In this document: one piece after another, positions 1 through 64,000 of the stretch
How the letters are laid out: every line of letters starts with the position of its first letter
Position numbering within the stretch: position 1 is the stretch's first letter
Source: Thermodesulfobacteriota bacterium
Lineage (GTDB): Bacteria; Desulfobacterota; UBA8473
Assembly (NCBI GenBank): GCA_040757775.1
Contig: JBFLWQ010000007.1
Location: 1,728-65,727, forward strand
Reading direction: 5' to 3'
DNA length: 64,000 nucleotides
The notes under the pieces: generated by a model
The model's input: only the letters and a program-made list of their open reading frames with translations
What the model was told of the DNA's origin: nothing
Database searches by the model: none
Position numbers and translations under genes: made by a program

Positions 1-1
1 A

Positions 2-1042
2 AACATTACGAATCTCTCTGATAAAGACACTAAAGAAGATTCTGTTCTCAGCTGGAAGACCAAACTTGACCCCTCAAAAAAAGTAGATAGTTATAGTTTT
101 TCAGGCCCGGTAGCCCTGGTAGATGGAAACTTAGAAGAAGTAAAGATAAAAAAATTGGATGAAGATAAGGCATACTCTGGAACAATTAAATGGGCTGGTT
201 ACGAAGATAAGTACTTTATTTCTTCAATAATTCCTAAAGAACCCCGGAAAACAAAACTGAGGATGTCTAAGCCCTCTGAAGACGTTGTATCCGTTGATAT
301 TATTGAACCAATAGAACTCCAGCATGGAGGGAAAATGTCGTACAGCTACTACCTGTATCTAGGTCCTAAAGACCTTGACATACTGAAATCCGTTGGGGCT
401 GATTTACAAAAATCCCTTGACTTTGGATGGTTCGACATTATTGCAAAACCTCTGTTGATCTTCTTAAAATATATAAATAAAGGCACCCATAACTTTGGAC
501 TGGCAATTATTGTTTTGACCATAGTTATAAAAATCCTCTTTTTCCCTCTGACTCATACCAGTTATAAGTCTATGAAAGATATGCAGAAGGTTCAACCCTT
601 GATGCTTAAATTAAAGAAGAAGTACAAAGACGATAAAGAAAAATTAAACAAAGAGATAATGGCACTATATCGATCCCATAAGGTCAACCCATTGGGTGGA
701 TGTCTCCCTATGATTTTACAGATTCCTGTCTTTTTTGCTTTGTACAAAGCCTTATTGGGATCTATTGAGCTGAGACATGCCCCTTTTATCTTCTGGATTA
801 ATGATCTATCTGCAAAGGATCCTTATTACATTACCCCTATTATAATGGGGGCATCAATGTTTATACAGCAAAAGATGACGCCTACAGTTGGAGACCCAAC
901 TCAGGCAAAAATAATGTTACTGATGCCTATTATATTCACCATTATGTTCCTTAATTTTCCATCTGGGCTCGTCATTTACTGGCTGGTAAATAATGTGTTA
1001 TCTATTGGCCAGCAGTTCTATATTAACAAGTATACGGCATAA
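2..1042 (+). CDS. yidC: Membrane protein insertase YidC, C-terminal portion (5' end lies upstream of window)
   Basis: Frame 2 is open from base 2 to stop at 1042. C-terminal YidC/Oxa1 TM region (...PSGLVIYWLVNNVLSIGQQ...). Lies in the conserved yidC-jag-mnmE context. Confidence 0.9.
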   Translation, partial: NITNLSDKDTKEDSVLSWKTKLDPSKKVDSYSFSGPVALVDGNLEEVKIKKLDEDKAYSGTIKWAGYEDKYFISSIIPKEPRKTKLRMSKPSEDVVSVDIIEPIELQHGGKMSYSYYLYLGPKDLDILKSVGADLQKSLDFGWFDIIAKPLLIFLKYINKGTHNFGLAIIVLTIVIKILFFPLTHTSYKSMKDMQKVQPLMLKLKKKYKDDKEKLNKEIMALYRSHKVNPLGGCLPMILQIPVFFALYKALLGSIELRHAPFIFWINDLSAKDPYYITPIIMGASMFIQQKMTPTVGDPTQAKIMLLMPIIFTIMFLNFPSGLVIYWLVNNVLSIGQQFYINKYTA

Positions 1043-1058
1043 TCCAAGGAGGTACATC

Positions 1059-1697
1059 ATGGTTTTTATTGAAACAGATGGTAAAACAGTTGAAGAGGCG
1101 ATTGAAAAGGCTTGTCAGGAATTTAATCTCCCTGAAGAGAGATTGAATATAGAAATTATTTCGGGTGGTACCAGTGGTTTATTTGGCCTTGTGGGAATAA
1201 AAAAGGCAAAGATTAAGGCCAGTTTAAAAAAGGTTGAATGTATAAACAAACTTGAGAACGCAAAGAAGACACTTGAGGACATCCTCGCCAGATTAAAGGT
1301 AGATGCCACTGTTAATGCCGAAGAACTTGGTGATAAAATACTTCTCAATATCAACGGAGATGGCAGTGGTCTGCTCATTGGCAGGAGAGGCCAGACGTTA
1401 GATGCTTTACAGCACATTGTTGACAAGATAGTCAACCGCTCCTCAGGAGACAGAAAGTGGATTATCATCGATACTGAAGGTTATAGGGAAAGAAGGGCAG
1501 AATCCTTAAAAAACTTAGCCCTAAAATTGGGTGAAAAGGTCAAAAGGCTTGGAAAGCCTGTTTATATAACCCCATTAAATGCTCATGACCGCAGGGTCAT
1601 CCACCTGACCCTCCAGGGCGATGCCAAACTTATAACAAAGAGCAAGGGTGATGGGCACCTGAGAAAGGTGGTTATCTCCAACAAAAAAGGTCTATAA
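1059..1697 (+). CDS. jag: Jag/KhpB-type RNA-binding protein (KH + R3H domains)
   Basis: ATG at 1059 preceded by GGAGGT. N-term MVFIETDGKTVEEAIEKA is typical Jag. C-terminal R3H-like region; position directly after yidC. Confidence 0.85.
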   Translation: MVFIETDGKTVEEAIEKACQEFNLPEERLNIEIISGGTSGLFGLVGIKKAKIKASLKKVECINKLENAKKTLEDILARLKVDATVNAEELGDKILLNINGDGSGLLIGRRGQTLDALQHIVDKIVNRSSGDRKWIIIDTEGYRERRAESLKNLALKLGEKVKRLGKPVYITPLNAHDRRVIHLTLQGDAKLITKSKGDGHLRKVVISNKKGL

Positions 1698-1710
1698 CTT
1701 TAAATAGATA

Positions 1711-3090
1711 ATGATTGATGAAGATACAATAGCAGCCATAGCCACCCCATTTGGTACAGGTGGGATTGGAATCATTAAGATTAGCGGGCCTAAATCTTTT
1801 GAGATTGCAAAAAAAATTTTCAGGAGAAAGGCACAATCTTCCGAATTAAAACCCTACCATTTACACTATGGCGAGGTAATAGACACTCAAGACGACTCGG
1901 TAATAGATGAAGCCTTGCTGTCATTTATGCAAAAACCGACATCCTATACCAGAGAGGATGTGGTTGAGATAAACTGTCATAGTGGCTTTCTTGTTTTACA
2001 AAAAATCCTTGAAATCGTGTTAAAAGAAGGGGGCAGACTGGCAGAGCCAGGAGAATTCACAAAAAGAGCCTTTATCAACGGGAGAATTGACTTATCACAG
2101 GCTGAAGGAGTAGTTGACATAGTCAATTCCCAAACAAATGCCAGCCTTAGGGTAGCCACCCAACAACTAAAAGGTGTTTTATCAAAGGAGATAATTAAGC
2201 TAAAAGAAGACTTGATAAATGTGTTGACTTATATTGAAGCCTCTATCGATTTCCCGGAAGAAGACATCAACATAATCCCTCCTCATGAAGTGCTGAACAA
2301 GATCAAAGTATTGATGGACAATATCAGGAGATTAATAGATAGCTATGAAGAAGGAAGGTTTTATAGAGAAGGTATCTCAGCCATTATTATTGGAAAACCT
2401 AATGTAGGAAAATCAAGTTTGCTTAATGCCTTGCTCAAAGAAAAGCGGGCTATTGTCACCTCCATACCTGGAACAACCAGGGATATTATCGAAGAGGCAA
2501 TCAGTGTTGAAGGATTCCCCTTGAAGATTATAGATACAGCAGGGATAGGAGATGCTAAAGATATTATTGAAGAAGAAGGAATCAGATTAGCCAAAGAAAA
2601 GTTGACATCCGCTGACCTGGTAATCCTGGTAATAGACATTAGCCAGGAAATGGACCAAGGTAACTTTGGCATGGTTGCAGAACTGATGGGTAAGAAAGTC
2701 ATAATTGCATTGAATAAGATTGATTTAGTACCGGAGAGCTTCATTAGCAGAGCTAAGAATGAGTTAAAGAATTATTCCGTGACGCCCATCTCTGCTTTAT
2801 ATTCTCAAGGAATAGAAGAATTAAAAGAGGCGGTATTTTCTGCTATTATCCAGCATAAATTAGACACCCCCCCATCGGTATTCATCACTAACATAAGGCA
2901 TAAAATAGCTCTGGAAAAGGCTCTGGAAAATCTGGCACATGCCGGAGAAAGCCTAATTAAAGAAATGTCCCCGGAATTTACGGCATTAGATATACAGCTT
3001 TCACTAAAATGTTTGGGCGAAATCGTTGGTGAGACCACGTCTGAGGATATTCTGGACAGGATTTTTTCAGAATTCTGTATTGGAAAATAG
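1711..3090 (+). CDS. mnmE: tRNA modification GTPase MnmE
   Basis: 459 aa with G-domain motifs (GKPNVGKSSLLNAL, DTAG, NKID) and the C-terminal CIGK motif. Confidence 0.95.
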   Translation: MIDEDTIAAIATPFGTGGIGIIKISGPKSFEIAKKIFRRKAQSSELKPYHLHYGEVIDTQDDSVIDEALLSFMQKPTSYTREDVVEINCHSGFLVLQKILEIVLKEGGRLAEPGEFTKRAFINGRIDLSQAEGVVDIVNSQTNASLRVATQQLKGVLSKEIIKLKEDLINVLTYIEASIDFPEEDINIIPPHEVLNKIKVLMDNIRRLIDSYEEGRFYREGISAIIIGKPNVGKSSLLNALLKEKRAIVTSIPGTTRDIIEEAISVEGFPLKIIDTAGIGDAKDIIEEEGIRLAKEKLTSADLVILVIDISQEMDQGNFGMVAELMGKKVIIALNKIDLVPESFISRAKNELKNYSVTPISALYSQGIEELKEAVFSAIIQHKLDTPPSVFITNIRHKIALEKALENLAHAGESLIKEMSPEFTALDIQLSLKCLGEIVGETTSEDILDRIFSEFCIGK

Positions 3091-3152
3091 ACTATTATAC
3101 TTACCTGTTTCTGAGACCTTGCATAACCTATCGAGAGATTTCTCTCTTTCTC

Positions 3153-3899
3153 TTATTTCATAAATAGCCCTTTTTCCTTAAATGAGATGTATCCGGCAGA
3201 ACCTATTATCAGGTGATCGAGCGGTGTCAGGTCAACAGCATGGCAGGCTTTAACCAGTCTTTCATTCAATGACAAATCGTGCTTGCTAGGCTTTAAACTC
3301 CCTGAAGGATGATTGTGAACGAAGATGAGCCCGGAGGCATTCAATTCAAAGGCTTTTTTGATTATCTCCCTGGGATAGACAGCGGATTGATCGACAGTGC
3401 CCTTGAACAAATCCTCGGCAGCCAGGACCATATTGGCGCTATTCAGATAAATAACCTTGAAAACCTCTTCTTTTAGATTTGACATCGATAAAGAAAGGTA
3501 TTCAAGCACATCCTCAGGTCCGTTAATAACAGCCTTACCAATGATCTCTTCTTTCAATTGCCGCTTTGCAATCTCAGTAGCTGCAAGCAACTGCGCAATC
3601 TTGGCGGTCCCTAAACCTTTAATTTCTTCCAGTGCCTTTCTATTGGCATGCAGTAACCCCCCAAGGCCACCAAACTGTTCAAGAAGTTCTCTTCCCAGCG
3701 AGACCGCATCCTTTCCCTTTATGCCTGTACGGAGTAATATAGCTACCAATCCGGCATCGGATACATATTCAGTGCCTTTCTCCAATAATAGCTCCCGAGG
3801 TCTCTCTGACCTTGGCCAATTCTTTATTCCATCAGTTTTCTTAGTTTTATCCAGCTTATTAAGCAAATTACCCTTGACATACTCTCCTTTATTCCCCAT
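3153..3899 (-). CDS. radC: RadC-like JAB/MPN domain protein (UPF0758)
   Basis: N-terminal HhH-like region and a JAMM motif HNHPSG...S...D near the C-terminus. Confidence 0.85.
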   Translation of the reverse strand: MGNKGEYVKGNLLNKLDKTKKTDGIKNWPRSERPRELLLEKGTEYVSDAGLVAILLRTGIKGKDAVSLGRELLEQFGGLGGLLHANRKALEEIKGLGTAKIAQLLAATEIAKRQLKEEIIGKAVINGPEDVLEYLSLSMSNLKEEVFKVIYLNSANMVLAAEDLFKGTVDQSAVYPREIIKKAFELNASGLIFVHNHPSGSLKPSKHDLSLNERLVKACHAVDLTPLDHLIIGSAGYISFKEKGLFMK

Positions 3900-4119
3900 A
3901 ATTTCCTCAACCTGTTAAAAGATTTGGTTCTTCTCCCAGAACCCTTGAACCCTTGATGCCTTGAATCCTTTTCATCGACCAACTCTTTGGGAGATGAAAC
4001 ATAAGTATATTGATATCGCAGAAAACGTCAATACAGAATTTATTTTACAATACCAGTTTATATTAGAAGATGCGGACATTTTCTCGCTTAATAAATTGTT
4101 AGCATAACAGAAGGAAAAT

Positions 4120-4812
4120 ATGCCAAGCAAAGCATACAAAGCCTTTAATAAGAACGCGAGTGATATCCAGCGGCTCTTAGATGTCCACGAAGAACAAAGT
4201 GGAACCTCTCCGGGTCGGCGATATAGACTCGAGGTTTTGAATAAGAGCGCCATCGTTCTCATAACTTCCTTCTGGGAGGCATACTGCGAGGACTTGGCCG
4301 CTGAAGGCCTTGAGCACATTGTGACACACTCCACGTCCTCCGCTTCTTTGCCAAAGGAAATAAAGCAGGTTGTCGCCAAAGAGCTCAGGAAAGATGCGAA
4401 TGAATTGGCTGTTTGGTCTCTTTGCGGGGACGGCTGGAAACAAATCCTCCGTTCTAACCTCCAACGCTTACGAGATCAACGAAACAAGAAATTGAACACA
4501 CCAAAGACCGAAAATATAGATGAGTTGTTCTATAACGCTTTAGGTATACCTCATGTCTCGTCGTCATGGCGATGGGCAAAGAAAATGACCGCGAACAGAG
4601 CCCGCGAGAAACTCGATAAGTATGTAACCTTGCGGGGAGAGATTGCACACAGAGGAAAGGCAGCAAAAGCTGTAACAAAGGCCCAGGTCCAAGATTACTT
4701 TGAGTTTATCAAAAAGCTGGCTTCAAAAACAGGTGGCACTGTCAATACGCATGTGGGCAAGATTACCGGCAAACATCTATGGCCAATTCTAAGGCGTAGA
4801 ATCGTTTCATAG
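4120..4812 (+). CDS. HEPN-motif protein (putative RNase / abortive-infection type)
   Basis: 230 aa. Rx4H motif (RGEIAH) near the C-terminus as in HEPN nucleases. Good RBS AAGGAAAATATG. Visibly GC-richer than its flanks. Confidence 0.5.
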   Translation: MPSKAYKAFNKNASDIQRLLDVHEEQSGTSPGRRYRLEVLNKSAIVLITSFWEAYCEDLAAEGLEHIVTHSTSSASLPKEIKQVVAKELRKDANELAVWSLCGDGWKQILRSNLQRLRDQRNKKLNTPKTENIDELFYNALGIPHVSSSWRWAKKMTANRAREKLDKYVTLRGEIAHRGKAAKAVTKAQVQDYFEFIKKLASKTGGTVNTHVGKITGKHLWPILRRRIVS

Positions 4813-5000
4813 AAATGCTAACAAAATTATCAAGCCTACGCCGGGGAAACCTGTTTTCTCTTCTTCTCGTTCTTTGGCCCGCGCGGCTGATGATAAGTGT
4901 TGAGCCTATAGAAAAAGTCTAAACTGATCGGGAAACTAAATTTACGTATAAGGACTTTTTTACAGACTAGTTATAAGGTTCAAGTAATCAAGGGAATGTA

Positions 5001-6314
5001 ATGGATTCAAAATTTAAATATGTTTTCCTTGATGCGATGATTTTTTTGCATTTTAAACCTGTTGAGCAAATTGATTGGCCTAGCTTACTCAACAGCATGC
5101 CAGTTCGGTTAACTCTCACCCGTATTACCATTAGAGAGCTAGATAAGCACAAATCAGTACATCCATCTCCTAAAATTAAGGATCGAGCGAGAAGAACTTT
5201 GAAAAAGATTGAAGCTTTTTTGAAGTCACCAGATATGCCAATAAGGGAAGGCGTTGAAATAACTTTTTATGACGAAATGCCGTCACTAGATTACCCTTCC
5301 TATGGTCTAAATCCTGATTGGTCCGATGACATTCTTATCGCCACAATTCTTTCTTATGCGCAAAAATGGGACAGAAATAGTATCGTTTTAGTAACAGACG
5401 ACACCGGTATGAGGATTAAAGCCAACTCTCTTGATATTGAAACATTTGAACTGCCAGACGATCTTCGTCTCCCAATTGAACCTGACCCTTTGGTTGAAGA
5501 GAACCGGAAGCTTAGAGAGAAGCTTACAATACTGAGCGCAACTTTGCCGGAATTGCATCTCTATTTTGACAATGGAGAATCCTTTAAGAAATTTGAATTC
5601 GACACCGAGGGGTATGAAACAGTTGAGAAACGAATATCTCGGATAACTGCTGAAGTAGAAAAAGAGAGAAAGAAAAGGGAATATACCCCAAATGTATTGC
5701 TTCATGTTTCTAGCATGCATTCTCCAACTCAGCAAGAGATGGAGCGTTTCAAAAGAGACCTGAACGAATATTTGAAACAGTACGAATCCTACCTAAACGA
5801 TCTTAGTGATTGGAAGCTTTCCAAGTCTAAGATATTCGCAATAGAATTTAATGTTGTTAATGAAGGTAATGCACCTGCTGAAGATATTGATATTCTAATT
5901 TACTTTCCTGACGGCTTCTTGATTCGGAAGGAGGATGATTTGCCAGCAATACCAAAACCACCGAAGGAACCAATTCCGCCGAAATCAACTCTTGAATTAA
6001 TTCAAAGCCGTTTCGATATTATTAAAAATTTTAGCTTACCTTCATATGATCAATCCATCCTTTCATCACTTTCTAGAAATGTCCCGAGAAACGTCTCTGG
6101 TCCCAAGATAAAGCGAACTGAAAGCTATAAGGTTGAATACCACATAAGTCGACTAAAACATGGGTTTTCTATAAAACTTGATGCCGTATATTTAGACTTT
6201 TCTGAATCCGTTGGAATTAAATCTTTCGAGGCTAAATATTGGATCAACGCAGGGAACATGCCAGAAAGTGCAGAAGGCAGCCTGCATGTAATATTTGAAT
6301 CCAAAATCTTATAA
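5001..6314 (+). CDS. PIN-like domain protein with ~290-aa C-terminal extension of unknown function
   Basis: N-terminal 140 aa show a PIN-like acidic pattern (YVFLDAMIFL ... LVTDDTGMRIKA). Remainder has coiled-coil/unknown segments. AT-rich composition. Confidence 0.45.
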   Translation: MDSKFKYVFLDAMIFLHFKPVEQIDWPSLLNSMPVRLTLTRITIRELDKHKSVHPSPKIKDRARRTLKKIEAFLKSPDMPIREGVEITFYDEMPSLDYPSYGLNPDWSDDILIATILSYAQKWDRNSIVLVTDDTGMRIKANSLDIETFELPDDLRLPIEPDPLVEENRKLREKLTILSATLPELHLYFDNGESFKKFEFDTEGYETVEKRISRITAEVEKERKKREYTPNVLLHVSSMHSPTQQEMERFKRDLNEYLKQYESYLNDLSDWKLSKSKIFAIEFNVVNEGNAPAEDIDILIYFPDGFLIRKEDDLPAIPKPPKEPIPPKSTLELIQSRFDIIKNFSLPSYDQSILSSLSRNVPRNVSGPKIKRTESYKVEYHISRLKHGFSIKLDAVYLDFSESVGIKSFEAKYWINAGNMPESAEGSLHVIFESKIL

Positions 6315-6380
6315 CCACAGGTTGGAAAAGGGTGCGAGACTTCACTCGTACTCCTCAGCCTAGCCCTTAGGAGGGATGGA

Positions 6381-6905
6381 ATGAAAAAAATTAGCATTAT
6401 AGGTGGTTTTCTCATCGTTGTCGCTATTGTTGGATTTCTTTACGTAAAAGGGACACCACAGTACTCTCTCTACCAGTTTAGAAATGCTGTAGAAAACCAT
6501 GATGCCGATACTGCAATTAAGTATTTTGATGTGGATAGCATTGTCGATAATTTAATGACAGATTTTATGAAAGAAGAGGAAGCCAAGAAGCCTAAAAATG
6601 GATGGGAAGCAATGGGACAAAATTTTGCAAGAGGACTTATGGTGTTGATGTTGCCACGGATGAAAGAAGCAATGAAAGGACAATTGAAAACTGCGATAAC
6701 TACACCATCTGATGATAAAACTGCTGTCAAAGACATCAAAAAGGGGAGCATCTCAGATTTTGAGATAAAAACTGAAGGCAAAATGGCGATTGTTTCCCGT
6801 AAGGATGATCCCAAAGTGAAGTTTAAAATGGTGAAGACGCCTGAGGGTTACTGGAAAATAGTTCAACTAATGATGCCCGAAACACTGCAACACGTACAGA
6901 AATGA
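6381..6905 (+). CDS. DUF2939-like membrane-anchored protein
   Basis: N-terminal TM helix followed by PQYSLYQFRNAVENHDADTAIKYFDVDS, the signature stretch of the DUF2939 family. Strong RBS AGGAGGGATGGAATG. Confidence 0.5.
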   Translation: MKKISIIGGFLIVVAIVGFLYVKGTPQYSLYQFRNAVENHDADTAIKYFDVDSIVDNLMTDFMKEEEAKKPKNGWEAMGQNFARGLMVLMLPRMKEAMKGQLKTAITTPSDDKTAVKDIKKGSISDFEIKTEGKMAIVSRKDDPKVKFKMVKTPEGYWKIVQLMMPETLQHVQK

Positions 6906-6927
6906 AAATAAACATACCGAGGAGAAG

Positions 6928-7362
6928 ATGATAAAACTCTATAATCTGAGCTGCTTCATCGCCATTATTTTTTTGTTCGTCCTGTTCAGTTCCGCTATTG
7001 CAAAAGAGCAAAATAAGGGAGTTGCGGTTGAAATTACGCAACAACAAAGCTCAATTAACACAGGCAAAAAATTTATAACTCTTGGATTTAAGGGCATTCA
7101 TTTGGGAATGAAACGGGATGAAGTTAAAGAAGTTGTTAGTTCCGGCAACGGATGGAGTTTCCGATACGGTTCCGATGTCTCTGACGAGTACGTATTTTTG
7201 AACTCAGAAACTCTTGTTGGCTGCAAAGATCAAGGTGAAACTGAAGAATGTTATAGGATCGACACGGTAGCACTCCGGTTTTTTGAGGATCATGTTATTC
7301 AAATAAGTCTTGATAGCCCGGAGTATACCGCGACTGACATAGATTATTATGTCAAGGGGTGA
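6928..7362 (+). CDS. Secreted hypothetical protein (signal peptide)
   Basis: Hydrophobic N-terminus ending ...SSAIA-KEQ. RBS GAGGAGAAGATG. Confidence 0.4.
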   Translation: MIKLYNLSCFIAIIFLFVLFSSAIAKEQNKGVAVEITQQQSSINTGKKFITLGFKGIHLGMKRDEVKEVVSSGNGWSFRYGSDVSDEYVFLNSETLVGCKDQGETEECYRIDTVALRFFEDHVIQISLDSPEYTATDIDYYVKG

Positions 7363-7588
7363 GAGCGTTTCAGCTTACAAATACTAAAAAAGAAATTTAG
7401 AAACCCTTCGAAGACTAATCTCAGCATAGATAGATTCAATATATTTTCGGTACAGAGCGGTTATTCAGTGCAACGTTATGAATGGAACAGGAAGGACTAG
7501 ACGATTATACTTGCTATAGATTCAAATTATTTCAAGTATTATGCAAAAATTCGATACATCAATAGGAAAGCAAGGATCTGGAAGATCT

Positions 7589-7704
7589 GGGGTCAGGTCT
7601 TGAATTATGAGTTTTATTCAAATATTCATTGCATTACAGTGAAGACAGTTGTGAAAAATGAACGCTTGTAGGTCGCGCAATCTGATAATTCAAGACTTGA
7701 CCCC
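7589..7704. repeat. 116-bp element bounded by 20-bp inverted repeats (GGGGTCAGGTCTTGAATTAT / ATAATTCAAGACTTGACCCC, 19/20 complementary)
   Basis: Read directly from the 387-bp intergenic region upstream of the T5orf172 gene. Could fold into a long stem-loop. Confidence 0.6.
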
Positions 7705-7749
7705 ATTTGGACTTAGATTATTATTGTCTGCAATTAAAAGGACGAAAAT

Positions 7750-8676
7750 ATGAAAGTACCTCTCAAAAAAGCGATTAATTCTTTATCTTGGTATAACTGT
7801 CAAACAGAATGTTGGCCCGTAACATTTAAGGATAATGAAATAATTAATTATCAAATAAAAGTATTGTCGTTTGAGAGAATTAACTTAACAGAAGTAGATG
7901 GCTCAGACAAAATCAGTCTGAATTTAGAAAATGGCATCTTATGGATATTACGGGTTGAGGTCGTAAATTTGTGGAAAAAAACAATATCCTCATTTCCAAT
8001 TTACGACTCTGTAATATTAATTGATAAGGACGGTTCAGAATATAAGCCTATAACTGATGACCATTTGACGAATGAATCTCACTCCAACTATGCCATGTCA
8101 TCAGGATTAAATCTTCTTAATGGGAGTTCTGGCTATCGCTGTGGAGAATTAATTCCGAAAGTTCCATTGAAAGGTGCGCTTGCGTTTCTTTTACCTATGA
8201 CTGAAAATGACAGGTTTTATTTATCAGTTGAAGGGGGAAAGATTTGGGAAAGAAAAGAAACCGAAGAAAAGAATTCATTGCAAGGTTGGATTTATGCGTT
8301 GACCAATCCATCTTTACCACAAAACTTTCTCAAAATTGGCATGACGACACGTACCCTTGAAGAAAGACTAAAAGAACTTTCATCTAACACTGGTGTCCCA
8401 ACTCCGTTCCGTGTTGTTTTTGAAGCAGAGGTCTCGGATTGTAAACAGGTGGAAATGATAATTCATCACAACTTAGCGAAATATCGCCATAGTTCTAGTA
8501 AAGAATTCTTTGATTTACCACAGAACGAGGCAATCCCAATTTTGGCCAGAATATGTTCACAATTCCCAATAAAACCTTCACCATCGCCTGAAGAAATAGC
8601 AAAAGAAAAAAGAGTAAATGAAATAGAGGCTGAAATTGAACGACTAAAAGAAGAACTGGAAATTTTGAAAGGATGA
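7750..8676 (+). CDS. T5orf172 (GIY-YIG-superfamily) domain protein with an unknown ~190-aa N-terminal domain and C-terminal coiled coil
   Basis: Region GWIYALTNPSLPQNFLKIGMTTRTLEERLKELSSNTGVPTPFRVVFEAEV...EFFDL matches the T5orf172/MUG113 GIY-YIG-like signature. C-terminus has heptad-like EIERLKEELEILKG. Confidence 0.6.
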   Translation: MKVPLKKAINSLSWYNCQTECWPVTFKDNEIINYQIKVLSFERINLTEVDGSDKISLNLENGILWILRVEVVNLWKKTISSFPIYDSVILIDKDGSEYKPITDDHLTNESHSNYAMSSGLNLLNGSSGYRCGELIPKVPLKGALAFLLPMTENDRFYLSVEGGKIWERKETEEKNSLQGWIYALTNPSLPQNFLKIGMTTRTLEERLKELSSNTGVPTPFRVVFEAEVSDCKQVEMIIHHNLAKYRHSSSKEFFDLPQNEAIPILARICSQFPIKPSPSPEEIAKEKRVNEIEAEIERLKEELEILKG

Positions 8677-8689
8677 GCGGTCATACTTA

Positions 8690-8719
8690 GGGACGTTGTT
8701 TCTAATTAATAAATTACTT
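8690..8719 (+). repeat. Copy 1 of a 26-30-bp motif (GGGACGTTGTTTCTAATTAATAAATTACTT)
   Basis: Begins 13 nt after the stop of 7750..8676. The 26-mer CGTTGTTTCTAATTAATAAATTACTT recurs exactly at 10603..10628, and an inverted 18-mer at 8851..8868. Confidence 0.7.
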
Positions 8720-8850
8720 GGCAGGCAGTCGGTTTTTATATAGAACCGTATCATGCTGCGACAAGCTACGGGCAGGTGGGCGTGAATACATCGCGGGTAT
8801 TACAAAGGCAATCGAGAGGGTTGAACAACGTTATGGCTATAAATATCATG

Positions 8851-8868
8851 AATAGAAACAACGTCCCC
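8851..8868 (-). repeat. Inverted copy (AATAGAAACAACGTCCCC) of the 5' part of the 8690 motif
   Basis: Reverse complement GGGGACGTTGTTTCTATT matches 8690..8704. Together with copy 1 it forms a potential ~180-bp hairpin/MITE-like unit. Confidence 0.6.
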
Positions 8869-8961
8869 AAAGGTTTCCTTTATATCAAGGCTAATCTGCT
8901 TGTCGATCATTGGTTAGATTTATAAAAATCTATTGAAGACCAATATAGGATTTCAACAGCT

Positions 8962-9600
8962 ATGAATACACTTGAAAAACTAAAGAAGAAAAGATTTCTA
9001 TTTATGAATCGGTTATATGAGATTAGTGGTGGAGATCGTCACAAAGTTTTCGATGAATGGAAAGATATTTGTGAGGTGCGTAATTTTTCAGAAAGTGAAT
9101 GTGAAACAATTTCACAATATCTAGAGGGGGAGGGTCTTATTAAATGGGTAGCACAGGGCGGTGCCATCTCAATTACACATAGAGGGGTTATGGAGGTAGA
9201 AGAAGCTTTAACTGAGCCGGAACAATCTACCAATTATTTTCCACCTGTAATTAACATTATTAATGTTCACCATATGGAAGGTTCACAAATTCAACAAGGT
9301 TCTTATCAAAGCACTCAATCTGTAAGTTTTTCTCATGAAACACAAAAAAGTCTTCAGGAATTCATTGAGTTACTAAAAGAGAAGTTACCAAATATCCAAA
9401 TTGCACAAGATGATCGTTCGGAGATTCAGGCCGATATATCAACAATAGAAGCACAAATAAATTCTATCCGCCCGAAGCCAAGTATAATAAAGGAGAGTCT
9501 AAGTTCAATTCAGCGTGTTCTCGAAAGCACAACAGCAGGAATCATTGCAGGAGAATTGTTAAAATACTTACCTGCGTTATTTGCAGCTCTTCAAGTCTAA
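8962..9600 (+). CDS. Hypothetical cytoplasmic protein
   Basis: 212-aa ORF; no motif recognised beyond a possible small helix-turn-helix-like N-terminal segment. Weak RBS. Confidence 0.35.
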   Translation: MNTLEKLKKKRFLFMNRLYEISGGDRHKVFDEWKDICEVRNFSESECETISQYLEGEGLIKWVAQGGAISITHRGVMEVEEALTEPEQSTNYFPPVINIINVHHMEGSQIQQGSYQSTQSVSFSHETQKSLQEFIELLKEKLPNIQIAQDDRSEIQADISTIEAQINSIRPKPSIIKESLSSIQRVLESTTAGIIAGELLKYLPALFAALQV

Positions 9601-9886
9601 CACTTATAAGACCTCCCCTTGTCAAGAGAAAAAAGGACCCTGATCGGAAAATATAAATAAAAAATAATACGTAGGAACGTCCATTTGTAAATTAGTTTAC
9701 AATTTTTGGAATAGCAAGAATAGCACAATTTTTAATAGCAAGGGGGTAGATGCTTCGACCGTAAAAGCCGGGGCCGAAAAAGAAACATGGTTGAATTGAG
9801 TATTGTGGCCCCATAACCTCCATAACCTTTTCCCCAAAACCTTCAATTACTGAAACTGGCACAAAAACGACAATAGGAGGTAACAG

Positions 9887-10570
9887 ATGCAAGCTACTCG
9901 TAACATAGTCATGACGACCGTTCTTATTGCAATGATCTTTCCGACATATGCATTCGGCCAATCCGCGAAAGAGGCAATTCTTGCTCTGAAAAAGCTTCAG
10001 GTAAAAGTTCAAACTGGCATAACTTATAAGGAATACTCACCCGCAGTTGCTGAGGCGAAGTTTCCCGTTATTGTTTTTCTTGAAAGCCCGGAGGGAAAGC
10101 TAGACACTGCATTGTCTGCATATCTTTCAAAAGCTGTACGGCACTATGATAATGCAATTTCAGTCTGGGGAATCAAATTTTCCAGCAGGAGAGTCGAAAG
10201 CCGTATTTACGCTGATAAAAATCGAGAGTTATTCGAAGCAGTAATTAGAATGTACCCAGATTCCCCTGTAAATGTGACTGGGTACACAAAGCAGAGCTAT
10301 ATAGACATCGGGGAAATGTTGTCTTTCATTTGGACGAAAGCCTCTATTGAACTCGAAAAGGCATCAGGGTTATTGGCACAAGTGGAATCTAATGCCAAGG
10401 CTTTGAAGCTAGAAGGCCAATTATTACAAAAGGAAAACGAGCAGTTGAAGGCAGAGATTACTGTAATGAGAACTGAAATTGAACGATTGAAGGTCGAAAA
10501 CAAGAAACTGCAACAAGAAGTTGATACTCTTAAGAGTAAGCCGACTTCTCAAAAGAAGGCAAAACAATGA
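9887..10570 (+). CDS. Secreted protein with C-terminal coiled coil
   Basis: Signal-peptide-like N-terminus (…IFPTYAFG-QS). C-terminal heptad-rich region (LEGQLLQKENEQLKAEITVMRTEIERLKVENKKLQQEVDTLK). Strong RBS AGGAGGTAACAGATG. Confidence 0.45.
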   Translation: MQATRNIVMTTVLIAMIFPTYAFGQSAKEAILALKKLQVKVQTGITYKEYSPAVAEAKFPVIVFLESPEGKLDTALSAYLSKAVRHYDNAISVWGIKFSSRRVESRIYADKNRELFEAVIRMYPDSPVNVTGYTKQSYIDIGEMLSFIWTKASIELEKASGLLAQVESNAKALKLEGQLLQKENEQLKAEITVMRTEIERLKVENKKLQQEVDTLKSKPTSQKKAKQ

Positions 10571-10597
10571 TTTTGACAAGCCAGCTAAACAATACTT

Positions 10598-10629
10598 GGG
10601 GGCGTTGTTTCTAATTAATAAATTACTTT
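10598..10629 (+). repeat. Copy 3 of the 26-30-bp motif (GGGGGCGTTGTTTCTAATTAATAAATTACTTT)
   Basis: Exact 26-mer shared with 8694..8719. Lies 28 nt after the stop of 9887..10570 and is followed by the tandem AATTCTGGGGAATTCTGGGGAC. Confidence 0.7.
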
Positions 10630-10722
10630 GCTGAAATTCTGGGGAATTCTGGGGACACAATACTTAATTATTAACAAGGGAGATTCGGCCTCTAACGTTA
10701 TTACAGTAAACCAATTTTCAAA

Positions 10723-10757
10723 TTGACATTCTCCCATTACGGATATACAATGTATAT
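10723..10757 (+). promoter_or_regulatory. Sigma70-like promoter (TTGACA-17 nt-TACAAT) overlapping a 15-bp palindrome ATATACAATGTATAT; likely mazEF promoter/operator
   Basis: Read directly: -35 at 10723..10728, -10 at 10746..10751, palindrome at 10743..10757, about 25 nt upstream of the mazE start. Confidence 0.5.
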
Positions 10758-10780
10758 TATACGTGTAAGGAGGCATAAAT

Positions 10781-11032
10781 ATGCAAGATAATATGGAGTT
10801 ACAAATTGGGAAATGGGGGAATTCGCTTGGTATTCGACTTCCAAAGCATGTATTAGAATCACTCCATCTGGGTGTAAAAGATCGGGTCAGTTGCTCATTA
10901 GAGGATGGAAAATTGATTTTAAAGCCTTTGTCTCACCAAAAGAAATACACATTAGAAGCGTTGCTCGCCCAAGTGCAAGAACCCGGTGTAGAAGTTTCAT
11001 GGGGTAAACCTGAAGGAGAGGAAGTTTGGTAG
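10781..11032 (+). CDS. mazE: MazE-type antitoxin (SpoVT/AbrB fold)
   Basis: MQDNMELQIGKWGNSLGIRLPKHVLESL... is the typical MazE/PemI swapped-hairpin antitoxin. Overlaps the downstream mazF by 7 nt. Confidence 0.8.
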   Translation: MQDNMELQIGKWGNSLGIRLPKHVLESLHLGVKDRVSCSLEDGKLILKPLSHQKKYTLEALLAQVQEPGVEVSWGKPEGEEVW

Positions 11033-11361
11033 ACTATACCCCAAAACGCGGAGATTTTATTCGCCTTAATTTTGATCCACAAGCTGGACATGAACAAAAG
11101 GGAAGCAGACCAGCTTTAGTCGTAAGTCATAGCGCTTTTAATGAAAAAATGGGGTTCGTTTTTGTTTGTCCCATCAGCAACACAAAACGTAAAAATCCAT
11201 TTTATGTAGCCATACCCAAAGGTAAAAAAGTTACAGGGATGATCATGGCAGATCAGTTGCGTTCGCTTGATTACGGAGCTAGAAATGCGGCCTACATTAG
11301 CAAATGTCCAGAAGAACTACTACATGAAGTCTTAATGCGTATAGACCCTATAATGTTCTAA
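11026..11361 (+). CDS. mazF: MazF/PemK-type endoribonuclease toxin
   Basis: 111 aa: ...YTPKRGDFIRLNFDPQAGHEQKGSRPALVVS...MIMADQLRSLD is classic MazF. Probable TTG start overlapping the mazE stop. Confidence 0.8.
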   Translation: MVDYTPKRGDFIRLNFDPQAGHEQKGSRPALVVSHSAFNEKMGFVFVCPISNTKRKNPFYVAIPKGKKVTGMIMADQLRSLDYGARNAAYISKCPEELLHEVLMRIDPIMF

Positions 11362-11407
11362 CTTACATGTATTGTAGTCGCCGCATTAGGGCGCATGAGA
11401 CCCATTA

Positions 11408-11956
11408 ATGAACACATCAGAAAAAGTCTGGCAAGAATATCATTCAAGGCTGCGTGCGTTTATTAAGAGCAGAATTATAGATGACGCGGCGACCGATGAC
11501 ACTCTTCAGAACGTATTTCTGAAAATGCATGCCGGATTGGATTCCCTGAAGGATGAGACAAAGCTGCAAAGCTGGCTCTACCAAATTGCAAGAAACGCTA
11601 TCATCGACTATTTCAGGTCGCAGAAGCCCACCGTAGATATTCCTGAGTGGCTCCCGCAACCCGAAACCGATCCCAGCGAAAAGGTCACACAAGAGTTGTC
11701 GGAATGCCTGCAACCCATGATACAATTGCTGCCCGAGAACTATCGGGAGGCGGTCATTCTCTCCGAATTAAGAGGATTGACGCAGAAGGAAGTTGCCAAA
11801 TTGCAGGGCATTTCCCTTTCCGGAGCCAAATCCCGAATACAACGGGGGCGTACCCTTTTGAAAAACATGCTGGCAGAGTGCTGTCGTTTTGAGTTCGATC
11901 ATAGTGGACGGCTCTGTGATTATAAACGAAAAGGTAAGGCTTGTGATACCTGTTGA
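11408..11956 (+). CDS. ECF-type RNA polymerase sigma-70 factor with Cys-rich C-terminal tail (SigZ-like)
   Basis: Sigma-70 region 2 (…LQNVFLKMHAGL…WLYQIARNAIIDYFR) and region 4 (LSELRGLTQKEVAKLQGISLSGAKSRIQRGR). Terminal CCRFEFDHSGRLCDYKRKGKACDTC. GC-rich relative to flanks. Confidence 0.75.
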   Translation: MNTSEKVWQEYHSRLRAFIKSRIIDDAATDDTLQNVFLKMHAGLDSLKDETKLQSWLYQIARNAIIDYFRSQKPTVDIPEWLPQPETDPSEKVTQELSECLQPMIQLLPENYREAVILSELRGLTQKEVAKLQGISLSGAKSRIQRGRTLLKNMLAECCRFEFDHSGRLCDYKRKGKACDTC

Positions 11957-12044
11957 CCATCGGATACAGATCGTTTGCGTCTTTTTTGATCTTTTTCCGT
12001 CTATAGGGTGAGCGTTGCTCATTAACCCCATAGAGGAGGTTTAA

Positions 12045-12851
12045 ATGGACAAGCAAAAGAATGACGAGATTCGCAGTGCGGTTCGGGAGAATTACGGAAA
12101 GGTTGCTGCATCAGGGCGGGCTGGTTGCGGCTGCTCTACCTCATCCTGTTGTGTAACACCCAATGATGTGACGTCAGCGGATATTTCGCTTGGCTTGGGT
12201 TACTCTTGCGAGGATGTGACCGCTGTGCCGGAAGGAGCAAACTTGGGACTTGGGTGTGGCAATCCGCAGGCCATCGCCTCCTTGCAACCCGGCGAAACGG
12301 TGCTCGACCTGGGTAGCGGCGGAGGATTCGACTGTTTCCTGGCGGTGCGGGCCGTTGGGGATAAGGGACTTGTCATCGGTGTTGACATGACGCCGGAGAT
12401 GATCACCAAATCCCGCCGGAACGCGGAGAAAGCCAGCCTCTGGAACGTCGATTTTCGGCTGGGAGAGCTGGAAAACCTTCCGGTTGCCGATGGAATTATT
12501 GATGTCATCATTTCGAATTGCGTAATCAACCTTTCTCCCGAGAAAGAAAGGGTTTTCAGCGAGGCTTTCCGAGTATTGAAACCGGGTGGACGATTGGCGA
12601 TTTCCGATGTTGTTGCAACCGCTGAACTGCCAGAGGACATTAAAAAAGATATGGCATTCCACACCGGATGTATAGCGGGTGCATCTTCTGTCGAAGAACT
12701 CCAATCTATGTTGCAACGAACCGGTTTCGAGAACATTCAGATCAAACCAAAAGAGGAAAGCAGGACATTTATCCGTAACTGGATGCCTGGAAGCAAGATC
12801 GAGGACTATGTGCTTTCGGCAACTATTGAGGGAGTGAAACCCCGGGTCTGA
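12045..12851 (+). CDS. arsM: Arsenite S-adenosylmethionine methyltransferase (ArsM-like)
   Basis: SAM-binding motif VLDLGSGGGFD. Conserved Cys pairs (GCGCS...CC; ...NCVINL). GC-rich; strong RBS AGAGGAGGTTTAAATG. Confidence 0.75.
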   Translation: MDKQKNDEIRSAVRENYGKVAASGRAGCGCSTSSCCVTPNDVTSADISLGLGYSCEDVTAVPEGANLGLGCGNPQAIASLQPGETVLDLGSGGGFDCFLAVRAVGDKGLVIGVDMTPEMITKSRRNAEKASLWNVDFRLGELENLPVADGIIDVIISNCVINLSPEKERVFSEAFRVLKPGGRLAISDVVATAELPEDIKKDMAFHTGCIAGASSVEELQSMLQRTGFENIQIKPKEESRTFIRNWMPGSKIEDYVLSATIEGVKPRV

Positions 12852-13049
12852 CAGGCAGGCGTTTAGCTTTTACACAAGAAGATTGCGGTAGCCCGATATA
12901 AAGATTCATATACCCAGAGAAAGCTCATCCCCATCTTTCTTGAAAAACAAATCCCACCAAGAGGACAAAATCGCTAAAATGAAACTTACATGCCTCAAAG
13001 AGACACAAAGAATAAGTAAAATGTCTTTGCGAGGAGATCGCCATAGGCG

Positions 13050-13164
13050 AACAGCCCCTACAACAGCACACTTAAGTGTGCTGTTGTTAAGAATGGGATT
13101 GCTTAATCCGCCTCTGGCGGATTCGCAATGACAGGAATAGGTACATTTTCAAGTGAAAGAATCT
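13050..13164 (+). repeat. R-element copy 1: 26-bp perfect palindrome CAACAGCACACTTAAGTGTGCTGTTG (13061..13086) + hairpin AATCCGCC-TCTG-GGCGGATT + conserved leader running into the rsmG start
   Basis: About 85% identical over ~100 bp to 44196..44311, including the stretch AATGACAGGAATAGGT..ATTTTCAA(G/A)TGAAAGAA that carries the start codon. Confidence 0.75.
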
Positions 13165-13809
13165 ATAGAGGGAATCCTTTATAAAGGGGCAAATGCAATA
13201 AATGTCTCTTTGACCCCCAGGGAGATTGAACTATTTAAAACTTACCTGATGGAGCTAAAGAGGTGGAGTTCTAAAATAAATATTACCGCCATACACGATG
13301 ACATAGAAATTGTGGTCAAACATTTCATTGACTCTCTTTCCCCGTTGAACTATATACCCCAAAACTCCTCCTTGCTGGACATTGGTTCAGGAGGGGGGTT
13401 CCCAGGTATACCTTTGAAGATTGCAAATCCGTCTTTATCTGTTACTTTGCTCGATTCTACCCTGAAGAAGGTAAACTTCCAAAAACAAATAATAAGACTA
13501 CTACAACTGAATAATATTAAAGCAGTGCATGGAAGGGCCGAAGATAAAAGCTCCTACAGAAAAACGGATTCACCTTTTGACGTGGTTATTTCAAGGGCAT
13601 TTTCAGGTTTAGGGAAATTTTTAGCTATAGGAGAACCCTATTTAAAGAGAGACGGGCTCCTGATAGCTATGCGTGGAAGGGGGGCAAAAAGAGAACTGGC
13701 TGTAAATGAAGAGGTGTTGACATGTCTGAGGCTAAAGCTTGTTAACATAGTTGAATTTAACTTGCCGTACTTAAATGAAAAGAGAAAGCTTATCGTACTT
13801 ACTAAATAG
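13153..13809 (+). CDS. rsmG: 16S rRNA (guanine527-N7)-methyltransferase RsmG
   Basis: GidB family: ...LKRWSSKINITAI..., SAM motif LLDIGSGGGFPGIPL. GTG start lies inside the R-element. Confidence 0.9.
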   Translation: MKESIEGILYKGANAINVSLTPREIELFKTYLMELKRWSSKINITAIHDDIEIVVKHFIDSLSPLNYIPQNSSLLDIGSGGGFPGIPLKIANPSLSVTLLDSTLKKVNFQKQIIRLLQLNNIKAVHGRAEDKSSYRKTDSPFDVVISRAFSGLGKFLAIGEPYLKRDGLLIAMRGRGAKRELAVNEEVLTCLRLKLVNIVEFNLPYLNEKRKLIVLTK

Positions 13810-14017
13810 TTCATCCTGAAAAATTCCCTTTTCCGCTCTCTGGTGCAGGTTTTTTGACCCATCTATGACTTGCTCCAGGCATTTTCAGGAACTCTCCGCC
13901 TTTAGCGGATCAAACACCTGAAAATGCTTATCTTCCGCTTTATCAAGATGGGTACCCCAAAAATCCTGCTCATGTTTGCTCCAAAAGAAATTTTTCATTT
14001 TTCAGGGTGGACTAAAT
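13803..14017 (-). mobile_element. MITE-like element copy A (~215 bp) with ~16-bp terminal inverted repeats AGTTCAYCCTGAAAAA / TTTTTCAGGGTGGACT and flanking ACTAAATA
   Basis: Reverse complement is ~85% identical over its length to 51739..51956. Inserted exactly at the rsmG stop codon. No conserved ORF. Confidence 0.65.
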
Positions 14018-14138
14018 ACTCTATTGAAGACTCACCTGTCTGCTAAGAATATAATCTTCCAGTATATAATTTCCCTACATTTTTATAGCGTTTCAGCCAC
14101 TTTAGAAAAGGCATTCAGGTGATCTCTAAAAAGCAAAA

Positions 14139-14154
14139 AGTTCCACGTGAAACA
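14139..14154. promoter_or_regulatory. parS-like centromere site AGTTCCACGTGAAACA
   Basis: One mismatch from the canonical parS TGTTNCACGTGAAACA. Located ~90 bp upstream of parA. Confidence 0.5.
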
Positions 14155-14244
14155 TCCGATTTCCCCTTTTCAAAGGATACATTCTGTGTTATTATTCAAT
14201 AAAATCCTTCTTTTCCCCTTAAATAAATAAGAAATATCATCTAA

Positions 14245-15006
14245 ATGAGAAAAATTATCTGTATAGCCAATCAAAAAGGTGGAGTCGGCAAAACCACTAC
14301 AGCCGTTAACCTGGCTGCTTCTCTTGCTGTGGCTGAAAAGCAGACTCTTTTGGTCGATATAGACCCTCAAGGAAACGCTTCTAGCGGGGTCGGTCTTAAC
14401 AAAGATGAGATTAAAGAGAATATCTATCATGCCCTTATGGAAGATAAGGATGTTGAGGATGTCATAAAAAAGACAGAATTGACTTTCCTCGATGTATTAC
14501 CCTCAAATATTGATCTTACAGGAGCTGAGATCGAACTGGTCAACCTCCCTTCAAGGGAGTTAAGACTCTGTAAGATCATTCAAAAAATAGAAAATAGGTA
14601 CGATTATATTCTCATTGACTGCCCTCCGTCCCTGGGTTTGCTGACTCTCAATTCTCTTGCGGCGGCTGACTCGATACTAATGCCTGTTCAGTGTGAATAC
14701 TATGCCCTGGAAGGCTTAAGCAGGCTTTTGAGGACGGTGCAGCTGGTTAAAAAACGTTTAAATCCCAGGCTGGAAATCGAAGGATTCCTATTGACTATGT
14801 TTGATAACCGGAATAATCTCTCTCAACAGGTTGCCGAAGAAGTAAGAACACACTTCAAGAATAAGGTCTTTAATGTCATTATACCAAGAAATGTAAAGTT
14901 GGCTGAATGCCCAAGTTTTGGTAAACCAATTTTAATCTATGATATAAACTGTAAGGGGGCAAGGAGCTATTTACAATTGGCAGAAGAAATTATGATGGCT
15001 TTGTAA
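14245..15006 (+). CDS. parA: Chromosome partitioning ATPase ParA/Soj
   Basis: Deviant Walker A KGGVGKTT; 253 aa; followed by parB. Confidence 0.95.
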
Positions 15007-15054
15007 AAAGTCCATCTGCTGCGTTGTGCTGCATCCTTCGTTATTGCGGCGTAC

Positions 15055-15092
15055 CCCTAAGTAGGGGCACGGTGACCGTGCCCCTACTTCTC
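15055..15092. repeat. GC-rich perfect hairpin AGTAGGGGCACGG-TGAC-CCGTGCCCCTACT (REP-like) in the parA-parB spacer
   Basis: 13-bp perfect stem read directly from the unusually long (~185 bp) parA-parB intergenic region. Confidence 0.5.
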
Positions 15093-15190
15093 AGGATTTG
15101 CACACCTTGCATCTGGAGCTTTTTACTTTGCCATCCCAATTTTGACTTTTTACGAGTTCATCAAATTATGAATAACGGAAGGACGAAGTA

Positions 15191-16042
15191 GTGACAAAGA
15201 GAAAGGTACTAGGGAAGGGATTGGGGGCATTGATCCCGGACATTAACCAGTATGATGACAAAAACAACTATGTTTACTGCAATGTGGAAGACATTCAACC
15301 CAATAAATTTCAGCCAAGAAAAGGATTTGATGAAGACAGGATAGAAGACCTCGTTGTCTCGATAAAAGAGAAGGGAATTATTCAGCCCTTAATCGTCAGA
15401 GATATTGGAGATGGTTATGAGTTGATTGCGGGAGAAAGAAGATGGCGGGCTGCCAAAATCGCTGGTATCACAGAAGTTCCTGTAATTGTAAAGAAGGCTT
15501 CCGATACTGAAGTCCTGGAACTTTCTTTGATTGAGAATATCCAAAGGGAAGACCTGAATGCCCTGGAAGAGGCGGAAGCATACAAACGACTCACAGAGGA
15601 ATTTACCCTGTCTCAAGAAGAGATTGCAAAAAGGGTTGGGAAGAATAGGTCTACAATTACCAACTACCTTCGTTTATTAAAACTTCCCCCGGAGATAAGG
15701 GATGGTCTGTCAAGAGATGTTGTCACAATGGGACATGCAAGGGCATTCCTGAGCCTGGGAACCCCGGCTAAGCAGAGAGAGGCTTACAGACAAGTTTTAA
15801 AGAGGGGGCTTTCCGTCAGGCAGACAGAGAGCATGGTCAGGGAATTGAAAAAGGAGAAAAAAAATAAACCACTAAAAAGAGACAAGGATATCCATTTAGA
15901 CTCCATTAAAAATGAGCTTATAAAGCGATTTGGGACGCAGGTAAAGATAGTTGCCAGAAAAGGGGGAAGGGGAAAGATAGAAATCGAGTTTTATTCCCTG
16001 GATGACCTGGACAGGATTATAGAAACATTAAAGGGACGGTAA
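15191..16042 (+). CDS. parB: Chromosome partitioning protein ParB/Spo0J
   Basis: ParB box GERRWRAAKIAG and HTH region; GTG start. Confidence 0.9.
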   Translation: MTKRKVLGKGLGALIPDINQYDDKNNYVYCNVEDIQPNKFQPRKGFDEDRIEDLVVSIKEKGIIQPLIVRDIGDGYELIAGERRWRAAKIAGITEVPVIVKKASDTEVLELSLIENIQREDLNALEEAEAYKRLTEEFTLSQEEIAKRVGKNRSTITNYLRLLKLPPEIRDGLSRDVVTMGHARAFLSLGTPAKQREAYRQVLKRGLSVRQTESMVRELKKEKKNKPLKRDKDIHLDSIKNELIKRFGTQVKIVARKGGRGKIEIEFYSLDDLDRIIETLKGR

Positions 16043-16202
16043 CCCCATAATTACCAAACTCTAACTTCAGTGTAGGTTCCTTGACACAAGCCATGAGCAA
16101 CAATCCGCTCAGGGCTTTCCGGAGTTTAATTCAAGGTTTTTATACCATATGTAGTATTTTAATTTACTTTTACTACATTATGTTGTAAACTAGAAAATGT
16201 TA

Positions 16203-18680
<2,478 letters not shown>

Positions 18681-18763
18681 GTTTTAATTTTATATATAAT
18701 ATCCCCCCTATCTCGCTGAAAGCTGACGGCTGAGCGCTTATCATAAAAACCCTTGAGGAGCAT

Positions 18764-21196
18764 ATGCATTTACAACAGCAGAAGATACCTGTAAACATCG
18801 AAGATGAAATGAAAAAATCCTATATGGATTATGCAATGAGCGTCATTGTAGGCAGGGCACTGCCCGACGTGAGAGACGGATTAAAACCCGTACATCGAAG
18901 AATTCTCTATGCTATGAATGAGATGGGTAATGATTGGAATAAGCCGTATAAGAAATCCGCCAGGATTGTCGGTGATGTTATTGGAAAGTATCATCCCCAT
19001 GGTGATGCAGCTGTGTATGATACTATAGTCCGTATGGCCCAGGATTTTTCAATGCGATATCCTTTGATTGATGGGCAGGGGAATTTTGGTTCCGTAGATG
19101 GAGATCCGCCAGCAGCCATGAGATATACAGAGATAAGGATGACCCGACTGGCATCAGAACTTCTGGCGGATATTGAGAAAGAGACCGTTGATTTTGTCCC
19201 AAATTATGACAATTCCCTTACGGAGCCCACAGTCCTTCCAGCAAAACTGCCAGATTTGTTGATTAATGGTTCTTCTGGAATTGCTGTTGGAATGGCCACA
19301 AATATACCGCCTCACAACCTGGTAGAAGTGATAGATGGAATTATTGCCATGATAGAGGACCCGGATATTAGCATCTATGACTTAATGAGGCTGGTTTCAG
19401 GACCTGATTTCCCTACCGCCGGATTCATTTGTGGCAAAAATGGCATAAAAGAAGCCTATAAAACCGGAAAGGGAATAATACATATAAGGGCCAGGGCAAT
19501 TATTGAAAGAAATAAGGACAGCGGTAAGGAAAGTATCGTAATTTCAGAGCTTCCTTACCAGGTTAATAAAGCAAGGCTGATTGAAAGCATAGCTGAGCTG
19601 TCAAGAAAAAAGAAGATAGAAGGAATCTCCGAACTTAGAGATGAATCAGATAGGGAGGGAATACGGATAGTTATTGAATTAAAGAGGGATGAAATTTCGA
19701 AGGTTATCCTTAATCAACTCTATCAATACACCCAAATGCAGATTAGCTTTGGCATAATAATCCTGGCCATAGTTGGAGGACAACCAAGGCTTTTAAATTT
19801 AAAAGAGGTCTTATACCATTTTTTAAACCATCGGAAAGAGATCGTCATAAGAAGGACTTCTTTTGAATTAAAGAAAGCAGAGAACAAGGCCCATATCCTT
19901 GAGGGGTTAAGGGTTGCACTGGAAAACCTGGACAAAGTCATAGCCCTTATCAAGTCCTCCGCTAACCCAAAGGTCGCCAAGGAATGCCTTATGGATAGAT
20001 TTTCTTTGTCTGATATTCAGGCTCAGGCAATCCTGGATATGAGGTTACAAAGACTCACTGCACTGGAACAGGAAAAAATCATAGAAGACTATATGGAGGT
20101 TCTGAAGCTAATAGAAAAATACAGACAGATCCTGGCAAATGAAAGACTGGTTTTGGATATCATTATAGAAGAGCTAACGGTATTAAAGCAGATGTATGGT
20201 GATGAGAGGCAAACAGAGATTATAGAAGAGGATACCGAAATTAGTCTGGAAGACATGATCGTTGAGGAAGACATGGTGGTAACCATTACCCATACTGGCT
20301 ATATAAAGAGAAACTCCATATCTCTTTATCGAAGTCAAAGGCGTGGTGGAAAAGGTAAGATAGGGATAACCACTAACGATACAGATTTTGTTGAACATCT
20401 GTTCGTTGCTTCGACCAGAGAATTTATGCTTTTTTTTACAGATAAAGGTAAGGTCTTTTGGCTAAAGGTCTATGAGATTCCCCAGGCGGGGAGGGTATCC
20501 CGTGGTAAGGCTATTGTAAATCTGCTGAACCTGAGTTCTGATGAAAATATCTCTGCAATCCTGCCTGTACGAGAATTTAAAGACAACAAATTTGTTACCA
20601 TGGTAACAAGGAATGGGATTATAAAGAAGACCCCTCTCGTTGCTTATAGCCACCCCCGTGCCAACGGGATAATCGCTATAAATATTGATGAAGGAGATCG
20701 GCTAATCTCTGTAAGGCTGACCGATGGAACACAGGATATCTTCCTCTGTACTAAATCAGGAAAATCTATAAGATTTAAAGAGTCTCAGGTCAGGAGCATG
20801 GGAAGGGTAGTCAGAGGCGTCAAGGGCATCAAACTGAACAAGGATGATGTGCTCGTTGGCATGGAAATCATAAACAATGATACTACCATTCTTGCCGTCA
20901 CTGAAAATGGTTTTGGAAAAAGGACAAAGGGTTCAGAGTACAAAGCTCAAAGGAGAGGTGGTTCAGGTGTAATTACAATAAAAGCTACCCTAAGGAATGG
21001 ACCTGTCGTTGGTATAAAACAGGTAACCGACCAGGACGATTTAATGCTTATTACTAATGGAGGAAAGATTATCAGAATTAGTGCTAAAGACATTTCGATT
21101 ATAGGAAGAAACACTCAGGGGGTAACGTTGATTGATGTAGACAAGGAAGAAAAAGTTGTTGGCGTAGCCAGATTAGCTGATAATGAGCAAGGATAA
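18764..21196 (+). CDS. gyrA: DNA gyrase subunit A
   Basis: 810 aa; active-site region (AMRYTEIRM) and a C-terminal beta-pinwheel. Confidence 0.95.
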
Positions 21197-21217
21197 ACAG
21201 AATAAAAAAAGGAAACA

Positions 21218-22237
21218 ATGAAAAAAGAGATTGGAGTAATAGGGGCTGGGAGCTGGGGAACTGCCCTTGCAAACCTTGTTGCAGAAAAAGGATACAGAGT
21301 TACCCTATGGGTTTTTGAACCAGATCTTTGTGAGATATTGAGAAGAGAAAGAGAGAACCCAGTTTACCTCCCAAAGTTCAGATTGTCCAAGAATATTAAA
21401 CCCACTACCTCTTTTTCTGAGGTCTGTCTGAATAAAGACATACTTGTATCGGTTACCCCCTCCCATGTAGTGCGAGGTGTTATTTCTCAAACCCTTCCAT
21501 ACCTCTCTGATAAATCAATCATAGTTAGTGCATCTAAGGGAATTGAGAATGATTCTTTGATGACCATGTCCCATGTGCTTAAAGAGGTCCTACCTGTCAA
21601 GCTACATAAAGCTATGGTCTATCTGTCTGGGCCCAGCTTTGCTAAGGAGGTCATTCAAAAAACCCCGACAGCTGTAGCGGTTGCCTCAGAAAACATGGAA
21701 GCAGCTGGAATTGTGCAGAGAGTCTTTGCAACATCTTACTTCAGGGTTTACACAAATTCTGATGTTATTGGAGTAGAATTGGGCGGGGCAGTAAAAAATG
21801 TTATTGCCATTGCTGCTGGAGTATCTGATGGACTGGGGTTTGGATATAACACTCGAGCTGCCTTAATTACCCGTGGGTTAGCGGAGATTACCCGCTTGGG
21901 TGTTAAAATGGGGGCAAATCCCTCTACCTTTTCAGGACTTACCGGTTTAGGAGACCTTGTCCTGACCTGTACCAGTGATCTAAGCAGGAATAGGTCAGTG
22001 GGGCTCAGGTTGGGAAGAGGTGTCAAACTGAAGGAAATATTGAATGAGATGAAGATGGTGGCTGAAGGTGTAAAGACTACCAAGGCTGTCTATCACATTG
22101 CCAGAAAGCTGGGCGTAGAGATGCCTATCACAGAGCAAATCTATCGTTTGCTTTACGAAGATAAGCCTGCCAAGGATGTTGTGACTGAACTTATGACCAG
22201 GGATCTAAAATGTGAATTGGATTCTTACAATAACTAA
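21218..22237 (+). CDS. gpsA: NAD(P)H-dependent glycerol-3-phosphate dehydrogenase
   Basis: N-terminal GAGSWGTALA Rossmann motif; 339 aa. Confidence 0.9.
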   Translation: MKKEIGVIGAGSWGTALANLVAEKGYRVTLWVFEPDLCEILRRERENPVYLPKFRLSKNIKPTTSFSEVCLNKDILVSVTPSHVVRGVISQTLPYLSDKSIIVSASKGIENDSLMTMSHVLKEVLPVKLHKAMVYLSGPSFAKEVIQKTPTAVAVASENMEAAGIVQRVFATSYFRVYTNSDVIGVELGGAVKNVIAIAAGVSDGLGFGYNTRAALITRGLAEITRLGVKMGANPSTFSGLTGLGDLVLTCTSDLSRNRSVGLRLGRGVKLKEILNEMKMVAEGVKTTKAVYHIARKLGVEMPITEQIYRLLYEDKPAKDVVTELMTRDLKCELDSYNN

Positions 22238-22279
22238 TTTGGATTTAGCGTTTACTAATTTATAATGAGGGACTGGGGT

Positions 22280-25200
22280 ATGGCTAAATCGAATCATATC
22301 TATTTAGGTATTGATATAGGTTCAGTGAGTGTCAATACCGTAGTAATGAATAAAAACAGGGATATTCTGGAGGAGCACTACACCAGAACGATGGGGCAAC
22401 CTTTAAAAACAGTGGGAAAGGTTCTTACAAAAGTTCTTTCCTGCATCGAAAAGGATCAAATAGTGGCTGCTTCCCTCACAGGCACAGCAGGTAAGCTGGT
22501 AGCAGAACTCATAGGGGCAAACTTTGTCAATGAGATTATCGCCCAGAGTAAATCTGTAGAGTACCTTTATCCCCGAGTAAAAACAATTGTTGAGATTGGA
22601 GGAGAAGATTCTAAACTCATCTTACTTGACTATGATAAGCACCGGAAGGGGACAAGGATCGCAGATTTCGCCATGAATACAATATGCGCCGCTGGTACCG
22701 GATCCTTTCTGGACCAACAAGCCCATAGGTTAGGTTTAAGCATTGAAGAGTTTAGCAAATTGGCGCTAAAATCAGAGAATCCTCCCAGGATTGCCGGAAG
22801 GTGTAGTGTATTCGCTAAAACCGACATGATTCACTTACAGCAGGGAGCTGCTCCAGACTTCGATATCGTTGCGGGTCTGTGTTATGCTATGGCAAGGAAC
22901 TTCAAAAGCAATATTGGAAAAGGCAAAAACTTTACCCGCCCTGTCTCATTTCAGGGGGGAGTGGCAGCCAATGTAGGCATGAGAAAGGCATTCTTTGATG
23001 TCTTGGAATTAGAGAAAGCGGAGTTTATCATTCCAAGGCATTTTGCATCAATGGGTGCCATCGGCTCTGTGATTGCTACTATGGAAGGCCCGGCTAAACA
23101 AATCCCATTTCTGGGTTTAGAAAGGCTTCAGAATTACCTGGAAACCCATCAGGAAAAAAGTATTGGATTACGTCCTCTTACCCTTTCAGAGGAAAGTAAA
23201 AAGGGAATGGCAGAGATTACAACCAAACCTTGCGCCTCGAAAAAAGAGGATAAGGTAGATGCTTTTCTGGGTATAGACGTAGGATCAATTAGCACAAACG
23301 TGGTGATTATAGATAGAAACAAGAATCTTCTGTCCAAGAGATACCTGATGACCGCTGGTAGACCTATAGAGGCAATAAGACAGGGACTAATGGAAGTTGG
23401 AGAAGAAATAGGTGATTGTGTAACTATACGAGGTGTGGGAACTACAGGTTCAGGAAGGTATTTGACAGGGGATTTCGTTGGGGCTGATATCGTAAGGAAT
23501 GAGATAACCGCCCAAGCTACAGCATCTATTAATATTGATCCAGATGTTGATACAATATTCGAAATTGGTGGCCAGGATTCAAAGTATATTAGCATAGAAA
23601 ACAGTACCATAGTTGATTTTGAAATGAATAAAGTCTGCGCAGCGGGCACCGGATCCTTTTTGGAGGAACAGGCAGAAAAATTGGGAATCTCCATCAGGGA
23701 GGAGTTTGGAAACATGGCTTTAAGTGCTCCATCTCCTGTTTCCCTTGGTGAGAGGTGTACTGTATTTATGGAGTCCGATCTTGTTCACCACCAACAGAGA
23801 GGTGCCAGTAAGGAAAATTTAGTTGCAGGGTTAAGCTATTCAATAGCTATAAATTATCTGAATAAGGTAGTAGGAGATAGAAAGGTAGGAGAAAAAATCT
23901 TCTTCCAGGGAGCAACGGCATTTAACCGGGGGATAGTGGCCGCCTTTGAAAATATTCTTGGCAAATCCATTAAGGTCCCTTTGAACAACGAGGTTACAGG
24001 AGCCATAGGTGTTGCCATTCTGGCTATGGAAGAGAATAAGAATAAGGAAAGTAAATTCAAGGGTTTTGATCTAAGTGATAAAAGTTATGACCTCTCTTCC
24101 TTCGAATGTAAGGGGTGCCCGAACATGTGTGAGATAAGAAAGCTCTCCGTCAAAGGAGAGAGCCCCCTTTTTTACGGGAGCAGGTGTGAAAAATATGAAG
24201 TGAATAAAGAAAAGAAAGAGAAATTTGACTTGCCAGATCTCTTTGCCGAGAGAGAAGATCTGCTCCTAAATATCCACAAAAAGAATGATGGATTGGATGA
24301 TACTTCTCCAGTTATAGGCATACCCAGGATACTATTCTTCCATGAGCTGCTTCCTCTATGGAAGACCTTCTTTAATGAGCTGGGATTCGGGGTAGTATTT
24401 ACTGAAAAAAGCAATAAAAAAATCATCCATCAAGGGGTTGAAAGCGTTGTAGCCGAAACATGTTTTCCAATCAAGGTCTCCCATGGACATATACTGGAGC
24501 TAATAGAAAAGGGCATAAAGAGGATATTCCTGCCAAGCATTATTAATATGAAACGAATACATCCAGATATTGAACAAAGTTACAACTGTCCTTATGTCCA
24601 GGCATTTCCCTATACTGTGAAATCCGCTATCAACTTTGAAAAACACGATGTACAGGTTCTCCAACCCATAATAAACCTTGGAATAGGGAGGAGTGGATTA
24701 GAGAAACCTTTGGTAAAGATGGCAAAGGAGCTAAAGATACCATCTAAGAAGGTCAAGATGGCTATCTCCAAGGCATTAGATGTTCAGAACAATTTCTATT
24801 CTGCCCTGCAGGCCAGAGGAACTGAGATTCTGGCCAATCTCAAAGAAGAACAGAAGGCAATAGTCATTGTAAGTCGGCCATACAACGGATGTGATTCCGG
24901 CATCAACATGGACTTACCCAAGAAACTGAGAGATTTGGGCGTTCTTGCAATCCCCCTTGATTTCCTGCCCTTAGAAGATAGTGACCTGGCAAAGGCAGCG
25001 GGACATATGTACTGGAAGTATGGACAGAGGTTTTTGACCGCTGCCCATATAATAAGGAATAATCCAAATCTATACGCCCTGTATATCACCAATTTTGCCT
25101 GCGGGCCAGACTCCTTTATATTACATTTCTTCAGGGATAAATTAAAAGGAAAACCATACCTTCAGATAGAGGTAGACGAACACAGTGCAGATGTTGGAGC

Positions 25201-26500
25201 TATTACCCGTTTAGAGGCATTCCTTGATACTCTGAAGAACGTTACCGGGAAAACAAAAGTTGAAAAAAGGGAAAAGACCACCCATACCCAAAGGAAACAA
25301 AACAAGAAAAGAAATATTTACATTCCCTATATGTCTGATCATGCCCTTGTCCTCTCTGCCGCCTTTGAAGCATGTGGCGTACCTTCGGTAGTAATACCGG
25401 AATCCGATGAAGAAACCCTGGAGTTGGGAAGAAAATTAACCTCTGGCAAAGAATGTTATCCCTGTATACTGACTACAGGCAACATGGTAAGGCTATTAAA
25501 AGACCCTGATTTTAATCGTCAAAGCTCTGCTTTCTTTATGCCATCTGCTAACGGGCCGTGCCGTTTTGGACAGTATCATCGTTTTCACCGCTTGATCCTT
25601 GATGAGCTGGGATATGAAGATGTGCCCATATATGCCCTCAATCAAGATGAAACCATTTATCAGGAATTGCAAACTATCGGGAAGAAGCTTATTGGGCTGG
25701 CATGGCAGGGCATAATAGCTGTTGATATTCTCGAGAAAAGGCTCAGGGTTACAAGACCATACGAGAAAAATCCGGGGGAAACAGAAGGTGTCTATCGTCA
25801 TTTCATACAAAAAATCTCTGACGTTATAAGAAAAGAAGGGGACATCTTTGAAACCCTGAAGGAAGCGCGGGCAGAGTTTGACTGGATAGAGTTAAATAAT
25901 CCAGAAAAAAGACCTGTAATTGGGATAGTGGGAGAGATTTATATCCGTTCAAACAATTTCAGTAATGAAAATATCGCCTTAAAGATTGAAAGTCTTGGTG
26001 GAGAGGTATGGCTTCCCCCCATCTCCGAATGGGTATTCTATACTAATTTCACATCAAAGAGGAGGAGCCTTGGTAATAAGAATTATAGGGGTTTCCTTAG
26101 CACCTGCCTGACAGAACTCTTTCAAAAACGCGTCGAACACAGATTAGAAGCGGCTTTTGACGGCTCGATAAAGAACCTCAGAGAACCGAGCACAAAGCAA
26201 ATATTAAAATGGGCAGGACCCTATATTGATTCCTCTTTTGAGGGGGAAGCAGTCTTAAGTATAGGAAAGGCAGTGGACTTTTATAAAAAGGGGGTAAGTG
26301 GTATTGTAAATGTAATGCCCTTTACCTGTATGCCCGGCACCATCGTTAGCGCTATACTCAAGCGATATCGAGATAACCATAACTATATCCCTGTCCTTAC
26401 TATGGCATATGATGGGCAAGAAAATACCAGTACCCAGACAAGACTAGAAGCGTTCATGTATCAGGTTCACCAGTATCAGGAACAGATGGGAAAAAAATAG
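22280..26500 (+). CDS. Fused CoA-substrate-specific enzyme activase (two BadF/BadG/BcrA/BcrD-type ATPase modules) + 2-hydroxyglutaryl-CoA dehydratase D-component-like domain
   Basis: Duplicated acetate/sugar-kinase-type ATPase modules (IYLGIDIGSVS..., FLGIDVGSISTN...; CAAGTGSFL twice), then a large HgdB/HGD-D-like region. ~1400 aa. ATG at 22280 preferred over the track start. Confidence 0.8.
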   Translation: MAKSNHIYLGIDIGSVSVNTVVMNKNRDILEEHYTRTMGQPLKTVGKVLTKVLSCIEKDQIVAASLTGTAGKLVAELIGANFVNEIIAQSKSVEYLYPRVKTIVEIGGEDSKLILLDYDKHRKGTRIADFAMNTICAAGTGSFLDQQAHRLGLSIEEFSKLALKSENPPRIAGRCSVFAKTDMIHLQQGAAPDFDIVAGLCYAMARNFKSNIGKGKNFTRPVSFQGGVAANVGMRKAFFDVLELEKAEFIIPRHFASMGAIGSVIATMEGPAKQIPFLGLERLQNYLETHQEKSIGLRPLTLSEESKKGMAEITTKPCASKKEDKVDAFLGIDVGSISTNVVIIDRNKNLLSKRYLMTAGRPIEAIRQGLMEVGEEIGDCVTIRGVGTTGSGRYLTGDFVGADIVRNEITAQATASINIDPDVDTIFEIGGQDSKYISIENSTIVDFEMNKVCAAGTGSFLEEQAEKLGISIREEFGNMALSAPSPVSLGERCTVFMESDLVHHQQRGASKENLVAGLSYSIAINYLNKVVGDRKVGEKIFFQGATAFNRGIVAAFENILGKSIKVPLNNEVTGAIGVAILAMEENKNKESKFKGFDLSDKSYDLSSFECKGCPNMCEIRKLSVKGESPLFYGSRCEKYEVNKEKKEKFDLPDLFAEREDLLLNIHKKNDGLDDTSPVIGIPRILFFHELLPLWKTFFNELGFGVVFTEKSNKKIIHQGVESVVAETCFPIKVSHGHILELIEKGIKRIFLPSIINMKRIHPDIEQSYNCPYVQAFPYTVKSAINFEKHDVQVLQPIINLGIGRSGLEKPLVKMAKELKIPSKKVKMAISKALDVQNNFYSALQARGTEILANLKEEQKAIVIVSRPYNGCDSGINMDLPKKLRDLGVLAIPLDFLPLEDSDLAKAAGHMYWKYGQRFLTAAHIIRNNPNLYALYITNFACGPDSFILHFFRDKLKGKPYLQIEVDEHSADVGAITRLEAFLDTLKNVTGKTKVEKREKTTHTQRKQNKKRNIYIPYMSDHALVLSAAFEACGVPSVVIPESDEETLELGRKLTSGKECYPCILTTGNMVRLLKDPDFNRQSSAFFMPSANGPCRFGQYHRFHRLILDELGYEDVPIYALNQDETIYQELQTIGKKLIGLAWQGIIAVDILEKRLRVTRPYEKNPGETEGVYRHFIQKISDVIRKEGDIFETLKEARAEFDWIELNNPEKRPVIGIVGEIYIRSNNFSNENIALKIESLGGEVWLPPISEWVFYTNFTSKRRSLGNKNYRGFLSTCLTELFQKRVEHRLEAAFDGSIKNLREPSTKQILKWAGPYIDSSFEGEAVLSIGKAVDFYKKGVSGIVNVMPFTCMPGTIVSAILKRYRDNHNYIPVLTMAYDGQENTSTQTRLEAFMYQVHQYQEQMGKK

Positions 26501-26519
26501 CCGACAAGGTGGACTATTT

Positions 26520-26987
26520 ATGTCCTTGACCGACCTGGATAAAAAGATAATTAGGGAGATTCAAAAGGACTTACCCATAACCCCACGCCCTTACCTGGAC
26601 ATTGCTGAGAAGCTCGGCATACCAGAAGAAAATCTGCTAAAAAAGGTCCAGGAGTTAATAGATAAAGGCTATATAAGACGCTTTGGTGCCACCCTCAGGC
26701 ACAGAAAAGTAGGCATTAATGCTAATGCCATGGCAGTCTGGGCAGTTCCGGATAAGGATGTGGAAAGAGTAGGAAAGATAATGGCATCCTTTAAGGAGGT
26801 AACCCACTGTTATGAAAGACACACTATACCAGAATGGAATGGCAACCTTTTTACCATGATTCATGCAAAAACAAGAGAAGGGTGTCTAAAAATAGTGAAG
26901 GGGTTATCAGAGAAAACAGGGGTCAAAGATTACGAACTTCTATTTAGCACTGAGGAGTTCAAGAAAACGAGCATGGAATATTTTTGA
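26520..26987 (+). CDS. AsnC/Lrp-fold siroheme decarboxylase subunit (AhbA/AhbB/NirD family)
   Basis: LTDLDKKIIREIQKDLPITPRPYLDIAEKLGIPEENLLKKVQELIDKGYIRRFGAT matches the NirD/AhbAB N-terminal pattern. Adjacent to hemL. Confidence 0.65.
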   Translation: MSLTDLDKKIIREIQKDLPITPRPYLDIAEKLGIPEENLLKKVQELIDKGYIRRFGATLRHRKVGINANAMAVWAVPDKDVERVGKIMASFKEVTHCYERHTIPEWNGNLFTMIHAKTREGCLKIVKGLSEKTGVKDYELLFSTEEFKKTSMEYF

Positions 26988-26994
26988 TAAATTA

Positions 26995-27279
26995 ATGAAC
27001 ATGCAATCTAGAAAGGTGTTGGAATCTCTTGAGGATCTTGCTGAAAGGCTTGGTATTGAAATCGTCTATGAAAAACTGGGAGATGAAGAGGTTTCCGTCA
27101 GAGGAGGTATATGTAAAGTCCAAGAAACCTATAAGATATTTATAGACCGTTCTGAACCAATGGAAAGCCGAATAAAAATCCTGTCCCGAGCACTCTCCAC
27201 TTTCGACACACAGAATATTTATCTCCTTCCTTTTATCAGAGAGGTTCTGGAAAATGCTGAGAAAAAAGAGTATAGCTGA
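26995..27279 (+). CDS. Hypothetical small protein
   Basis: 94-aa ORF between the ahbAB-like gene and hemL; no motif recognised. Confidence 0.35.
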   Translation: MNMQSRKVLESLEDLAERLGIEIVYEKLGDEEVSVRGGICKVQETYKIFIDRSEPMESRIKILSRALSTFDTQNIYLLPFIREVLENAEKKEYS

Positions 27280-27345
27280 TATGGAAGGGGGAAAGTCCCC
27301 GTTTTGTAACCTTGTTCTCTAGGATAGTTTGTTAAAGGAGATACT

Positions 27346-28635
27346 GTGAATACAAAAACCTCTGAATATCTTTTTAAAGAAGCCCAGAGATACATACCAG
27401 GCGGGGTAAATAGCCCTGTCAGGGCATACAAGGCTGTAGACGGCAGCCCCCTCTTTATAGAGAAGGCTAAAGGGTCTAAGATCTACGATGCGGATGGCAA
27501 CGAGTATATAGACTATGTAGGATCCTGGGGGCCAATGATTGTAGGGCACGCCCATCCTAATGTTATCTCTGCTTTAAAAAAGGCTATGGAGAACGGCACC
27601 AGCTTTGGTGCACCTACCGGTCTGGAGGTAGAACTAGCAAGAATGATAGTAGATGCCGTACCATCTATCGAATTGGTTCGGATGGTGAGTTCTGGTACCG
27701 AAGCTACCATGAGTGCCATTAGACTGGCCAGAGGATACACCAACAGGGATAAAATAATCAAGTTTGAAGGGTGCTATCACGGTCATGTTGACAGTCTTCT
27801 GGTTAAAGCAGGATCAGGGGCCACTACCCTAGGCATTCCGGACAGTCCTGGTGTTCCATGGGATTTTGCAAAAAATACCCTGACCCTTACCTTCAATGAT
27901 TTAGAACCTGTCAAAGAAGTAACAGAAAAAGATGGAGAAAATATAGCAGCCATAATAGTGGAACCTATCCCGGGGAATATGGGGGTTATACAGCCTAAAG
28001 CGGGGTTTTTGGAAGGACTCCGAAAACTCTGTGATCAACACGGTATAGTCCTGATATTCGACGAAGTCATTACCGGATTCAGGGTCTCTTTTGGGGGCGC
28101 CCAGGAGCTATACAGTGTTTTCCCGGATTTAACCTGTTTGGGAAAGATTGTAGGCGGCGGATTGCCTGTAGGAGCCTTTGGTGGCAAAAAGGAGATTATG
28201 GAGAAGATATCCCCCTTGGGGCCAGTCTATCAGGCTGGAACCCTATCTGGCAACCCCCTTGCTATGACAGCAGGGGTTGAGACCTTAAAGATACTCTCTC
28301 AGGAGGGGGTATATGAAATCTTAGATGAGAAGGCCAAGATACTGACAGGAGGAATAGAAAATGCCGCAAAAAAAATGGGTATACCTGTCTTCTCCACCAG
28401 GATAGGGTCCATGTCCACCCTCTTTTTTTCCGACAGAGAGGTAACAGATTACTCTTCTGCCAAGACAAGTGATACTAAAAGATTCGCACGATATTTCTCA
28501 GCAATGCTTGAACAAGGGATTTACCTGGCACCTTCACAGTTCGAAGCGTCCTTCGTGTCCTTGGCACATACTGATGAGGATATAGAGAAGACTATAGAGG
28601 TTGCCAGGAAATGCCTATCCTTTATTTCCCCTTAA
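27346..28635 (+). CDS. hemL: Glutamate-1-semialdehyde 2,1-aminomutase
   Basis: GTG start after AAAGGAG; conserved GGVNSPVRA and PLP-lysine region. Confidence 0.95.
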
Positions 28636-29422
28636 AGACCGGTTTTCTCTTCTCTAACCATGAGGTAACAGCCTCTTTATGGTCCTCAGTATGACATAAC
28701 TGATACTGTAGCCTCGATATATAATCCAGGGAAGATTCAAGGGTCATCTTTAAGGACTCGTTGATTGCCTTTTTAATGGTCCCTATGGCCACTGGGCCGT
28801 TTGCAAGCTTTTTTGCTAATTCTTCAGCAGCAGGTATCAATTCCTTTGGTGGCACAACTTTCTCAACCAAGCCTATCTTCTCTGCCTGGGCTGCATCTAT
28901 GATGTCTCCGGTAAGACAAATCAGTTTTGCCCACCCCAATCCAACCAGCCTAGGCAACATATAGATTCCCAGCTCCGGAGTTATACCCATTCTAACGAAA
29001 AACTCTGCCATCTTTGCATCCTCTGCAGCAATCCTTATGTCACACGAGAGGGCGAGGTCAAGACCAGCTCCTACTGCATATCCGTTTATGGCAGCTATTA
29101 CAGGTTTTTCCACATCAATTATCCCCCGGTACATCTCGTCTGCCACACTAAAATACTTATGGTACTCTGTAACACCCATTTCTCTTAATGGGTTTATATC
29201 CTTTACCACATCACCGCCAGCACTAAAGGACTGGCCGGCTCCCGTAATAATTAATGCTCTTACTGTATCATCATCCTTTACTTCAGCCCAGGCTGCTATA
29301 AAGTCATGTATAAGTTCTGGGCTCAAGGCATTTAGCTTTTCTGGCCGGTTCAAGATTACCTTGGCAAAACCCTCTTTTCTGACTATCTTAACTGTTCCAA
29401 ATTCTTTTTCCTGAACTTCCAT
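28622..29422 (-). CDS. Enoyl-CoA hydratase/isomerase (crotonase family)
   Basis: Crotonase motifs ([36 protein letters not shown]). Confidence 0.85.
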
Positions 29423-29707
29423 AATGGCATCTCCTTTTCTATTTATTTAGAATCTACCCTTTTTTAGTTATAATTAATAGGCGATATGAAGTCAACACTC
29501 TTTTTCTTCCACCTGCTTCAAGAACCCAAAAAAAAAGGGCACCGCCTCTCTTTCTCAAAAGAGATAACCCGATACCCTTCATTCCCCTCCCTGATGAGAG
29601 GGAAAGAGGGGGTATTGCCCCCCCCTCTTCACCATTTAAGAATCCTCTGAGGGTTTACCTCAAAGAGCTTCCTGTTCCAGTGATATAACACTTAGAACAT
29701 ATAGCAT

Positions 29708-29938
29708 TTATTTCCCTTTCTCTGCTGGAGCAGGAGCCTGTTCTGCTGGAGCAGGAGCCTGTTCTGCTGGAGCAGGGGCCTGTTCTGCTGGAGCAGGAGC
29801 TGGAGTCACTTGTTCCGTTGGTGCCCCCGCTTCCTCGGCCGGTTTTCCCTTGCATCCAATAGTAGATACTGTCAGGCCAAGGACAAAGAAAAAGCAAACC
29901 AAAAGATAACCTAATTTCCTCATCGTTTTCACCTCCAT
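29708..29938 (-). CDS. Small lipoprotein with (PAPAEQA)n tandem repeats
   Basis: Signal peptide with lipobox ...STIGC. Three 21-bp DNA repeats (29721..29800) encode AEQAPAP x3. Confidence 0.55.
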   Translation of the reverse strand: MEVKTMRKLGYLLVCFFFVLGLTVSTIGCKGKPAEEAGAPTEQVTPAPAPAEQAPAPAEQAPAPAEQAPAPAEKGK

Positions 29939-30329
29939 TCATAGTTAATTTTTTAGGTCATTCCTTAACCATAGTTTAAAGCATCTAGTTCCCTGACCTT
30001 TTGGCTTTATAAGTAGTATAAAGTCAAATATGTTGTAAGCGTTTAAAGTTCTTGTCACGATGTTATATAAATGTTTAATTTGTTAAATTAGAATAAAAAT
30101 CTTATATTGTCAAGTTTTTTCTATAAATTTTTCATTTAAAAATTAAAACAACTCCTTATCTTTCACGTCACCTGACATTAATATCTCGATAAACTGGGCT
30201 CTCACTTACCTTTCAGTTTGACTTATTACAGATTGTTCTGTTAAGATAAAAATATATACAACGGTTAATTACAGAACCCCGTGAACAGCTTTTGATCTGG
30301 ACAAGATGACGAACCAACCGAAATAAGTT

Positions 30330-32449
<2,120 letters not shown>

Positions 32450-32453
32450 AATC

Positions 32454-33335
32454 ATGGACGAGAATACCCCTTCCATATCTAAAGGAACATTGTACATCGT
32501 TGCTACCCCCATAGGCAATCTGGAGGATATTACCCTTAGGGCTTTGCGTACCCTAAAGGAAGTTGATCTCATTGCCGCTGAAGATACAAGAAGGACAAGG
32601 ATTCTGCTTAGCCATTACAGTATTAAAACTCCTTTAACCAGCTATTATGAATACAATAAACTCATTAAAGGTAAAAAACTCATAGACAGGCTGGAGATCG
32701 GAGAGAATATAGCTCTTGTCTCAGATGCCGGCACTCCTGGTATTTCGGATCCTGGTTATCACCTCATTAAACTCGCCCTCCAAGGCTCAATTCCTGTCAT
32801 CCCTATTCCAGGAGTATCAGCTCTGATTGCTGCACTTAGCGTCTCAGGGCTCTCTACAGACAGTTTTGTATTCCAGGGCTTTCTGCCGAACAAAATCACG
32901 GCAAGAAAGAGGTTTATTGAAAAGATAGTAGGAGAAAAAAGGACTCTTGTCTTCTATGAATCACCTAACAGGTTACGGGCTACCCTCCAGGACTTGCTGG
33001 AGATATGCGGCAATAGGGAAATCGTTGTTACCAGGGAACTGACCAAGGTCTTTGAAGAGGTGATAAGAGGGGAAATAACCCATGTCTTAACCGCTTTAAA
33101 GGGACGGCAAATTAAGGGAGAAATTACCCTGTTGGTATCGGGAAAGAAGGACACTAGCAGTGTAAACGATATCCCGACATCTAAACTCTTAGAGGATTAT
33201 CAAAAGAGATATGATTTACCTATGAAGGACTTGATCAAGATGATTTCAGATGAGAAGGGCATCTCAAAAAGGGAAGTCTATCAGGAAAGTCTGAAACTGA
33301 AAAAGGAAAAAACTGTTTGCGTAACAGACAACTAA
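32454..33335 (+). CDS. rsmI: 16S rRNA 2'-O-ribose C1402 methyltransferase RsmI
   Basis: Tetrapyrrole-methylase fold: LYIVATPIGNLEDITLRAL...AAEDTR. Confidence 0.9.
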   Translation: MDENTPSISKGTLYIVATPIGNLEDITLRALRTLKEVDLIAAEDTRRTRILLSHYSIKTPLTSYYEYNKLIKGKKLIDRLEIGENIALVSDAGTPGISDPGYHLIKLALQGSIPVIPIPGVSALIAALSVSGLSTDSFVFQGFLPNKITARKRFIEKIVGEKRTLVFYESPNRLRATLQDLLEICGNREIVVTRELTKVFEEVIRGEITHVLTALKGRQIKGEITLLVSGKKDTSSVNDIPTSKLLEDYQKRYDLPMKDLIKMISDEKGISKREVYQESLKLKKEKTVCVTDN

Positions 33336-33378
33336 CCATTATAATTAACCATTATACTTTTATTTATAGGGGGATAAA

Positions 33379-34461
33379 ATGGCAAAGATAGATGCCTTTT
33401 TTAAGCTGATGAATGAACAGGGGGCTTCTGATTTACATATGGTATCCGGCTCCCAGCCCATACTCCGTATCAGAGGCGATATGGAAAGGGTAAAATATAA
33501 GTTGCTTGAGAATGATGAGCTAAAGGCTATGCTTTATGAAATAGCTCCTGAAGAGAAGGTAAAGCTCTTCGAAGAAACAGGAGATGTAGACTTCGGGTAT
33601 GAAATTCCCGGTTTGGCTCGATATAGGGCCAATTTCTTCCAGCAAAAATACGGAATCGGGGCCGTTTTCAGAGAAATCCCTAGTGAGGTATTAACAGCAG
33701 AACAACTCGGTCTTCCACCTGTAATTACCAAGCTTGCCTTGCTTCCTAAAGGCCTGGTTTTGGTAACAGGGCCAACAGGAAGCGGTAAATCCACAACGCT
33801 GGCTGCCATAATAGACTATGCAAACAAAAACAGAAAAGACCATATTATTACCGTGGAGGATCCCATTGAATTTGTCCATAAAAGCCAGAGTTGCATAGTA
33901 AATCACAGGGAAGTAGGATCTCATACAAAATCATTTTCAGCGGCTTTGAGAGGGGCGTTACGAGAAGACCCCGATATAATCCTGGTGGGGGAAATGAGGG
34001 ATCTGGAAACTATAGCGCTGGCGATAGAGGCTGCCGCTACCGGACATCTGGTATTCGGCACCCTTCATACTACCAGTGCTGCTAAAACAGTTGACAGGGT
34101 TATAGAGGTTTTCCCGGCTAATCAGCAAGACCAGATCAGGTCTACTTTAGCAGACGGGATTAAGGCTGTAATAGCTCAGACCTTATTCAAGAGGATAGAC
34201 AAAAAGGGAAGATGTGCTGCCCTTGAAATACTCATCTGTACCGCAGCCGTTCGTAATCTAATCAGGGAAGGAAAAACTTTTCAGATACCCTCTGCAATTC
34301 AAACAGGCAAGAAATATGGTATGCAGACCCTGGACGATGCCATTATGCAATATTTGCAAAAAGGATGGATATCCCCTGACGAGGCATACAACAAATGCAT
34401 TGACAAGACTAAATTTCTACCCTTATTGAAAACCACCCCTGATGATTTCACAGATGTCTGA
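33379..34461 (+). CDS. pilT: Type IV pilus retraction ATPase PilT
   Basis: Walker A GPTGSGKST; Asp/His boxes; PilT signature AIRNLIREGK. Confidence 0.9.
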   Translation: MAKIDAFFKLMNEQGASDLHMVSGSQPILRIRGDMERVKYKLLENDELKAMLYEIAPEEKVKLFEETGDVDFGYEIPGLARYRANFFQQKYGIGAVFREIPSEVLTAEQLGLPPVITKLALLPKGLVLVTGPTGSGKSTTLAAIIDYANKNRKDHIITVEDPIEFVHKSQSCIVNHREVGSHTKSFSAALRGALREDPDIILVGEMRDLETIALAIEAAATGHLVFGTLHTTSAAKTVDRVIEVFPANQQDQIRSTLADGIKAVIAQTLFKRIDKKGRCAALEILICTAAVRNLIREGKTFQIPSAIQTGKKYGMQTLDDAIMQYLQKGWISPDEAYNKCIDKTKFLPLLKTTPDDFTDV

Positions 34462-34523
34462 TATGATAGAGAATCCAGGGACAAAACTTAAACCCTAAAA
34501 CTTTGGAGATTGGGAGAAACGTT

Positions 34524-35708
34524 ATGAGAAAACCTGAGATTGACCGTATACTGGACACCATGTTACAAACCCATGGCAATGTCTCTGATTTAAATTTTAC
34601 TCCAGACAAACCCCTTCAGGTGGAATCATCCGGACAACTGGTTCCTGTTCCAATGAATCCACCCATAGATAAACTGACTCCCTTTCAAACAGAGATATTC
34701 GCCCTAAATCTCATTAACCAGGACCGACGTCTTCTCCATACCCTATTAAAAGAGGGGTCCTGTGACTCGTCCTATTATTTAGCAGGAAAAGCCAGATTCC
34801 GGGTAAATATATTTTCCCAGAGAGCCTCCTACTCAATAGTAATGAGAAAACTGGAGACTAAAATCCCTACTATACAAGGGCTGGGTGTTCCAGAAATCTT
34901 TTCCAAGATAGCCCAGGAGAAAAACGGTCTCATCCTCGTGACAGGTGCAACAGGCAGCGGAAAGACTACCTCTCTGGCTGCTATGCTTAACAACATGAAT
35001 GAATCGAAATCTATCCACATAATTACCCTGGAGGACCCCGTGGAATTTGTACATCCCCACAAACAGGCTACCTTTAACCAGAGGGAGTTGGGCGGCGACT
35101 TTGATTCATTTGCCAGTGGCCTGAGGGCAGCCCTTCGTCAGGCGCCCAAAGTCATTCTGGTTGGTGAAATGAGGGACAGAGAAACGGTAGAAATAGGGTT
35201 AAGTGCAGCGGAAACAGGACATCTGGTTATGAGTACTCTTCATACGGTAGATGCCGGGCAGACAATCAACAGGATTATCGGTATGTTCGAACAGGAAGAG
35301 GAAAAACAGACCAGGATCCGTCTGGCAGATACTATAAGATGGATAGTATGCCAGAGGCTCTTACCCAAAGTTGGTGGCGGTAGAGTAGCCGTATTCGAGA
35401 TTATGGGCACGAATCTCAGGGTCAAGGAGTCTATTTTGAATGGAGAGTCGGAAGGGAAAACCTTCTATGATATAATTTCAGATGGTGATGCTTATGGTAT
35501 GCAGACCTTTGACGCAGATATTATCAAAAAATACGAGGCAGGTCTGATCACGGAGGAAACAGCCATGGCATACGCTTCGAAAAAGGCAATAGTCGGGAGA
35601 GGAATGGACATGATAAAGAGTGCAAAAGGGGAGAAGACTACCGACATCGAAGGGTTAGATATAGATGAAGACTATGGCAAAGAAGACCCTTATAGGAAAA
35701 AACACTAA
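34524..35708 (+). CDS. pilU: PilT/PilU-family type IV pilus ATPase paralogue with C-terminal extension
   Basis: GATGSGKTT Walker A; second tandem PilT-like gene. ATG at 34524 preferred over the track's upstream start. Confidence 0.8.
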   Translation: MRKPEIDRILDTMLQTHGNVSDLNFTPDKPLQVESSGQLVPVPMNPPIDKLTPFQTEIFALNLINQDRRLLHTLLKEGSCDSSYYLAGKARFRVNIFSQRASYSIVMRKLETKIPTIQGLGVPEIFSKIAQEKNGLILVTGATGSGKTTSLAAMLNNMNESKSIHIITLEDPVEFVHPHKQATFNQRELGGDFDSFASGLRAALRQAPKVILVGEMRDRETVEIGLSAAETGHLVMSTLHTVDAGQTINRIIGMFEQEEEKQTRIRLADTIRWIVCQRLLPKVGGGRVAVFEIMGTNLRVKESILNGESEGKTFYDIISDGDAYGMQTFDADIIKKYEAGLITEETAMAYASKKAIVGRGMDMIKSAKGEKTTDIEGLDIDEDYGKEDPYRKKH

Positions 35709-35719
35709 GGAGGGAATAA

Positions 35720-36325
35720 ATGGAGATTTTCTGTGAAACGTGCAAAACTAAGTTAAAGATTCCGGATGAAAAGTTACCTAAAGATAAGTTAGTAAACATC
35801 CCATGTCCTAAATGTAATGGCAATATCTCCGTTGACACCAGAGCACTACCAGAGGAGACTTCCGATGAAACGGCGGTTGAATTCCATGAAGAGGGTGAAA
35901 AAATGGCTTTAATCTGTGATGATAATCAATCTAACCAAGAAATACTGATATCTGCATTGAAAGAGCTGGGATACAGGGCGAGTGTGGGAAAAGATCCTAA
36001 AGATGTGCTGGAGAAGATGAGGTTTACCCATTATGATGTCATAGTTCTCGATGAAGAGTTCGGTGGAGGGACACCGTCTGAGAACCCTGTCTTAAGTCAT
36101 ATCCAGCCCATGCCTATAGTTACCAGAAGAAATACCTTTTTTGCACTAATTGGGAAACAATACACCACCCTTAATAATATGATGGCATTTTCAAAGAGTG
36201 CAAACCTGGTTATCAACCAGAAAGATTTGCCTCAAATAAAGAATATACTCAGAAAATCTATTTCCGATAACGATAAATTTTACAAGGTCTTTAAGGAAAC
36301 ACTGAGGGCTTTAGGAAAAGGATAG
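35720..36325 (+). CDS. MJ0042-type zinc-ribbon protein fused to a receiver (REC)-like domain
   Basis: N-terminal CETCKTKLKIP...CPKCNG zinc ribbon. Then ALICDDNQ...YDVIVLDEEF...ALIGK, resembling a CheY-like receiver. Confidence 0.5.
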   Translation: MEIFCETCKTKLKIPDEKLPKDKLVNIPCPKCNGNISVDTRALPEETSDETAVEFHEEGEKMALICDDNQSNQEILISALKELGYRASVGKDPKDVLEKMRFTHYDVIVLDEEFGGGTPSENPVLSHIQPMPIVTRRNTFFALIGKQYTTLNNMMAFSKSANLVINQKDLPQIKNILRKSISDNDKFYKVFKETLRALGKG

Positions 36326-36353
36326 AAGTTTAGCATAAGGAGAGGAGAATAGG

Positions 36354-37784
36354 ATGCCAGAGCAGGACGAAAAACCTGAGATTAAAGAGATAAAAGAAAA
36401 ACTGGTGCTGAAGAGGGACATTGTCTGGGACAGACTGGATAGCAAAGAAAAAGAGGATGTATTTCTCTTCTCAGAAGGATATAAAAAATTTCTTGATAGT
36501 GCCAAGACAGAACGGCAGGCGGTTAAGGAGATCGTCAAATTTGCAGAAGAAAAGGGGTTTAAAAGTGTTGGAAAACCTCCAGGAAAGGCAAAAAAGATCT
36601 ATAGTGTGTTCCAGAACAAAACCGTAGCAATGAGTATTCTGGGAAAAAAACCGATAGAAAAGGGCATAAGGATAATTGCTTCCCACATAGATTCGCCTCG
36701 CCTGGATTTAAAGCAAAATCCCCTGTATGAAGATGTTGATCTTGCCCTTCTTAAAACCCATTATTATGGGGGAATAAAAAAATATCAGTGGGTCTCACGC
36801 CCATTGTCCTTGCATGGTAAGATAATCAAAAAAGATGGGAGCGAGATGGATTTAAGCCTGGGAGAAAAAGAGACTGAACCGATATTTACCATAGTTGACC
36901 TAGCTCCCCACCTTGCCCATAAGGCTCAATACGAAAAGAAACTGGAAGATGCAGTTATTGGTGAAAAACTAAATATACTTGCTGGAAGCATACCCTTCCC
37001 TGATAAGGATACCAAGGACAGGATAAAGCTCCAGGTTCTTAAATACCTCAATGATAATTTTGGCTTAATCGAAGAGGATTTCATCAGCGCTGAACTGGAA
37101 CTGGTACCATCTGAAAAGGCAAGGGACATAGGATGGGATAGGAGCCTTATAGGTTCTTACGGGCAGGATGACAGGTCATGCGCATATACCAGCATGCGGG
37201 CAATAGGAGACATAAATAACCCAAAAGAGACTGTTTTAGTCCTGTTCCTTGATAAGGAAGAGATAGGCAGCGAGGGAAATACAGGGGCGAAATCCAGATT
37301 TTTAGAGGCTGTAGTTTCCGACCTTTTATCCTCTGGAGGCGTAAAGCCGGATGAGGGGGCAATAAGAAAGACCCTGATGAATTCCAGGGCTATTTCAGCC
37401 GACGTTAATGGCGCACTTGATCCGGATTATCAGGATGTTCATGAAAAAAGGAACGCCGCAAAACTGGGGTATGGAATCTGTATTACAAAGTTTACTGGGT
37501 CCAGAGGAAAATCCGGTTCCAGTGATGCCAGCGCAGAATATGTAGGATGGCTCAGGCAGGCATTTAACCGTAACAATATTATCTGGCAGACCGGCGAACT
37601 GGGTAAGGTGGACGAGGGTGGCGGGGGAACTATAGCCAAATATCTTGCAAGCTACGGAATGGATATAGTGGACTGCGGAGTAGCTTTGCTAGGCATGCAT
37701 TCGCCCTTTGAGGTATCCAGCAAAGCTGATATTTATATGACCTATAAGGGATACAGAGTATTCCTTAGTGAAAATAGGGGGTAA
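36354..37784 (+). CDS. M18-family aminopeptidase
   Basis: IASHIDSPRLDLK (HxDSP motif), 476 aa, C-terminal GMHSPFEV. Confidence 0.8.
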   Translation: MPEQDEKPEIKEIKEKLVLKRDIVWDRLDSKEKEDVFLFSEGYKKFLDSAKTERQAVKEIVKFAEEKGFKSVGKPPGKAKKIYSVFQNKTVAMSILGKKPIEKGIRIIASHIDSPRLDLKQNPLYEDVDLALLKTHYYGGIKKYQWVSRPLSLHGKIIKKDGSEMDLSLGEKETEPIFTIVDLAPHLAHKAQYEKKLEDAVIGEKLNILAGSIPFPDKDTKDRIKLQVLKYLNDNFGLIEEDFISAELELVPSEKARDIGWDRSLIGSYGQDDRSCAYTSMRAIGDINNPKETVLVLFLDKEEIGSEGNTGAKSRFLEAVVSDLLSSGGVKPDEGAIRKTLMNSRAISADVNGALDPDYQDVHEKRNAAKLGYGICITKFTGSRGKSGSSDASAEYVGWLRQAFNRNNIIWQTGELGKVDEGGGGTIAKYLASYGMDIVDCGVALLGMHSPFEVSSKADIYMTYKGYRVFLSENRG

Positions 37785-37788
37785 CAGT

Positions 37789-37992
37789 ATGGAATGTCAT
37801 AATACAGCGGCTAATCTGGAGCGCTGTAATTGTACCTACGAGCCCTGCGATAACAAAGGGAGGTGTTGTGAGTGTTTAGCATACCACTGGAAGATGAAAC
37901 AATTACCGGCTTGCCTTTTTCCTCCTGAAGTTGAAAAGACATACGATCGTTCTCTCAGGCGGTTTATTAATATCTATAAAGACAAGATATGA
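37789..37992 (+). CDS. Small Cys-rich protein (DUF6485-like)
   Basis: MECHNTAANLERCNCTYEPCDNKGRCCECLAYHW... A GGGG RBS precedes the ATG at 37789. Confidence 0.5.
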   Translation: MECHNTAANLERCNCTYEPCDNKGRCCECLAYHWKMKQLPACLFPPEVEKTYDRSLRRFINIYKDKI

Positions 37993-38119
37993 AGGGGAAG
38001 ATTAAAATCCTCGACGACTTCAAAAAAAAACAGCTACCGATTTTTTCTGTTAACCATTGATACCATAACTATTTCGAGATACATATTTATTATAATGCCA
38101 TAGGAGGAGGGTGGTGTAT

Positions 38120-38269
38120 ATGCCTTTAAGCTTAAGAATACCACCGAAAAAAGAAGAGATGATTACAAAAGCTGCCATAAAAGCGGGTAAGACAAAATCG
38201 GCATATATCCTAGATGCAGTGGATGAAAAACCCCACACTATTCTTATCATTACAAAAAAAGGGGGCTAA
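38120..38269 (+). CDS. Ribbon-helix-helix (CopG/DUF6290-like) antitoxin, probably C-terminally altered
   Basis: Strong RBS TAGGAGGAGGGTG. MPLSLRIPPKKEEMITKAAIKAGKTKSAYILDAV resembles RHH antitoxins. Not in the ORF track (<60 aa). Confidence 0.5.
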   Translation: MPLSLRIPPKKEEMITKAAIKAGKTKSAYILDAVDEKPHTILIITKKGG

Positions 38270-38387
38270 AATACCGATCAATGATGTATGGATTGCGGCA
38301 TCCTGCATGGAAGTAGGGGGAACGCTCCTTACAAGAGACAGACATTTCGAGGTTGTAGAACAAATAGCGACGGTTATCCTGGGATAG
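38223..38387 (+). pseudogene. Remnant of a PIN-domain VapC toxin gene (only the C-terminal ~38 residues remain)
   Basis: Frame encodes ...IPINDVWIAASCMEVGGTLLTRDRHFEVVEQIATVILG*, a typical VapC C-terminus with the last acidic residue. No upstream PIN core. Confidence 0.5.
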
Positions 38388-38496
38388 GAGGATGTTCCTC
38401 TATCCTGTATAAACAACCATCAGTTAAGGATAGGCCAAGGTATAGGAATTTTATCAGAGAATAAGGGTTTACTGAAAAACAAAGGGAAATACAAAG

Positions 38497-38694
38497 ATGA
38501 TCAGACTCCTGACGGAAGAAATAATTCTAAATCTGATAGAAGATGTTTATGCTTCATCAGAATCGGAGGAAATGAAGCAGGCTCAACTGGCAGTTTTGCA
38601 TCATTGTTTAGATTGCCTCGAAAAAGGAGAGATGTTAACCATTGATTCCGAAGAGAGAATAAAACTTCATGAAACAGGGCTGAGACTCCATTGA
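38497..38694 (+). CDS. Hypothetical small acidic protein
   Basis: 65-aa ORF whose stop abuts the TTG start candidate of the HNH gene. Confidence 0.3.
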   Translation: MIRLLTEEIILNLIEDVYASSESEEMKQAQLAVLHHCLDCLEKGEMLTIDSEERIKLHETGLRLH

Positions 38695-39495
38695 TTGCAT
38701 CCAAGGAATTTTGGGACAGTGACATGGATTCTCAGAAATAAAGATTATACTGTTATAGGATATTGTATGACAAGCAAAAGGAATAAGGATCAAGATAGGG
38801 AAGAGACCCAGAAGTTAATCCTTAATCCAAACCGTTCTGAATACTCTGGAGGTTCGAACTGGCTTGGGCATGGAAAAAACGATGGTGAATGCGCTGTTAT
38901 TGATTATAGGTTGTTAGATGGTGCCACTATGAATGAATTGAAAAATCTACGTGGTGCAATATATGAGCATTTGTCCCATTTGAAAAGAGAACACGGATTG
39001 CCATATGAAAAAGTTGTTGATAAGTACCGATTCAAACGAGATATTCTAATAGGGCCGCAGGATGCTCTTACTGATCTGGAAGAACACAAATCAGAGTATG
39101 AGAATGCCACAGAAAAAGAAGCAATAATACAGGCAAGGATAGGACAGGGCAAGTTCAGGGAAAATCTACTAAAGCGGTGGCAGTCCTGTTCAGTCACAGG
39201 CTGCCAAGAAGTTAAGGTGCTTCGAGCATCGCATATTAAACCTTGGCGCGACTGCACCAATGAGGAAAGGTTAGATATAGATAACGGGCTTCTACTAGCA
39301 CCCAATATAGACGCGCTTTTTGATGTTGGATTGATCAGCTTTGACGATAAAGGTTCTATTTTGTTTTCCCCGAGATTAACTGCCGAGGACAAGAAACGTC
39401 TCTCTGTTAACCATGGCTTGCGACTCAAGAAGGTATATCCTGGCAGTATCAAGTATCTGGCAGAGCATAGGAAACTGCATCAATATCCCCCTTAA
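38695..39495 (+). CDS. HNH endonuclease (HNH_2-type) with unknown N-terminal domain
   Basis: C-terminal ...RIGQGKFRENLLKRWQSCSVTGCQEVKVLRASHIKPWRDCTNEERLDIDNGLLLAPNIDALFDVGLISFDD is the HNH_2 motif. Alternative in-frame ATG at 38767. Confidence 0.7.
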   Translation: MHPRNFGTVTWILRNKDYTVIGYCMTSKRNKDQDREETQKLILNPNRSEYSGGSNWLGHGKNDGECAVIDYRLLDGATMNELKNLRGAIYEHLSHLKREHGLPYEKVVDKYRFKRDILIGPQDALTDLEEHKSEYENATEKEAIIQARIGQGKFRENLLKRWQSCSVTGCQEVKVLRASHIKPWRDCTNEERLDIDNGLLLAPNIDALFDVGLISFDDKGSILFSPRLTAEDKKRLSVNHGLRLKKVYPGSIKYLAEHRKLHQYPP

Positions 39496-39657
39496 GCCTC
39501 TTGAACTAGAAGGTTTGCAGCCTTCAGCCATTGGTAAGAGCCTACATTATGGAATTCGGGAAGTATAAAAGATCAATCGAGAAGAGAATCATTCGCAAAG
39601 AATCTCCCTATCTGGTGCAGACATAATGAGGGATGAAAATAATGAGGATGAAAAAAG

Positions 39658-41499
39658 ATGAATGAGAGCAGAAGGAATGCAGCACCCCCTTGGCCGACCG
39701 ATAATAACTGGGAGAGTATCGTTAAAAATCATAACAAAGTGGTAGATGCCAGCGTATACTCCACCAATGCCGAGACTCGGAATGGGTCAGAGAGCATTAC
39801 TTTGGTTATGGTCTGTGCAGTGGCTGGGATGCCCATCCCTATCAATTACCGACTGGACACCGAGAGAGCCAAAAAGGTAGCTGATCACCCAAACTGGGTT
39901 AAAAAGCGCTTGGCAGCATATCGCACGGGAGTTGACAGCAAGGTAGTAAGAGCCATTAAAGACTTTGCGGATATATTAAATGTAGATTTCCAAACCGTCA
40001 TTGACGGCTTGGACAAAGCATTGGAGTTAGGAAGAGTTGCAGGTAATATTGATAAACCTACTGAAGAAACTCGAAAAATAAACAACTTTTCAAATAAATA
40101 CATCCCAAATTTTAACGATTTTAAATTAGCATATAGAACTATTGCAAAACTTGGTCAAGAAGTTTCCCTTGATGCTGTTCTGGATCAAATCGAAATCAGC
40201 ATCAAAGAAACTACTCACATTTTAAAAGAAAATTGGCGTATTATCACGGAAGAAAATATAAAAAAAATATGGTCTGCAGAATCGAGGAGTGAAAAAAAAA
40301 TGACAGATATGCAAGTGGATTGGGCAAAACGAACCGTGAAAATGTGGGGTAGCATGGAAAATCTTTATGACTATTACGAAGCCCAAGGCTATTTCTTCTC
40401 CAGGGAAATACTAACCCGCTACTTTCTTTCTCTGAAAATCAAACCCTTTGTCATCCTTACTGGCATTTCCGGAACAGGGAAGACGAAGATCGCCCAGATT
40501 TTTGCGGAATACCTGTGCCAGGACGAGACGCCGGAGGAACGAGAAAAGCGTATCGCTTTTGTTCCAGTACGACCCGATTGGATGGATAACAAAGGGCTGC
40601 TTGGCTATTACAATCTCCTGGCTGAAGAATACCACGACACACCGGTCCTGCGCCTTCTACTCGAGGCGAAAGAGCATCCTGACAAACCTTATTTTATCAT
40701 CCTCGATGAGATGAACCTGGCAAAGGTGGAACAGTATTTTTCCGATTTTCTAAGTATCATGGAGAGCCGCACTTCCGATAAACCTCAGGGGGAGGCGATT
40801 CATCTTCATTCCATAAAGGAGGCTAAGACGCAAGATGGATATCCAATTCCATCGAAGTTTCATATCCCACCTAATGTTTATTTTACGGGAACCGTCAATG
40901 TCGATGAATCCACCTATATGTTCAGCCCGAAGGTCCTGGACCGGGCGAATGTGATTGAATTCAACGAAGTTGATCTGGAAAATTATGAAAAAGGAATCAT
41001 TGCATCGGACCGGTTTGCACTGAAGGAACAAGATGTACGGCAAAGGCTGCTTCCTGTTGCAAGCGAAACGCCATTCTGTTCCAAGACCGATTACATGGGC
41101 ATCCTGAAAACGGCGCCCGAGACCAAAGATCATCTTTTGAAAATATCGGGTATTCTCCATCCCGACAACCTCCATTTCGGTTACCGTGTCGTCAACGAGA
41201 TCAGCCGCTATATCCGTACTGCCTCTGAAATGGTGCAGGATTTCAATCTTGAAGAAGCCTTGGATATCCAGATCCTCCAGAAGATCCTTCCAAAATTCCA
41301 CGGCACCCAGGCAAAGCTGGAAGAGCCGCTATGGAAGTTCCTTGCCATTTGCCAGGGCAAGGGGAGCGTACCCGATGAATTCTATCTGGAGAAAGCGGCA
41401 GCGTATGATGAAGGTGCATCTTTTCCCCGATCTGCCAAAAAACTGGCGCGAATGATTCAGAATCTGAAAGTCCAGGGTTACACAAGCTTTATTGAGTGA
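39658..41499 (+). CDS. mcrB: McrB-family AAA+ GTPase with non-canonical ~250-aa N-terminal domain
   Basis: VILTGISGTGKTKIAQIFAEYL and FIILDEMNLAKVEQYFSDFLSIME are McrB GTPase motifs. The AT-rich 5' third differs from the GC-rich remainder. Overlaps mcrC by 8 nt. Confidence 0.8.
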   Translation: MNESRRNAAPPWPTDNNWESIVKNHNKVVDASVYSTNAETRNGSESITLVMVCAVAGMPIPINYRLDTERAKKVADHPNWVKKRLAAYRTGVDSKVVRAIKDFADILNVDFQTVIDGLDKALELGRVAGNIDKPTEETRKINNFSNKYIPNFNDFKLAYRTIAKLGQEVSLDAVLDQIEISIKETTHILKENWRIITEENIKKIWSAESRSEKKMTDMQVDWAKRTVKMWGSMENLYDYYEAQGYFFSREILTRYFLSLKIKPFVILTGISGTGKTKIAQIFAEYLCQDETPEEREKRIAFVPVRPDWMDNKGLLGYYNLLAEEYHDTPVLRLLLEAKEHPDKPYFIILDEMNLAKVEQYFSDFLSIMESRTSDKPQGEAIHLHSIKEAKTQDGYPIPSKFHIPPNVYFTGTVNVDESTYMFSPKVLDRANVIEFNEVDLENYEKGIIASDRFALKEQDVRQRLLPVASETPFCSKTDYMGILKTAPETKDHLLKISGILHPDNLHFGYRVVNEISRYIRTASEMVQDFNLEEALDIQILQKILPKFHGTQAKLEEPLWKFLAICQGKGSVPDEFYLEKAAAYDEGASFPRSAKKLARMIQNLKVQGYTSFIE

Positions 41500-43168
41500 T
41501 ATGACTGTTCTTCACTATTCACCCAAAATCCTTATGGCTATTGCCGATGCTCTCGAGTTCCCGTCGTCGGAAGAGGAAGCCTCATCTTTTATCTGTGACG
41601 AGGCTGCACCCCTGACACTTGAGGAATGGAAGACCTATTTTGTTAAGTTTTATGGAGAGCAAGTCCCTGACTTTTTCCCACAATCCGGCGTCTATACCCA
41701 GCGGCCATTTCCCGGGCATCTCTTCGAGATCAATTTTCGCGATTGCGTCGGCCTGACACGCATCGGACCTGTTCCTGTCCGCGTGGAAAGCAGAAAAATC
41801 AGCGAAACAGCTTATGAGGCAATGTTAGACTATATCGCTGAAAAATACGCCAACCTTGTCTTCAGTTTTGCCACACCTCTCGGGCAAAGTTACCGGAAAG
41901 ATAAAGCAGGGCACGATATAGCCTATGTGGAATATCTGTTTCTCAAGAAATATCTGCTGGACGGCTCTCCAAATCTGGATGCCATTGCCGCATTGATCCT
42001 GTCAAATCCCCATCACAGACTTTACAGGGAATTCCGGAATAATTCCATAGACGCAGTTACCCATTTCGATCCTGCAATGCTGGTAAATATGTTCTCTTCC
42101 CCCGAAAGATTCGCCATCCTGAAACATGGGCATCCCCTTCTTGCTACAAGTTGCGGTCGCACCATATTCCACAGGACAGGTCAACGGTTATACCCTACTG
42201 AAGCAATTGAGGAACGAAAACATCACACAGTGGACACCAACGAAAACCGATTCGTAAAGTATTTTCTGGGGTCGGTTCAACATAGACTGGTTAGCTTAAA
42301 AAAGGCAATGAAGGGGACAACAGGCGGTTATCTCAATCCTGATATAGAGGATCATTTAGAACAGATGGAAAGGAAGACCGGTCATTTCCTGGCTGACCCC
42401 ATGTGGCATGATGTGGGCACAATGCATCTCATCCCGGCAAATTCCCAGGTGTTGCAGCGCCGGGAAGGTTATCGTCAGTTGTTTCGTCTGTATTCTCTAA
42501 TGCAGCTTGTCTCTCGTTGTGATTTTGATACTCACGACTTCAGAAATCTTTTAGAAACAAAGGACACGCCAACCCTGTTTGAGTACTGGTCTTTCTTTAT
42601 CGTCAAAGACATCCTCGACAACACAAGAAAACCCCTATCCTGCAAAACGGTGGTATCGGATGCACCTCTGGAACAACGGGTCAATCCGGGAATTTGCATC
42701 CAGTATGAAGGCGGCGTCTCATTATGGTTTAACAGGACCTGTGCCGGGTCTGCCGGTATGCAGCCAAGTGAGAAACTGGATAGACATTATTTTGCCCATG
42801 AGAGTTATTCCCATACATTCCGGCCGGACATTATCGTCTCCAAGGAGGATAGTATCCTCATTCTCGACGCAAAGTATAAAGGCGAGCGGGGCGGATTCTA
42901 CGGCGAAGCCAGTGACGGAACTATTCAATCATGGAAGGATGAGGACATCGACAAGATGCATACCTACAGGGAAGCAATCCAGAATGTCATAGGCGCTTAT
43001 ATTCTCTATCCAGGAGAAAAAGCGATTGTTTACCCAACTCACGATGCGGTAGAAACATATGAAGGTGTCGGGGCTTTGCCATTAAAGCCTGAAGCAGGAG
43101 CACGCCCTGTTGAAAGACATTTAGAGTATATTAAGCGGGTAATTCACGATTTTATAAAAGAAACTTAA
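41492..43168 (+). CDS. mcrC: McrC-like PD-(D/E)xK nuclease subunit (DUF2357-type)
   Basis: ...RPDIIVSKEDSILILDAKYK is a PD-(D/E)xK motif; translationally coupled to the McrB-like gene. Confidence 0.7.
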   Translation: MSDMTVLHYSPKILMAIADALEFPSSEEEASSFICDEAAPLTLEEWKTYFVKFYGEQVPDFFPQSGVYTQRPFPGHLFEINFRDCVGLTRIGPVPVRVESRKISETAYEAMLDYIAEKYANLVFSFATPLGQSYRKDKAGHDIAYVEYLFLKKYLLDGSPNLDAIAALILSNPHHRLYREFRNNSIDAVTHFDPAMLVNMFSSPERFAILKHGHPLLATSCGRTIFHRTGQRLYPTEAIEERKHHTVDTNENRFVKYFLGSVQHRLVSLKKAMKGTTGGYLNPDIEDHLEQMERKTGHFLADPMWHDVGTMHLIPANSQVLQRREGYRQLFRLYSLMQLVSRCDFDTHDFRNLLETKDTPTLFEYWSFFIVKDILDNTRKPLSCKTVVSDAPLEQRVNPGICIQYEGGVSLWFNRTCAGSAGMQPSEKLDRHYFAHESYSHTFRPDIIVSKEDSILILDAKYKGERGGFYGEASDGTIQSWKDEDIDKMHTYREAIQNVIGAYILYPGEKAIVYPTHDAVETYEGVGALPLKPEAGARPVERHLEYIKRVIHDFIKET

Positions 43169-43230
43169 ACTGTTATATCGGTCATTAGGCATTTACAAAT
43201 TGAAATAGACACAGGTAGAAGGAGGATCAC

Positions 43231-43326
43231 ATGGCAATAGTTGAGGTAAGCATTGTCCCCATTGCTGTCTCTAATACCAGCCTTGGTGAATATGTGGCAA
43301 ATGCCTTAAAGGATTTTAGGAAATGA
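43231..43326 (+). pseudogene. Duplicated 5' fragment (31 codons) of the MTH1187/YkoF-family gene
   Basis: MAIVEVSIVPIAVSNTSLGEYVANALK..; ~85% nucleotide identity to the start of 43867..44166. Strong RBS GAAGGAGG. Confidence 0.6.
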
Positions 43327-43841
43327 CCAAAGCAATTAAGAAAGAACCCTATTCAACCCTCATCACCGACCTCGCCTCTCTTATTGAGCAGGGGCGCAAG
43401 GTTGCGGTACAGTACGTAAATACCGCTCTGGTTAGTACTTATTGGCTAATGGGCAGAAGGATTGTAGAGTATGAACAGAAGGGGAAAGAACGAGCGGAAT
43501 ATGGTGAGGCTCTCCTAAAGAAATTGTCTATTGATTTGACTCATCGGTTCGGTAAGGGTTGGGGATTAACTAATTTGAAAACCTTCCGCCAGTTTTACCT
43601 TACCTATTCGGGTGTTATTCAAAAAAGTCATACAGTGTGTGACCAATCGATTTCTGCATTAACCGATGAAAAAAGCCACACAGTGTGTGGCGAATTGCAG
43701 CCAGTTCCCCAGACAGGACATGAAATTTCCGAGACACTGGTTCGGGAATTACCTCTATCTTGGTCTAACTACCGTTTGCTTATTCGTCTTGATGAACCAT
43801 TCAAACGAGAATTCTATGAGGCGGAGTGCATAAGAATTTAG
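43323..43841 (+). pseudogene. N-terminal fragment of a YhcG/DUF1016-family PD-(D/E)xK nuclease gene (nuclease domain missing)
   Basis: MTKAIKKEPYSTLITDLASLIEQGRKVAVQYVNTALVSTYWLMGRRIVEYEQKGKERAEYGEALLKKLSIDLTHRFGKGW...FYEAECIRI matches the DUF1016 N-domain and stops where the nuclease domain should begin. Internal 46-bp tandem duplication around the 15-bp palindrome CCACACAGTGTGTGG. Confidence 0.5.
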
Positions 43842-43866
43842 AAAAGCTGAGGAAAAGGAGAGTCAG

Positions 43867-44166
43867 ATGGCAATAGTTGAGGTAAGTATAGTGCCTATTG
43901 GTGTACCGAATACCAGCCTTAGTGAATATGTGGCAAATGCCCTAAAGGTACTTAAAAATTCTGGACTTAAATACGATTTGACCTCCATGGGCACCATCAT
44001 CGAAGGAGAGCTTGAGAGGATTCTCAGCATAATCAGAGAGATGCACGAAACCCCTTTTAAAAAGGGCGTTATGCGTGTGGTTACAACAGTAAAAATCGAC
44101 GACAGAAGGGATAAACCCGCTACCTCCGAAACAAAGGTGGAATCTGTAGTTAAGAAGATGGGATGA
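43867..44166 (+). CDS. MTH1187/YkoF-family (DUF77) protein
   Basis: 99 aa: MAIVEVSIVPIG...GTIIEGELERILSIIREMHE...RVVTTVKIDDRRDK is typical of the family. Confidence 0.8.
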   Translation: MAIVEVSIVPIGVPNTSLSEYVANALKVLKNSGLKYDLTSMGTIIEGELERILSIIREMHETPFKKGVMRVVTTVKIDDRRDKPATSETKVESVVKKMG

Positions 44167-44195
44167 GCAGGGGAAGAATCAATGAAACCCGCGAG

Positions 44196-44311
44196 CGACC
44201 CCTTCAGCAGCACACTTAAGTGTGCTGTTAAAAAGGATGGGATTGCTTTGCCTGCCTGTGGCGGGCTCGTAATGACAGGAATAGGTGTATTTTCAAATGA
44301 AAGAAGCGATG
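44196..44311 (+). repeat. R-element copy 2: 20-bp perfect palindrome CAGCACACTTAAGTGTGCTG (44208..44227) + hairpin GCCTGCC-TGTG-GCGGGC + conserved leader running into the amrS start
   Basis: Homologous to 13050..13164. The hairpin arms carry compensatory changes relative to copy 1. Confidence 0.75.
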
Positions 44312-45310
44312 TTGTATGATAAATTAAGAGACGGAAAGGTTAAGTGCAACCTGTGCAATCATAGATGCGCCATTGCTCCCTTAAAGAGGGGGGTATGTGG
44401 TGTGCGGGAGAACAGGGAAGGGATTCTCTATTCTCTTGTCTACAATAAGGCTATTTCAAGAAACATAGACCCTATAGAAAAGAAGCCTATCTTTCATCTC
44501 TTTCCCGGCTCGAAATCCTTCTCAGTAGCCACCGCAGGATGTAATTTCAAGTGTCTACACTGTCAGAATTCGGATATTTCCCAGATGCCCATAGATCAGG
44601 ACCGAATTCTTGGCAGAGATTTTTTGCCCAAAGAGATCGTCTCTGAAGCCTTACAACACAAATGTAAAAGCATCTCATATACTTATACAGAACCCACCAT
44701 ATTCTTTGAATACGCTTACGATACTGCTGAGTTGGCTCATAAACAGGGGATAAAAAATGTGTTTGTTACCAATGGTTATATGACCAAAGAGGCGCTTCAT
44801 ACTATAAGACCATATCTGGATGCAGCGAATGTGGACCTTAAGGCATTTTCTGATGATTTCTATAAAGAGATTTGTGGTGCCAAACTGAACTCTGTGCTCG
44901 ATTCCATAAGGACGTTGAAGGAGATGAGGGTTTGGATCGAGATTACCACCCTGATAATACCCACATTGAACGACGGTGAAGAGGAGCTTAAGGGTATTGC
45001 AGAATTTATCAGGGAAGTAGGGGAAGACATACCCTGGCATGTAAGTGCCTTCCATCCTACCTATAGGTTGCTTGACCGACCAAGAACATCTGCAAAAATG
45101 CTTCACAGGGCAAGGGAGATAGGCATGGAGGTTGGCTTAAGGTATGTCTATTGTGGTAACATTCCTGGAGATGAAGGGGAAAATACCTATTGTTATAACT
45201 GCAAGAAATTGCTGATACAAAGATATGGATACCAGATATTACAGAACAGAGTTAAGGATGGTCTCTGTCCGGATTGTGGGGTAAAGGTCGATGGAATTGG
45301 TTTTGGATAA
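44297..45310 (+). CDS. amrS: AmmeMemoRadiSam-system radical SAM enzyme
   Basis: N-terminal Cys cluster (CNLCNHRCAIAPLKRGVCGVR) plus radical SAM CNFKCLHCQN. The start region is donated by the R-element. Confidence 0.8.
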   Translation: MKEAMLYDKLRDGKVKCNLCNHRCAIAPLKRGVCGVRENREGILYSLVYNKAISRNIDPIEKKPIFHLFPGSKSFSVATAGCNFKCLHCQNSDISQMPIDQDRILGRDFLPKEIVSEALQHKCKSISYTYTEPTIFFEYAYDTAELAHKQGIKNVFVTNGYMTKEALHTIRPYLDAANVDLKAFSDDFYKEICGAKLNSVLDSIRTLKEMRVWIEITTLIIPTLNDGEEELKGIAEFIREVGEDIPWHVSAFHPTYRLLDRPRTSAKMLHRAREIGMEVGLRYVYCGNIPGDEGENTYCYNCKKLLIQRYGYQILQNRVKDGLCPDCGVKVDGIGFG

Positions 45311-45417
45311 GGATAGCTTACTATGGTTGGAGAGTATAAATTGAAAGGGAGTGTCGCCTAAAAGTATCTGGTTGATATAGAAGGATTATTTAATAAAATT
45401 AACAAGGAGGGACAAAA

Positions 45418-46122
45418 ATGGCAAATACTATTATTAAATGGTTGAGTCATGCTTTTTTTTCCATCACAACATCCAGGGGCAAAGTAATCTTAATAGATCC
45501 ATGGGTAGACGGTAATCCATTGTGCCCTGTCAAGCTCGATGATATAACCAGGGCTGATCTTATTCTGGTTACCCATGACCATTTTGACCACTGTGGAAAT
45601 GCGGCAGACATCTCTAAAAAAACCGGCGGGGTAGTGATAGGGCAGCCTGAGACGGTTGGAAGGCTAAAAACAGGGCTTTCTTTACCCGAGGGGAATGTAA
45701 TATTTGGTGGCTTTGGAATGAATATAGGCGGGAGTGCGACTATAGACGGCATCTCCGTTACCATGACCCAAGCATTTCATTCATCTGAAACTGGTTCCCC
45801 ATGTGGGTACATCATTAAATTGGAAAACGGGCTTACCATTTACCACGCAGGAGATACCGGTATCTTTGCAAGCATGAAGACTCTGGGAGATATCTATACT
45901 ATTGATATAGCCCTGCTTCCTATAGGCAGCTGCTTCACCATGGATCCTATTCAGGCTGCTGCTGCCTTGAAACTCCTAAGACCCAGAAGAGTGATACCTA
46001 TGCATTACAAGACCTTTCCTATCCTGGAGCAAGATGCCAGCAGGTTCGTTGATCTCGCAAAGAAGGAAGCACCTGCTGTTGAGTTAATAGTCCTTGAGCC
46101 TGGAGAGGAATACGTTATCTGA
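45418..46122 (+). CDS. UPF0173-type metal-dependent hydrolase (MBL fold)
   Basis: VTHDHFDHCGN metallo-beta-lactamase motif; 234 aa. Confidence 0.75.
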   Translation: MANTIIKWLSHAFFSITTSRGKVILIDPWVDGNPLCPVKLDDITRADLILVTHDHFDHCGNAADISKKTGGVVIGQPETVGRLKTGLSLPEGNVIFGGFGMNIGGSATIDGISVTMTQAFHSSETGSPCGYIIKLENGLTIYHAGDTGIFASMKTLGDIYTIDIALLPIGSCFTMDPIQAAAALKLLRPRRVIPMHYKTFPILEQDASRFVDLAKKEAPAVELIVLEPGEEYVI

Positions 46123-46129
46123 GAAGACA

Positions 46130-46154
46130 GGGGGGCTTTAAAGCCCCCCTTTTA
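46130..46154 (+). terminator. Rho-independent terminator: 20-bp perfect palindrome GGGGGGCTTTAAAGCCCCCC + TTTT
   Basis: Read directly, 8 nt after the stop of the MBL-fold gene. Confidence 0.7.
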
Positions 46155-46268
46155 AGATCAAGTAAGGGGAAAACACCTTGACACAAACCGATTAATCAGA
46201 TATTTTTACGCCATTACTTGCTGCTGGCAGGTGGTTAAAGCCAGAATAACAATTAATAAGGAAGAAAG

Positions 46269-47432
46269 TTGATGTCTCATCGCCCTACAATTGCCGAAAT
46301 CGATCTTGATGCCATAAAGTTCAACTATGAACAACTACGGAAAAAAGTTGGCAAAGAGACGAAGATGCTGGCTGTGGTTAAGGCAGATGGATATGGACAT
46401 GGCGCCACATTTATATCGAAAGAGCTCCAGATGCTAGGGGTAGACCTGCTTGGTGTGGCTATATGTGAAGAGGGTATATCCTTGAGAAAGGCAGGGATAA
46501 AGAAACCGATTGTTATACTGAACGGCGTCTTCAAAGGGCAGGTTAAGGAAACCGTTAAATACAATCTCACTCCGGTTATCTTCGATTCAAATACTGCCCA
46601 AAGATTGTCTGATGAAGGTAAAAGGGTAAATAAACGGGTTAAGGTTCATGTGAAGATTGATACTGGCATGGGAAGGGTTGGGATTTTACCCAAAGACATA
46701 ACGCCATTTTTTACTAAATTAAAGGACATGCCAAATCTAGAGGTTGAAGGGGTACTATCTCATTTATCGACTGCCGATGGAGATAGCCCGGAAGATCGAG
46801 ATTTTATCTCTTTACAACTTCAGAGATTTGAAGAATGCATCAGAGAAATAGATATGCTCGGTTTCTATCCTCCTTTAAGGCACATCGCCAACAGTGCCGC
46901 GAGTGTCGATTTGCCGCCTTCCTTTTGCAACGTATTGCGACCTGGTTTAATGCTCTACGGGGCACACCCTTCTTCCAGGTTTGCCGAAAAGATCCAATTG
47001 AAACCTGTTATGAGCTTAAAGACAGAGATCATGCAAATAAAGAATATCCCTCCGGGATATAGTATCAGCTATAAAAGGACTTTTGTGACTCAACGGGATT
47101 CGGTTATAGCTACTTTACCTGTCGGCTATGCAGATGGTTATAGCAGGCTCTTGTCCAACAGAGGGACAGCATTGATTGGAGGGGAAAAGGCGCTGGTGGT
47201 TGGAACTGTGTGTATGGATATAACAATGGTCGATGTGACTAATATCCAAAACGTAAACGTGGGGGATGAGGCAGTCTTGATGGGGAGACAGGGAAATCAT
47301 GAAATTTCTGCTGATGAGATAGCTGAAAAGATGGGGACTATCTCTTATGAGGTCTTTTGTGGGGTAAGCAAGCGTGTCCCCAGGATTTATATAAAAGGCA
47401 GAAAGATTATCGGGAAGAAAACTTATGTTTAA
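46269..47432 (+). CDS. alr: Alanine racemase
   Basis: PLP-lysine motif AVVKADGYGHG; 387 aa. Confidence 0.9.
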   Translation: MMSHRPTIAEIDLDAIKFNYEQLRKKVGKETKMLAVVKADGYGHGATFISKELQMLGVDLLGVAICEEGISLRKAGIKKPIVILNGVFKGQVKETVKYNLTPVIFDSNTAQRLSDEGKRVNKRVKVHVKIDTGMGRVGILPKDITPFFTKLKDMPNLEVEGVLSHLSTADGDSPEDRDFISLQLQRFEECIREIDMLGFYPPLRHIANSAASVDLPPSFCNVLRPGLMLYGAHPSSRFAEKIQLKPVMSLKTEIMQIKNIPPGYSISYKRTFVTQRDSVIATLPVGYADGYSRLLSNRGTALIGGEKALVVGTVCMDITMVDVTNIQNVNVGDEAVLMGRQGNHEISADEIAEKMGTISYEVFCGVSKRVPRIYIKGRKIIGKKTYV

Positions 47433-48195
47433 GTTCTTTGATTTTTTGGGTTCTATGGTAATACACTTTATTGAAGAGGGCGGAAGAATAATGCTTCTCT
47501 TCATAAAGACACTCATGTGGACATTTCGCCCACCTCTAAACCCCAAAAACATTCTGCAACAGATGGAAGAAGTGGGGGTTAATTCCATTCCGGTGGTGCT
47601 TATAATGTCAATCTTTACTGGAATGGTCTTGGCTCTGCAGAGTTATACAGGATTTCGAAGGTTCAATGCCGAGGCATTCGTAGGTACAGTAGTTGCTCTG
47701 TCAATGGTTAGAGAACTTGGACCTGTGCTTTCTGGCTTAATGGTCTCGGGTAGAGTTGGGGCAGCTATGGCTGCCGAACTTGGTACTATGCAGGTTACAG
47801 AACAGATTGATGCCCTTTACACTCTCGCGACCAATCCCATCAAGTTTCTCATAGTCCCCAGATTCTTAGCCGCTCTCTTTGTAATGCCTTTATTGGTTAT
47901 CTTATCTGATATAATTGGGATTTTAGGGGGTTATCTCGTCAGTGTAGTTATGCTGGGTACCAATTCTACAATCTACATAAAAAGGACATGGGACTATATG
48001 GAACTGGATGATATATACACCGGTTTGTTAAAGGCCTGTGTCTTTGGAATAATAATCGCTACTATAAGTTGCTATCAAGGTTTTTATACCCGGGGCGGGG
48101 CTGAGGGGGTTGGTAAAGCCACAACCAGGGCGGTGGTGCTTTCCTCCTTAATAATCCTGATATCCAACTACTTCATTACTGCCCTGATGTTCTGA
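47425..48195 (+). CDS. mlaE: ABC transporter permease MlaE
   Basis: MlaE/Ttg2B family membrane protein; overlaps the alr stop. Confidence 0.85.
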   Translation: MFKFFDFLGSMVIHFIEEGGRIMLLFIKTLMWTFRPPLNPKNILQQMEEVGVNSIPVVLIMSIFTGMVLALQSYTGFRRFNAEAFVGTVVALSMVRELGPVLSGLMVSGRVGAAMAAELGTMQVTEQIDALYTLATNPIKFLIVPRFLAALFVMPLLVILSDIIGILGGYLVSVVMLGTNSTIYIKRTWDYMELDDIYTGLLKACVFGIIIATISCYQGFYTRGGAEGVGKATTRAVVLSSLIILISNYFITALMF

Positions 48196-48224
48196 AAATA
48201 GGGAGTAAGTCAAACCTGAAATGA

Positions 48225-48332
48225 GAGCTTTGAAAAACTTCTGCTATGTCATTTCGGCTCCCTCGCTTGTCATTCCGAATCCGCCTCTGGCGGATGAGGA
48301 ATCTTGTTATTTGAGTAGATTTTCAAAGCTCT
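48225..48332 (-). repeat. R-related 108-bp element with 13-bp terminal inverted repeats (AGAGCTTTGAAAA / TTTTCAAAGCTCT) around the hairpin GAATCCGCC-TCTG-GGCGGAT
   Basis: Its central hairpin is the same as in R copy 1 (13050..13164). Sits in the mlaE-mlaF spacer. Confidence 0.6.
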
Positions 48333-48360
48333 TCTGAAAGGAGCTAGTAAGCAGGCTGAA

Positions 48361-49149
48361 ATGTCAAAAGAAGACCAACAGGGCTCTAAGCCAGACAATA
48401 TGATTGTGGTTAGAAACCTCTACAAATCCTTTGGGAAGAACCACGTGCTTCAGGGATTAAATCTGGAAGTGAAGCGCGGTGAGGATATTGTAGTAATCGG
48501 CGGAAGTGGTACGGGAAAGAGTGTGTTGATCAAATGTATAATTGGTCTAATCAAACCCGATAAAGGGACCATAGTTGTGGATGGCGAAGATACATCTTCC
48601 TTCAATGAGGCGAAGCTCAATGAAATGAGGAAGAAGTTTGGTATGCTCTTTCAGTTCGGTGCCCTATTTGACTCAATGCCGGTATGGGAGAATGTGGGTT
48701 TTGGGTTAAAACAGCATACCAACCTTAAGGATGATGAGATACGGGGTATAGTTGCCGAAAAGCTTAACCTGGTTGGATTAAATGGTATTGAGGAGCTAAT
48801 GCCCTCTGAGCTCAGTGGCGGAATGAAAAAGAGGGTTAGTTTAGCCAGGGCAATAGCAATGGAGCCCGAAATCCTCCTCTACGACGAACCGACTACCGGG
48901 TTAGACCCTATAATGGCCGATGTAATCAATGAACTGATTATCCAGTTGAGGGAGAAGCTGAAGGTTACATCTATAGCCATCACCCATGATATGGTAAGTG
49001 CTTACAAAATAGGTGACAGGATCGCAATGCTCTATAAGGGCAAGATCATAGAAATAGGTACCCCTGGTGAAATAAGAAACTCAAAGAACGAGATAGTGCA
49101 GCAGTTTATTCAAGGAAAGTCAGAAGGACCAATAACCAGAGGGGAGTAA
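48361..49149 (+). CDS. mlaF: ABC transporter ATP-binding protein MlaF
   Basis: Walker A GGSGTGKS; ABC signature LSGGMKKRV. Confidence 0.85.
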   Translation: MSKEDQQGSKPDNMIVVRNLYKSFGKNHVLQGLNLEVKRGEDIVVIGGSGTGKSVLIKCIIGLIKPDKGTIVVDGEDTSSFNEAKLNEMRKKFGMLFQFGALFDSMPVWENVGFGLKQHTNLKDDEIRGIVAEKLNLVGLNGIEELMPSELSGGMKKRVSLARAIAMEPEILLYDEPTTGLDPIMADVINELIIQLREKLKVTSIAITHDMVSAYKIGDRIAMLYKGKIIEIGTPGEIRNSKNEIVQQFIQGKSEGPITRGE

Positions 49150-49167
49150 AGAATAGGAGGGTTTGTT

Positions 49168-50217
49168 ATGAAGAAGATGTCCACTGAAATAAAGGTAGGT
49201 GTGTTCGTGGTACTGGGAATACTTGTCCTTGCCTACATGACTGTAAATATAGAGAAGATAAGGATTGGCAGGGCGGTGGGATATAGAGTGTATACAAAGC
49301 TGGACTCTGCCTCAGGGTTGGTTAAGAATTCACCTGTCAGGATTGCAGGCGTTGAAGTAGGCAGGGTAGAAAACATTGCCCTCGATGCTGGAAAGGCAAA
49401 GGTGACCTTACGTCTCCCCTTTCAGGTAACCCTGCCCGTTGATTCTCTGGTTTATGTGAAATCAGAGGGACTCTTAGGCGAAAAGTATATCGAGATTCAA
49501 CCAGGTTCGTCTAAAGATGTATTTGCCCGGCAAAATGCTGAAATCAGGCAGGGGGCATCTCAGGTAGACATGGATCAGATATTTGCTCAAGTAAACTCTG
49601 TTGCCACAGATATTAAAGGAGTAACTGCCTCATTAAACAGGGTATTAGGGGGGCAAGAAGGCGAACAGACCTTGAGAAAGACCTTTGAAAATATTAAAGA
49701 GGTAACCAATGAGTTGAATATAACAGTGAAGCAAAATAGAGAAAAATTTAGTACTATTATGAATAATTTTGAAAAACTCAGCGGTAACCTGGTCGGGGTA
49801 TCTGCCAAGGCTGGAGATGCCTTTAACACTATAGACAGGGTCGCAAAGAAGATCGACAATGGGGAGGGAACCCTGGGTAAACTGGTGGCGGATAAAACTC
49901 TATATGACCAGTCCAAAGGTGCCATGGCAAGCCTTAACAATATAGTCAAAAAGATTGAAAAGGGGGAGGGAACTCTGGGTAAACTGGTGGCGGATAAAAC
50001 TCTATATGACCAGTCCAAAGGTGCCATGACAAGCCTTAACAATATAGCCAAAAAGGTTGAAAAGGGGGAGGGAACCCTGGGCAAATTGACTACTGACGAG
50101 ACCCTTTATACTGAGACAAAGAGTGCCCTAAAGAAGGTTAATAAGGCTGCCGGAGGGTTACAGGAGCAAACTCCTATAACTGTGTTGGGGACTGTTTTAG
50201 GTACTGTTTTGAAATAG
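49168..50217 (+). CDS. mlaD: MCE-domain protein MlaD with three ~28-aa C-terminal tandem repeats
   Basis: N-terminal TM + MCE domain. Three copies of GEGTLGKL(V/T)ADKTLYDQSKGAM.SLNNI.KK(I/V)EK encoded by ~84-bp DNA repeats at about 49850..50130. Confidence 0.8.
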   Translation: MKKMSTEIKVGVFVVLGILVLAYMTVNIEKIRIGRAVGYRVYTKLDSASGLVKNSPVRIAGVEVGRVENIALDAGKAKVTLRLPFQVTLPVDSLVYVKSEGLLGEKYIEIQPGSSKDVFARQNAEIRQGASQVDMDQIFAQVNSVATDIKGVTASLNRVLGGQEGEQTLRKTFENIKEVTNELNITVKQNREKFSTIMNNFEKLSGNLVGVSAKAGDAFNTIDRVAKKIDNGEGTLGKLVADKTLYDQSKGAMASLNNIVKKIEKGEGTLGKLVADKTLYDQSKGAMTSLNNIAKKVEKGEGTLGKLTTDETLYTETKSALKKVNKAAGGLQEQTPITVLGTVLGTVLK

Positions 50218-50240
50218 GAGAAGATACTTAAGGAGACAGG

Positions 50241-51740
50241 ATGAAGAGAACTATTGTCTTTATAATTACCCTTTTTCTCTTGATTCTTGCCTCCGGATGT
50301 GCCACTTCTCTTACAAACAACCGCAGATTGAATATGGAACCTTTATTCAATTATGACAGGGACACAGAGACAGAAGCATCTGAATTGGATGCTCTTGGTC
50401 CCCTTTTTACCTTTCAGTCTAAACCGAAGGAAAAAGAATACGGGTTTAGGCCCTTTTTTTATGTGAGGAAAAACGAAGATGACCATTTTAAGGAGGTAGA
50501 GTTCCTATACCCGCTTGGCAGGTACAGAAAAACAGACAAAGAAAGGGTTTCTCAGTTTGTTCCCTTTTTTTCTTCTCACAAGGATCTAACCGAAGACTCC
50601 AAGAAGCCCTCTGATTTCGGGTTCTTCCCTGTCTTCTGGGGAAAAGATGAGGAAGATAAGAGCTATTGGGGGGTTTTCCCTATATACGGACGGCTAAACC
50701 ACAGGTTTGGAAAGGATCAGATCCGCTTCGTTCTCTGGCCTGTGTATTCTGATTCTAAAGAGGACGATTCATGGACATATAACGTCCTTTGGCCAATCTT
50801 TTCTTATACCACAGGGGAAGGCAAAAGGGGGTTTAGAGTATGGCCTCTTTACGGACATGAAGAAAAAACGGGTGAATATTCAAAGAATTTCGCATTATGG
50901 CCTATATTCTTCTTTCAAAAAACTGACATGGATACTGACAACCCCCAAAGGTTTACGGCAGTTTTCCCGCTGTTTGCAGATACCAGCTCACCACAAAAGG
51001 ACTCAAGGACATTTCTTTGGCCTTTTTTCAACTATACCAATGACAAAGCGAATAATTATAAACAATGGGATATGCCCTGGCCAATCTTCCATTACAGCAA
51101 AGGAAAAGAAATTAAAAGCTTTAGATTGTTTCCCCTTTATGGATACAAGACAAGACCTGATTCAAAGACCCGTTTCTTTCTATGGCCATTATACACATAT
51201 GACAAAGAAATTCTTGAAGACCACGAGGACACAACTTATAGATTCCTGTTAATCAATAAATATCAAAGAATGGTATGGAAAGGGAATCTTAAGGACGCAA
51301 AATCCGTAAGAATATGGCCTATATTCTATTATAATAGAAAACAAGATGGCTCTGTTAAATTCTCCTTCCCGGAGATTATCCCCTTAGAGGATGAGGGATT
51401 TGAAAGAAACTGGGCACCACTTTTCAGGCTTTACCAATATAAGGGAGATGCCGAGGGTAATATGGAATCAAAATTCTTCTGGGGGCTTTACAGACACAAA
51501 AAGATGGATTCAAAAGAGTTTTTTGAGCTATCTTTTCTATTATCATATGAAAAAGAGAAAAATAGAATGTGCTTTTCTGTGTTAAAGGGGCTTTTTGAAT
51601 ACCAACAGGAAAACGGTGTGAATTCTATCAGGCTCCTTTATCTTCCTCGTTTAATAAAATGGGAATCCGGCGAAGAGACCCAGAATCAGCCGGTCTTGCC
51701 AGCCTCAAGAAGATTGGGAGAGAGCTGGGTTTATGACTAA
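50241..51740 (+). CDS. Lipoprotein built from ~14 degenerate ~20-25-aa repeats centred on a (L/V)WP(I/L)(F/Y) motif
   Basis: Lipobox ...LILASGC. Recurrent FVLWPVY, NVLWPIF, FALWPIF, FLWPFF, WPIFHY, FLWPLY, IWPIF etc. Confidence 0.6.
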   Translation: MKRTIVFIITLFLLILASGCATSLTNNRRLNMEPLFNYDRDTETEASELDALGPLFTFQSKPKEKEYGFRPFFYVRKNEDDHFKEVEFLYPLGRYRKTDKERVSQFVPFFSSHKDLTEDSKKPSDFGFFPVFWGKDEEDKSYWGVFPIYGRLNHRFGKDQIRFVLWPVYSDSKEDDSWTYNVLWPIFSYTTGEGKRGFRVWPLYGHEEKTGEYSKNFALWPIFFFQKTDMDTDNPQRFTAVFPLFADTSSPQKDSRTFLWPFFNYTNDKANNYKQWDMPWPIFHYSKGKEIKSFRLFPLYGYKTRPDSKTRFFLWPLYTYDKEILEDHEDTTYRFLLINKYQRMVWKGNLKDAKSVRIWPIFYYNRKQDGSVKFSFPEIIPLEDEGFERNWAPLFRLYQYKGDAEGNMESKFFWGLYRHKKMDSKEFFELSFLLSYEKEKNRMCFSVLKGLFEYQQENGVNSIRLLYLPRLIKWESGEETQNQPVLPASRRLGESWVYD

Positions 51741-51956
51741 ATAGTTCACCCTGAAAAACGAGAAGTTTCCTTTGGAGCGAACATGAGCAGGATTTTTGGG
51801 GTACCCATCTTGACGAAGCGGAAGATAAGTCAGCCTTTGGCGGATTTGACCCGCCAGAGGCGGGGAGTTCCTGAAAATGCCTGAAGCAAGTCTAGGATGG
51901 GTCAAAAAACCTGCGCGGGAGAGCGGAAAAGGGAATTCTTCAGAGTGGACTAAATA
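51739..51956 (+). mobile_element. MITE-like element copy B (~218 bp) with terminal inverted repeats AGTTCACCCTGAAAAA / TTCTTCAGAGTGGACT and flanking ACTAAATA
   Basis: ~85% identical to the reverse complement of 13803..14017. Inserted at the stop codon of the lipoprotein gene. Confidence 0.65.
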
Positions 51957-51977
51957 CAGATGAAAGGACTGAAAAAT

Positions 51978-53540
51978 ATGCCAAAGATTAAAAGGGCGTT
52001 GATAAGTGTCTCAGACAAAGAAGGGATTGGACAATTCGCCATGGGGCTAAATGGCATGGGAGTCGAAATACTATCTACAGGGGGGACAGCCTCTCTGCTG
52101 AAAGGGAATGGACTGCCCATAATATCTGTGTCTGATTATACCGGATTCCCGGAAATGTTAGATGGAAGGGTTAAAACCCTTCACCCAAAGATACACGGGG
52201 GGCTTCTCGGGCAGAGAAGCAATAAAGAACATTTGGACAAGATGAAAGAGCACGGGATTGAACCCATTGACATGGTAATAGTTAACCTCTATCCCTTCGA
52301 GGAAACAATAGCTAAAGAGGGATGTACCCTTTCCGAGGCTATTGAGAATATCGACATTGGGGGGCCTACCATGCTACGTTCTGCTGCCAAGAACTACACT
52401 GATGTTACTGTTATAGTTGATCCAGCAGACTACGACAGAGTGTTAAAAGAAATGAAAGAGAATGACGGGGTTGTATCGTTGGATACAAATTTCCGGTTGG
52501 CCAAAAAGGTTTTTCAGCTAACGGCAAGATACGACGGTGCCATTTCAAACTACCTGGGAAGCCTGGACAACAAAGAAAAAAGACATGGGTTCCCGGAGAC
52601 TCTTACCTTACAATTCGGGAAGAGCCAGGGATTGCGCTATGGTGAAAACCCCCATCAAGAGGCTGCGTTTTACACAGAAAGAAGCATTAAAGAGCCATGT
52701 GTATCCAATGCTTCCCAGCTTCAGGGAAAAGAACTCTCCTTCAATAATATCATTGACCTGGATGCTGCCTTAGAGACAGTGAAAGAATTTCAGGAGATAG
52801 CGGCTGTAATCATTAAGCACACCAATCCCTGCGGCGTAGCAACATCTGAAAAATCCTTAGTAAATGCCTATTGCAAGGCAAGGGATTGTGACTTTACATC
52901 TGCCTTTGGGGGAATCGTCGGTCTTAACCGAAAGGTTGATATCAAGACAGCAGGCGAGATTACTGCCACATTTATTGAGGCAATCATAGCACCAGGATAC
53001 GATGAGGATGCACTGGAAATATTAAAAGAGAAAAAAGACCTGAGGGTTCTCCTTGTTCCCAGCCTTGAAGGATACATTCAGGAAGGATACGACCTGAAAA
53101 AGGTTGTGGGGGGGCTTCTGGTACAGGATAGAGACCTGGGCATGGTAGACTTCAAATCTTTGAAGGTAGTCACTAAGAGAAACCCCGCAGAAGATGAACT
53201 TAAGGCTATGAGTTTTGCATGGAAGGTCTGTAAACATGTCAAATCCAATGCCATCGTATATTCCACCTCGGATCAGGTTGTTGGGATTGGTGCAGGACAG
53301 ATGAGTAGGGTGGATTCTTCCAAGCTAGCTGTAATGAAGGCAATTTTACCCACAGAGGGAACTGTTTTGGCTTCAGATGCCATGTTCCCTTTTCGAGACG
53401 GTGTAGATGCTGCTGCGGAAGCAGGGGTAACAGCCATTATACAGCCCGGAGGCTCTATAAGGGATGAAGAGATAATCCAGGCAGCCAACGAACACAATAT
53501 CGCCATGGTATTTACCATGATGAGGCATTTCAGGCATTAG
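51978..53540 (+). CDS. purH: Bifunctional AICAR transformylase / IMP cyclohydrolase
   Basis: [14 protein letters not shown] start with AAGGA RBS; highly conserved PurH. Confidence 0.95.
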
Positions 53541-53559
53541 TAAATCCTAAGGAAATGAA

Positions 53560-54834
53560 ATGAAAATACTGGTAGTTGGATCCGGAGGCAGGGAACACGC
53601 TTTGGTCTGGAAGATCAACCAAAGTCCCAGAGTATCAAAGATATACTGTGCTCCCGGCAACGGAGGGATAAGCAAGCTTGCAGAGTGTGTTGACATTCAG
53701 GCTACAGATGTTCATTCTCTTTTAAAATTCGCAAAACAAGAAGAGGTCGGACTTACTGTTGTTGGTCCGGAGTTACCCTTAACCATGGGCATAGTCGATG
53801 AATTTGAGAAAGAAGGCCTCCGGATATTTGGCGCCAGTAAAAAATCGGCAGAGATTGAAGAGAGCAAGGCATTTGCCAAGGATCTGATGAAGAAATACGG
53901 GATACCCACAGCAGAATACCGCACATTCACCTCTAGAGACGAAGCAGTAGACTATATAAGAGAAAAAGGGGCCCCTCTTGTAATCAAGGCCGATGGACTG
54001 GCAGCGGGAAAGGGGGTTATCCCTGCCAAAACCATTGAAGAGGCTGTAGATGCCGTAGATCTTATTATAGTCAAAAAGGCATTCGGTGAGGCAGGCAAAA
54101 GGGTAGTAGTTGAGGATTTTTTAAGTGGTGAAGAGGCATCTTTTCTGGTCTTTACCGATGGTAAATATGTGATTCCCCTGCCATCTTCCCAGGATCATAA
54201 ACCAATATTTGATGAAGATAAGGGACCAAATACAGGTGGCATGGGAGCTTACTCCCCTGTCCCTATCGTAACAGAGAGTTTACATAAACAGATAATGAAA
54301 GAAATAATTCAACCGACCATAAGTGGTATGGCTTCAGAAGGAAGGAAATATAAAGGGGTCTTATATGCAGGATTGATGATTACGAATGGCTGGGCAAAGG
54401 TTTTGGAGTTCAACGCCAGATTTGGTGACCCTGAAACACAACCCTTGCTTATGAGGATGAAGAGCGATATAATTCCTGTTTTGGAGGCCACCATAGATGG
54501 AAATCTCCCTAAGATAAAGGTTGAATGGGATGAGAGGGCTGCTGTTTGTGTGGTTATGACATCTGGGGGGTACCCGGGAAGTTATCAAAAAGGCTTTGAC
54601 ATCACTGGGTTAGAAGAGATATCAAAGATACCAGGTGTCGAAGTGTTTCATGCGGGAACGGTTATAAAAGATGGAAAGATAATTTCAGATGGCGGAAGGG
54701 TTCTGGGGGTAACTGCGTTAGAATATGGGATTAAAGATGCCATTGGTTTAGCTTACAGGGCAGTTAAGAATATTCACTGGGAAGGTGTGTATTATCGGCA
54801 GGATATTGGCAGGAAGGCTTTAAATTGTAAATAA
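53560..54834 (+). CDS. purD: Phosphoribosylamine-glycine ligase
   Basis: MKILVVGSGGREHAL; ATP-grasp fold. Confidence 0.95.
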   Translation: MKILVVGSGGREHALVWKINQSPRVSKIYCAPGNGGISKLAECVDIQATDVHSLLKFAKQEEVGLTVVGPELPLTMGIVDEFEKEGLRIFGASKKSAEIEESKAFAKDLMKKYGIPTAEYRTFTSRDEAVDYIREKGAPLVIKADGLAAGKGVIPAKTIEEAVDAVDLIIVKKAFGEAGKRVVVEDFLSGEEASFLVFTDGKYVIPLPSSQDHKPIFDEDKGPNTGGMGAYSPVPIVTESLHKQIMKEIIQPTISGMASEGRKYKGVLYAGLMITNGWAKVLEFNARFGDPETQPLLMRMKSDIIPVLEATIDGNLPKIKVEWDERAAVCVVMTSGGYPGSYQKGFDITGLEEISKIPGVEVFHAGTVIKDGKIISDGGRVLGVTALEYGIKDAIGLAYRAVKNIHWEGVYYRQDIGRKALNCK

Positions 54835-54865
54835 CGCAGCAAAAAGGAGGAAAAAATCTGGTGCG

Positions 54866-55387
54866 ATGAAAGAAGATATGAGGGGGAAAAATCCGTTGGT
54901 TTCCATTGTTCTGGGCAGTGATTCCGATTTGCCTATTATGGAGGAAGCCAGAAAGGTTTTGGAAAATCTGGGCATAGAGTATGAGCTGACCATTTCTTCT
55001 GCCCATCGTTCTCCAGAGAGGACGGTGAAATACGCTAAATCTGCTATCAAAAAAGGGGTTGAGGTGATTATAGCCGCTGCTGGCGGGGCTGCACACTTAG
55101 CAGGGGTAATTGCTGCAGAGACGGTCTTACCGGTAATTGGTGTCCCTATTGATTCATCTTCTCTAAAGGGTTTAGACGCACTGCTCTCGACAGCCCAGAT
55201 GCCCGGAGGTGTGCCTGTTGCTACCATGGCTATTGGAAAAGCAGGAGCAAAGAATGCAGCAATCCTCGCTGCTCAGATATTGGGTGTGAAGTACTCTAAA
55301 ATTAGAGACGAGTTGAAGAGGTATAAAAGAGAACTGGCATTTGAAGTGGAAAAGAAGGCACAAAAGCTAGAAAACCAGGTAAGATAA
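54866..55387 (+). CDS. purE: N5-carboxyaminoimidazole ribonucleotide mutase
   Basis: PLVSIVLGSDSDLPIM and AAGGAAHLAG motifs. Confidence 0.9.
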   Translation: MKEDMRGKNPLVSIVLGSDSDLPIMEEARKVLENLGIEYELTISSAHRSPERTVKYAKSAIKKGVEVIIAAAGGAAHLAGVIAAETVLPVIGVPIDSSSLKGLDALLSTAQMPGGVPVATMAIGKAGAKNAAILAAQILGVKYSKIRDELKRYKRELAFEVEKKAQKLENQVR

Positions 55388-55422
55388 AATCTCCTCTTTG
55401 CTAAGGGTTTTTTCAGTGTGAA

Positions 55423-56253
55423 CTACCTAATCTTCTCATTGGGCAGAGTTATAGACACTACTTGCCCTGAATTTCCGAGCTTACCCAGGGCTTTTCCGTT
55501 ATAGAAAAGATCAATTCCTCCAGCGTTCCCGATGAATAATTTGAGTGTATGAAGGGCATTCCATGTTAATTTTTCCCCTGGCTTCAGGATAACTTCAAAA
55601 GGCGGTTTATCATCGATTTGAACCCTTAACCAGGTTGTTTCAGAAGTTTTTGCCAGGAGGGTTTTTTCTCCCTCTTTTTGAGATTCGGCCTTTTTCTTCT
55701 CTGATATTAATGGTTCTCTCCCATCGGACAATGAGATAGTTGATCCAGGTTCTTTCGGCGGTTTATCCGCTGTTACCACCCTCTCCGCTGTCTCTTCGGG
55801 CAAAGGGAGCTGAACCATCGTTTCTTCAGGTGGCACAGGAGGTACCAGCGATGGTTTAGAAATAACATCTGTACGGGTTTTAATCTCCTCTTTTTTGTCG
55901 AGGTAAAGATAAAAAAACAGAAAAACAATTAAGATTATTGCTAATGGAGAAATGATAAGTAATCGTTTGGACAAAGGGGGTTTTTCTGGGGGGGGAGCAA
56001 TCTCTTTGACCTTTTTCAGGTTATTTAAATAACTCTTATATTGCAGAACGACCTCGTCCTTATCCAATCCCACATAACTTGCATATGCCTTTAAGAATCC
56101 TATGACAAAAACTTCCGCAGGCAACTTGTCTGTGTCATCACTCTCTATAGCCTCCAGGAAGACCTTTCTTATCCTCGTAGCTGCTGAAATCTCTTCAAGG
56201 GAAACAGACCTTGATTCTCTCTTTTTCCTGAGATATTCTCCAAAAGAGTCCAT
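55423..56253 (-). CDS. rodZ: RodZ-like cytoskeleton protein (HTH + TM + DUF4115)
   Basis: N-terminal XRE-type HTH FGEYLRKKRESRSVSLEEISAATRI, a central TM helix, and a C-terminal DUF4115-like beta domain. Confidence 0.7.
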   Translation of the reverse strand: MDSFGEYLRKKRESRSVSLEEISAATRIRKVFLEAIESDDTDKLPAEVFVIGFLKAYASYVGLDKDEVVLQYKSYLNNLKKVKEIAPPPEKPPLSKRLLIISPLAIILIVFLFFYLYLDKKEEIKTRTDVISKPSLVPPVPPEETMVQLPLPEETAERVVTADKPPKEPGSTISLSDGREPLISEKKKAESQKEGEKTLLAKTSETTWLRVQIDDKPPFEVILKPGEKLTWNALHTLKLFIGNAGGIDLFYNGKALGKLGNSGQVVSITLPNEKIR

Positions 56254-56392
56254 GTTGCTCCAAATAATATCTGTTTATAAACTGCCCGGAGGCAATCTTT
56301 GTTTGACCAACTGTTTTTTAACACATATTAAAAATTCTTGCAATAAAAAGATTTTGATACAAATTTGAACATATCTCTCCTTCGGTGCAGAC

Positions 56393-56452
56393 TTGTAGGG
56401 GTTCGATTTATCGAACCCGCAATGACGGGCGTCATAAATGCCGCCCCTACAA
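56393..56452. repeat. Structured ~60-bp element with nested hairpins: outer TGTAGGGG/CCCCTACA, inner GGGTTCGAT-TT-ATCGAACCC, and GGGCG-N10-CGCCC
   Basis: Read directly from the divergent rodZ/mreB intergenic region. Shares the CGCAATGAC segment with the R-element. Confidence 0.5.
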
Positions 56453-56620
56453 ATACGTGAAAAGGAAATTCCTATACAACAAATTAATTTATCGCTTGAT
56501 ATAAGACATATTATCTGATATATTCCCACCCCATTATTAACTTACCTTAAATTCGATTTAATTCTTTCTCTTCCTGTGAGAAGAATTGTTGAATTTCCTA
56601 AAATTAGAAGGGAGAATTAG

Positions 56621-57661
<1,041 letters not shown>

Positions 57662-57686
57662 CATAAAAAATTTAATAAGGGGAACG

Positions 57687-58520
57687 ATGCTTTCTATCTT
57701 CAGGAGATACCGAGTAATAGTAATCGCTGTCTCTCTTTGTATAGTTTCCATACTCCTTATCTCCCTAAATATTAAAGAAAGGAAGAAGCCCCATCTTTTT
57801 CAAAAGATTATTTTCGAGGTCTCTTCACCTTTTCAAAAGACAATTCAGTCAACTGTAGGGGGTGTAAAAACCCTGTGGGGCAATTATATCTTCCTTGTAA
57901 ACCTTAAAAAAGAAAATACCGCTTTAAGCAAAACCATTAATGCCTTGAAAGAAGAGAACCTTCGTTTAAGGGAAGCGGCTATTGCCAACATGCGGTTAAG
58001 AAAACTCCTCCTCTTTAAAGATGAGTTCAGGAGCCCGATGGTTCCTGCAGAGGTAATTAGTGAGGATCCTTCCAGTTGGTTTAAAACCATCATTCTCGAT
58101 AAGGGCAGCAAGGATGGTATTGAAAAAAAGATGGCGGTAGTAACCTCGGAGGGAATGGTTGGGCGTGTCATAGGGGTTTACAGGTCTGTCTCCAAGGTTC
58201 TGTTGTCAACAGATCACAGCAGCGCTATTGATGTTATGGTACAAAGGACCAGAGCTAAAGGAATCCTTGAAGGAATGGTAAATCAGACATGTCAGTTAAA
58301 GTATGTCTCTCGTGCCGATGATGTAAGAATAGGAGATGATATTATATCTTCTGGTTTAGGCGGAATATTCCCAAAAGGGCTGCTTCTAGGAAGGGTGAGC
58401 AAAATAAAAAAGGAAGGTTCTGGGTTGTTCCAATATATTGAGGTGACTCCCAGTGTAGACTTTACTAAACTTGAAGAGGTCTTCATAGTAGTCGGAGATA
58501 AATCCGCATTGACGAAATAA
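57687..58520 (+). CDS. mreC: Rod shape-determining protein MreC
   Basis: TM + coiled coil + MreC beta domains; follows mreB. Confidence 0.9.
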   Translation: MLSIFRRYRVIVIAVSLCIVSILLISLNIKERKKPHLFQKIIFEVSSPFQKTIQSTVGGVKTLWGNYIFLVNLKKENTALSKTINALKEENLRLREAAIANMRLRKLLLFKDEFRSPMVPAEVISEDPSSWFKTIILDKGSKDGIEKKMAVVTSEGMVGRVIGVYRSVSKVLLSTDHSSAIDVMVQRTRAKGILEGMVNQTCQLKYVSRADDVRIGDDIISSGLGGIFPKGLLLGRVSKIKKEGSGLFQYIEVTPSVDFTKLEEVFIVVGDKSALTK

Positions 58521-58660
58521 GTCAAAGTGGTTTTCTTTTCTTTATTACTCTCGAATCCTGGAATCCTCGAACCCTTGCGGCGCAAAAGATTAAAATGAAG
58601 TTTTCGCCTAAGGGCTAGGGTCCTTCTTCCATTCCCTAATGGGAATAATAAAGGTTAGGT

Positions 58661-59152
58661 ATGGGGGGGTTTTTTGGCTTCTTATTGTTAGGAATAGTTT
58701 TTTTAAGCTTACAAACTACAATTTTGAACTTTTCCCCCCATATTCCCGTTAAGCCGGACCTTATTATAATAATGGTAGCCTATCTCGGGATATTTCAGGG
58801 GCCAGTGAGAGGTATATTTCTTGCTGCCATCTTGGGCTATCTTACGGATACTCTTTCTGGGGGAATAACAGGGTTGTTCACCTTTCTAAGGATTCTAACT
58901 TTCGTTCTAACAAAACTGGCATGTGAAAATCTTTATCTCAAAAGTGCCCTTTCTCAAACAATACTAATAATAATGCTGAGTATTATTGATGGAATCCTCT
59001 TGCTTTTAACCCTGTATGTATTCAGCTCTGTTGAGAATCTATGGATTTTTGTCGCAAGGGTTCTTCCTATTCAAGCTATCTTAACTGGTATATTCGGCCC
59101 GCTGATATTCTTAATATTGAACAAAACAGGATTATTGTTTGAGCCTCGATGA
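58661..59152 (+). CDS. mreD: Rod shape-determining protein MreD
   Basis: Polytopic 163-aa membrane protein after mreC. Confidence 0.8.
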   Translation: MGGFFGFLLLGIVFLSLQTTILNFSPHIPVKPDLIIIMVAYLGIFQGPVRGIFLAAILGYLTDTLSGGITGLFTFLRILTFVLTKLACENLYLKSALSQTILIIMLSIIDGILLLLTLYVFSSVENLWIFVARVLPIQAILTGIFGPLIFLILNKTGLLFEPR

Positions 59153-59241
59153 ATAGCATGTTCTTTGAAGTCTCTATTTTGCCCATCTTTTATCCATCAA
59201 AGGGAAGAGAAAAAAGGTTCACCTTATAACTACAATCAGCA

Positions 59242-61080
59242 ATGTTACTGTATGATAAAGACAATAAAAAAGAATTCGAAAAAAGGCTGTTTTTTTCTAT
59301 TGTGTTCGCAATAGTTGCCTTTGTTATCATCCTCTCTAGACTATGGCACCTACAAATACTCCAAGGAAAAAAATTTAAAAGCCTTTCTGAAAATAACCGA
59401 ATAAGAATTGTTAAAATACCCGCCCCAAGAGGGATTATATTCGACCGAAAGGGTAGGGTTCTGGTAGAGAACTACCCTTCCTTTGATCTATCCATAATAC
59501 CCGAGGATGTTAATGGCCTAGAAAGGACAATAAAAGAACTAAGTGGCTTATTAAACGTAAAGGCTGAATTGTTTGAGGCGAAGTTAAAAGAGTCTCAGGG
59601 CAACCCTCCATTTAAGCCTATAAAGGTAAAAACGAACCTTGATTATAGAGAGGTGGCTATTGTTGAAACAAACAAACTGGATCTCCCTGGAATAACAATT
59701 GAAATAGAGCCCAAGCGTCTTTACATATTTGGCAAATTAGCAGCTCATCTTATTGGATACATGGGGAAAATCAGCGAGTCTCAATTGAAAACAAGGGTTT
59801 CGTCTGGATATAACATGGTGGACTTAATAGGAAAATACGGTATAGAGCATGATTATGAACCCGTTTTAAGGGGAAGTAACGGAGGAGCTCAGGTTGAAGT
59901 TGACGCTGTTGGGAGAAAAGTAAGGGTTTTACGTGAACTGGAACCAACTCCTGGTGAAAACATATTCTTAACTGTTGAATTAGACATTCAAAAACTTGCA
60001 GAAAAAGCTCTCTCTGATATGATAGGTACTGTTATAGTAATGGACCCAAATACTGGGGATATTCTTGCATTGGCTAGCAGTCCTTCCTTCAATCCAAATA
60101 TGTTCTCTCCAGGAATCTCTTCGAAAGATTGGGAGGCTCTCGTAACTAATCCTTATAATCCGTTAGCAAACAAGGCTATTCAAGGACAATATCCGCCAGG
60201 TTCCGTATACAAGATTATTACCGCCATAGCAGGTCTTGAGGAGAAAGTTATTACGCCAGAAACCATCTTTTACTGTGACGGCTCCTACAGATTCGGCAGG
60301 CGACCATACAGGTGCTGGCAAAAGAAAGGACACGGGAGGGTTAATCTCCACCGGGCATTGGTGGAGTCTTGTGATGTTTACTTTTACCAGGTGGGACAAA
60401 GACTGGGAGTGGACAGAATAGCATATTATTCCTCTTTGTTTGGTCTTGGCAAACCAACTAGTATTTCTCGCACAAACGAAAAACGGGGGCTGATCCCAAC
60501 ACGCTTATGGAAATTAGAAACTCTAAAATCTCCCTGGCGAGAAAGCGAAACCTTGTCTACAGCAATTGGACAGGGTTTTGTTCTGGTTACACCCCTTCAA
60601 ATCTTAAATTTAATATCCTCCATAGCTAACGGAGGCGTACTGTATCGCCCACAGATAGTAAAAAAAATCGGGTCCCCGGGAGGAAACATTATCAAGGAAT
60701 TCTTTCCCGAAAAGATGAAAAAAATTCACGTTGCTGACAACAGTATTAATTTAATAAAAGATGCTCTTTGGGGAGTGGTTAATGAACGCCTCGGCACTGG
60801 ATGGAGGGCCAGAATAGAAGGGGCTAATGTTGCGGGAAAGACAGGAACCGCCCAAGTAGTAGGATTGCCAACGGGGGTGGATGAGTTAAAAAAATTTGTT
60901 CCTTTTGAGCACAGAGACCATGCCTGGTTTGCCGCTTTTGCCCCAAAAGACAGACCCAAAATGGCTATTGTGGTGCTACTGGAACATGGAGGGCATGGGG
61001 GTAATAAGGCTGCACAAATTGCCGGGGACATTATAAAAGGAGCCCTTAAAATTCTAAATGACGACGATTCCTCTTTTTAA
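59242..61080 (+). CDS. mrdA: Penicillin-binding protein 2 (peptidoglycan D,D-transpeptidase MrdA)
   Basis: SVYK (SxxK), SCD (SxN-like) and KTGTA motifs; 612 aa. Confidence 0.92.
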   Translation: MLLYDKDNKKEFEKRLFFSIVFAIVAFVIILSRLWHLQILQGKKFKSLSENNRIRIVKIPAPRGIIFDRKGRVLVENYPSFDLSIIPEDVNGLERTIKELSGLLNVKAELFEAKLKESQGNPPFKPIKVKTNLDYREVAIVETNKLDLPGITIEIEPKRLYIFGKLAAHLIGYMGKISESQLKTRVSSGYNMVDLIGKYGIEHDYEPVLRGSNGGAQVEVDAVGRKVRVLRELEPTPGENIFLTVELDIQKLAEKALSDMIGTVIVMDPNTGDILALASSPSFNPNMFSPGISSKDWEALVTNPYNPLANKAIQGQYPPGSVYKIITAIAGLEEKVITPETIFYCDGSYRFGRRPYRCWQKKGHGRVNLHRALVESCDVYFYQVGQRLGVDRIAYYSSLFGLGKPTSISRTNEKRGLIPTRLWKLETLKSPWRESETLSTAIGQGFVLVTPLQILNLISSIANGGVLYRPQIVKKIGSPGGNIIKEFFPEKMKKIHVADNSINLIKDALWGVVNERLGTGWRARIEGANVAGKTGTAQVVGLPTGVDELKKFVPFEHRDHAWFAAFAPKDRPKMAIVVLLEHGGHGGNKAAQIAGDIIKGALKILNDDDSSF

Positions 61081-61095
61081 GGTAAAAAATTCTTT

Positions 61096-62199
61096 ATGAA
61101 ATTTGATCGAAGGTTAGTCTTAAATTTTGACTGGTTTCTTCTTTTTATAACGATACTTATTGCTACTATTGGAGTAGTTAACATCTATAGTGCAACTTTT
61201 GCCGTAAAAGAACCTGATGGAATGCCTGTCTATCTAAAACAGATATGCTGGATTCTTGTGGGAATCTTTGCAATGTTTCTCTCTTTCTGTGTAGATTACC
61301 GTTTGTTGGAACGCTCTGCCTATCCTTTGTTTGTAGTGGCTGTCTTATTGCTAATCTTGGTAATTCCTTTTGGCAAAAGTGTTGCCGGATCAAGAAGATG
61401 GCTTCAACTTGGGGTTTTTTCACTACAACCGTCGGAGTTTCTTAAAATCGCTCTAATATTTATACTATCAAAGTACTTTAATAAATATCATGGTTATAGC
61501 CCGGGGGCAATTCGTGGTTTTCTTGTTCCCTTTCTTATTCTGGCATTACCGGTTATCCTTGTTCTTCTTCAACCAGATTTAGGAACAGCTCTTATTATTA
61601 TATTGATCTTTCTATCTCTCTTATTGTTCAATGGAATAAAGATAAAAAATATTCTAATAATGTCCTCGGTTTTTTTAGCAGGGCTTCCTCTGTTTTGGCA
61701 CTGTTTAAAAAATTATCAAAAAATGAGAATATTAACCTTTATTAATCCGGATCTCGATCCCCTAGGTTCTGGCTATCATATAATTCAATCAAAGATTGCT
61801 ATAGGTTCCGGGGCATTTTGGGGAAAGGGATTTTTAAAAGGAACCCAAAGCCAGTTACTTTTCCTTCCTGAACAACATACTGATTTTGTTTTCTCGGTTT
61901 TTGCAGAAGAATGGGGGTTTGTCGGGGCTCTTATTGTAGTGTTTCTATATTTACTTGTTGTGCTTTGGGGCTTACGAATAGCTGCTCATTCAAGAGAGGA
62001 TTTTTGTGCCTTTTTGACCTTTGGCATAGCCTCTATGTTCTTCTGGCAGATATTCATTAATATAGGCATGTCTGTGGGTATTATACCCGTTGTTGGCGTT
62101 CCATTACCTCTTATGAGTTATGGAGGGTCATCTACTATATCATTTCTGCTTGGGATTGGTATACTTATCAATATTAGTACAAGAAGATTCTTGTTTTAA
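61096..62199 (+). CDS. rodA: Peptidoglycan glycosyltransferase RodA (SEDS family)
   Basis: SEDS-family polytopic membrane protein following mrdA. Confidence 0.9.
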   Translation: MKFDRRLVLNFDWFLLFITILIATIGVVNIYSATFAVKEPDGMPVYLKQICWILVGIFAMFLSFCVDYRLLERSAYPLFVVAVLLLILVIPFGKSVAGSRRWLQLGVFSLQPSEFLKIALIFILSKYFNKYHGYSPGAIRGFLVPFLILALPVILVLLQPDLGTALIIILIFLSLLLFNGIKIKNILIMSSVFLAGLPLFWHCLKNYQKMRILTFINPDLDPLGSGYHIIQSKIAIGSGAFWGKGFLKGTQSQLLFLPEQHTDFVFSVFAEEWGFVGALIVVFLYLLVVLWGLRIAAHSREDFCAFLTFGIASMFFWQIFINIGMSVGIIPVVGVPLPLMSYGGSSTISFLLGIGILINISTRRFLF

Positions 62200-62343
62200 T
62201 TCGTCTATATAAAAAGCCTTTAGTAAAATTTTAAATAATTAATTCTTGATAAATGAATTCCTTTTGTTTATTATACCAATATCGTGTTTTAAAATCTATT
62301 AACAGGTGTTGATAAACCTGTGGAAAAATAGGTTTTTATTTTT

Positions 62344-63669
62344 ATGGATATTTGGCAGGGCGTATTAGAAACAATAGAAAAAATTGTTGATCCCCGTACT
62401 TTTGAAAATTGGTTTATGCCCATCAAATTAATTTCCATGAATCAGGAAACCATAGAAATAGAAGTACCAAATAAATTCTTTAAGGATTGGTTTTCTGAAA
62501 ACTACCTGCCCCTTATAAAAAATGCTGTATTCACTTTTACTAATAGAGAATACATCTTCAAGTTTTCTTGCTCTAAGCAAAAAAAGGGGGCTCGTCCCCA
62601 TAATTATAATAAGTCTATAGCAACAAAGATATCCCCCCTCCTGCGCGGCTCGTCAATAGGAGATCCGCTAAACCAAAACTATTCATTTGAAAACTTTGTG
62701 GTTGGGAACAGCAATCAATTTGCTCATGCTGCCTCTCTTGCTGTAGCAACTAATCCAGCAAGGGCGTATAATCCTCTTTTTATTTATGGAGGAGTCGGTC
62801 TTGGAAAAACTCATTTGTTAAATGCTATAGGGAATTTTATAACAAATAAATCTATACAAATATGCTATGTAAGTTCAGAAAATTTTATGAATGAGTTGAT
62901 TAATTCTATCCGATATGATAGGATGGCAACTTTTAGGGAAAAATTTAGGGGCATAGAGGTTTTGCTTATTGACGACATTCAGTTTATAGCAGGGAAAGAA
63001 AGAACGCAGGAAGAGTTTTTTCATACCTTTAACTCTCTCTATGAATCTCAAAAACAAATAGTTGTAACAAGCGATAAGTTTCCAAAAGAAATTCCATATT
63101 TAGAAGAACGGCTTCGTTCTAGATTCGAGTGGGGGCTTATTGCTGATATACAACCACCAGAAACAGAGACAAAGATTGCAATTTTAAAAAATAAGGCGTA
63201 CTACAATAATATACCGCTTCCTGATGATGTAGCTTTTTTTCTTGCAGAAAACATAAAGTCTAACATTAGAGAACTAGAGGGGTCCCTTATAAGAATAGGT
63301 GCCTTTGCTTCTCTAACTGAAAGTGAAATAAATTTAAACATTGCAAAGGAGGTTTTAAAAGAAATAATTTCAAACAAGAACAAAGAAGTCAGTATTGATG
63401 CTATACAAAAAGCAGTTGCTTACTTTTTTAAGATCAGGGTCTCTGATTTAAATTCTAATAAAAAACTAAAGATATTTACACTACCAAGACAAATAGCAAT
63501 GTATTTATCAAGAAAACTCACCAATCTTTCTTTTCCCGAGATTGGGATCTCTTTTGGAGGAAAAGATCATTCAACAGTAATTTATTCTGTAAATAAAATA
63601 GGTAAACAGATCGAGTCTGATAGCTTAATAAAAGAAGCTGTTAATTCTATTAAAGCTAAAATAGAGTAA
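62344..63669 (+). CDS. dnaA: Chromosomal replication initiator DnaA
   Basis: AAA+ Walker A GGVGLGKTHLL; the C-terminal DNA-binding domain carries the DnaA signature. Confidence 0.97.
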   Translation: MDIWQGVLETIEKIVDPRTFENWFMPIKLISMNQETIEIEVPNKFFKDWFSENYLPLIKNAVFTFTNREYIFKFSCSKQKKGARPHNYNKSIATKISPLLRGSSIGDPLNQNYSFENFVVGNSNQFAHAASLAVATNPARAYNPLFIYGGVGLGKTHLLNAIGNFITNKSIQICYVSSENFMNELINSIRYDRMATFREKFRGIEVLLIDDIQFIAGKERTQEEFFHTFNSLYESQKQIVVTSDKFPKEIPYLEERLRSRFEWGLIADIQPPETETKIAILKNKAYYNNIPLPDDVAFFLAENIKSNIRELEGSLIRIGAFASLTESEINLNIAKEVLKEIISNKNKEVSIDAIQKAVAYFFKIRVSDLNSNKKLKIFTLPRQIAMYLSRKLTNLSFPEIGISFGGKDHSTVIYSVNKIGKQIESDSLIKEAVNSIKAKIE

Positions 63670-63821
63670 TTGTATTTCTACAACAGCGAATAATTTTTTC
63701 CTTTTATTATCAACAAAAAAAATAATGTAATTCCTGGCTGTTAGCTTTCTTATTAACAAACCCACAGTAACTACTACTATTACTGTTATATAGTTAAAGT
63801 AGTAATAATAGGGTATTAAAA

Positions 63822-64000
63822 ATGGAACTCATAATCAAAAGAGAAGATTTATTAAAGGTTCTTTTAAAAACTCAAGGCATTATCGAAAAAAGAAATGTAA
63901 TGTCTATATTAGAAAATGTTCTGATGGATGTGAAAACAGATAGGGTGGATTACTCTGCAACAAATCTGGAAATTGGAATATATGGTAGTTGTGAAATTGA
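63822..64000 (+). CDS. dnaN: DNA polymerase III beta sliding clamp, N-terminal part (continues past window end)
   Basis: MELIIKREDLLKVLLKTQGIIEKRNVMSILENVLMDV... is the typical DnaN N-terminus. Open to the window end. Confidence 0.85.
   Translation, partial: MELIIKREDLLKVLLKTQGIIEKRNVMSILENVLMDVKTDRVDYSATNLEIGIYGSCEI

Follow-up and report, generated by a model that had tools for sequence, protein, structure and literature searches.

The RiboL-PSP family of HEPN proteins (PF18735) is distantly related to AbiD/AbiF, and its described contexts include a fusion to endoRNase L-PSP and an operon with ParB (Anantharaman et al. 2013, PMC3710099). The fusion and the operon are traits of some members of this family and are not demanded by its Pfam definition. 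HEPN proteins are also encoded by solitary genes with no antitoxin partner, as for AbiD, AbiF, AbiJ, AbiU2, ApeA, PD-T4-5 and PD-T7-3, or by genes that adjoin a minimal nucleotidyltransferase (MNT) or ParA/Soj gene, as in HEPN-MNT and HEPN-ParA. Among PIN proteins, VapC of the VapBC type II systems is about 130 aa long, and its gene always follows a vapB antitoxin gene. PIN domains are also present in SMG6/EST1A-type proteins and in the PhoH-like (YlaK) PIN_4 proteins. The searched literature yields no functional study of RiboL-PSP/PF18735, none of PIN_4 or single-gene PIN defence, and no link to defence of either the HEPN or the PIN family analysed here.

The window, a 64,000-nucleotide stretch of a Thermodesulfobacteriota genome, contains a HEPN gene and a PIN gene side by side. 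Both open reading frames are found where the initial annotation placed them, at the start of an accessory island as it proposed. This island of about 9 kb lies near the replication origin, between the core genes yidC-jag-mnmE-radC upstream and rsmG-parA-parB-gyrB-gyrA downstream (order rsmG-parAB-gyrBA). The GC content of its genes ranges from 0.355 to 0.524, and that of the window is 0.417. The other island genes encode DUF2939, a coiled-coil protein, an ECF sigma factor, a SAM methyltransferase, a T5orf172 protein (PDC-S57 match, E 1.9e-29), an AbiTi/PDC-M14B-like protein and a MazE/MazF pair (mazEF). The island is variable and rich in defence and toxin genes. Neither tRNA genes nor, in a pattern-plus-folding scan for R''-L''...L'-R' hairpins, attC-like sites are found in the island, and no direct repeats flanking the HEPN and PIN gene pair are found. 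The coordinates of the features are listed in Table 1.

Table 1. Features of the HEPN and PIN genes and of the island that holds them (positions in the window)
Feature	Position	Strand	Basis or remark
Accessory island, mosaic, holding both nuclease genes	3900..13152	.	Between radC and rsmG; ~9 kb
Solitary HEPN gene, RiboL-PSP family by profile, 230 aa, predicted all-alpha	4120..4812	+	ORF, Pfam, AF2
Codons of R172-G-E-I-A-H177, Rx4H catalytic motif of HEPN	4633..4650	+	Residues 172-177
Junction between the HEPN and PIN genes, 188 bp	4813..5000	+	No conservation with the regions that flank either gene in its relatives
Solitary PIN_4/helical linker/beta-sandwich gene, 437 aa	5001..6314	+	ORF, Pfam, AF2
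PIN domain, residues ~1-155, acidic D11, E46, D109/D110, D134	5001..5465	+	Pfam, conservation, Foldseek
Modelled helical linker, residues ~158-275	5472..5825	+	DSSP of AF2 model
Modelled C-terminal beta-sandwich, residues ~276-437	5826..6311	+	AF2 strands, Foldseek, conservation

The HEPN protein matches the Pfam profile HEPN_RiboL-PSP (PF18735) with an E value of 5.8e-21 and a score of 75.7 bits, above the cut-off of 28.4, and residues 15-203 of the protein are aligned on profile positions 5-184 of 191. It also matches PF18737 (E 3.3e-07). The RGEIAH sequence that had been noticed as an Rx4H motif typical of HEPN RNases is located inside the PF18735 match. By itself, such a motif would be weak evidence, with roughly 0.2 chance occurrences estimated per protein of this size. 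R172 and H177 are invariant in the best 120 of 736 homologues, which are 59-100% identical to the protein, and likewise in a second family alignment; G173, I175, A176, R178 and G179 are conserved in at least 95% of the same 120. The AF2 model of the protein consists entirely of helices (pLDDT 82.5). Foldseek gives no significant match of this model to a solved structure, the best HEPN entry being 7ae6 with an E value of 2.0, and is uninformative for this helical model; the HEPN fold is assigned here from the sequence profile and the motif.

By these sequence features, the gene is a stand-alone HEPN gene of the RiboL-PSP type. It resembles the family in its profile match, which is full-length and exceeds the gathering score, its Rx4-6H motif, its predicted all-helical structure, its bacterial origin and the presence of members in conflict-type neighbourhoods. 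Unlike in the contexts described in PMC3710099, it is solitary: no L-PSP domain is detected in the protein by the Pfam search, and a ParB gene adjoins it neither in the window nor in some 10 contexts of its homologues. It differs from HEPN-MNT and HEPN-ParA as well, because neither an MNT nor a ParA/Soj gene adjoins it, its neighbours being radC and the PIN gene, and because the neighbours of its homologues are mutually unrelated. AbiU2, Ymh-HEPN, Nmad2/3, NACHT, integrase and transposase genes are found around these homologues, with the AbiU2 gene directly adjoining one of them. Small ORFs border some homologues, and others are accompanied by housekeeping genes, such as those for the pyruvate dehydrogenase complex and H+-PPase. 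No conserved partner emerges from these contexts, in which the upstream ORFs (149, 149 and 155 aa) and the remaining neighbours show no relation to one another, and the HEPN gene is solitary in all contexts examined. Sequenced phages and plasmids contain almost no members of the family.

Since it stands alone, lacks an antitoxin partner and lies in an island with defence genes, the HEPN gene is similar in plan to AbiD/AbiF/AbiJ/AbiU2, ApeA, PD-T4-5 and PD-T7-3, but the protein is not a member of these groups by sequence, since none of the models of PADLOC-DB v2.0 (2023 version) matches it at E <= 1. By analogy with characterised HEPN enzymes, the protein would most likely have a metal-independent RNase activity based on the R172/H177 pair, which would probably act across the interface of a homodimer, and it would be held harmless by self-regulation without a partner antitoxin, as in the single-gene Abi HEPN proteins. 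The most likely role of the HEPN protein, by this analogy, is that of a self-regulated single-gene nuclease that serves defence or abortive infection.

The N-terminal acidic signature that was read as PIN-like in the downstream protein proves to belong to a PIN domain. Residues 36-150 match PIN_4 (PF13638) with an E value of 1.9e-10 and a score of 41.6 bits (cut-off 21.9). Across 67 family members, E46 and D109 are invariant, and D11, D110 and D134 reach a conservation of 90% or more. The structure-based search that had been proposed as a check for a PIN fold also detects one: Foldseek matches the domain to the PIN domain of SMG6 (2hwx, E 1.5e-06, TM on target 0.58), to AF0591 (1o4w, E 1.0e-05, TM on target 0.62) and to Nmd4. 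A profile search against the PDB likewise gives EST1A/SMG6 (E 4.1e-07), and the PIN region of a PhoH-like PHROG matches the domain with an E value of 1.9e-07. The protein resembles the SMG6/EST1A-type PIN proteins and the PhoH-like (YlaK) PIN_4 proteins in its PIN_4 profile, its best structure and profile matches and its acidic residues. It is unlike them in that it contains neither a PhoH ATPase, nor an EST1/14-3-3 region, nor a KH domain, and in that its PIN domain is followed by a helical linker and a beta-sandwich, the latter found only with PIN_4 in these searches. With VapC it shares the PIN fold, a predicted metal-dependent nuclease chemistry and a location in mobile or accessory DNA. 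It is distinguished from VapC by its length of 437 aa, by the lack of a conserved upstream gene at 101 loci and by its match to PIN_4 rather than to a VapC-type PIN model.

The region downstream of the PIN domain was initially described as having no recognisable family. This description is accurate at the level of families, because no Pfam, NCBIfam or PADLOC family reaches threshold over residues ~160-437, so that two-thirds of the protein lack a Pfam model, and no PADLOC-DB v2.0 model matches any part of the protein at E <= 1. It does not extend to the fold, because a beta-sandwich is recognisable in the AF2 model and by Foldseek. In the AF2 model of the whole protein (pLDDT 90.2), the linker contains helices at 163-180, 208-225 and 244-275 and a hairpin at 185-200 as assigned by DSSP, and D162, L171, P183 and L185 are conserved in this region. 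The C-terminal domain is confidently modelled as an Ig-like beta-sandwich, interrupted by a proline-rich, partly disordered insertion of about 60 residues (~310-368). Its conserved residues are N287-x-G289-xx-P292-A293, F302-P303 and K386-H387. Foldseek matches it to integrin calf/thigh domains and to the MG domains of macroglobulin/C3 (E 3e-06 to 1e-03), as well as to TTHA1873. It resembles the CARDB/DUF11/NEW3 (E-set) Ig-like domains in its N-x-G-x-x-P-A-x-D strand motif and in repeated weak matches of family members, 22 of 75 to NPCBM_assoc (best E 4.5e-04) and 13 of 75 to DUF11. All of these profile matches are below the Pfam threshold, the sandwich is split by the proline-rich insertion, and, unlike most of these domains, which are extracellular, the domain belongs to a protein with no signal peptide, the N-terminus of which is the first PIN strand.

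The PIN protein has 86 word-indexed homologues. When the C-terminal domain alone is used as a query, phmmer detects 1577 representatives of clusters at 50% identity, and the architecture of the protein is repeated throughout the top 150 of these. Judged from sequence, the PIN-beta-sandwich family is large and uncharacterised, with about 1,577 such clusters. Attachment of the C-terminal domain to other effectors was also considered, and profile and exhaustive phmmer searches give only PIN_4-type architectures or fragments. The family has a patchy distribution that spans 10 or more phyla, and one homologue bears the label Heimdallarchaeota. Its neighbours include genes for Lit-like Peptidase_U49, HicB, Shedu SduA_C, DUF4357, ParB, MZB-helicase, NACHT, AbiEii, integrases and transposases, and a raw listing of 140 immediate neighbours also contains Type IIG R-M, BREX BrxC/PglX, HerA, HNH and DUF4145. 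No conserved partner is found: all-against-all clustering of 4,053 ORFs from 101 loci returns only the gene itself and spurious antisense ORFs.

The initial annotation suggested that the two RNase-type domains in tandem form a toxin or abortive-infection module. Such a module, in which HEPN and PIN would act jointly or one would control the other, would be lineage-specific. It would be consistent with the adjacency and same orientation of the genes, which are 188 bp apart, with the nuclease superfamilies to which both proteins belong and with the abundance of defence and TA genes in the surrounding island. No terminator-like site on the + strand is found in the junction, so that read-through is possible, and the HEPN and PIN genes of this genome are possibly co-transcribed incidentally. 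Promoter and terminator scan counts are at chance level. The distribution of the genes argues strongly against the module. Co-occurrence in other genomes, the absence of which had been named as part of a refutation, is not observed at any of 129 related loci: no HEPN gene is present at the 105 loci with the PIN gene, at least 1 kb of upstream sequence being available for 71 of the first 101 of them, and no PIN gene is present at the 24 loci with the HEPN gene, which represent about 10 distinct contexts. An HMM of the HEPN family does not match the PIN loci. The closest relative of the PIN gene (locus L126) is 93% identical to the window in nucleotide sequence, but solely within 4970-6360, and it is preceded by an unrelated gene of 135 aa. 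The closest relatives of the HEPN gene (loci L009-L014) are 84% identical only over 4098-4784, and no PIN gene lies downstream of it there. Homology thus ends at the gene borders, and each gene is solitary in all contexts examined. The composition of the two genes also differs, as was noticed at the outset when the HEPN gene was called GC-rich and the PIN gene AT-rich; the difference is real but modest (GC 0.470 and GC3 0.506 for HEPN, versus GC 0.380 and GC3 0.340 for PIN). The proposed module is therefore highly improbable. The independent acquisition that was allowed for at the same time agrees with the gene-limited homology blocks, the lack of co-occurrence and the GC3 values of 0.51 versus 0.34. 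We consider, with a probability of roughly 0.7, that the HEPN and PIN genes have no relation to each other, were acquired separately and each stand alone, and that they are adjacent by chance in a defence- and toxin-rich island, each probably with the role of a single-gene nuclease.

Two other readings are unlikely. One or both genes may encode classical TA toxins, the PIN protein being VapBC-like and the HEPN protein HEPN-MNT- or HEPN-ParA-like, with an antitoxin gene that is missing from the annotation, has been lost or is small. The PIN and HEPN folds are the most frequent among TA toxins (PMC3710099), a mazEF pair is located in the same island, and small ORFs lie beside some HEPN homologues. 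Against this reading, the neighbours of both families are not conserved, no MNT, ParA or VapB-like gene is adjacent to either gene, and any small flanking partner is not co-inherited, because each conserved DNA block is limited to the gene. The length of the PIN protein, its dedicated C-terminal domain and its SMG6-like rather than VapC-like PIN domain also do not fit a VapC-type toxin. Equally doubtful are housekeeping or RNA-processing roles, like those of SMG6/Fcf1-type PIN proteins and RNA-metabolism HEPN proteins, with an incidental accessory location. Some PIN homologues carry the automatic JGI name 'rRNA-processing protein FCF1', the top solved-structure matches of the PIN domain are eukaryotic RNA-decay PINs, and core metabolic genes adjoin some HEPN homologues. 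A housekeeping gene is nevertheless hard to reconcile with a pattern scan of 185,579 species genomes that detects just 16 PIN loci, dispersed among many phyla, with variable neighbourhoods that contain integrases and transposases, and with homology blocks that indicate horizontal transfer because they are gene-sized. Integron or CALIN cassettes were considered as the source of these blocks and rejected, because the island contains no attC-like sites; none is present in the junction either, and the only two candidates in the window, both weak, lie outside the island at 34985-35093 and 48762-48906.

Returning to the reading of two solitary genes, a toxin or defence role is plausible for each gene separately, and we infer an RNase activity with its substrates, a gating mechanism and a defence role for the two proteins. 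The PIN protein is most likely a self-regulated single-gene nuclease of the defence or abortive-infection type, and the most likely working model is that of a one-protein sensor-effector. It would be an SMG6-like, Mg2+/Mn2+-dependent PIN endonuclease joined through the helical linker to the Ig-like beta-sandwich. Trigger binding or assembly would be the task of the sandwich, which bears the proline-rich loop and the conserved K386-H387, and would in this way gate the PIN nuclease during attack by a phage or mobile element. More tentatively, and as a possibility that we rate well below even odds, the PIN_4/linker/beta-sandwich family may represent a hitherto undescribed system in which one protein confers anti-phage defence or abortive infection. 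The sandwich would release the PIN nuclease on sensing a phage component or by driving assembly, and the HEPN gene would be a second, independent one-gene system. If this is true, an intracellular Ig-like domain is added to the known repertoire of sensor modules.

Dissolution of the tandem HEPN-PIN module is a warning against over-reading adjacency in defence islands, in which unrelated nuclease genes routinely accumulate. The PIN-plus-beta-sandwich family is the sole moderately interesting part of the locus, and the remaining value of the locus is modest. This family is widespread and uniform, and it recurs, in raw listings of neighbours, beside R-M, BREX, Shedu, Lit-like and NACHT/NLR-like genes. 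It is a reasonable candidate for single-gene defence screening, and no 2023 PADLOC model matches it. A PDB entry named 'PIN domain-containing protein' (9jxw, 429 aa) matches the PIN protein weakly and at a different position (E 0.059). Sequenced phages and plasmids almost lack this PIN family, and one homologue is located on a conjugative plasmid together with HipAB and an integrase.

The initial annotation proposed that ORF1, an HEPN gene, and ORF2, a PIN gene, form a tandem toxin or abortive-infection module, with the caveat that the two genes may have been acquired independently. Every element of its observation is real: the coordinates of both ORFs are exact (see the table), and the contrast in composition holds, with a window mean GC of 0.417 lying between those of the two genes. 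The proposed module fails its defining test, co-occurrence. When loci of both families are drawn from genome, metagenome and assembly collections, a PIN-family relative is present in 105 and an HEPN relative in 24 of the 129 related loci, and both are present in none. The upstream sequence is at least 1 kb long in 71, and at least 1.5 kb long in 61, of the 101 PIN loci of the set examined, and an HMM of the HEPN family, trained on 120 homologues, gives zero matches in PIN loci. Clustering of all 4,053 ORFs from the loci reveals no ORF family that is kept beside the PIN gene, the recurring clusters being only the PIN gene itself and spurious antisense ORFs, and the neighbours of the HEPN gene are mutually unrelated across ~10 distinct contexts. 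The nearest PIN relative, whose protein is 90% identical, shows 93% nucleotide identity to the window, which is confined to 4970-6360, from 31 bp ahead of the PIN start codon to 46 bp past the stop codon, and an unrelated 135-aa gene is located upstream of the PIN gene in this contig. In the contigs that encode an 85%-identical HEPN protein, homology to the window is confined to 4098-4784, and no PIN gene is located downstream. These homology borders, together with the difference in GC3, show that the HEPN and PIN genes are two separately acquired gene-sized units, as the caveat anticipated. Integron cassettes as a source of such tight borders were rejected, because the island, the accessory stretch that holds both genes, is without attC-like sites. 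The 188-bp spacer between the genes is not conserved with the flank of either gene's relative. Read-through from the HEPN gene to the PIN gene is possible in this genome, because no terminator is predicted on the + strand of the spacer, but it would be incidental. Two unrelated nuclease genes are stacked in a defence and toxin-antitoxin island, and the tandem is ordinary as posed, because the co-occurrence test failed.

Features of the island, its flanks and the ORF2 protein (nucleotide positions in the window unless residues are stated)
Feature	Position	Remarks
yidC (partial), jag		upstream flank
mnmE	1711-3090	upstream flank
radC	3153-3899	upstream flank; divergent, full-length, 248 aa
HEPN gene (ORF1)	4120-4812 (+)	230 aa; GC 0.470, GC3 0.506
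PIN gene (ORF2)	5001-6314 (+)	437 aa; GC 0.380, GC3 0.340
ORF2 PIN domain	residues ~1-155	AF2 model
ORF2 helical region	residues ~158-275	AF2 model; one hairpin
ORF2 beta-sandwich	residues ~276-437	AF2 model
Insertion breaking the sandwich	residues ~310-368	AF2 model; proline-rich, partly disordered
DUF2939 protein; one unknown ORF		island
27-nt inverted repeat	7588-7614 / 7679-7705	89% complementary; spacer 64 nt
T5orf172 gene	7750-8676	matches PADLOC candidate PDC-S57, E 1.9e-29; GC 0.355
ATACTTAGGGACGTTGTTTCTAATTAATAAATTACTTGGC, direct copies	8683-8722, 10592-10631	40 nt; 93% identity
ATACTTAGGGACGTTGTTTCTAATTAATAAATTACTTGGC, partial inverted copy	8842-8870	126 nt past first direct copy
AbiTi/PDC-M14B-like ORF	8962-9600	
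Coiled-coil ORF	9887-10570	
mazE-mazF (PemK-like)	10781-11361	complete type II toxin-antitoxin pair; genes overlap
ECF sigma factor	11408-11956	
SAM methyltransferase	12045-12851	GC 0.524
rsmG	13153-13809	downstream flank
parA, parB, gyrB, gyrA		downstream flank
1,411-aa ORF	22265-26500	outside island, downstream of gyrA

The HEPN assignment of ORF1 is borne out by Pfam HEPN_RiboL-PSP, which covers nearly all of the protein and scores 75.7 bits where the cut-off is 28.4 (E 5.8e-21), and by the RGEIAH motif (residues 172-177), whose R172 and H177 never vary among 120 aligned homologues. The related HEPN_MAE_28990 model matches more weakly. In the same alignment L-R-G-x-I-A-H-R-G around the motif is at least 95% conserved, and G32-R-R and W52-E-A-Y-C-E-D are further invariant blocks. 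AF2 predicts an all-helical structure (pLDDT 82.5), and Foldseek against the PDB gives nothing significant, a HEPN toxin appearing at E 2.0, so that the fold call rests on profile and motif. The RiboL-PSP HEPN family goes back to Anantharaman et al. (PMC3710099), who defined it and noted its conserved Rx4-6H motif, its distant kinship with AbiD/AbiF, and the occurrence of endoRNase L-PSP fusions and of operons with ParB. ORF1 is a member by profile and motif, but is without the L-PSP fusion or ParB operon. To judge from HEPN enzymes that have been characterised, ORF1 would most likely be an RNase that needs no metal and uses R172/H177 for catalysis, probably as a dimer. Because it has no antitoxin partner, ORF1 would be held in check by itself, like single-gene Abi HEPN proteins; it is similar to these in plan, matches no PADLOC model and falls into none of the named defence systems tested.

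ORF1 is a solitary gene of a large family: the word index gives 736 HEPN homologues, the best 120 of which are 59-100% identical to ORF1. An identical protein is recorded in a Thermodesulfobacteriota MAG, the named sources include Desulfobacterales and Desulfobacteraceae MAGs and Gallaecimonas, and distant copies (33-41% identity) are carried by Streptomyces and Pseudomonas plasmids; none is found among sequenced phages and a single copy in IMG/VR. The neighbourhoods include AbiU2, Ymh-type HEPN, Nmad2/Nmad3, a NACHT protein, integrases and transposases, and in some cases plain metabolic genes. In loci L118-L120 (~1208-2595), which represent one lineage, an AbiU2-type HEPN gene precedes the homologue by 62 bp in the same orientation; this HEPN-HEPN tandem might there be a genuine pair. 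A RadC-family gene lies within about 1 kb of the HEPN gene in two settings, namely radC in the window and, on the unrelated contigs L112-L114 (~5743-6249), a 168-aa gene that matches the RadC family only and lies beside a Rad52/Rad22 gene. This proximity is either coincidence or a weak link.

The PIN-like acidic signature noted for ORF2 is likewise upheld by a Pfam PIN_4 match (residues 36-150, E 1.9e-10) and by conservation across 67 family members, in which E46 and D109 never vary and conservation of D11, D110 and D134 is at least 90%; these residues form the PIN acidic set. AF2 models ORF2 with confidence (pLDDT 90.2), in three parts. The N-terminal part resembles SMG6 PIN (E 1.5e-06), AF0591 and Nmd4 in Foldseek, and the ORF2 profile matches EST1A/SMG6 among PDB sequences (E 4.1e-07). 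The catalytic domain is closer to SMG6 PIN than to VapC, and ORF2 differs from VapBC in size (437 aa) and in the absence of an antitoxin. The C-terminal region was described as having no recognisable family; it indeed has no Pfam family at threshold, but a beta-sandwich fold is recognisable in the AF2 model and in Foldseek, which retrieves integrin calf/thigh, complement and macroglobulin MG domains and TTHA1873. Weak matches to NPCBM_assoc (22/75 members) and DUF11 (13/75), both beta-sandwich domains, agree with the conserved strand motif N287-x-G-x-x-P-A-x-D. Conservation extends to F302-P303, to K386-H387 and to a P-x-x-P-x-x-P run.

Exhaustive phmmer with the C-terminal part alone gives 1,577 representatives at E <= 0.001 (896 at E <= 1e-10), the best 150 of which are all either fragments or proteins of ~420-470 aa in which the domain keeps its place, and a profile search with this domain returns PIN_4 proteins only. 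This common architecture shows a large, uniform, unnamed family rather than a one-off fusion. Its members are distributed in Gemmatimonadota, Nitrospirota, Verrucomicrobiota, Planctomycetota, Actinomycetota, Bacteroidota, Lentisphaerota, Aminicenantes and Desulfobacterota, and one is labelled Heimdallarchaeota; the family is absent from sequenced phages, and a plasmid search gives a single partial homologue. The neighbours are variable, but genes of defence or mobile-element type recur: Lit-like U49 peptidase, HicB, Shedu SduA_C, DUF4357 and MZB-helicase; a 1,643-aa NACHT protein with AbiEii and integrases; HipAB and, on the same conjugative plasmid, an integrase; and, in a set of 140 immediate neighbours, type IIG R-M, BREX BrxC/PglX, HerA, HNH and DUF4145. 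These neighbours are a list of occurrences rather than a measured enrichment over a background. The family has no match among PADLOC models. Most likely, ORF2 would be a one-protein sensor-effector, in which the metal-dependent PIN endonuclease would be held under control by the sandwich, by the loop of the sandwich or by the helical linker, which would act by binding a ligand or by oligomerising. This large uncharacterised family is a moderately interesting by-product as a single-gene defence candidate; that it constitutes such a system is a tentative, rather doubtful proposal.

The island (~9 kb, from the radC end at 3899 to the rsmG start at 13153) is flanked by origin-proximal core genes. 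Gene GC within it spans 0.355 to 0.524, and the island is therefore a mosaic, which indicates that it was built by several separate acquisitions. It splits mnmE from rsmG, and no mnmG lies between them. The direct copies of ATACTTAGGGACGTTGTTTCTAATTAATAAATTACTTGGC enclose the AbiTi/PDC-M14B-like and coiled-coil ORFs, and the repeat copies may be MITE or cassette borders. The 27-nt inverted repeat lies in a long intergenic region directly upstream of the T5orf172 gene. The 1,411-aa ORF, unrelated to the HEPN/PIN question, joins BadF/BadG/BcrA/BcrD ATPase and DUF2229 CoA-enzyme-activase domains.

Follow-up and report, generated by a model that had tools for sequence, protein, structure and literature searches.

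Context of the Direct Repeat

Do the direct repeats that bracket a pair of accessory genes in a Thermodesulfobacteriota bacterium delimit a unit that integrated as a whole, or are repeats and genes of separate origin? The locus was analyzed within a window of 64 kb, the whole stretch of DNA under study, from the MAG of this organism (GCA_040757775.1, contig JBFLWQ010000007.1, positions 1,728–65,727, forward strand). Between mnmE and rsmG, next to origin-region genes, lies a variable island with T5orf172, AbiTi-like and coiled-coil genes as well as mazEF. The 26-mer CGTTGTTTCTAATTAATAAATTACTT is present in exactly two copies on the + strand (8694–8719 and 10603–10628), against none expected in 100 shuffles, and these copies enclose the AbiTi-like and coiled-coil genes in a 1.9-kb segment. 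The preliminary description had interpreted the arrangement either as an integrated cassette with attL/attR-like repeats or as MITE-mediated capture next to a defense-type nuclease gene. Instead, the repeats very probably are the dead remains of TIRYT/TIRtron-type elements that are separate from the accessory genes between them, the arrangement presumably having arisen by separate insertions and decay.

The Family-1 Repeat and Its Reference Copy

The direct repeat grows to 40 nt with 93% identity (37/40) at 8683–8722 and 10592–10631, and its copies are located just 3′ of stop codons, at distances of 7 and 22 nt. The inverted partial copy that had been noted also was recovered: the 15-mer GGGACGTTGTTTCTA at 8690–8704 (+) recurs at 8853–8867 (−) with no mismatches, and constitutes the perfect core of inverted arms that stretch to 29 nt (79%) at 8687–8715 and 8842–8870. 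An intrinsic terminator, comprising a G+C-rich hairpin and a T run, was discarded as a candidate for the 26-mer: the 40-mer is not a hairpin (fold of −0.9 kcal/mol, z ~0) and terminator-like sites in 7300–10900 number zero.

A near-complete reference copy of the element to which the repeat belongs, designated family 1, spans ~770 bp of metagenome contig L013. In order, this copy comprises the left repeat (258–293), TTGGCA-17-TAGAAT, an ORF of 195 aa (327–911), and the right inverted repeat TAGAAACAATGTCCCCAAAGGTT at 1001–1028. The ORF specifies a Y1_Tnp protein (Pfam 1.6e-15) in which HUH (HVH) and RYIHLNP motifs are visible. Among NCBIfam models, REP-associated tyrosine transposase matches it best (2.4e-19; at 69.7 bits, under the RAYT equivalog cut-off of 80), and the match to the NCBIfam IS200 model is weak (0.0014). 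No intact transposase was present among the copies recovered, all of which are degenerate; L013 itself is frameshifted before a C-terminal HTH-like tail. When stitched from frames in L013, L012, and the window, the tail matched Sigma70_r4_2 (6e-6) and HTH_23 (7e-4) at values below the Pfam cut-offs, and the family-1 transposase probably has a C-terminal helix-turn-helix.

Alignment to both ends of L013 identified an internally deleted, two-ended family-1 relic of 195 bp in the window (8684–8878, +). Positions 8684–8766 match L013 258–340 at 94% and positions 8771–8878 match L013 923–1028 at ~90%, with about 580 nt of the transposase gene gone. The relic retains the left terminal repeat (8684–8720, +) with the first 26-mer inside, a promoter-like TTGGCA-17-TAGAAC (8718–8746, +), the first six transposase codons from the ATG at 8753 (+; remnant translation MLRQAT...), the last ~27 codons (+; remnant translation ending in GITKAIERVEQRYGYKYHE) with the stop at 8853–8855, and the right terminal repeat (8842–8878) which overlaps this stop codon. 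The second 26-mer is inside a solo left terminal repeat of 37 nt (10592–10628, +) after which there is no promoter or transposase sequence; past 10628 the sequence departs from all type-A copies. The solo end is 97% identical to L012 1230–1266 and L013 258–293, and 94.6% identical to the first copy in the window. Judged from these alignments, the small mobile element has a left terminal repeat of ~37 nt, TACTTGGGGACGTTGTTTCTAATTAATAAATTACTT, and the 26-mer forms its core.

Scans of public data for exact matches, the counts from which say nothing on conservation or abundance, located a 21/23-mer of the motif in six contigs of four related MAGs, each of which has 1–3 exact copies of the 21-mer, and in 12 metagenome contigs. 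The flanks are unrelated, representing at least 13 distinct contexts with the window included, and mostly the motif is joined to Y1 transposase fragments. In other MAGs, copies of the repeat are placed between TA pairs. A second two-ended relic at L009 7019–7175 (157 bp) has a different deletion, and L012, L016, L004, and the L006 group retain 12–39 N-terminal codons of the transposase. Solo ends are found not only at 10592–10628 in the window, but also in L004, L005, and L008, and terminal repeats are clustered at 10592–10685 in the window and at L021 3740–3945. The preliminary description would have been undone by a common intergenic, terminator-like motif with no tie to the enclosed genes, and in substance this is the case: the motif is dispersed, intergenic, and not tied to the enclosed gene 8962–9600, but it is not terminator-like. 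A simple family-1 model leaves one set of junctions unexplained: in L007 and L010/L011, the same 30-mer abuts another sequence, with which a DDE-type (DUF772-like) transposase ORF begins.

The Genes Between the Repeats

The three ORFs of the region are as described previously, with products of 308, 212, and 227 aa. The AbiTi-like gene of 212 codons (8962–9600, +) was recognized by PADLOC matches of its product to PDC-M14B (1.2e-10) and AbiTi (9.3e-7; aa ~101–205, C-terminal half); the protein has no Pfam match. Compared to the Lactococcus AbiT system (AbiTi/AbiTii), the C-terminal half covers positions 10–112 of 114 in the AbiTi profile, whereas the N-terminal ~90 aa are extra. A two-gene AbiT system was rejected for this locus: the AbiTi profile is matched, but there is no AbiTii match among the four proteins scanned with PADLOC (5001–6314, 7750–8676, 8962–9600, and 9887–10570). 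The 49 homologues of the protein occur singly or as tandem paralogues, in settings that include a position by Shedu and type I R-M genes (L023), a prophage (L024/L025), and a small-ORF array (L022). These homologue loci (L022–L025) have no partner gene in common and none of the three repeat families described here. The gene 8962–9600 is probably a stand-alone defense-island gene. The second enclosed gene (9887–10570, +) is a near-orphan: its 227-aa product has a signal-peptide-like N-terminus, with a hydrophobic segment MTTVLIAMIFPTYAFG discerned by eye, and a C-terminal coiled coil for which the Pfam coiled-coil matches are all sub-threshold. Besides itself, the protein has one homologue in 5.8 billion clusters, on a contig of 922 nt.

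If the direct repeats (37/40 nt) were attL/attR-like junctions, the two genes would form a site-specifically integrated cassette of 1.9 kb. The repeats are indeed direct and near identical, both follow stop codons closely, and the segment makes up the lower part of the island in G+C content (0.37–0.39 vs. about 0.43 elsewhere). However, copy 1 runs into what is left of the transposase gene and into the corresponding right end, and copy 2 is nearer to the L012/L013 consensus than to copy 1. Furthermore, the sequence comparisons establish homology with L013, dispersal of the motif in unrelated contexts, and its absence near homologues of 8962–9600, the one enclosed gene amenable to this comparison. 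Neither an integrase nor any other recombinase is found in or near the segment, with none among the ORFs of 3–13 kb. As the repeat ends a transposase element, occurs in many contexts, has no integrase nearby, and is missing from the homologue loci, the attL/attR reading is unsupported and largely refuted, and has next to no probability.

Further Terminal Repeats in the Island

The left end of a family-2 Y1-transposase element, AATTCTGGGGACACAATACTTAATTATTAACAAGGGAGATTC, is located at 10644–10685 (+) and is 92.9% identical to L021 3773–3814. It is preceded by the tandem ATTCTGGGGA, and its tip GGGGACAC at 10651 is a full fit to the TIRYT motif GGGGWSAS. In L021, TTGACA-17-TACTAT and the Y1-like ORF start MARIGRVVAPGLPHHITQRGNRRQQTFF come after the family-2 left end, and a family-2 end also is present at L013 215–245. 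A family-2 terminal-repeat fragment, TTATGGGGCCACAATACTCAATT, at 9794–9816 (−) is the inverted partner of 10647–10669 (23 nt, 87% complementary).

The palindromic element reported upstream of the T5orf172 gene was confirmed as a 118-bp family-3 element (7588–7705, without strand assignment), a dimer of inverted terminal repeats with 27-nt arms (7588–7614 and 7679–7705) that are 89% complementary. As ssDNA, the element folds into a hairpin of −23.4 kcal/mol (z = −4.95). Its tips GGGGTCAGGTCTTGAATTATG fit GGGGWSAS, with GGGGTCAG at 7589 a full fit. A shorter family-3 version of about 62 nt interrupts the right end of a family-1 relic in L004 (7466–7527). Beyond these repeats lies the mazE/mazF toxin-antitoxin pair (10781–11361, +; Pfam MazE_antitoxin 1.6e-10 and PemK_toxin 2e-26) which, according to a promoter scan, has its own promoter, TTGACA-17-TACAAT, at 10723–10751. 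The mazEF pair is a neighbor of the repeats and is separate from them.

The T5orf172 Fusion Gene as an Exchanged Module

The T5orf172 fusion gene (7750–8676, +) was characterized with Pfam, PADLOC, AlphaFold2, and Foldseek. Its 308-aa product comprises a beta-sandwich (aa 1–167), a putative nuclease domain of the T5orf172 (GIY-YIG-like) type (aa 179–269), and a C-terminal long helix (aa 280–307), and was modeled with a mean pLDDT of 91.5. The T5orf172 domain is matched in full (Pfam 1.6e-17; 64.3 bits vs. a cut-off of 20; profile positions 1–101 of 101), and PADLOC PDC-S57 (1.9e-29) is matched by the nuclease domain only, over profile positions 5–103 of 212. The term defense-type nuclease gene is reasonable as a purely profile-based designation. 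The N-terminal domain resembles YxkC, YjhA, and MPT63-type beta-sandwiches; its family of 148 cluster representatives consists mostly of stand-alone proteins of ~155 aa, and the domain also is repeatedly found in fusions with T5orf172. In common with the candidate defense family PDC-S57 and T5orf172 homing-endonuclease-like phage genes, the gene in the window has a clear T5orf172 domain, behaves as a tightly bounded mobile unit, and has defense-island neighbors (HEPN, PIN, MazEF, and AbiTi-like), whereas the MPT63/YxkC-like beta-sandwich and the C-terminal long helix are additions. Homology of the module with L026 begins at about 7712, just past the 7588–7705 element, and the unit exchanged between contexts extends tightly from 7712 to 8681.

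A full-length homologue with 40% identity is a cassette in the true integron of L003, which has canonical attC sites, e.g., at 5576–5647, and an IntI that matches TIGR02249 with 311 bits. This homologue and the swapping of the module as a tight unit might suggest that the island is an integron-type cassette array (CALIN) in which the repeats act as lineage-specific, non-canonical attC sites; the co-orientation of the genes and the presence of TA pairs, a typical cargo of cassettes, would be in keeping with this. Nevertheless, the orientation is uninformative because the whole window is co-oriented, as it is next to origin-region genes, and no IntI-like match was obtained in the 64-kb window by tblastn with the L003 IntI (best E-value 0.9). 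Moreover, the inverted cores 5′-GTTGTTT...AAACAAC-3′ stand in an order opposite to the RYYYAAC...GTTRRRY of attC sites, and the repeats demonstrably are transposase-gene ends. Crude regex and complementarity scans for attC, which recovered only 1–2 of about five sites in L003, gave none in the island. Overall, an integron-type origin is highly unlikely.

The breakpoints of the module against L026 and L001 lie near repeats (about 7712 vs. 7705, and about 8681 vs. 8684), which raises the possibility that the relics are exchange junctions or portable promoters that shuffle single defense genes, a form of MITE-mediated capture. L001 has a different TIRYT-like relic 145–450 nt downstream of its T5orf172 gene, the L003 homologue is followed after about 60 nt by the motif CTTGGGGACGCCC, the placement of copies between TA pairs would fit, and the right arm of 7588–7705 provides a promoter-like TTGACC-16-TATTAT ahead of the T5orf172 gene. 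However, three contexts were compared without statistics, sequences of both kinds gather in variable islands in any case, promoter-like sites do not exceed those in shuffles (11 vs. 11.4 expected), and reciprocal products and empty sites were not seen. It is improbable that the relics act in this way, and equally doubtful that TIRYT-type terminal repeats are junctions of a non-integron cassette system that swaps single defense genes such as the T5orf172 module; if true, they would organize defense-island turnover in Desulfobacterota. The proposal of MITE-mediated capture is correct in spirit for the MITE, as 8684–8878 is a two-ended deletion derivative of a Y1-transposase element, but capture has no evidence in its favor.

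A Proposed History of Separate Insertions and Decay

In the preferred reading of the repeats as TIRYT/TIRtron-type remains, the intact element would comprise a promoter, one gene for a RAYT-like Y1 (HUH) tyrosine transposase, and an inverted repeat copy across the stop codon. Two separate insertions into short intergenic spaces of the mnmE-rsmG island, and decay thereafter, would have left the two dead family-1 remains, i.e., the two-ended relic and the solo left end; family-2 ends and the family-3 dimer occupy the same spaces. The direct repeat that brackets the 1.9-kb segment would therefore be a by-product of two separate insertions, and the arrangement ordinary mobile-DNA debris, given that the 26-mer is the end of a decayed mobile element. 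Since one relic borders the two enclosed genes with its right end and the other with its left end, the genes are outside both elements. As a search for a site empty of either insertion found none, two independent insertions can only be inferred. Transposition presumably proceeded as for TnpA of IS200/IS605 and TnpA-REP of E. coli, with single strands cleaved and rejoined at the terminal repeats. The T5orf172, AbiTi-like, and coiled-coil genes are independent accessory genes between elements, and their role probably is in anti-phage defense.

A known class of mobile element accounts for the arrangement, and its wider importance is slight. The three families of RAYT-like/TIRYT terminal repeats in Desulfobacterota-type MAGs nevertheless help annotators not to call such sequences att sites or regulatory motifs. 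In addition, the beta-sandwich and T5orf172 fusion, once found as a bona fide integron cassette (L003), and the AbiTi-like family are candidates for single-gene, horizontally exchanged anti-phage functions, and the mnmE-rsmG variable island beside origin-region genes is put on record.

Comparison with Known Mobile-Element Systems

REP/REPIN-RAYT systems (Nunvar, 2010; Bertels and Rainey, 2011, PMC3116915) share with the repeats described here a related transposase family, an extragenic location mostly 3′ of genes, and inverted dimers that fold into long hairpins (7588–7705). In contrast, the 37-mer is non-palindromic (fold z ~0) and lacks a GTAG tag, each genome carries a few copies instead of hundreds, and several decayed transposase copies replace one domesticated gene. 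REP/REPIN sequences proper, which are self-complementary over 20–40 nt with a GTAG/CGTC tag and high copy number, were rejected on the folding of the 40-mer (z ~0) and the 1–3 copies per MAG. IS200/IS605 elements and their MITE-like or PATE-like deletion derivatives are similar in the Y1 HUH transposase (Pfam Y1_Tnp), in small size, and in that the window copy is a non-autonomous internal deletion with both ends. However, IS200/IS605 elements have subterminal hairpins as their ends and no terminal inverted repeats, and the NCBIfam IS200 match is weak, as noted. An amplified MITE family, in which the same short derivative recurs with identical endpoints, was excluded because the window relic, L009, L004, and L012 each have their own deletion endpoints.

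The closest counterparts are TIRYT/TIRtron elements. RAYT-like genes have been described that are flanked by long TIRs, some of which share GGGGWSAS; such TIRs are dispersed singly, as dimers, or in groups (Di Nocera, 2013, PMC3733652). TnpA-REP subclass 2.1, with a C-terminal HTH (HTH_23/HTH_28/Bac_DnaA_C), has been equated with TIRYT (Quentin et al., 2018, PMC6006769). The elements examined here differ in that the family-1 tip GGGGACGT fits GGGGWSAS at six of eight positions, every recovered copy is degenerate, and copy number is low. In agreement with TIRYT/TIRtron, a single RAYT-like Y1/HUH gene is positioned between terminal inverted repeats that are long and take the place of REP hairpins, and the transposase is closer to RAYT than to IS200 (L013: 2.4e-19 vs. 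0.0014). The repeat tips begin with GGGG and in families 2 and 3 fit GGGGWSAS exactly, the right repeat extends across the 3′ end of the gene, and repeats also occur solo, as dimers (7588–7705), and in clusters. A C-terminal HTH is probable from matches below the Pfam cut-offs. The hosts in this instance are Desulfobacterota-type (sulfate-reducer-type) MAGs.

Repeats flanking the T5orf172 gene are ends of transposase elements

The 26-mer reported as an exact direct repeat was recovered at 8694-8719 and 10603-10628, none being expected by chance, and the repeat extends to 40 nt at 93% identity. An inverted partial copy also was evident: GGGACGTTGTTTCTA recurs in inverted orientation at 8853-8867, so that 8687-8870 forms a unit with inverted termini. 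The palindrome upstream of the T5orf172 fusion gene spans 7588-7705, with 27-nt arms that are 89% complementary and a single-stranded DNA fold z-score of -4.95. All three ORFs in the preliminary description, and the T5orf172 domain, were borne out. The 26-mer itself is neither a terminator nor a hairpin, and these functions were ruled out. Similarity between the 3' ends of two of the genes (8630-8655 and 10473-10498; 81% over 26 nt) was taken as chance: its offset is 1843 versus 1909 for the 40-mer, and it lies in coiled-coil codons (EIERLK).

The 21-mer core of the motif was present in six contigs of four related metagenome-assembled genomes, labeled Desulfobacteria, Desulfobacterales, 'Deltaproteobacteria' and Thermodesulfobacteriota, when one genome per species was scanned for exact matches, and 12 further contigs carried the motif in an exact-match metagenome scan. 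As the public scans demand exact matches, these counts are exact-match hits. The flanks are unrelated and therefore define at least 13 distinct contexts, including the window. Several contigs have a conserved promoter-like TTG(G/A)CA-17-TAGAAT after the motif and then an ORF that starts with MPRQARLDIPGALHHIMVRGINKADIFDDDQDK. In the window, promoter-like sites are TTGGCA-17-TAGAAC (8718-8746) and TTGACC-16-TATTAT (7697-7724). Contig L013 provides a near-complete copy, with a left repeat at 258-293, an ORF at 327-911 whose 195-aa product carries HVH and RYIHLNP motifs, an HTH-like tail that is frameshifted and, at the right end, the inverted repeat TAGAAACAATGTCCCCAAAGGTT overlapping the stop codon. 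The ORF product matched the Pfam Y1_Tnp family ('Transposase IS200 like') at 1.6e-15. Among NCBIfam models, the best match was the REP-associated tyrosine transposase (2.4e-19, under the cut-off of that model), the IS200 model giving 0.0014 only, and comparison with PDB sequences yielded no match at E <= 0.01.

Alignment revealed that 8684-8766 corresponds to L013 258-340 at 94% identity and that 8771-8878 corresponds to L013 923-1028 at about 90%. Thus, the window element is the L013 element minus ~580 nt of the transposase gene, and translation of this relic opens with MLRQAT and closes with GITKAIERVEQRYGYKYHE followed by a stop codon. The second 26-mer belongs to a solo left end of the same family (family 1) at 10592-10628, which is 97% identical to the ends in contigs L012 and L013 and 94.6% identical to the first window copy. 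No Y1 transposase gene is located anywhere in the 64-kb window, scans of viral contigs produced no hits for families 1 and 2, and no empty site was found. By analogy with known systems, the repeat elements would transpose by a comparable mechanism. Several copies are directly adjoined on the outside by short stretches, such as GATACTTGGATACTTGGGGACGTTGTGGATACTTGGGGACG, in which part of the repeat tip is reiterated in tandem; these stretches lie at L012 1200-1240, L019 40-80, L016 380-420 (minus strand) and, in the window, 10636-10655 (ATTCTGGGGAATTCTGGGGAC).

Initially, the ORF start that follows the motif in contig L007 suggested an IS1182-type insertion sequence with the motif as its end. 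This reading was dropped and reduced to a side observation because most copies of the motif are joined to the Y1 gene. In contigs L007 (from 3463 downwards, minus strand), L010 (from 1796 downwards) and L011 (from 1471 onwards), the same 30-mer terminal repeat is connected at one identical joint to a different sequence comprising a ribosome binding site and the ORF start VARYKDYSYTQGKFIPIFFEKQILPGTFEYSLNQI, which resembles the N-terminus of a DUF772 plus DDE_Tnp_1_6 transposase. The resemblance is weak in L007 (E = 2e-3), and the flanking context of L007 differs from those of L010 and L011. The joint may reflect site-specific insertion of a DDE insertion sequence into the repeat or an end that is shared by both kinds of element.

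Two further sets of terminal repeats were recognized. Directly past the solo end, 10644-10685 is a 92.9% match to a sequence with two copies in the L006-group locus and one in L013 (family 2), and an inverted fragment of this end is located at 9794-9816. In contig L021, the family-2 end precedes TTGACA-17-TACTAT and the ORF start MARIGRVVAPGLPHHITQRGNRRQQTFF, which resembles a RAYT-like transposase N-terminus and may belong to a second such protein. The palindrome at 7588-7705 (family 3) has a shorter relative in contig L004, where it interrupts a family-1 relic at its right end. A family-3 16-mer gave 25 hits in viral contigs, approximately the chance number for a 16-mer by a rough, non-computed estimate. 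All three left ends share a layout of GGGG(A/T)C, 8-10 nt, a TAATTA-like stretch and a -35 box.

The intervening genes are not a cassette

The locus is part of a variable island of ~10 kb with lower G+C content (3100-13150) between mnmE (1711-3090) and rsmG (13153-13809) in the gene order yidC-jag-mnmE, island, rsmG-parA-parB. No mnmG-sized ORF is present between mnmE and rsmG. The island encodes RadC, RiboL-PSP HEPN, PIN_4, DUF2939, T5orf172, AbiTi-like, coiled-coil and MazEF proteins, an ECF sigma factor and a methyltransferase. Other repeats were noted in the window. A separate MITE-like repeat of ~220 bp, bounded by ACTAAATAGTTCAYCCTGAAAAA and TTTTTCAGGGTGGACTAAATAC, has two full copies that are 86-88% identical, one after rsmG (13801-14021) and one inverted before the gene at 51960 (51735-51952), and a partial copy at 16202-16224. 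A 120-nt direct repeat (13047-13166 and 44191-44310; 82%), whose copies immediately precede rsmG and the gene that begins at 44285, includes AACAGCACACTTAAGTGTGCTGTT, which is a near-perfect palindrome, and another hairpin, AATCCGCCTCTGGCGGATT; the hairpin motif recurs at 48278-48302. Tandem repeats comprise three 102-nt units (100/93/62%) at 49846-50151 in the ORF at 49168-50217, and four 21-nt units at 29721-29821 within a coding region on the strand opposite to the usual gene orientation.

The preliminary description viewed the direct repeats as attL/attR-like boundaries of an integrated cassette or as products of MITE-mediated capture. The MITE-like nature of the element was upheld, the cassette was not, and there was no evidence for capture. 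The two genes sit outside both elements, between the right end of the relic (8842-8878) and the left end at 10592, and a pair of left ends in the same orientation does not make valid termini. No recombinase is encoded in the island, and the window as a whole lacks IntI-like sequences. Searches with Rfam at gathering thresholds and for tRNAs returned no matches, and therefore neither an RNA gene nor a tRNA integration target is indicated. Genes are co-oriented throughout the window, and hence their shared orientation is uninformative about cassettes. The repeats instead are unremarkable remains of mobile elements that belong to a known class, within a defense and toxin-antitoxin island.

The C-terminal half of the protein encoded at 8962-9600 matches AbiTi and PDC-M14B profiles, with no AbiTii-like partner among the proteins scanned. 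It has 49 homologues. Those in contigs L022-L025 are found beside Shedu and type I restriction-modification genes, in a prophage and in a small-ORF array, and these loci are without any of the three repeat families, which argues against a cassette link. In contig L023 (2206-9505), two tandem AbiTi-like paralogues of 217 and 295 aa, with only the C-terminal module in common, have a Shedu (SduA_C) gene on one side and a type I restriction-modification operon on the other. In contigs L024 and L025, a homologue is located in a prophage between divergent modules. The coiled-coil gene at 9887-10570 is almost an orphan.

Exchange of the T5orf172 gene

The protein specified by 7750-8676 has a confidently predicted fold (pLDDT 91.5) with an N-terminal beta-sandwich (YxkC/YjhA/MPT63-like), the T5orf172 domain and, at the C-terminus, a long helix. 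The N-terminal domain (7750-8274, residues 1-175) constitutes its own family of 148 cluster representatives without a Pfam model, mostly stand-alone proteins of ~155 aa, with some tandem duplicates within one protein and fusions to T5orf172 (several), to T5orf172 plus HNH (once) and to DUF5655. PADLOC PDC-S57 profiles matched the nuclease domain only. Contigs L026 and L001, whose T5orf172 genes are 92-93% identical to that of the window, share with it 7712-8681 only, which indicates that the gene moves as a tight unit. Both breakpoints in the window abut repeat elements. In L001, the 93%-identical gene is followed at a distance of 145-450 nt by a TIRYT-like relic of another family (880-1200), which bears the repeats TTGGGGACGTCC and TTTGGGGACGCCCTTTA / TAAAGGGCGTCCCCAA and retains 46 N-terminal Y1 transposase codons; an ORF that presumably is IS481-like starts at 1569.

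Contig L003 (1-5762) harbors a true integron. The integrase (TIGR02249, 311 bits) is 265 aa long and matches in two stretches, apparently reflecting an internal deletion. Six cassettes in a single orientation, with canonical attC sites, come after it. The final one is a full-length homologue, 40% identical, of the beta-sandwich and T5orf172 protein, and the motif CTTGGGGACGCCC lies between this gene and its attC. An integron origin for the island repeats, raised by this arrangement, was rejected mainly because the repeats are the ends of transposase genes; three home-made scans, poor in sensitivity and specificity, found no attC in the island. A role of such repeats as markers of exchange junctions is considered improbable and, with three contexts compared, is retained because of the tight T5orf172 unit, its breakpoints at repeats in the window and the homologue that is a genuine cassette in L003.

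Relationship to TIRtrons

RAYT-like genes with long terminal inverted repeats in place of REPs were named 'TIRtrons' and their product 'TIRYT' (Di Nocera et al., 2013, PMC3733652). Some of these repeats share GGGGWSAS. The repeats may overlap the 3' end of the gene and are scattered singly, as dimers or in groups (PMC3733652). TIRYT has been equated with subclass 2.1 TnpA-REP proteins, which carry a C-terminal HTH (Quentin et al., 2018, PMC6006769). Families 2 and 3 of the window match GGGGWSAS exactly, whereas family 1 matches at six of eight positions. A family-1 tail stitched from several copies produced HTH hits that were sub-threshold only. Overall, the fit to these descriptions places the window repeats as new members of the TIRtron/TIRYT kind.

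Follow-up and report, generated by a model that had tools for sequence, protein, structure and literature searches.

The Neisseria REP2 and the Borrelia IR-A and IR-B repeats are dispersed sequences of 120-180 bp that lie directly upstream of unrelated genes and contain the promoter, the ribosome-binding site and the ATG of the downstream ORF as well as internal stem-loops (PMC3184786). They have no good terminal inverted repeats and also open spurious ORFs. REP2 occurs in 23-26 copies per genome and its promoter has been mapped (PMC3184786). The origin and spread of REP2 were called an open question in a review of this work (Delihas 2011, PMC3184786; reviewing Parkhill 2000, Morelle 2003 and Dunn 1994). 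Here, we describe a repeat found at two gene starts in a 64-kb window, by which we mean the whole stretch of DNA that was analysed. REP2 and the Borrelia IR repeats are the closest described kind, and the repeat is not a member of any named family. We consider it likely that it is a low-copy, non-coding, non-autonomous mobile element of ~168 bp plus a 5-bp junction repeat, which targets AATGAAA and regenerates start codons.

A direct repeat links positions 13047-13166 and 44191-44310 of the window with 82% identity without gaps (80-84% in gapped blastn and nhmmer alignments). This agrees with the original prediction, which had reported two ~100-bp segments of ~85% identity, each with a perfect palindrome of 20-26 bp. 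The 20-nt palindrome CAGCACACTTAAGTGTGCTG is exact in both segments, at 13064-13083 and 44208-44227, with a chance expectation of 0, and in the first segment (copy A) the perfect palindrome extends to 28 bp. Copy A and the second segment (copy B) further share the exact 3' end AATGACAGGAATAGGT, which is followed by ATTTTCAA(G/A)TGAAAGAA. The extent of 13050..13164 originally given for copy A marked a real repeat but was too short. Alignment with copies from other genomes showed that copy A reaches ~70 nt farther upstream, with homology beginning at 12985; the nhmmer match covers 12980-13158 (E 1.8e-50) and the body aligns with copies W, V, Z and X (see below). Copy B is internally deleted. It retains the first three bases, CCC, and then resumes within hairpin H1, so that H0 and most of H1 are missing. 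The parts of both copies are the following:

12979..12984, + strand: left junction repeat ATGAAA of copy A, the ancestral rsmG start plus Lys codon, now upstream of the element
12985..13152, + strand: body of copy A, full length (168 bp), first base C and last base G
12979..13131, + strand: residual upstream ORF (50 codons and a TGA stop) that begins at the old rsmG start and traverses the element
12993..13034, + strand: hairpin H0 (CCTC..AGAGACA / TGTCTTT..GAGG), from RNA and DNA folds, kept in copies A, W, V and Z
13038..13050, + strand: hairpin H1 (TCGCC-ATA-GGCGA), predicted from RNA and DNA folds
13060..13087, + strand: hairpin H2, the perfect 28-bp palindrome centred on CTTAAG, read from the sequence
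13098..13129, + strand: two-tier hairpin H3, with outer stem ATTGC/GCAAT and inner hairpin AATCCGCC-TCT-GGCGGATT at 13105-13123
13134..13142, + strand: Shine-Dalgarno-like motif GGAATAGGT of putative function, with AGGT 10 nt before GTG
13153..13158, + strand: right junction repeat GTGAAA of copy A, the present rsmG start codon (rsmG, 13153-13809)
44182..44187, + strand: left junction repeat ATGAAA of copy B, the ancestral amrS start
44188..44296, + strand: body of copy B (109 bp), with the palindrome at 44208-44227 and H3 at 44242-44273
44297..44302, + strand: right junction repeat ATGAAA of copy B, the present amrS start codon (amrS, 44297-45310)

The termini of the element are only weakly inverted (CTTACATGC against the reverse complement of the 3' end CTTGAAAATGC, 9/11 matches with a 2-nt gap) and its strong inverted repeat is internal, not terminal. 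H2 sits in the middle of an imperfect inverted repeat of ~110 nt (13022-13132), and a model of the element matches its own reverse strand at 13132-13022 with an E-value of 3.5e-10. These inner ~110 nt are built from two units in inverted orientation, each made up of GTCWTTGCGA and a GC-rich hairpin, arranged about the central palindrome, and they could form one long hairpin. The reading frame through the element is not conserved among copies, indicating that it is non-coding. An ORF running through the element was discarded as a coding sequence on the grounds that the frame is broken in copy X by a frameshift and an early stop and that the position of the stop differs in every copy. An integron attC site or gene cassette was likewise rejected from a reading of the sequence, which contains no GTTRRRY/RYYYAAC core and no array.

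Related genomes offered empty sites for both copies. At rsmG, locus L018 of a relative (RsmG 87% identical) reads cgctaagATGAAAGAATCT, where the window has cgctaaaATGAAA[168 bp]GTGAAAGAATCT; with longer flanks the comparison is ...gaggacaaaatcgctaagATGAAAGAATCTATGGAGG in L018 and ...gaggacaaaatcgctaaaATGAAA[168 bp]GTGAAAGAATCTATAGAGG in the window. At amrS, four loci from three relatives (L023, L025 and L027/L028; AmrS 87-91% identical at the protein level) read aatcaATGAAAGAAGCG, where the window has aatcaATGAAA[109 bp]ATGAAAGAAGCG. In these relatives ATGAAAGAAGCGATG stands 17 nt after the stop of the upstream gene, which encodes a thiamine-binding protein, and the window reads ...gaatcaATGAAA[109 bp]ATGAAAGAAGCGATG. 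At both genes, ATGAAA-element-RTGAAA of the window corresponds, at precisely the same position in the empty sites, to just one ATGAAA. Such precise empty sites show, by sequence comparison, that both copies are insertions, and the segment is portable as had been proposed. The gene order around copy A is arsM-like methyltransferase, rsmG, parA, parB and gyrB (Thermodesulfobacteriota MAG).

The empty sites also separate what the element brings from what belongs to the gene. The rsmG ORF has no possible start before GTG 13153, which is also where an identical NCBI protein of 218 aa is annotated to begin; the NCBI entry identical to AmrS (337 aa) is annotated as starting at ATG 44297. The N-terminus MKE(S) is conserved in RsmG orthologues down to 69% identity, and rsmG of L018, which carries no element, starts with ATGAAAGAA; hence the Lys and Glu codons belong to rsmG. 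Orthologues of amrS that lack the element likewise start with ATGAAAGAA, and other copies of the element precede codons other than GAA. Of the first codons, M/V-K-E, that the element had been proposed to donate, the Glu codon is the gene's own, and no less than the initial base of the start codon comes from the element (see below).

In total, seven independent insertion sites were found in at least four related Thermodesulfobacteriota genomes. They are listed with what follows the 3' RTGAAA:

Copy A, window: rsmG
Copies B and Y, window and MAG CG_4_8_14_3_um_filter_43_13, respectively: amrS
Copy X, MAG CG_4_8_14_3_um_filter_43_13: gene for a 65-aa LapA-like membrane protein
Copy W, JGI contig Ga0439197: response regulator gene (VKKILIVDDE)
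Copy V, MAG SURF_34: U32 peptidase gene (VKRPELLAPAG)
Copy Z, MAG CG_4_8_14_3_um_filter_43_13: merely a 14-codon ORF
Copy S, MAG SURF_34: a 3-codon ORF

The eight copies amount to seven sites because B and Y are orthologous and were counted as one: Y shares the internal deletion of B, indicating that both were inherited from a common insertion. A genome scan with the palindrome yielded four true homologues, and a metagenome scan re-found the same three loci of one species together with one chance match. Copies W and V did not come from an exact palindrome match; they were retrieved from a protein database with translations of the through-element ORF, a search made because automatic gene prediction often places an ORF over the element. 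Since an exact palindrome match had led to six of the eight copies, the conservation of the palindrome is in part a matter of ascertainment. Palindrome matches in Parcubacteria (after a tRNA) and Auribacterota (beside DnaA boxes) were unrelated and were set aside. No further diverged copy was detected with nhmmer in the window or in any fetched locus, plasmids and viral contigs gave no match to the element, no Rfam family reached the gathering score (matches at E up to 10 were at chance level), and a literature search on the GTCATTGCGAG motif returned nothing relevant. The element is present in few copies: the one MAG that was scanned in full has three with the exact palindrome, and the ORF-based search gave four protein clusters. 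Neither an autonomous partner or transposase nor a recent or polymorphic insertion was seen in this material. Pairwise identity among copies is 67-90%, and activity of the element may accordingly be ancient.

The junctions are nearly invariant. All six recognisable 5' junctions read AATGAAAC, i.e. AATGAAA and then C, and the 3' junctions at all seven sites read RTGAAA. TGAAA thus flanks 6/6 complete copies on both sides, and the empty sites contain it a single time. Immediately ahead of the 3' TGAAA, copies A, W, V and Z, which form one lineage with 84-89% mutual identity, carry G, and copies B, Y, S and X carry A; at the 5' junction this base is always A. Since the purine at the 3' junction tracks the lineage of the element, the first base of the new start codon comes from the element. 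The simplest reading of these sequences is that the element ends in the purine, that only TGAAA is repeated, as a 5-bp duplication or a fixed core, and that the target preference is AATGAAA. What had been described as a donated start codon would then be element-borne at least in its purine; TGAAA repeats the target, and the start is largely a regenerated copy of the gene's own. Two other ways of drawing the boundaries were rejected. Ends formed by TGAAA/TTTCA inverted repeats with a 2-bp duplication disagree with the 2-bp flanks of 5/7 copies, and a duplication of 6-7 bp that includes the A of ATG would need four independent A-to-G changes at one position within a single lineage. The junction pentamer is identical at every site, as either a target duplication or a fixed recombination core would give, and the junctions fit either a 5-bp target duplication of the DDE type or an IS200/IS605-like insertion 3' of a fixed pentanucleotide.

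An identical junction motif at all sites is also what would be expected of microhomology-mediated recombination. Hence we considered the possibility that nothing mobile is involved and that a promoter and leader region with the first codons of one gene was spread to other genes by segmental duplication, or by gene conversion at ATGAAA microhomology, to which the low copy number would likewise be suited. However, the copies occupy seven unrelated loci in at least four genomes with base-identical boundaries and in one orientation, two empty sites are clean, flanking gene sequence was never carried along, and the element has an inverted-repeat architecture of its own. We regard a non-mobile origin as highly improbable.

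Given that a mobile element is the preferred reading, we compared it with the known kinds of small mobile repeat. Classical MITEs have clear terminal inverted repeats that match those of a parent IS, their target duplications are variable in sequence or very short (TA), and they can alter the expression of neighbouring genes. The present element resembles MITEs such as Correia/CREE, Nezha, RUP and MITEAba12 in being short, non-coding, dispersed and strongly folding, in having filled and empty sites, and in the short direct repeat that flanks it. In contrast to classical MITEs, its terminal inversion is weak, its strong inverted repeat is internal and the same TGAAA is found everywhere. We know of no parent IS. 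With a size of 109-168 bp (below ~400 bp), seven sites in at least four genomes and both filled and empty sites, the element has most but not all of the characters by which MITEs are defined. The Correia element itself, with 26-bp terminal inverted repeats and a TA duplication, was excluded by the AATGAAA/RTGAAA junctions.

Members of the IS200/IS605 family (IS608, ISDra2) move by single-strand 'peel and paste' in strict orientation, insert 3' of a fixed 4-5-nt target and make no target duplication. Elements derived from this family share with ours the fixed orientation and target, hairpins near both ends and the lack of good terminal inverted repeats. They differ in that our element has the same pentanucleotide at both junctions, which would fit only if the cleavage site at its 3' end is the same as the target. 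A gene for a Y1 transposase was not recognised in the ORF listing of the 64-kb window or in the fetched loci. REPINs are inverted REP doublets mobilised by RAYT, which are extragenic, reach tens to hundreds of copies and have no target specificity. The inner ~110 nt of the element do have a doublet-like core of two inverted units, but the inserted unit is larger than a doublet, low-copy and target-specific. Membership among REPINs or REPs was rejected with only three exact copies in a whole MAG and few ORF-derived clusters.

The likeness to REP2 and the Borrelia IR repeats, which is one of description and bridges different phyla, lies in the position upstream of ORFs with an apparent ribosome-binding site and a start codon (5/7 copies), the internal stem-loops, the poor terminal inverted repeats and the spurious ORF that is opened. 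Unlike REP2, the element has no promoter consensus and few copies per genome. A further difference is that the two empty sites and the invariant AATGAAA/TGAAA junction explain here how a start codon comes to lie within a repeat. The original prediction had seen in the segment a mobile promoter and a feature class of its own. Neither claim is supported: a consensus scan of copies A and B found no sigma-70-like site, and the element fits among small non-autonomous mobile repeats, with REP2 and the Borrelia IR repeats as precedent (PMC3184786).

We then asked why the element is found at gene starts. The 3' RTG is the start of a real gene at five of the seven sites (rsmG, amrS, the lapA-like gene, the response regulator and the U32 peptidase), and copies Z and S have no obvious gene start downstream. 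AATGAAA occurs 31 times in the window, 21 times within genes, five times at or near gene starts and five times in intergenic DNA. Compared with all of these sites, insertions at starts are enriched (P = 8e-4), but compared with the non-intragenic AATGAAA sites they are not (P = 0.23). The predicted association with gene starts thus exists above the all-site background and vanishes against non-intragenic sites. This indicates that target choice plus the loss of intragenic insertions suffices and that recognition of starts as such is not required.

From these data we propose the following course of events. The element, which starts with C and terminates in a purine, would insert in one orientation at the asymmetric target AATGAAA and leave TGAAA at both junctions. 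ATG-AAA (Met-Lys) is a common gene start in this AT-rich lineage, so that many of the non-coding targets are start codons. On insertion, the gene's own ATGAAA and its ribosome-binding site would be stranded upstream of the element, and a new (A/G)TG-AAA would be rebuilt at the 3' end of the element, in frame with codon 3. With GGAATAGGT lying within the element ~10 nt ahead of the new start, the gene could still be translated, now with as many as four hairpins in its leader (H0, H1, the H2 palindrome and H3). Intragenic insertions would be lost and the survivors would accumulate at gene starts. Insertion, the invariant junction motif, the orientation and the gene-start positions are established by the sequences in this scheme. 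The new RTG is probably the start actually used, and GGAATAGGT, which is conserved in copies A, B, Y, S, W and V and is the only Shine-Dalgarno-like motif before the new start, presumably acts as the ribosome-binding site. Donation of a 5' UTR, as originally claimed, agrees with this: the whole leader next to the start now comes from the element, including that motif.

Transcription most likely reads through from upstream, in the case of amrS from the upstream gene of the same operon. Copies A and B contain no sigma-70-like promoter in a consensus scan, which is a weak test, and no T-run follows a hairpin in either copy. The residual upstream ORF of copy A (50 codons) ends with TGA at 13129-13131, 21 nt before the new GTG; in copy B it has 45 codons and its stop lies 20 nt past the new ATG. 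Since each copy has its stop at another position and the frame is not maintained, the residual ORF is probably not a conserved peptide gene. In copies X and W the TGA of the upstream gene overlaps the old ATG, indicating that the element split a formerly ATGA-overlapping gene pair. Insertion thus uncouples overlapping gene pairs, puts a new ribosome-binding context in place of the native one, leaves behind a short ORF upstream and, in four of seven copies, changes the start from ATG to GTG. This is relevant for the annotation of gene starts in metagenome-assembled genomes and for the expression of the genes hit. The base-exact empty sites show by what route the start codon and the leader of unrelated genes can become part of a dispersed repeat, and they offer a model, open to testing, of how Neisseria REP2-like repeats arose.

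The element folds strongly, with z-scores of -5.1 (RNA) and -6.1 (DNA). The two-tier form of H3 is kept in seven of the eight copies. RNAalifold missed H3 on the full alignment since loop lengths differ, and base pairs were counted on a hand-registered alignment of H3, in which 5/7 pairs of the inner stem show at least two Watson-Crick pair types. Covariation in this stem, inferred at first from two copies, therefore persists with more copies. The stems fall into only about three haplotypes. In copy B the inner hairpin is GCCTGCC-TGT-GGCGGGC, and pairing is preserved despite the difference in sequence from copy A. The inner H3 17-mer of copy A is identical to 48279-48295, part of a matching hairpin (48278-48295) in a separate element described below, and this identity points to module exchange rather than stepwise compensation in copy A. 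The compensatory changes that had been claimed between A and B consequently stand insofar as pairing is kept by two-sided changes and are in part a module swap.

Folds far more stable than those of shuffled sequence, together with the maintained pairing in H3, could also indicate an ancestral structured non-coding RNA gene or a riboswitch-like cis-regulator upstream of the hit genes. However, there is no match to an Rfam family, close relatives lack the element at the orthologous sites and the genes that follow the copies are unrelated. In the H3 alignment, both strands contain mismatches that would correspond to G-U wobbles, so the data favour neither an RNA nor a DNA structure. An ancestral RNA is extremely improbable.

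The orthologous copies B and Y are 90% identical (100/111 columns), compared with 69% (107/155) at four-fold degenerate sites of the genes that flank them (Fisher P = 4e-5). From the alignment, seven of the 11 differences between B and Y fall into the inner stem of H3 with pairing kept, and an intergenic stretch compared between the window and an even closer relative is merely 78% identical. The palindrome is perfect in six copies and carries a single G-U-compatible change in V. Conservation of B and Y above neutral sites is not predicted for a purely selfish relic and hints either at purifying selection on an exapted leader or at gene conversion among copies.

In the former case, the element would be a REP2-like regulatory leader, kept after insertion because it controls the downstream gene, for which Neisseria REP2 offers a precedent (PMC3184786). 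Control could be exerted by a dimeric protein on the 20-28-bp palindrome, by the RNA hairpins through RNase III processing, stability or occlusion of the ribosome-binding site, or by coupling to translation of the residual ORF, and the copies would form a small co-regulated set. We consider exaptation along any of these routes unlikely. No promoter consensus is present within the element, and the downstream functions are unrelated (rRNA methylase, radical-SAM enzyme, membrane protein, response regulator, peptidase). Copy W has lost the right arm of the palindrome and yet heads an intact gene, and copy B has lost H0 and H1. The conservation of the palindrome is weakened as evidence by the way in which six of the eight copies were found, and gene conversion between copies could also give 90% identity, the H3 of copy A being identical to the hairpin of another element.

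A stronger version of the mobile-element model would hold that the element is a start-codon-homing leader, with A-ATG-AAA as its target and a 3' end built to restore both the start and the ribosome-binding site, and that it was then kept by purifying selection. Re-initiation downstream of the residual ORF, or binding of a protein to the palindrome, may play a part. We put this forward as a tentative idea that is less likely than not. If true, such a leader would swap the 5' UTR of a gene without killing the gene, and it would provide a concrete mechanism for the origin and spread of REP2-type promoter-RBS-ATG repeats.

A third, inverted relative of copies A and B had been placed before mlaF, at 48225..48332. 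This segment turned out to be bounded by terminal inverted repeats of its own:

48222..48334, strand not assigned: separate small element with terminal inverted repeats (T)GAGAGCTTTGAAAA, read from the sequence

Its similarity to H3 of copy A is confined to the module GTCATTCCGAATCCGCCTCTGGCGGATGAGGAATC, ~35 nt of the form GTCATTSCGA-hairpin-GSAATC, and judged by its sequence the segment belongs to another family. A second member of that family was found in L018 (2501-2720), downstream of rsmG. The mlaE-mlaF spacer of L027 was considered as an empty site for the 48.2-kb element and was rejected, as it carries other repeats.

As a separate observation, the stop codon of rsmG in this genome is supplied by a second small element. 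With elements at both of its ends, rsmG illustrates how small repeats remodel the ends of genes without destroying the genes.

The rsmG gene, which carries at its 5' end copy A of the main element (the non-coding mobile repeat inserted at AATGAAA), also holds within its 3' end a copy of a third small-element family, so that the gene is flanked by a small element at both ends. The members of this family are about 215 bp in length, with a central GC-rich hairpin and terminal repeats TAAATAGTTCAYCCTGAAAAA, and were located in the window as follows.

Members of the third small-element family (window positions)
13799-14021, copy 1, inside the 3' end of rsmG
51735-51952, copy 2, inverted relative to copy 1
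16200-16228, solo end

The stop codon of rsmG is supplied by the copy at 13.8 kb. The encoded protein ends in ...LIVLTK* in the window and its orthologues run on to ...SRYSAPDSSVR*; at about 14019-14048 the sequence of the ancestral tail, with its stop, can still be recognised. On the other side of the gene, the upstream spacer in L018 (about 1570-1790), the locus of a relative with an empty site at rsmG, contains an insertion of its own of about 110 bp with GAGGAC at either side. This insertion accounts for the long N-terminal extension with which one RsmG homologue, P0004, is annotated. Small insertions seem to have a hot spot in the spacer upstream of rsmG.

The sequence GCCTGCCTGTGG is present at two sites in the window. 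At 44249-44266 it forms the left arm and loop of the inner hairpin of H3, the two-tier hairpin of the main element, in copy B upstream of amrS, and at 16226-16250 it lies in a hairpin just 5' of gyrB, adjoining the solo end of the third family. GC-rich hairpin modules seem to be swapped between different small elements of this genome.

The parA-parB spacer (14993-15155) contains two repeat units of about 62-74 nt each, which match a related MAG at 85-86% downstream of amrS and elsewhere (L002 2093-2166; L013 4645-4706 and 4730-4790). These units are another dispersed repeat family. A motif of about 30-40 nt, TTAGGGACGTTGTTTCTAATTAATAAATT, occurs within 2 kb in two direct copies and one inverted copy (8683-8722, 8842-8870 and 10592-10631) and may be an operator or a repeat.

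Repetition was also observed in or near coding sequence. Positions 43219-43312 and 43855-43948 share 86% identity. The start of the thiamine-binding-protein gene (MAIVEVSIVPI...), with its ribosome-binding site and about 27 initial codons, has a duplicate 636 bp upstream, standing before an ORF at 43323-43841. The ORF at 49168-50217 contains three tandem 102-nt units (49846-50151; 100/93/62%), and within the coding region at 29721-29821 the 38-nt repeat TCTGCTGGAGCAGGAGCCTGT is present in four overlapping copies with 21-nt spacing.

The genome search with the 20-nt palindrome of the main element as query also returned GTAGAGCACACTTAAGTGTGCTCTAC in a Candidatus Auribacterota MAG (L005 7061-7078; L007 1813-1830), adjoining several DnaA-box-like TTATCCACA motifs on two contigs. 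These matches are not related to the main element but may represent an origin-region feature.

Follow-up and report, generated by a model that had tools for sequence, protein, structure and literature searches.

A palindromic MITE family of uncultivated sulfate-reducer-like bacteria and its traces at the ends of genes

The window (by which we mean the whole 64-kb stretch of DNA that was analysed) contains two non-coding elements whose neighbouring genes were identified by Pfam as rsmG/GidB, parA, parB, gyrB and purH. A repeat search across the window returned the match between them, here called copies A and B, as its two longest inverted repeat pairs, 13807-13914 with 51845-51952 (86% identity) and 13927-14021 with 51735-51829 (88% identity); their overall identity is 83% with gaps counted. 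The initial annotation, which had described two non-coding copies about 85% identical and in opposite orientation, was therefore right on this point, the range being 83-88%. The features at the two sites are the following.

13809..14012, minus strand: copy A, a MITE of 204 bp, full-length and in the opposite orientation to copy B (nhmmer with the family profile, E = 2e-70)
51744..51950, plus strand: copy B, a full-length 207-bp MITE (nhmmer, E = 4e-58)
13803..13808, no strand: target-site duplication TAAATA to the left of copy A, a hexamer identical to 14013-14018
14013..14018, no strand: target-site duplication TAAATA to the right of copy A
51738..51743, no strand: left-hand target-site duplication TAAATA of copy B, its initial TAA serving as the stop of a lipoprotein-like gene
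51951..51956, no strand: target-site duplication TAAATA to the right of copy B, followed by the native ribosome-binding site and ATG (51978) of purH
13807..13809, plus strand: stop codon TAG of rsmG (ORF 13153-13809, Pfam GidB), made up of the 'TA' of the target and the first 'G' of the element
14019..14046, plus strand: orphaned native 3' end of rsmG, comprising the last base of a Tyr codon, SIEDSPVC and the original TAA (14044-14046)

Read on the plus strand, copy A has the ends GTTCATCCTGAAAAA...TTTTTCAGGGTGGAC and copy B the ends GTTCACCCTGAAAAA...TTCTTCAGAGTGGAC. The octamer ACTAAATA is found literally at all four ends, and had been thought to represent either a target duplication or a target preference; both are true, but the duplicated target is 6 bp (TAAATA only) and not 8 bp, the right-hand 'AC' of the octamer being the element's own terminal two bases (...GGAC). 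The imperfect palindrome extends over the entire element of about 205 bp and is not limited to its ends. The terminus motif TTTTTCAGKRYGRACTA occurs five times in the window against an expectation of zero, and a family profile (nhmmer, built from nine copies) gave hits in the window only to the two copies and to a remnant at gyrB.

How widely is the element distributed? An exact 20-mer taken from it (GGATTTTTGGGGTACCCATC) located 49 loci in seven MAGs, all of them outside the window and with unrelated flanks, 31 of the 49 being in JBDRGH01; the count rests on exact identity to the 20-mer. The MAGs are labelled Desulfobacteria, Desulfobacterales, Deltaproteobacteria or 'Pseudomonadota'; they are uncultivated, Desulfobacteria-like organisms from groundwater and sediment, a poorly studied lineage. 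The profile recovered 29 full-length copies (197-231 bp, including nested insertions) and many partial ones. Every full-length copy, like the two in the window, has terminal inverted repeats of about 16 bp (GTTCAYCCTGAAAAA versus TTTTTCAGGRYGAAC), as the initial annotation had it, and every one starts with G TTCAYCCTGAAAAATG and ends with CATTTTTCAGGRYGAA C. At least two subfamilies can be distinguished, which differ in their termini and are homologous in their interiors. Further sublineages comprise a 231-bp subfamily with a nested hairpin and one copy with an inverted apex, and nested hairpins of 27-54 nt, related to a 20-nt hairpin in the remnant at gyrB, are present in many JBDRGH01 copies. 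Identity among the copies of a single genome is 82-95%, no higher than between genomes, and suggests that the family is old and divided into several sublineages; in the window's genome it may no longer be active.

Perfect direct repeats of 6 bp flank 15 of the 29 full-length copies and comprise eight different sequences (TATTTA five times, TAATTA three times, TACTTA twice, and TAAATA, TAATAA, TAAGTA, TAAAGA and TAATTC once each). In about half of all copies the duplication is imperfect; one copy has a 15-bp duplication and the rest are off by one or two bases, and a 112-bp deletion derivative is flanked by a duplication of its own, TTAGTA. The insertion-site consensus that emerges is palindromic, Y|TAATTA|R. 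Because the flanking hexamers are mostly non-palindromic and directly repeated, they represent duplicated target, as opposed to inverted repeats that reach further out. A duplication of TA only, combined with longer inverted repeats, was considered and rejected on account of these non-palindromic hexamers (TAATAA, TAAAGA and TAAGTA have no TA ending beside the left end) and of an empty site in a relative (locus L053), to which the alignment is gapless only on removing 6 bp, not 2.

That empty site reveals what copy A did to its host gene. A metagenome scan with RsmG retrieved four close relatives, and L053 encodes an RsmG about 82% identical to that of the window. When copy A and one hexamer are removed, 131 nt align gaplessly to the L053 site with 84% identity. 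In L053, rsmG reads on as ...FSRHPIEDSPVH to its stop (the protein ending in HPIEDSPVH), with TAAGAATATAATCTTCCAG coming next; rightward of copy A, the window has the sequence (TA)C TCT ATT GAA GAC TCA CCT GTC TGC TAA GAATATAATCTTCCAG, and the excised reconstruction of rsmG translates to ...LIVLTKYSIEDSPVC and a stop, matching the 3' end and downstream DNA of L053 without gaps. It follows from this alignment that copy A entered rsmG inside its 3' end, ten codons short of where the gene natively stops; the gene lost those ten codons, and its present TAG was newly created by the insertion. Relatives differ in the lost tail, and the insertion has left the GidB domain (residues 25-203) complete.

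Copy B follows a 499-aa lipoprotein-like gene (50241-51740, with TAA at 51738-51740) that has no Pfam match; homologues of the protein were traced to contigs at 89%, 77% and 71% identity. At the corresponding sites of L059-L063 the spacer between the lipoprotein gene and purH is 5-52 nt long and holds no element (evidence from four relatives, with lipoproteins 71-89% identical). Since purH adjoins the lipoprotein gene in these relatives, copy B must sit between the TAA stop and the native ribosome-binding site of purH. Both window copies are thus absent from the orthologous positions in relatives, and they postdate the split from organisms whose proteins are 82-89% identical. The spacer between rsmG and parA carries independent insertions elsewhere along its length in L050 and L053, the first belonging to the present family and the second to a related subfamily.

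No coding capacity could be discerned. The longest ORFs inside copies A and B (33-37 aa) differ between the copies, and across the family such ORFs reach at most 57 aa and show no conservation. When the longest element ORF was used in a protein search, the only matches were 15 ORFs of 52-79 aa, none of them a transposase, in agreement with the original observation that no transposase is encoded. A small-protein gene (GGAG-N6-ATG, MSRIFGVPILTKRK...) was considered and rejected: several copies have lost its ATG by mutation, and indels throw the frames apart after 14-16 codons. Recognition of the family should avert spurious small-ORF calls of this kind, 15 such 'proteins' being already in public databases.

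The autonomous partner envisaged in the initial annotation did not come to light. No inverted-repeat-flanked ORF was found in the window or in the 78 fetched loci; a search for inverted-repeat ends (regular expression, up to 3 mismatches) outside known copies gave short remnants only; an all-versus-all BLASTP comparison of the ORFs from the loci disclosed no repeated transposase-like ORF; and neither element nor partner was found in viral contigs (two scans) or plasmids (BLASTN). As no autonomous element was found, the transposase family, and a cut-and-paste mechanism with a 6-bp staggered cut, can only be inferred: a transposase acting in trans would bind the ends, cut the target with a 6-bp stagger and paste the element in. 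The 6-bp duplication at Y|TAATTA|R, taken with the end sequence, offers a handle for finding it.

The lack of coding capacity, the terminal inverted repeats, the varying target-site duplications, the dispersal of copies among unrelated flanks and the presence/absence polymorphism together bear out the MITE-like reading proposed at the outset. A prokaryotic MITE, a non-autonomous class II transposon, is about 50-800 bp long and has terminal inverted repeats of 10-15 bp or more, limits within which the family falls. This is apparently a previously undescribed MITE family of uncultivated sulfate-reducer-like bacteria and a cleanly delimited one, though an ordinary kind of element. Very probably, it is a non-autonomous palindromic MITE of about 200 bp, present in multiple copies with 6-bp target-site duplications, which accumulates where its insertion is almost neutral, at stop codons, and whose remnants have in places been co-opted.

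Remnants of this sort lie at two further genes of the window.

16210..16276, plus strand: left-arm remnant fused to gyrB, consisting of the end GTTCGTCCTGAAAAATG followed by AAAAATTTCGATTGGAGCAAAAATGAGCAG (alignment; nhmmer, E = 2e-5)
16227..16246, no strand: 20-nt hairpin CCTGCCTGTGGGCAGACAGG nested in the gyrB arm, a secondary insertion that is absent from the L050 arm
55402..55423, plus strand: solo right-end remnant AAGGGTTTTTTCAGTGTGAAC, 22 nt, found by the terminus motif

The remnant upstream of gyrB had been reported at 16203..16240. It does exist, but its real span is 16210-16276, which takes it through the Shine-Dalgarno sequence (GGAG, 16260-16263) and the start codon (16269-16271) of the gene; AAAAATTTCGATTGGAGCAAAAATGAGCAG matches the family left arm through both of these and for five bases more. 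The arm is kept in a second species, the orthologous site of L050 (where GyrB is 97% identical to that of the window) having the same arm at 6908-6961 (E = 6e-8), without the nested hairpin. In L052 (GyrB 80% identical) the leader is native and unrelated, with no arm, and the gene likewise begins ATGAG. The left arm of the family carries an inward-facing GGAG-N5/6-ATG, so that decayed copies might be co-opted, and in the case of gyrB an element would have been inserted upstream, after which the span from an internal ATGAGCAG to the ATGAG of gyrB would have been lost. Judging from the alignment, the predicted Shine-Dalgarno sequence used by this essential gene is MITE-derived, with the arm kept in two species; the start codon is probably MITE-derived too, as the homology runs through the ATG. 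At the other remnant, the stop codon TAG of rodZ (55423-56253, minus strand; identified by Pfam HTH_25 and RodZ_C) is formed by the remnant's last C and the following TA. A single 64-kb window thus shows MITEs rewriting the ends of four genes: rsmG, the lipoprotein gene, rodZ and gyrB.

Might the element be kept mainly because it is useful to the host? It could serve as a co-transcribed hairpin RNA module between cistrons, setting mRNA stability or processing, or uncoupling translation, with mobility as a secondary matter. Several features are in keeping with such a role. The predicted hairpins are very stable on either strand (-72 to -84 kcal/mol, z = -5 to -9; copy A, -75 kcal/mol, z = -6 to -9; copy B, -84 kcal/mol, z = -5.2), and 20 of the 26 copies that could be classified lie between co-directional genes, often at tight operon junctions. 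The extreme termini vary, but interior blocks such as GATGGGTCAAAAAACCTG and GAGCGGAAAAGGGAATTTTTCAG hardly do, and it is the interior that is homologous between subfamilies with different ends; moreover, ERIC and Correia elements provide precedents (PMC2229807). On the other hand, part of the interior invariance is explained by the choice of copies through an exact 20-mer, and covariation is negligible (a double change in 5 of 53 predicted pairs; covariation term -0.64 kcal/mol). No orientation bias relative to the gene reading into the element was seen. Neither an intrinsic terminator (a GC-rich hairpin with a U-tract) nor a promoter consensus was found inside copies A and B, and the lone terminator-like match was to the nested 20-nt hairpin of the gyrB arm, on the opposite strand. 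Rfam 15 gave no gathering-threshold match in the window, and the surroundings of the two copies were without a match even at E <= 1. The Rfam and covariation results thus speak against a structured RNA maintained by selection, as the missing consensus signals do against a terminator or promoter function. Furthermore, the absence of copies A and B from close relatives means that these particular copies are not needed. We consider it unlikely, on balance, that host use is what mainly maintains the element.

The association with stop codons deserves separate consideration. The initial annotation placed the stops of rsmG and of the lipoprotein gene within or directly beside the repeated junction sequence, where the TAG (13807-13809) and the TAA (51738-51740) do lie, and supposed that each copy had been inserted at a stop. 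This stands for copy B, with the TAA inside its duplication, but not for copy A, which hit rsmG ten codons upstream of the stop. The association nevertheless extends beyond the window. In 7-8 of the 29 full-length copies the stop codon of a flanking gene lies in the duplication or at the junction: it is the outer triplet of the duplication in L007, L023, L025, L034, L042 and copy B (L010 being doubtful), and it falls at the junction in copy A. In L074 a gene uses the TGA of the inverted repeat as its stop. Of the unoccupied non-coding TAWWTA sites in the same loci 2.1% overlap a stop codon, and measured against that fraction p ~ 1e-7 to 2e-6; a conservative null, in which occupied sites are returned to the pool, raises the expected fraction to 5-6% and gives p ~ 1e-3; and when copies A and B are left out, p = 2e-5 to 8e-3. 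These statistics were obtained with crude ORF calls on loci that had been chosen for containing an element, and for that reason we judge the enrichment (7-8 of 29 copies against 2-6% expected) to be real but of uncertain size.

The element's own ends provide a simple explanation. The target TAATTA contains TAA on both strands, and the junction always makes a TAG from the 'TA' of the target and the 'G' of the element. The inverted repeat has a TGA at its positions 9-11, and the terminus TAATTA|GTTCAYCCTGA accordingly offers TAA, TAG and TGA in three frames within 17 nt, the other end doing likewise on the opposite strand; an ORF entering the element is thus closed within 17 nt whatever its frame. 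With stops in three frames at its ends, an element that lands on a stop codon or shortly ahead of one does almost no harm, and copies accumulate there, whereas insertions into promoters, ribosome-binding sites or gene bodies would not be harmless.

Whether the bias reflects target choice or selection is a testable question. Were insertion actively directed to gene ends, the machinery would sense more than the hexamer (perhaps the DNA structure of termination regions, a coupling to transcription or translation, or a wider sequence context), and stops would be true targets and not merely the places where insertions survive. It could be argued in favour of this that stop contacts are about 13-fold more frequent than at unoccupied TAWWTA sites of the same loci, with enrichment persisting under the conservative null; that, of the four pieces of the window that derive from the family, three are in contact with a stop codon; and that the spacer between rsmG and parA has been hit independently in three lineages. 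However, selection alone predicts a bias, given the TAA on both strands of the consensus and the three-frame stops, and the null model behind the enrichment is crude. Some 70% of copies lie away from stop codons, and copy A itself landed out of frame within coding sequence and not on a stop. Directed insertion therefore strikes us as quite improbable.

It is possible, though improbable, that these properties belong together, and that the element is a mobile 'stop-hairpin-start' cassette, with transposition truly biased to stops and operon junctions and with fragments repeatedly domesticated as translation signals. The parts of such a cassette could be the three-frame stops at both ends, the hairpin of about 200 nt, and the inward Shine-Dalgarno sequence and ATG. 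If this were so, its fragments would have given gyrB its initiation region (kept across species) and rsmG and rodZ their stops.

Other origins for the element can be dealt with more briefly. Palindromic, mostly intergenic and multi-copy as it is, it might call to mind REP/REPIN elements, which RAYT mobilises, or the palindrome-associated elements of the IS200/IS605 type, which a Y1/HUH transposase moves. REP/REPIN and IS200/IS605-derived palindromes are hairpins of 20-40 bp, with neither terminal inverted repeats nor a duplication of the target; in the present family terminal inverted repeats and variable 6-bp duplications are found and the length is about 200 bp, which makes this affiliation very unlikely. 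Integron attC sites, considered on account of a tyrosine-recombinase pseudogene beside a truncated copy, likewise make no target duplication; they seem an unlikely source, a duplication being present here and the ends not appearing, by eye, to fit the attC core motifs. That the similarity between copies A and B reflects a duplicated 3' untranslated region or a segmental duplication (each stands after a gene, and the hexamer TAAATA is common to the two) is scarcely credible and can be taken as refuted, in that their flanks are unrelated, their orientations are opposite, a separate duplication bounds each of them, the sites are precisely empty in relatives, and the 49 further loci have unrelated flanks.

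Returning to the MITE reading, how does the family compare with elements already known? A survey of prokaryotic genomes found MITEs in 56.5% of them (PMC11602168), and with more than half of genomes possessing them another family is not surprising. One comparable element is Chunjie, of Geobacter uraniireducens Rf4, which its published description presents as non-coding, 178-235 bp long and folding back very stably, with dozens of full and partial copies, some of which overlap gene ends or sit harmlessly in operons, and with 21-bp inverted repeats and 9-bp direct repeats (Chen et al. 2008, summarised in PMC3184786 and PMC10969869). As far as that description goes, the two resemble each other in their former 'deltaproteobacterial' host, size, fold and behaviour in operons, and are set apart by the inverted repeats of about 16 bp and duplications of 6 bp found here.

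The full-length imperfect palindrome between presumably co-transcribed genes, a candidate modulator of the stability of the flanking mRNA, recalls ERIC/IRU of enterobacteria and Yersinia; ERIC differs, however, in its length (about 127 bp), its sequence and its orientation-dependent effect, the present family being without orientation bias. Like RUP of Streptococcus pneumoniae (mobilised by IS630-Spn1), the family is a non-coding MITE with stops in all frames, but RUP has a partner IS with matching inverted repeats and duplicates TA, in contrast to the 6 bp seen here. Correia elements have a TA-only duplication and inverted repeats of about 26 bp. They too differ from the present family in their duplication, and for them RNase III processing and promoter activity have been demonstrated; the likeness is that of a palindromic MITE able to donate translation signals. 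In Neisseria, the Correia/NEMIS elements are co-transcribed, their ends carry expression signals, and their hairpins are processed in mRNA (PMC2229807).

Finally, two smaller matters concern other sequences associated with the family. A common origin had been suggested with another repeat, the 'R-element', of which the window has copies at 13047-13166 and 44191-44310 (82% identical). This suggestion is not supported, since the only feature that copies A and B have in common with it is a generic 5-bp GC hairpin, CCGCCnnnGGCGG, which is missing from most family members, their centre being GAGCCCGAAGGGCGAG. In L016 and L020, a truncated copy of the element is adjoined by a tyrosine-recombinase pseudogene.

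Two rearranged copies of the MITE are present at L027, one of the loci fetched from related genomes and MAGs. The first (L027:3859-4062), which has a target duplication of 15 bp, carries its apical ~40 nt in inverted orientation compared with the rest of the family, an arrangement that flipping of the segment between the internal CATTTTCAG/CTGAAAATG repeats could explain; the second (L027:1574-1685), 112 bp long, derives from an internal deletion and is flanked by the duplication TTAGTA. At another such locus (L032:6300-6322), the right end of one copy is the left flank of another, full copy (TTTTTAGGATGAAC/TAATTA/GTCCG...), so either the target hexamer was used twice or the insertion was in tandem. 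A truncated copy occupies an orthologous site in three MAGs, with breakpoints in or close to the central hairpin of the MITE, and a tyrosine-recombinase (Phage_int_SAM_4) gene or pseudogene adjoins it in two of them. There are also related subfamilies, in which the interior is homologous and the termini are different (e.g. GCTTTGAARAAG); at L074, an ABC-transporter gene ends in a TAA stop and the copy starts immediately 3′ of it. In the window, the family is further represented by a solo right end of 22 nt, not mentioned in the initial annotation, with purE (54866-55387) on one side and the convergent rodZ gene on the other; the rodZ TAG stop is made up of the terminal C of the remnant and the adjoining TA.

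Truncated, related and solo copies
L016:1086-1226, truncated copy
L020:1130-1275, truncated copy
L022:2921-3043, truncated copy
L053:472-615, related-subfamily copy
L005:3313-3472, related-subfamily copy
L045:685-870, related-subfamily copy
L074:5886-6080, related-subfamily copy
L010:61-226, related-subfamily copy
L026:4-171, related-subfamily copy
Window 55402-55423, solo right-end remnant

Nested at differing positions in MITE copies, and present in one intergenic spacer, are GC-rich hairpins of 20-54 nt, of the type CCTGCCTGTG...CAGACAGG. The gyrB arm of relative L050, orthologous to the left-arm remnant in the window, is without one. These hairpins may represent a very small, mobile palindrome resembling REP elements.

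Sites of the small GC-rich hairpins
Window 16227-16246
L052, about 4840-4880
L003, L004, L006, L008 and others, after GGAGCGAACA

The R-element, a separate repeat that the initial annotation had linked to the MITE family by a shared hairpin, is a direct repeat of ~115 nt, its two copies being 82% identical.

Copies of the R-element
Window 13047-13166, extending into the start codon (GTG at 13153) of the downstream gene rsmG
Window 44191-44310, extending into the initiation codon (44285) of the radical-SAM gene downstream

It contains the perfect palindrome AACAGCACACTTAAGTGTGCTGTT, and is absent upstream of rsmG in the relatives L050-L053. Possibly the R-element represents a further 5′ leader that is mobile or has been duplicated.

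Some other features of the window deserve mention. Upstream of parA lies a parS-like palindrome (GTTCCACGTGAAACA, 14140-14154), conserved in L050, L051 and L053 and followed by a promoter-like site (14167-14195). An MlaD-family gene (49168-50217) contains three 102-nt tandem repeats (49846-50151), tandem repeats of 21 nt occupy 29721-29821, and a 94-nt repeat (43219-43312 and 43855-43948, 86% identical) is found where two adjacent small genes begin.
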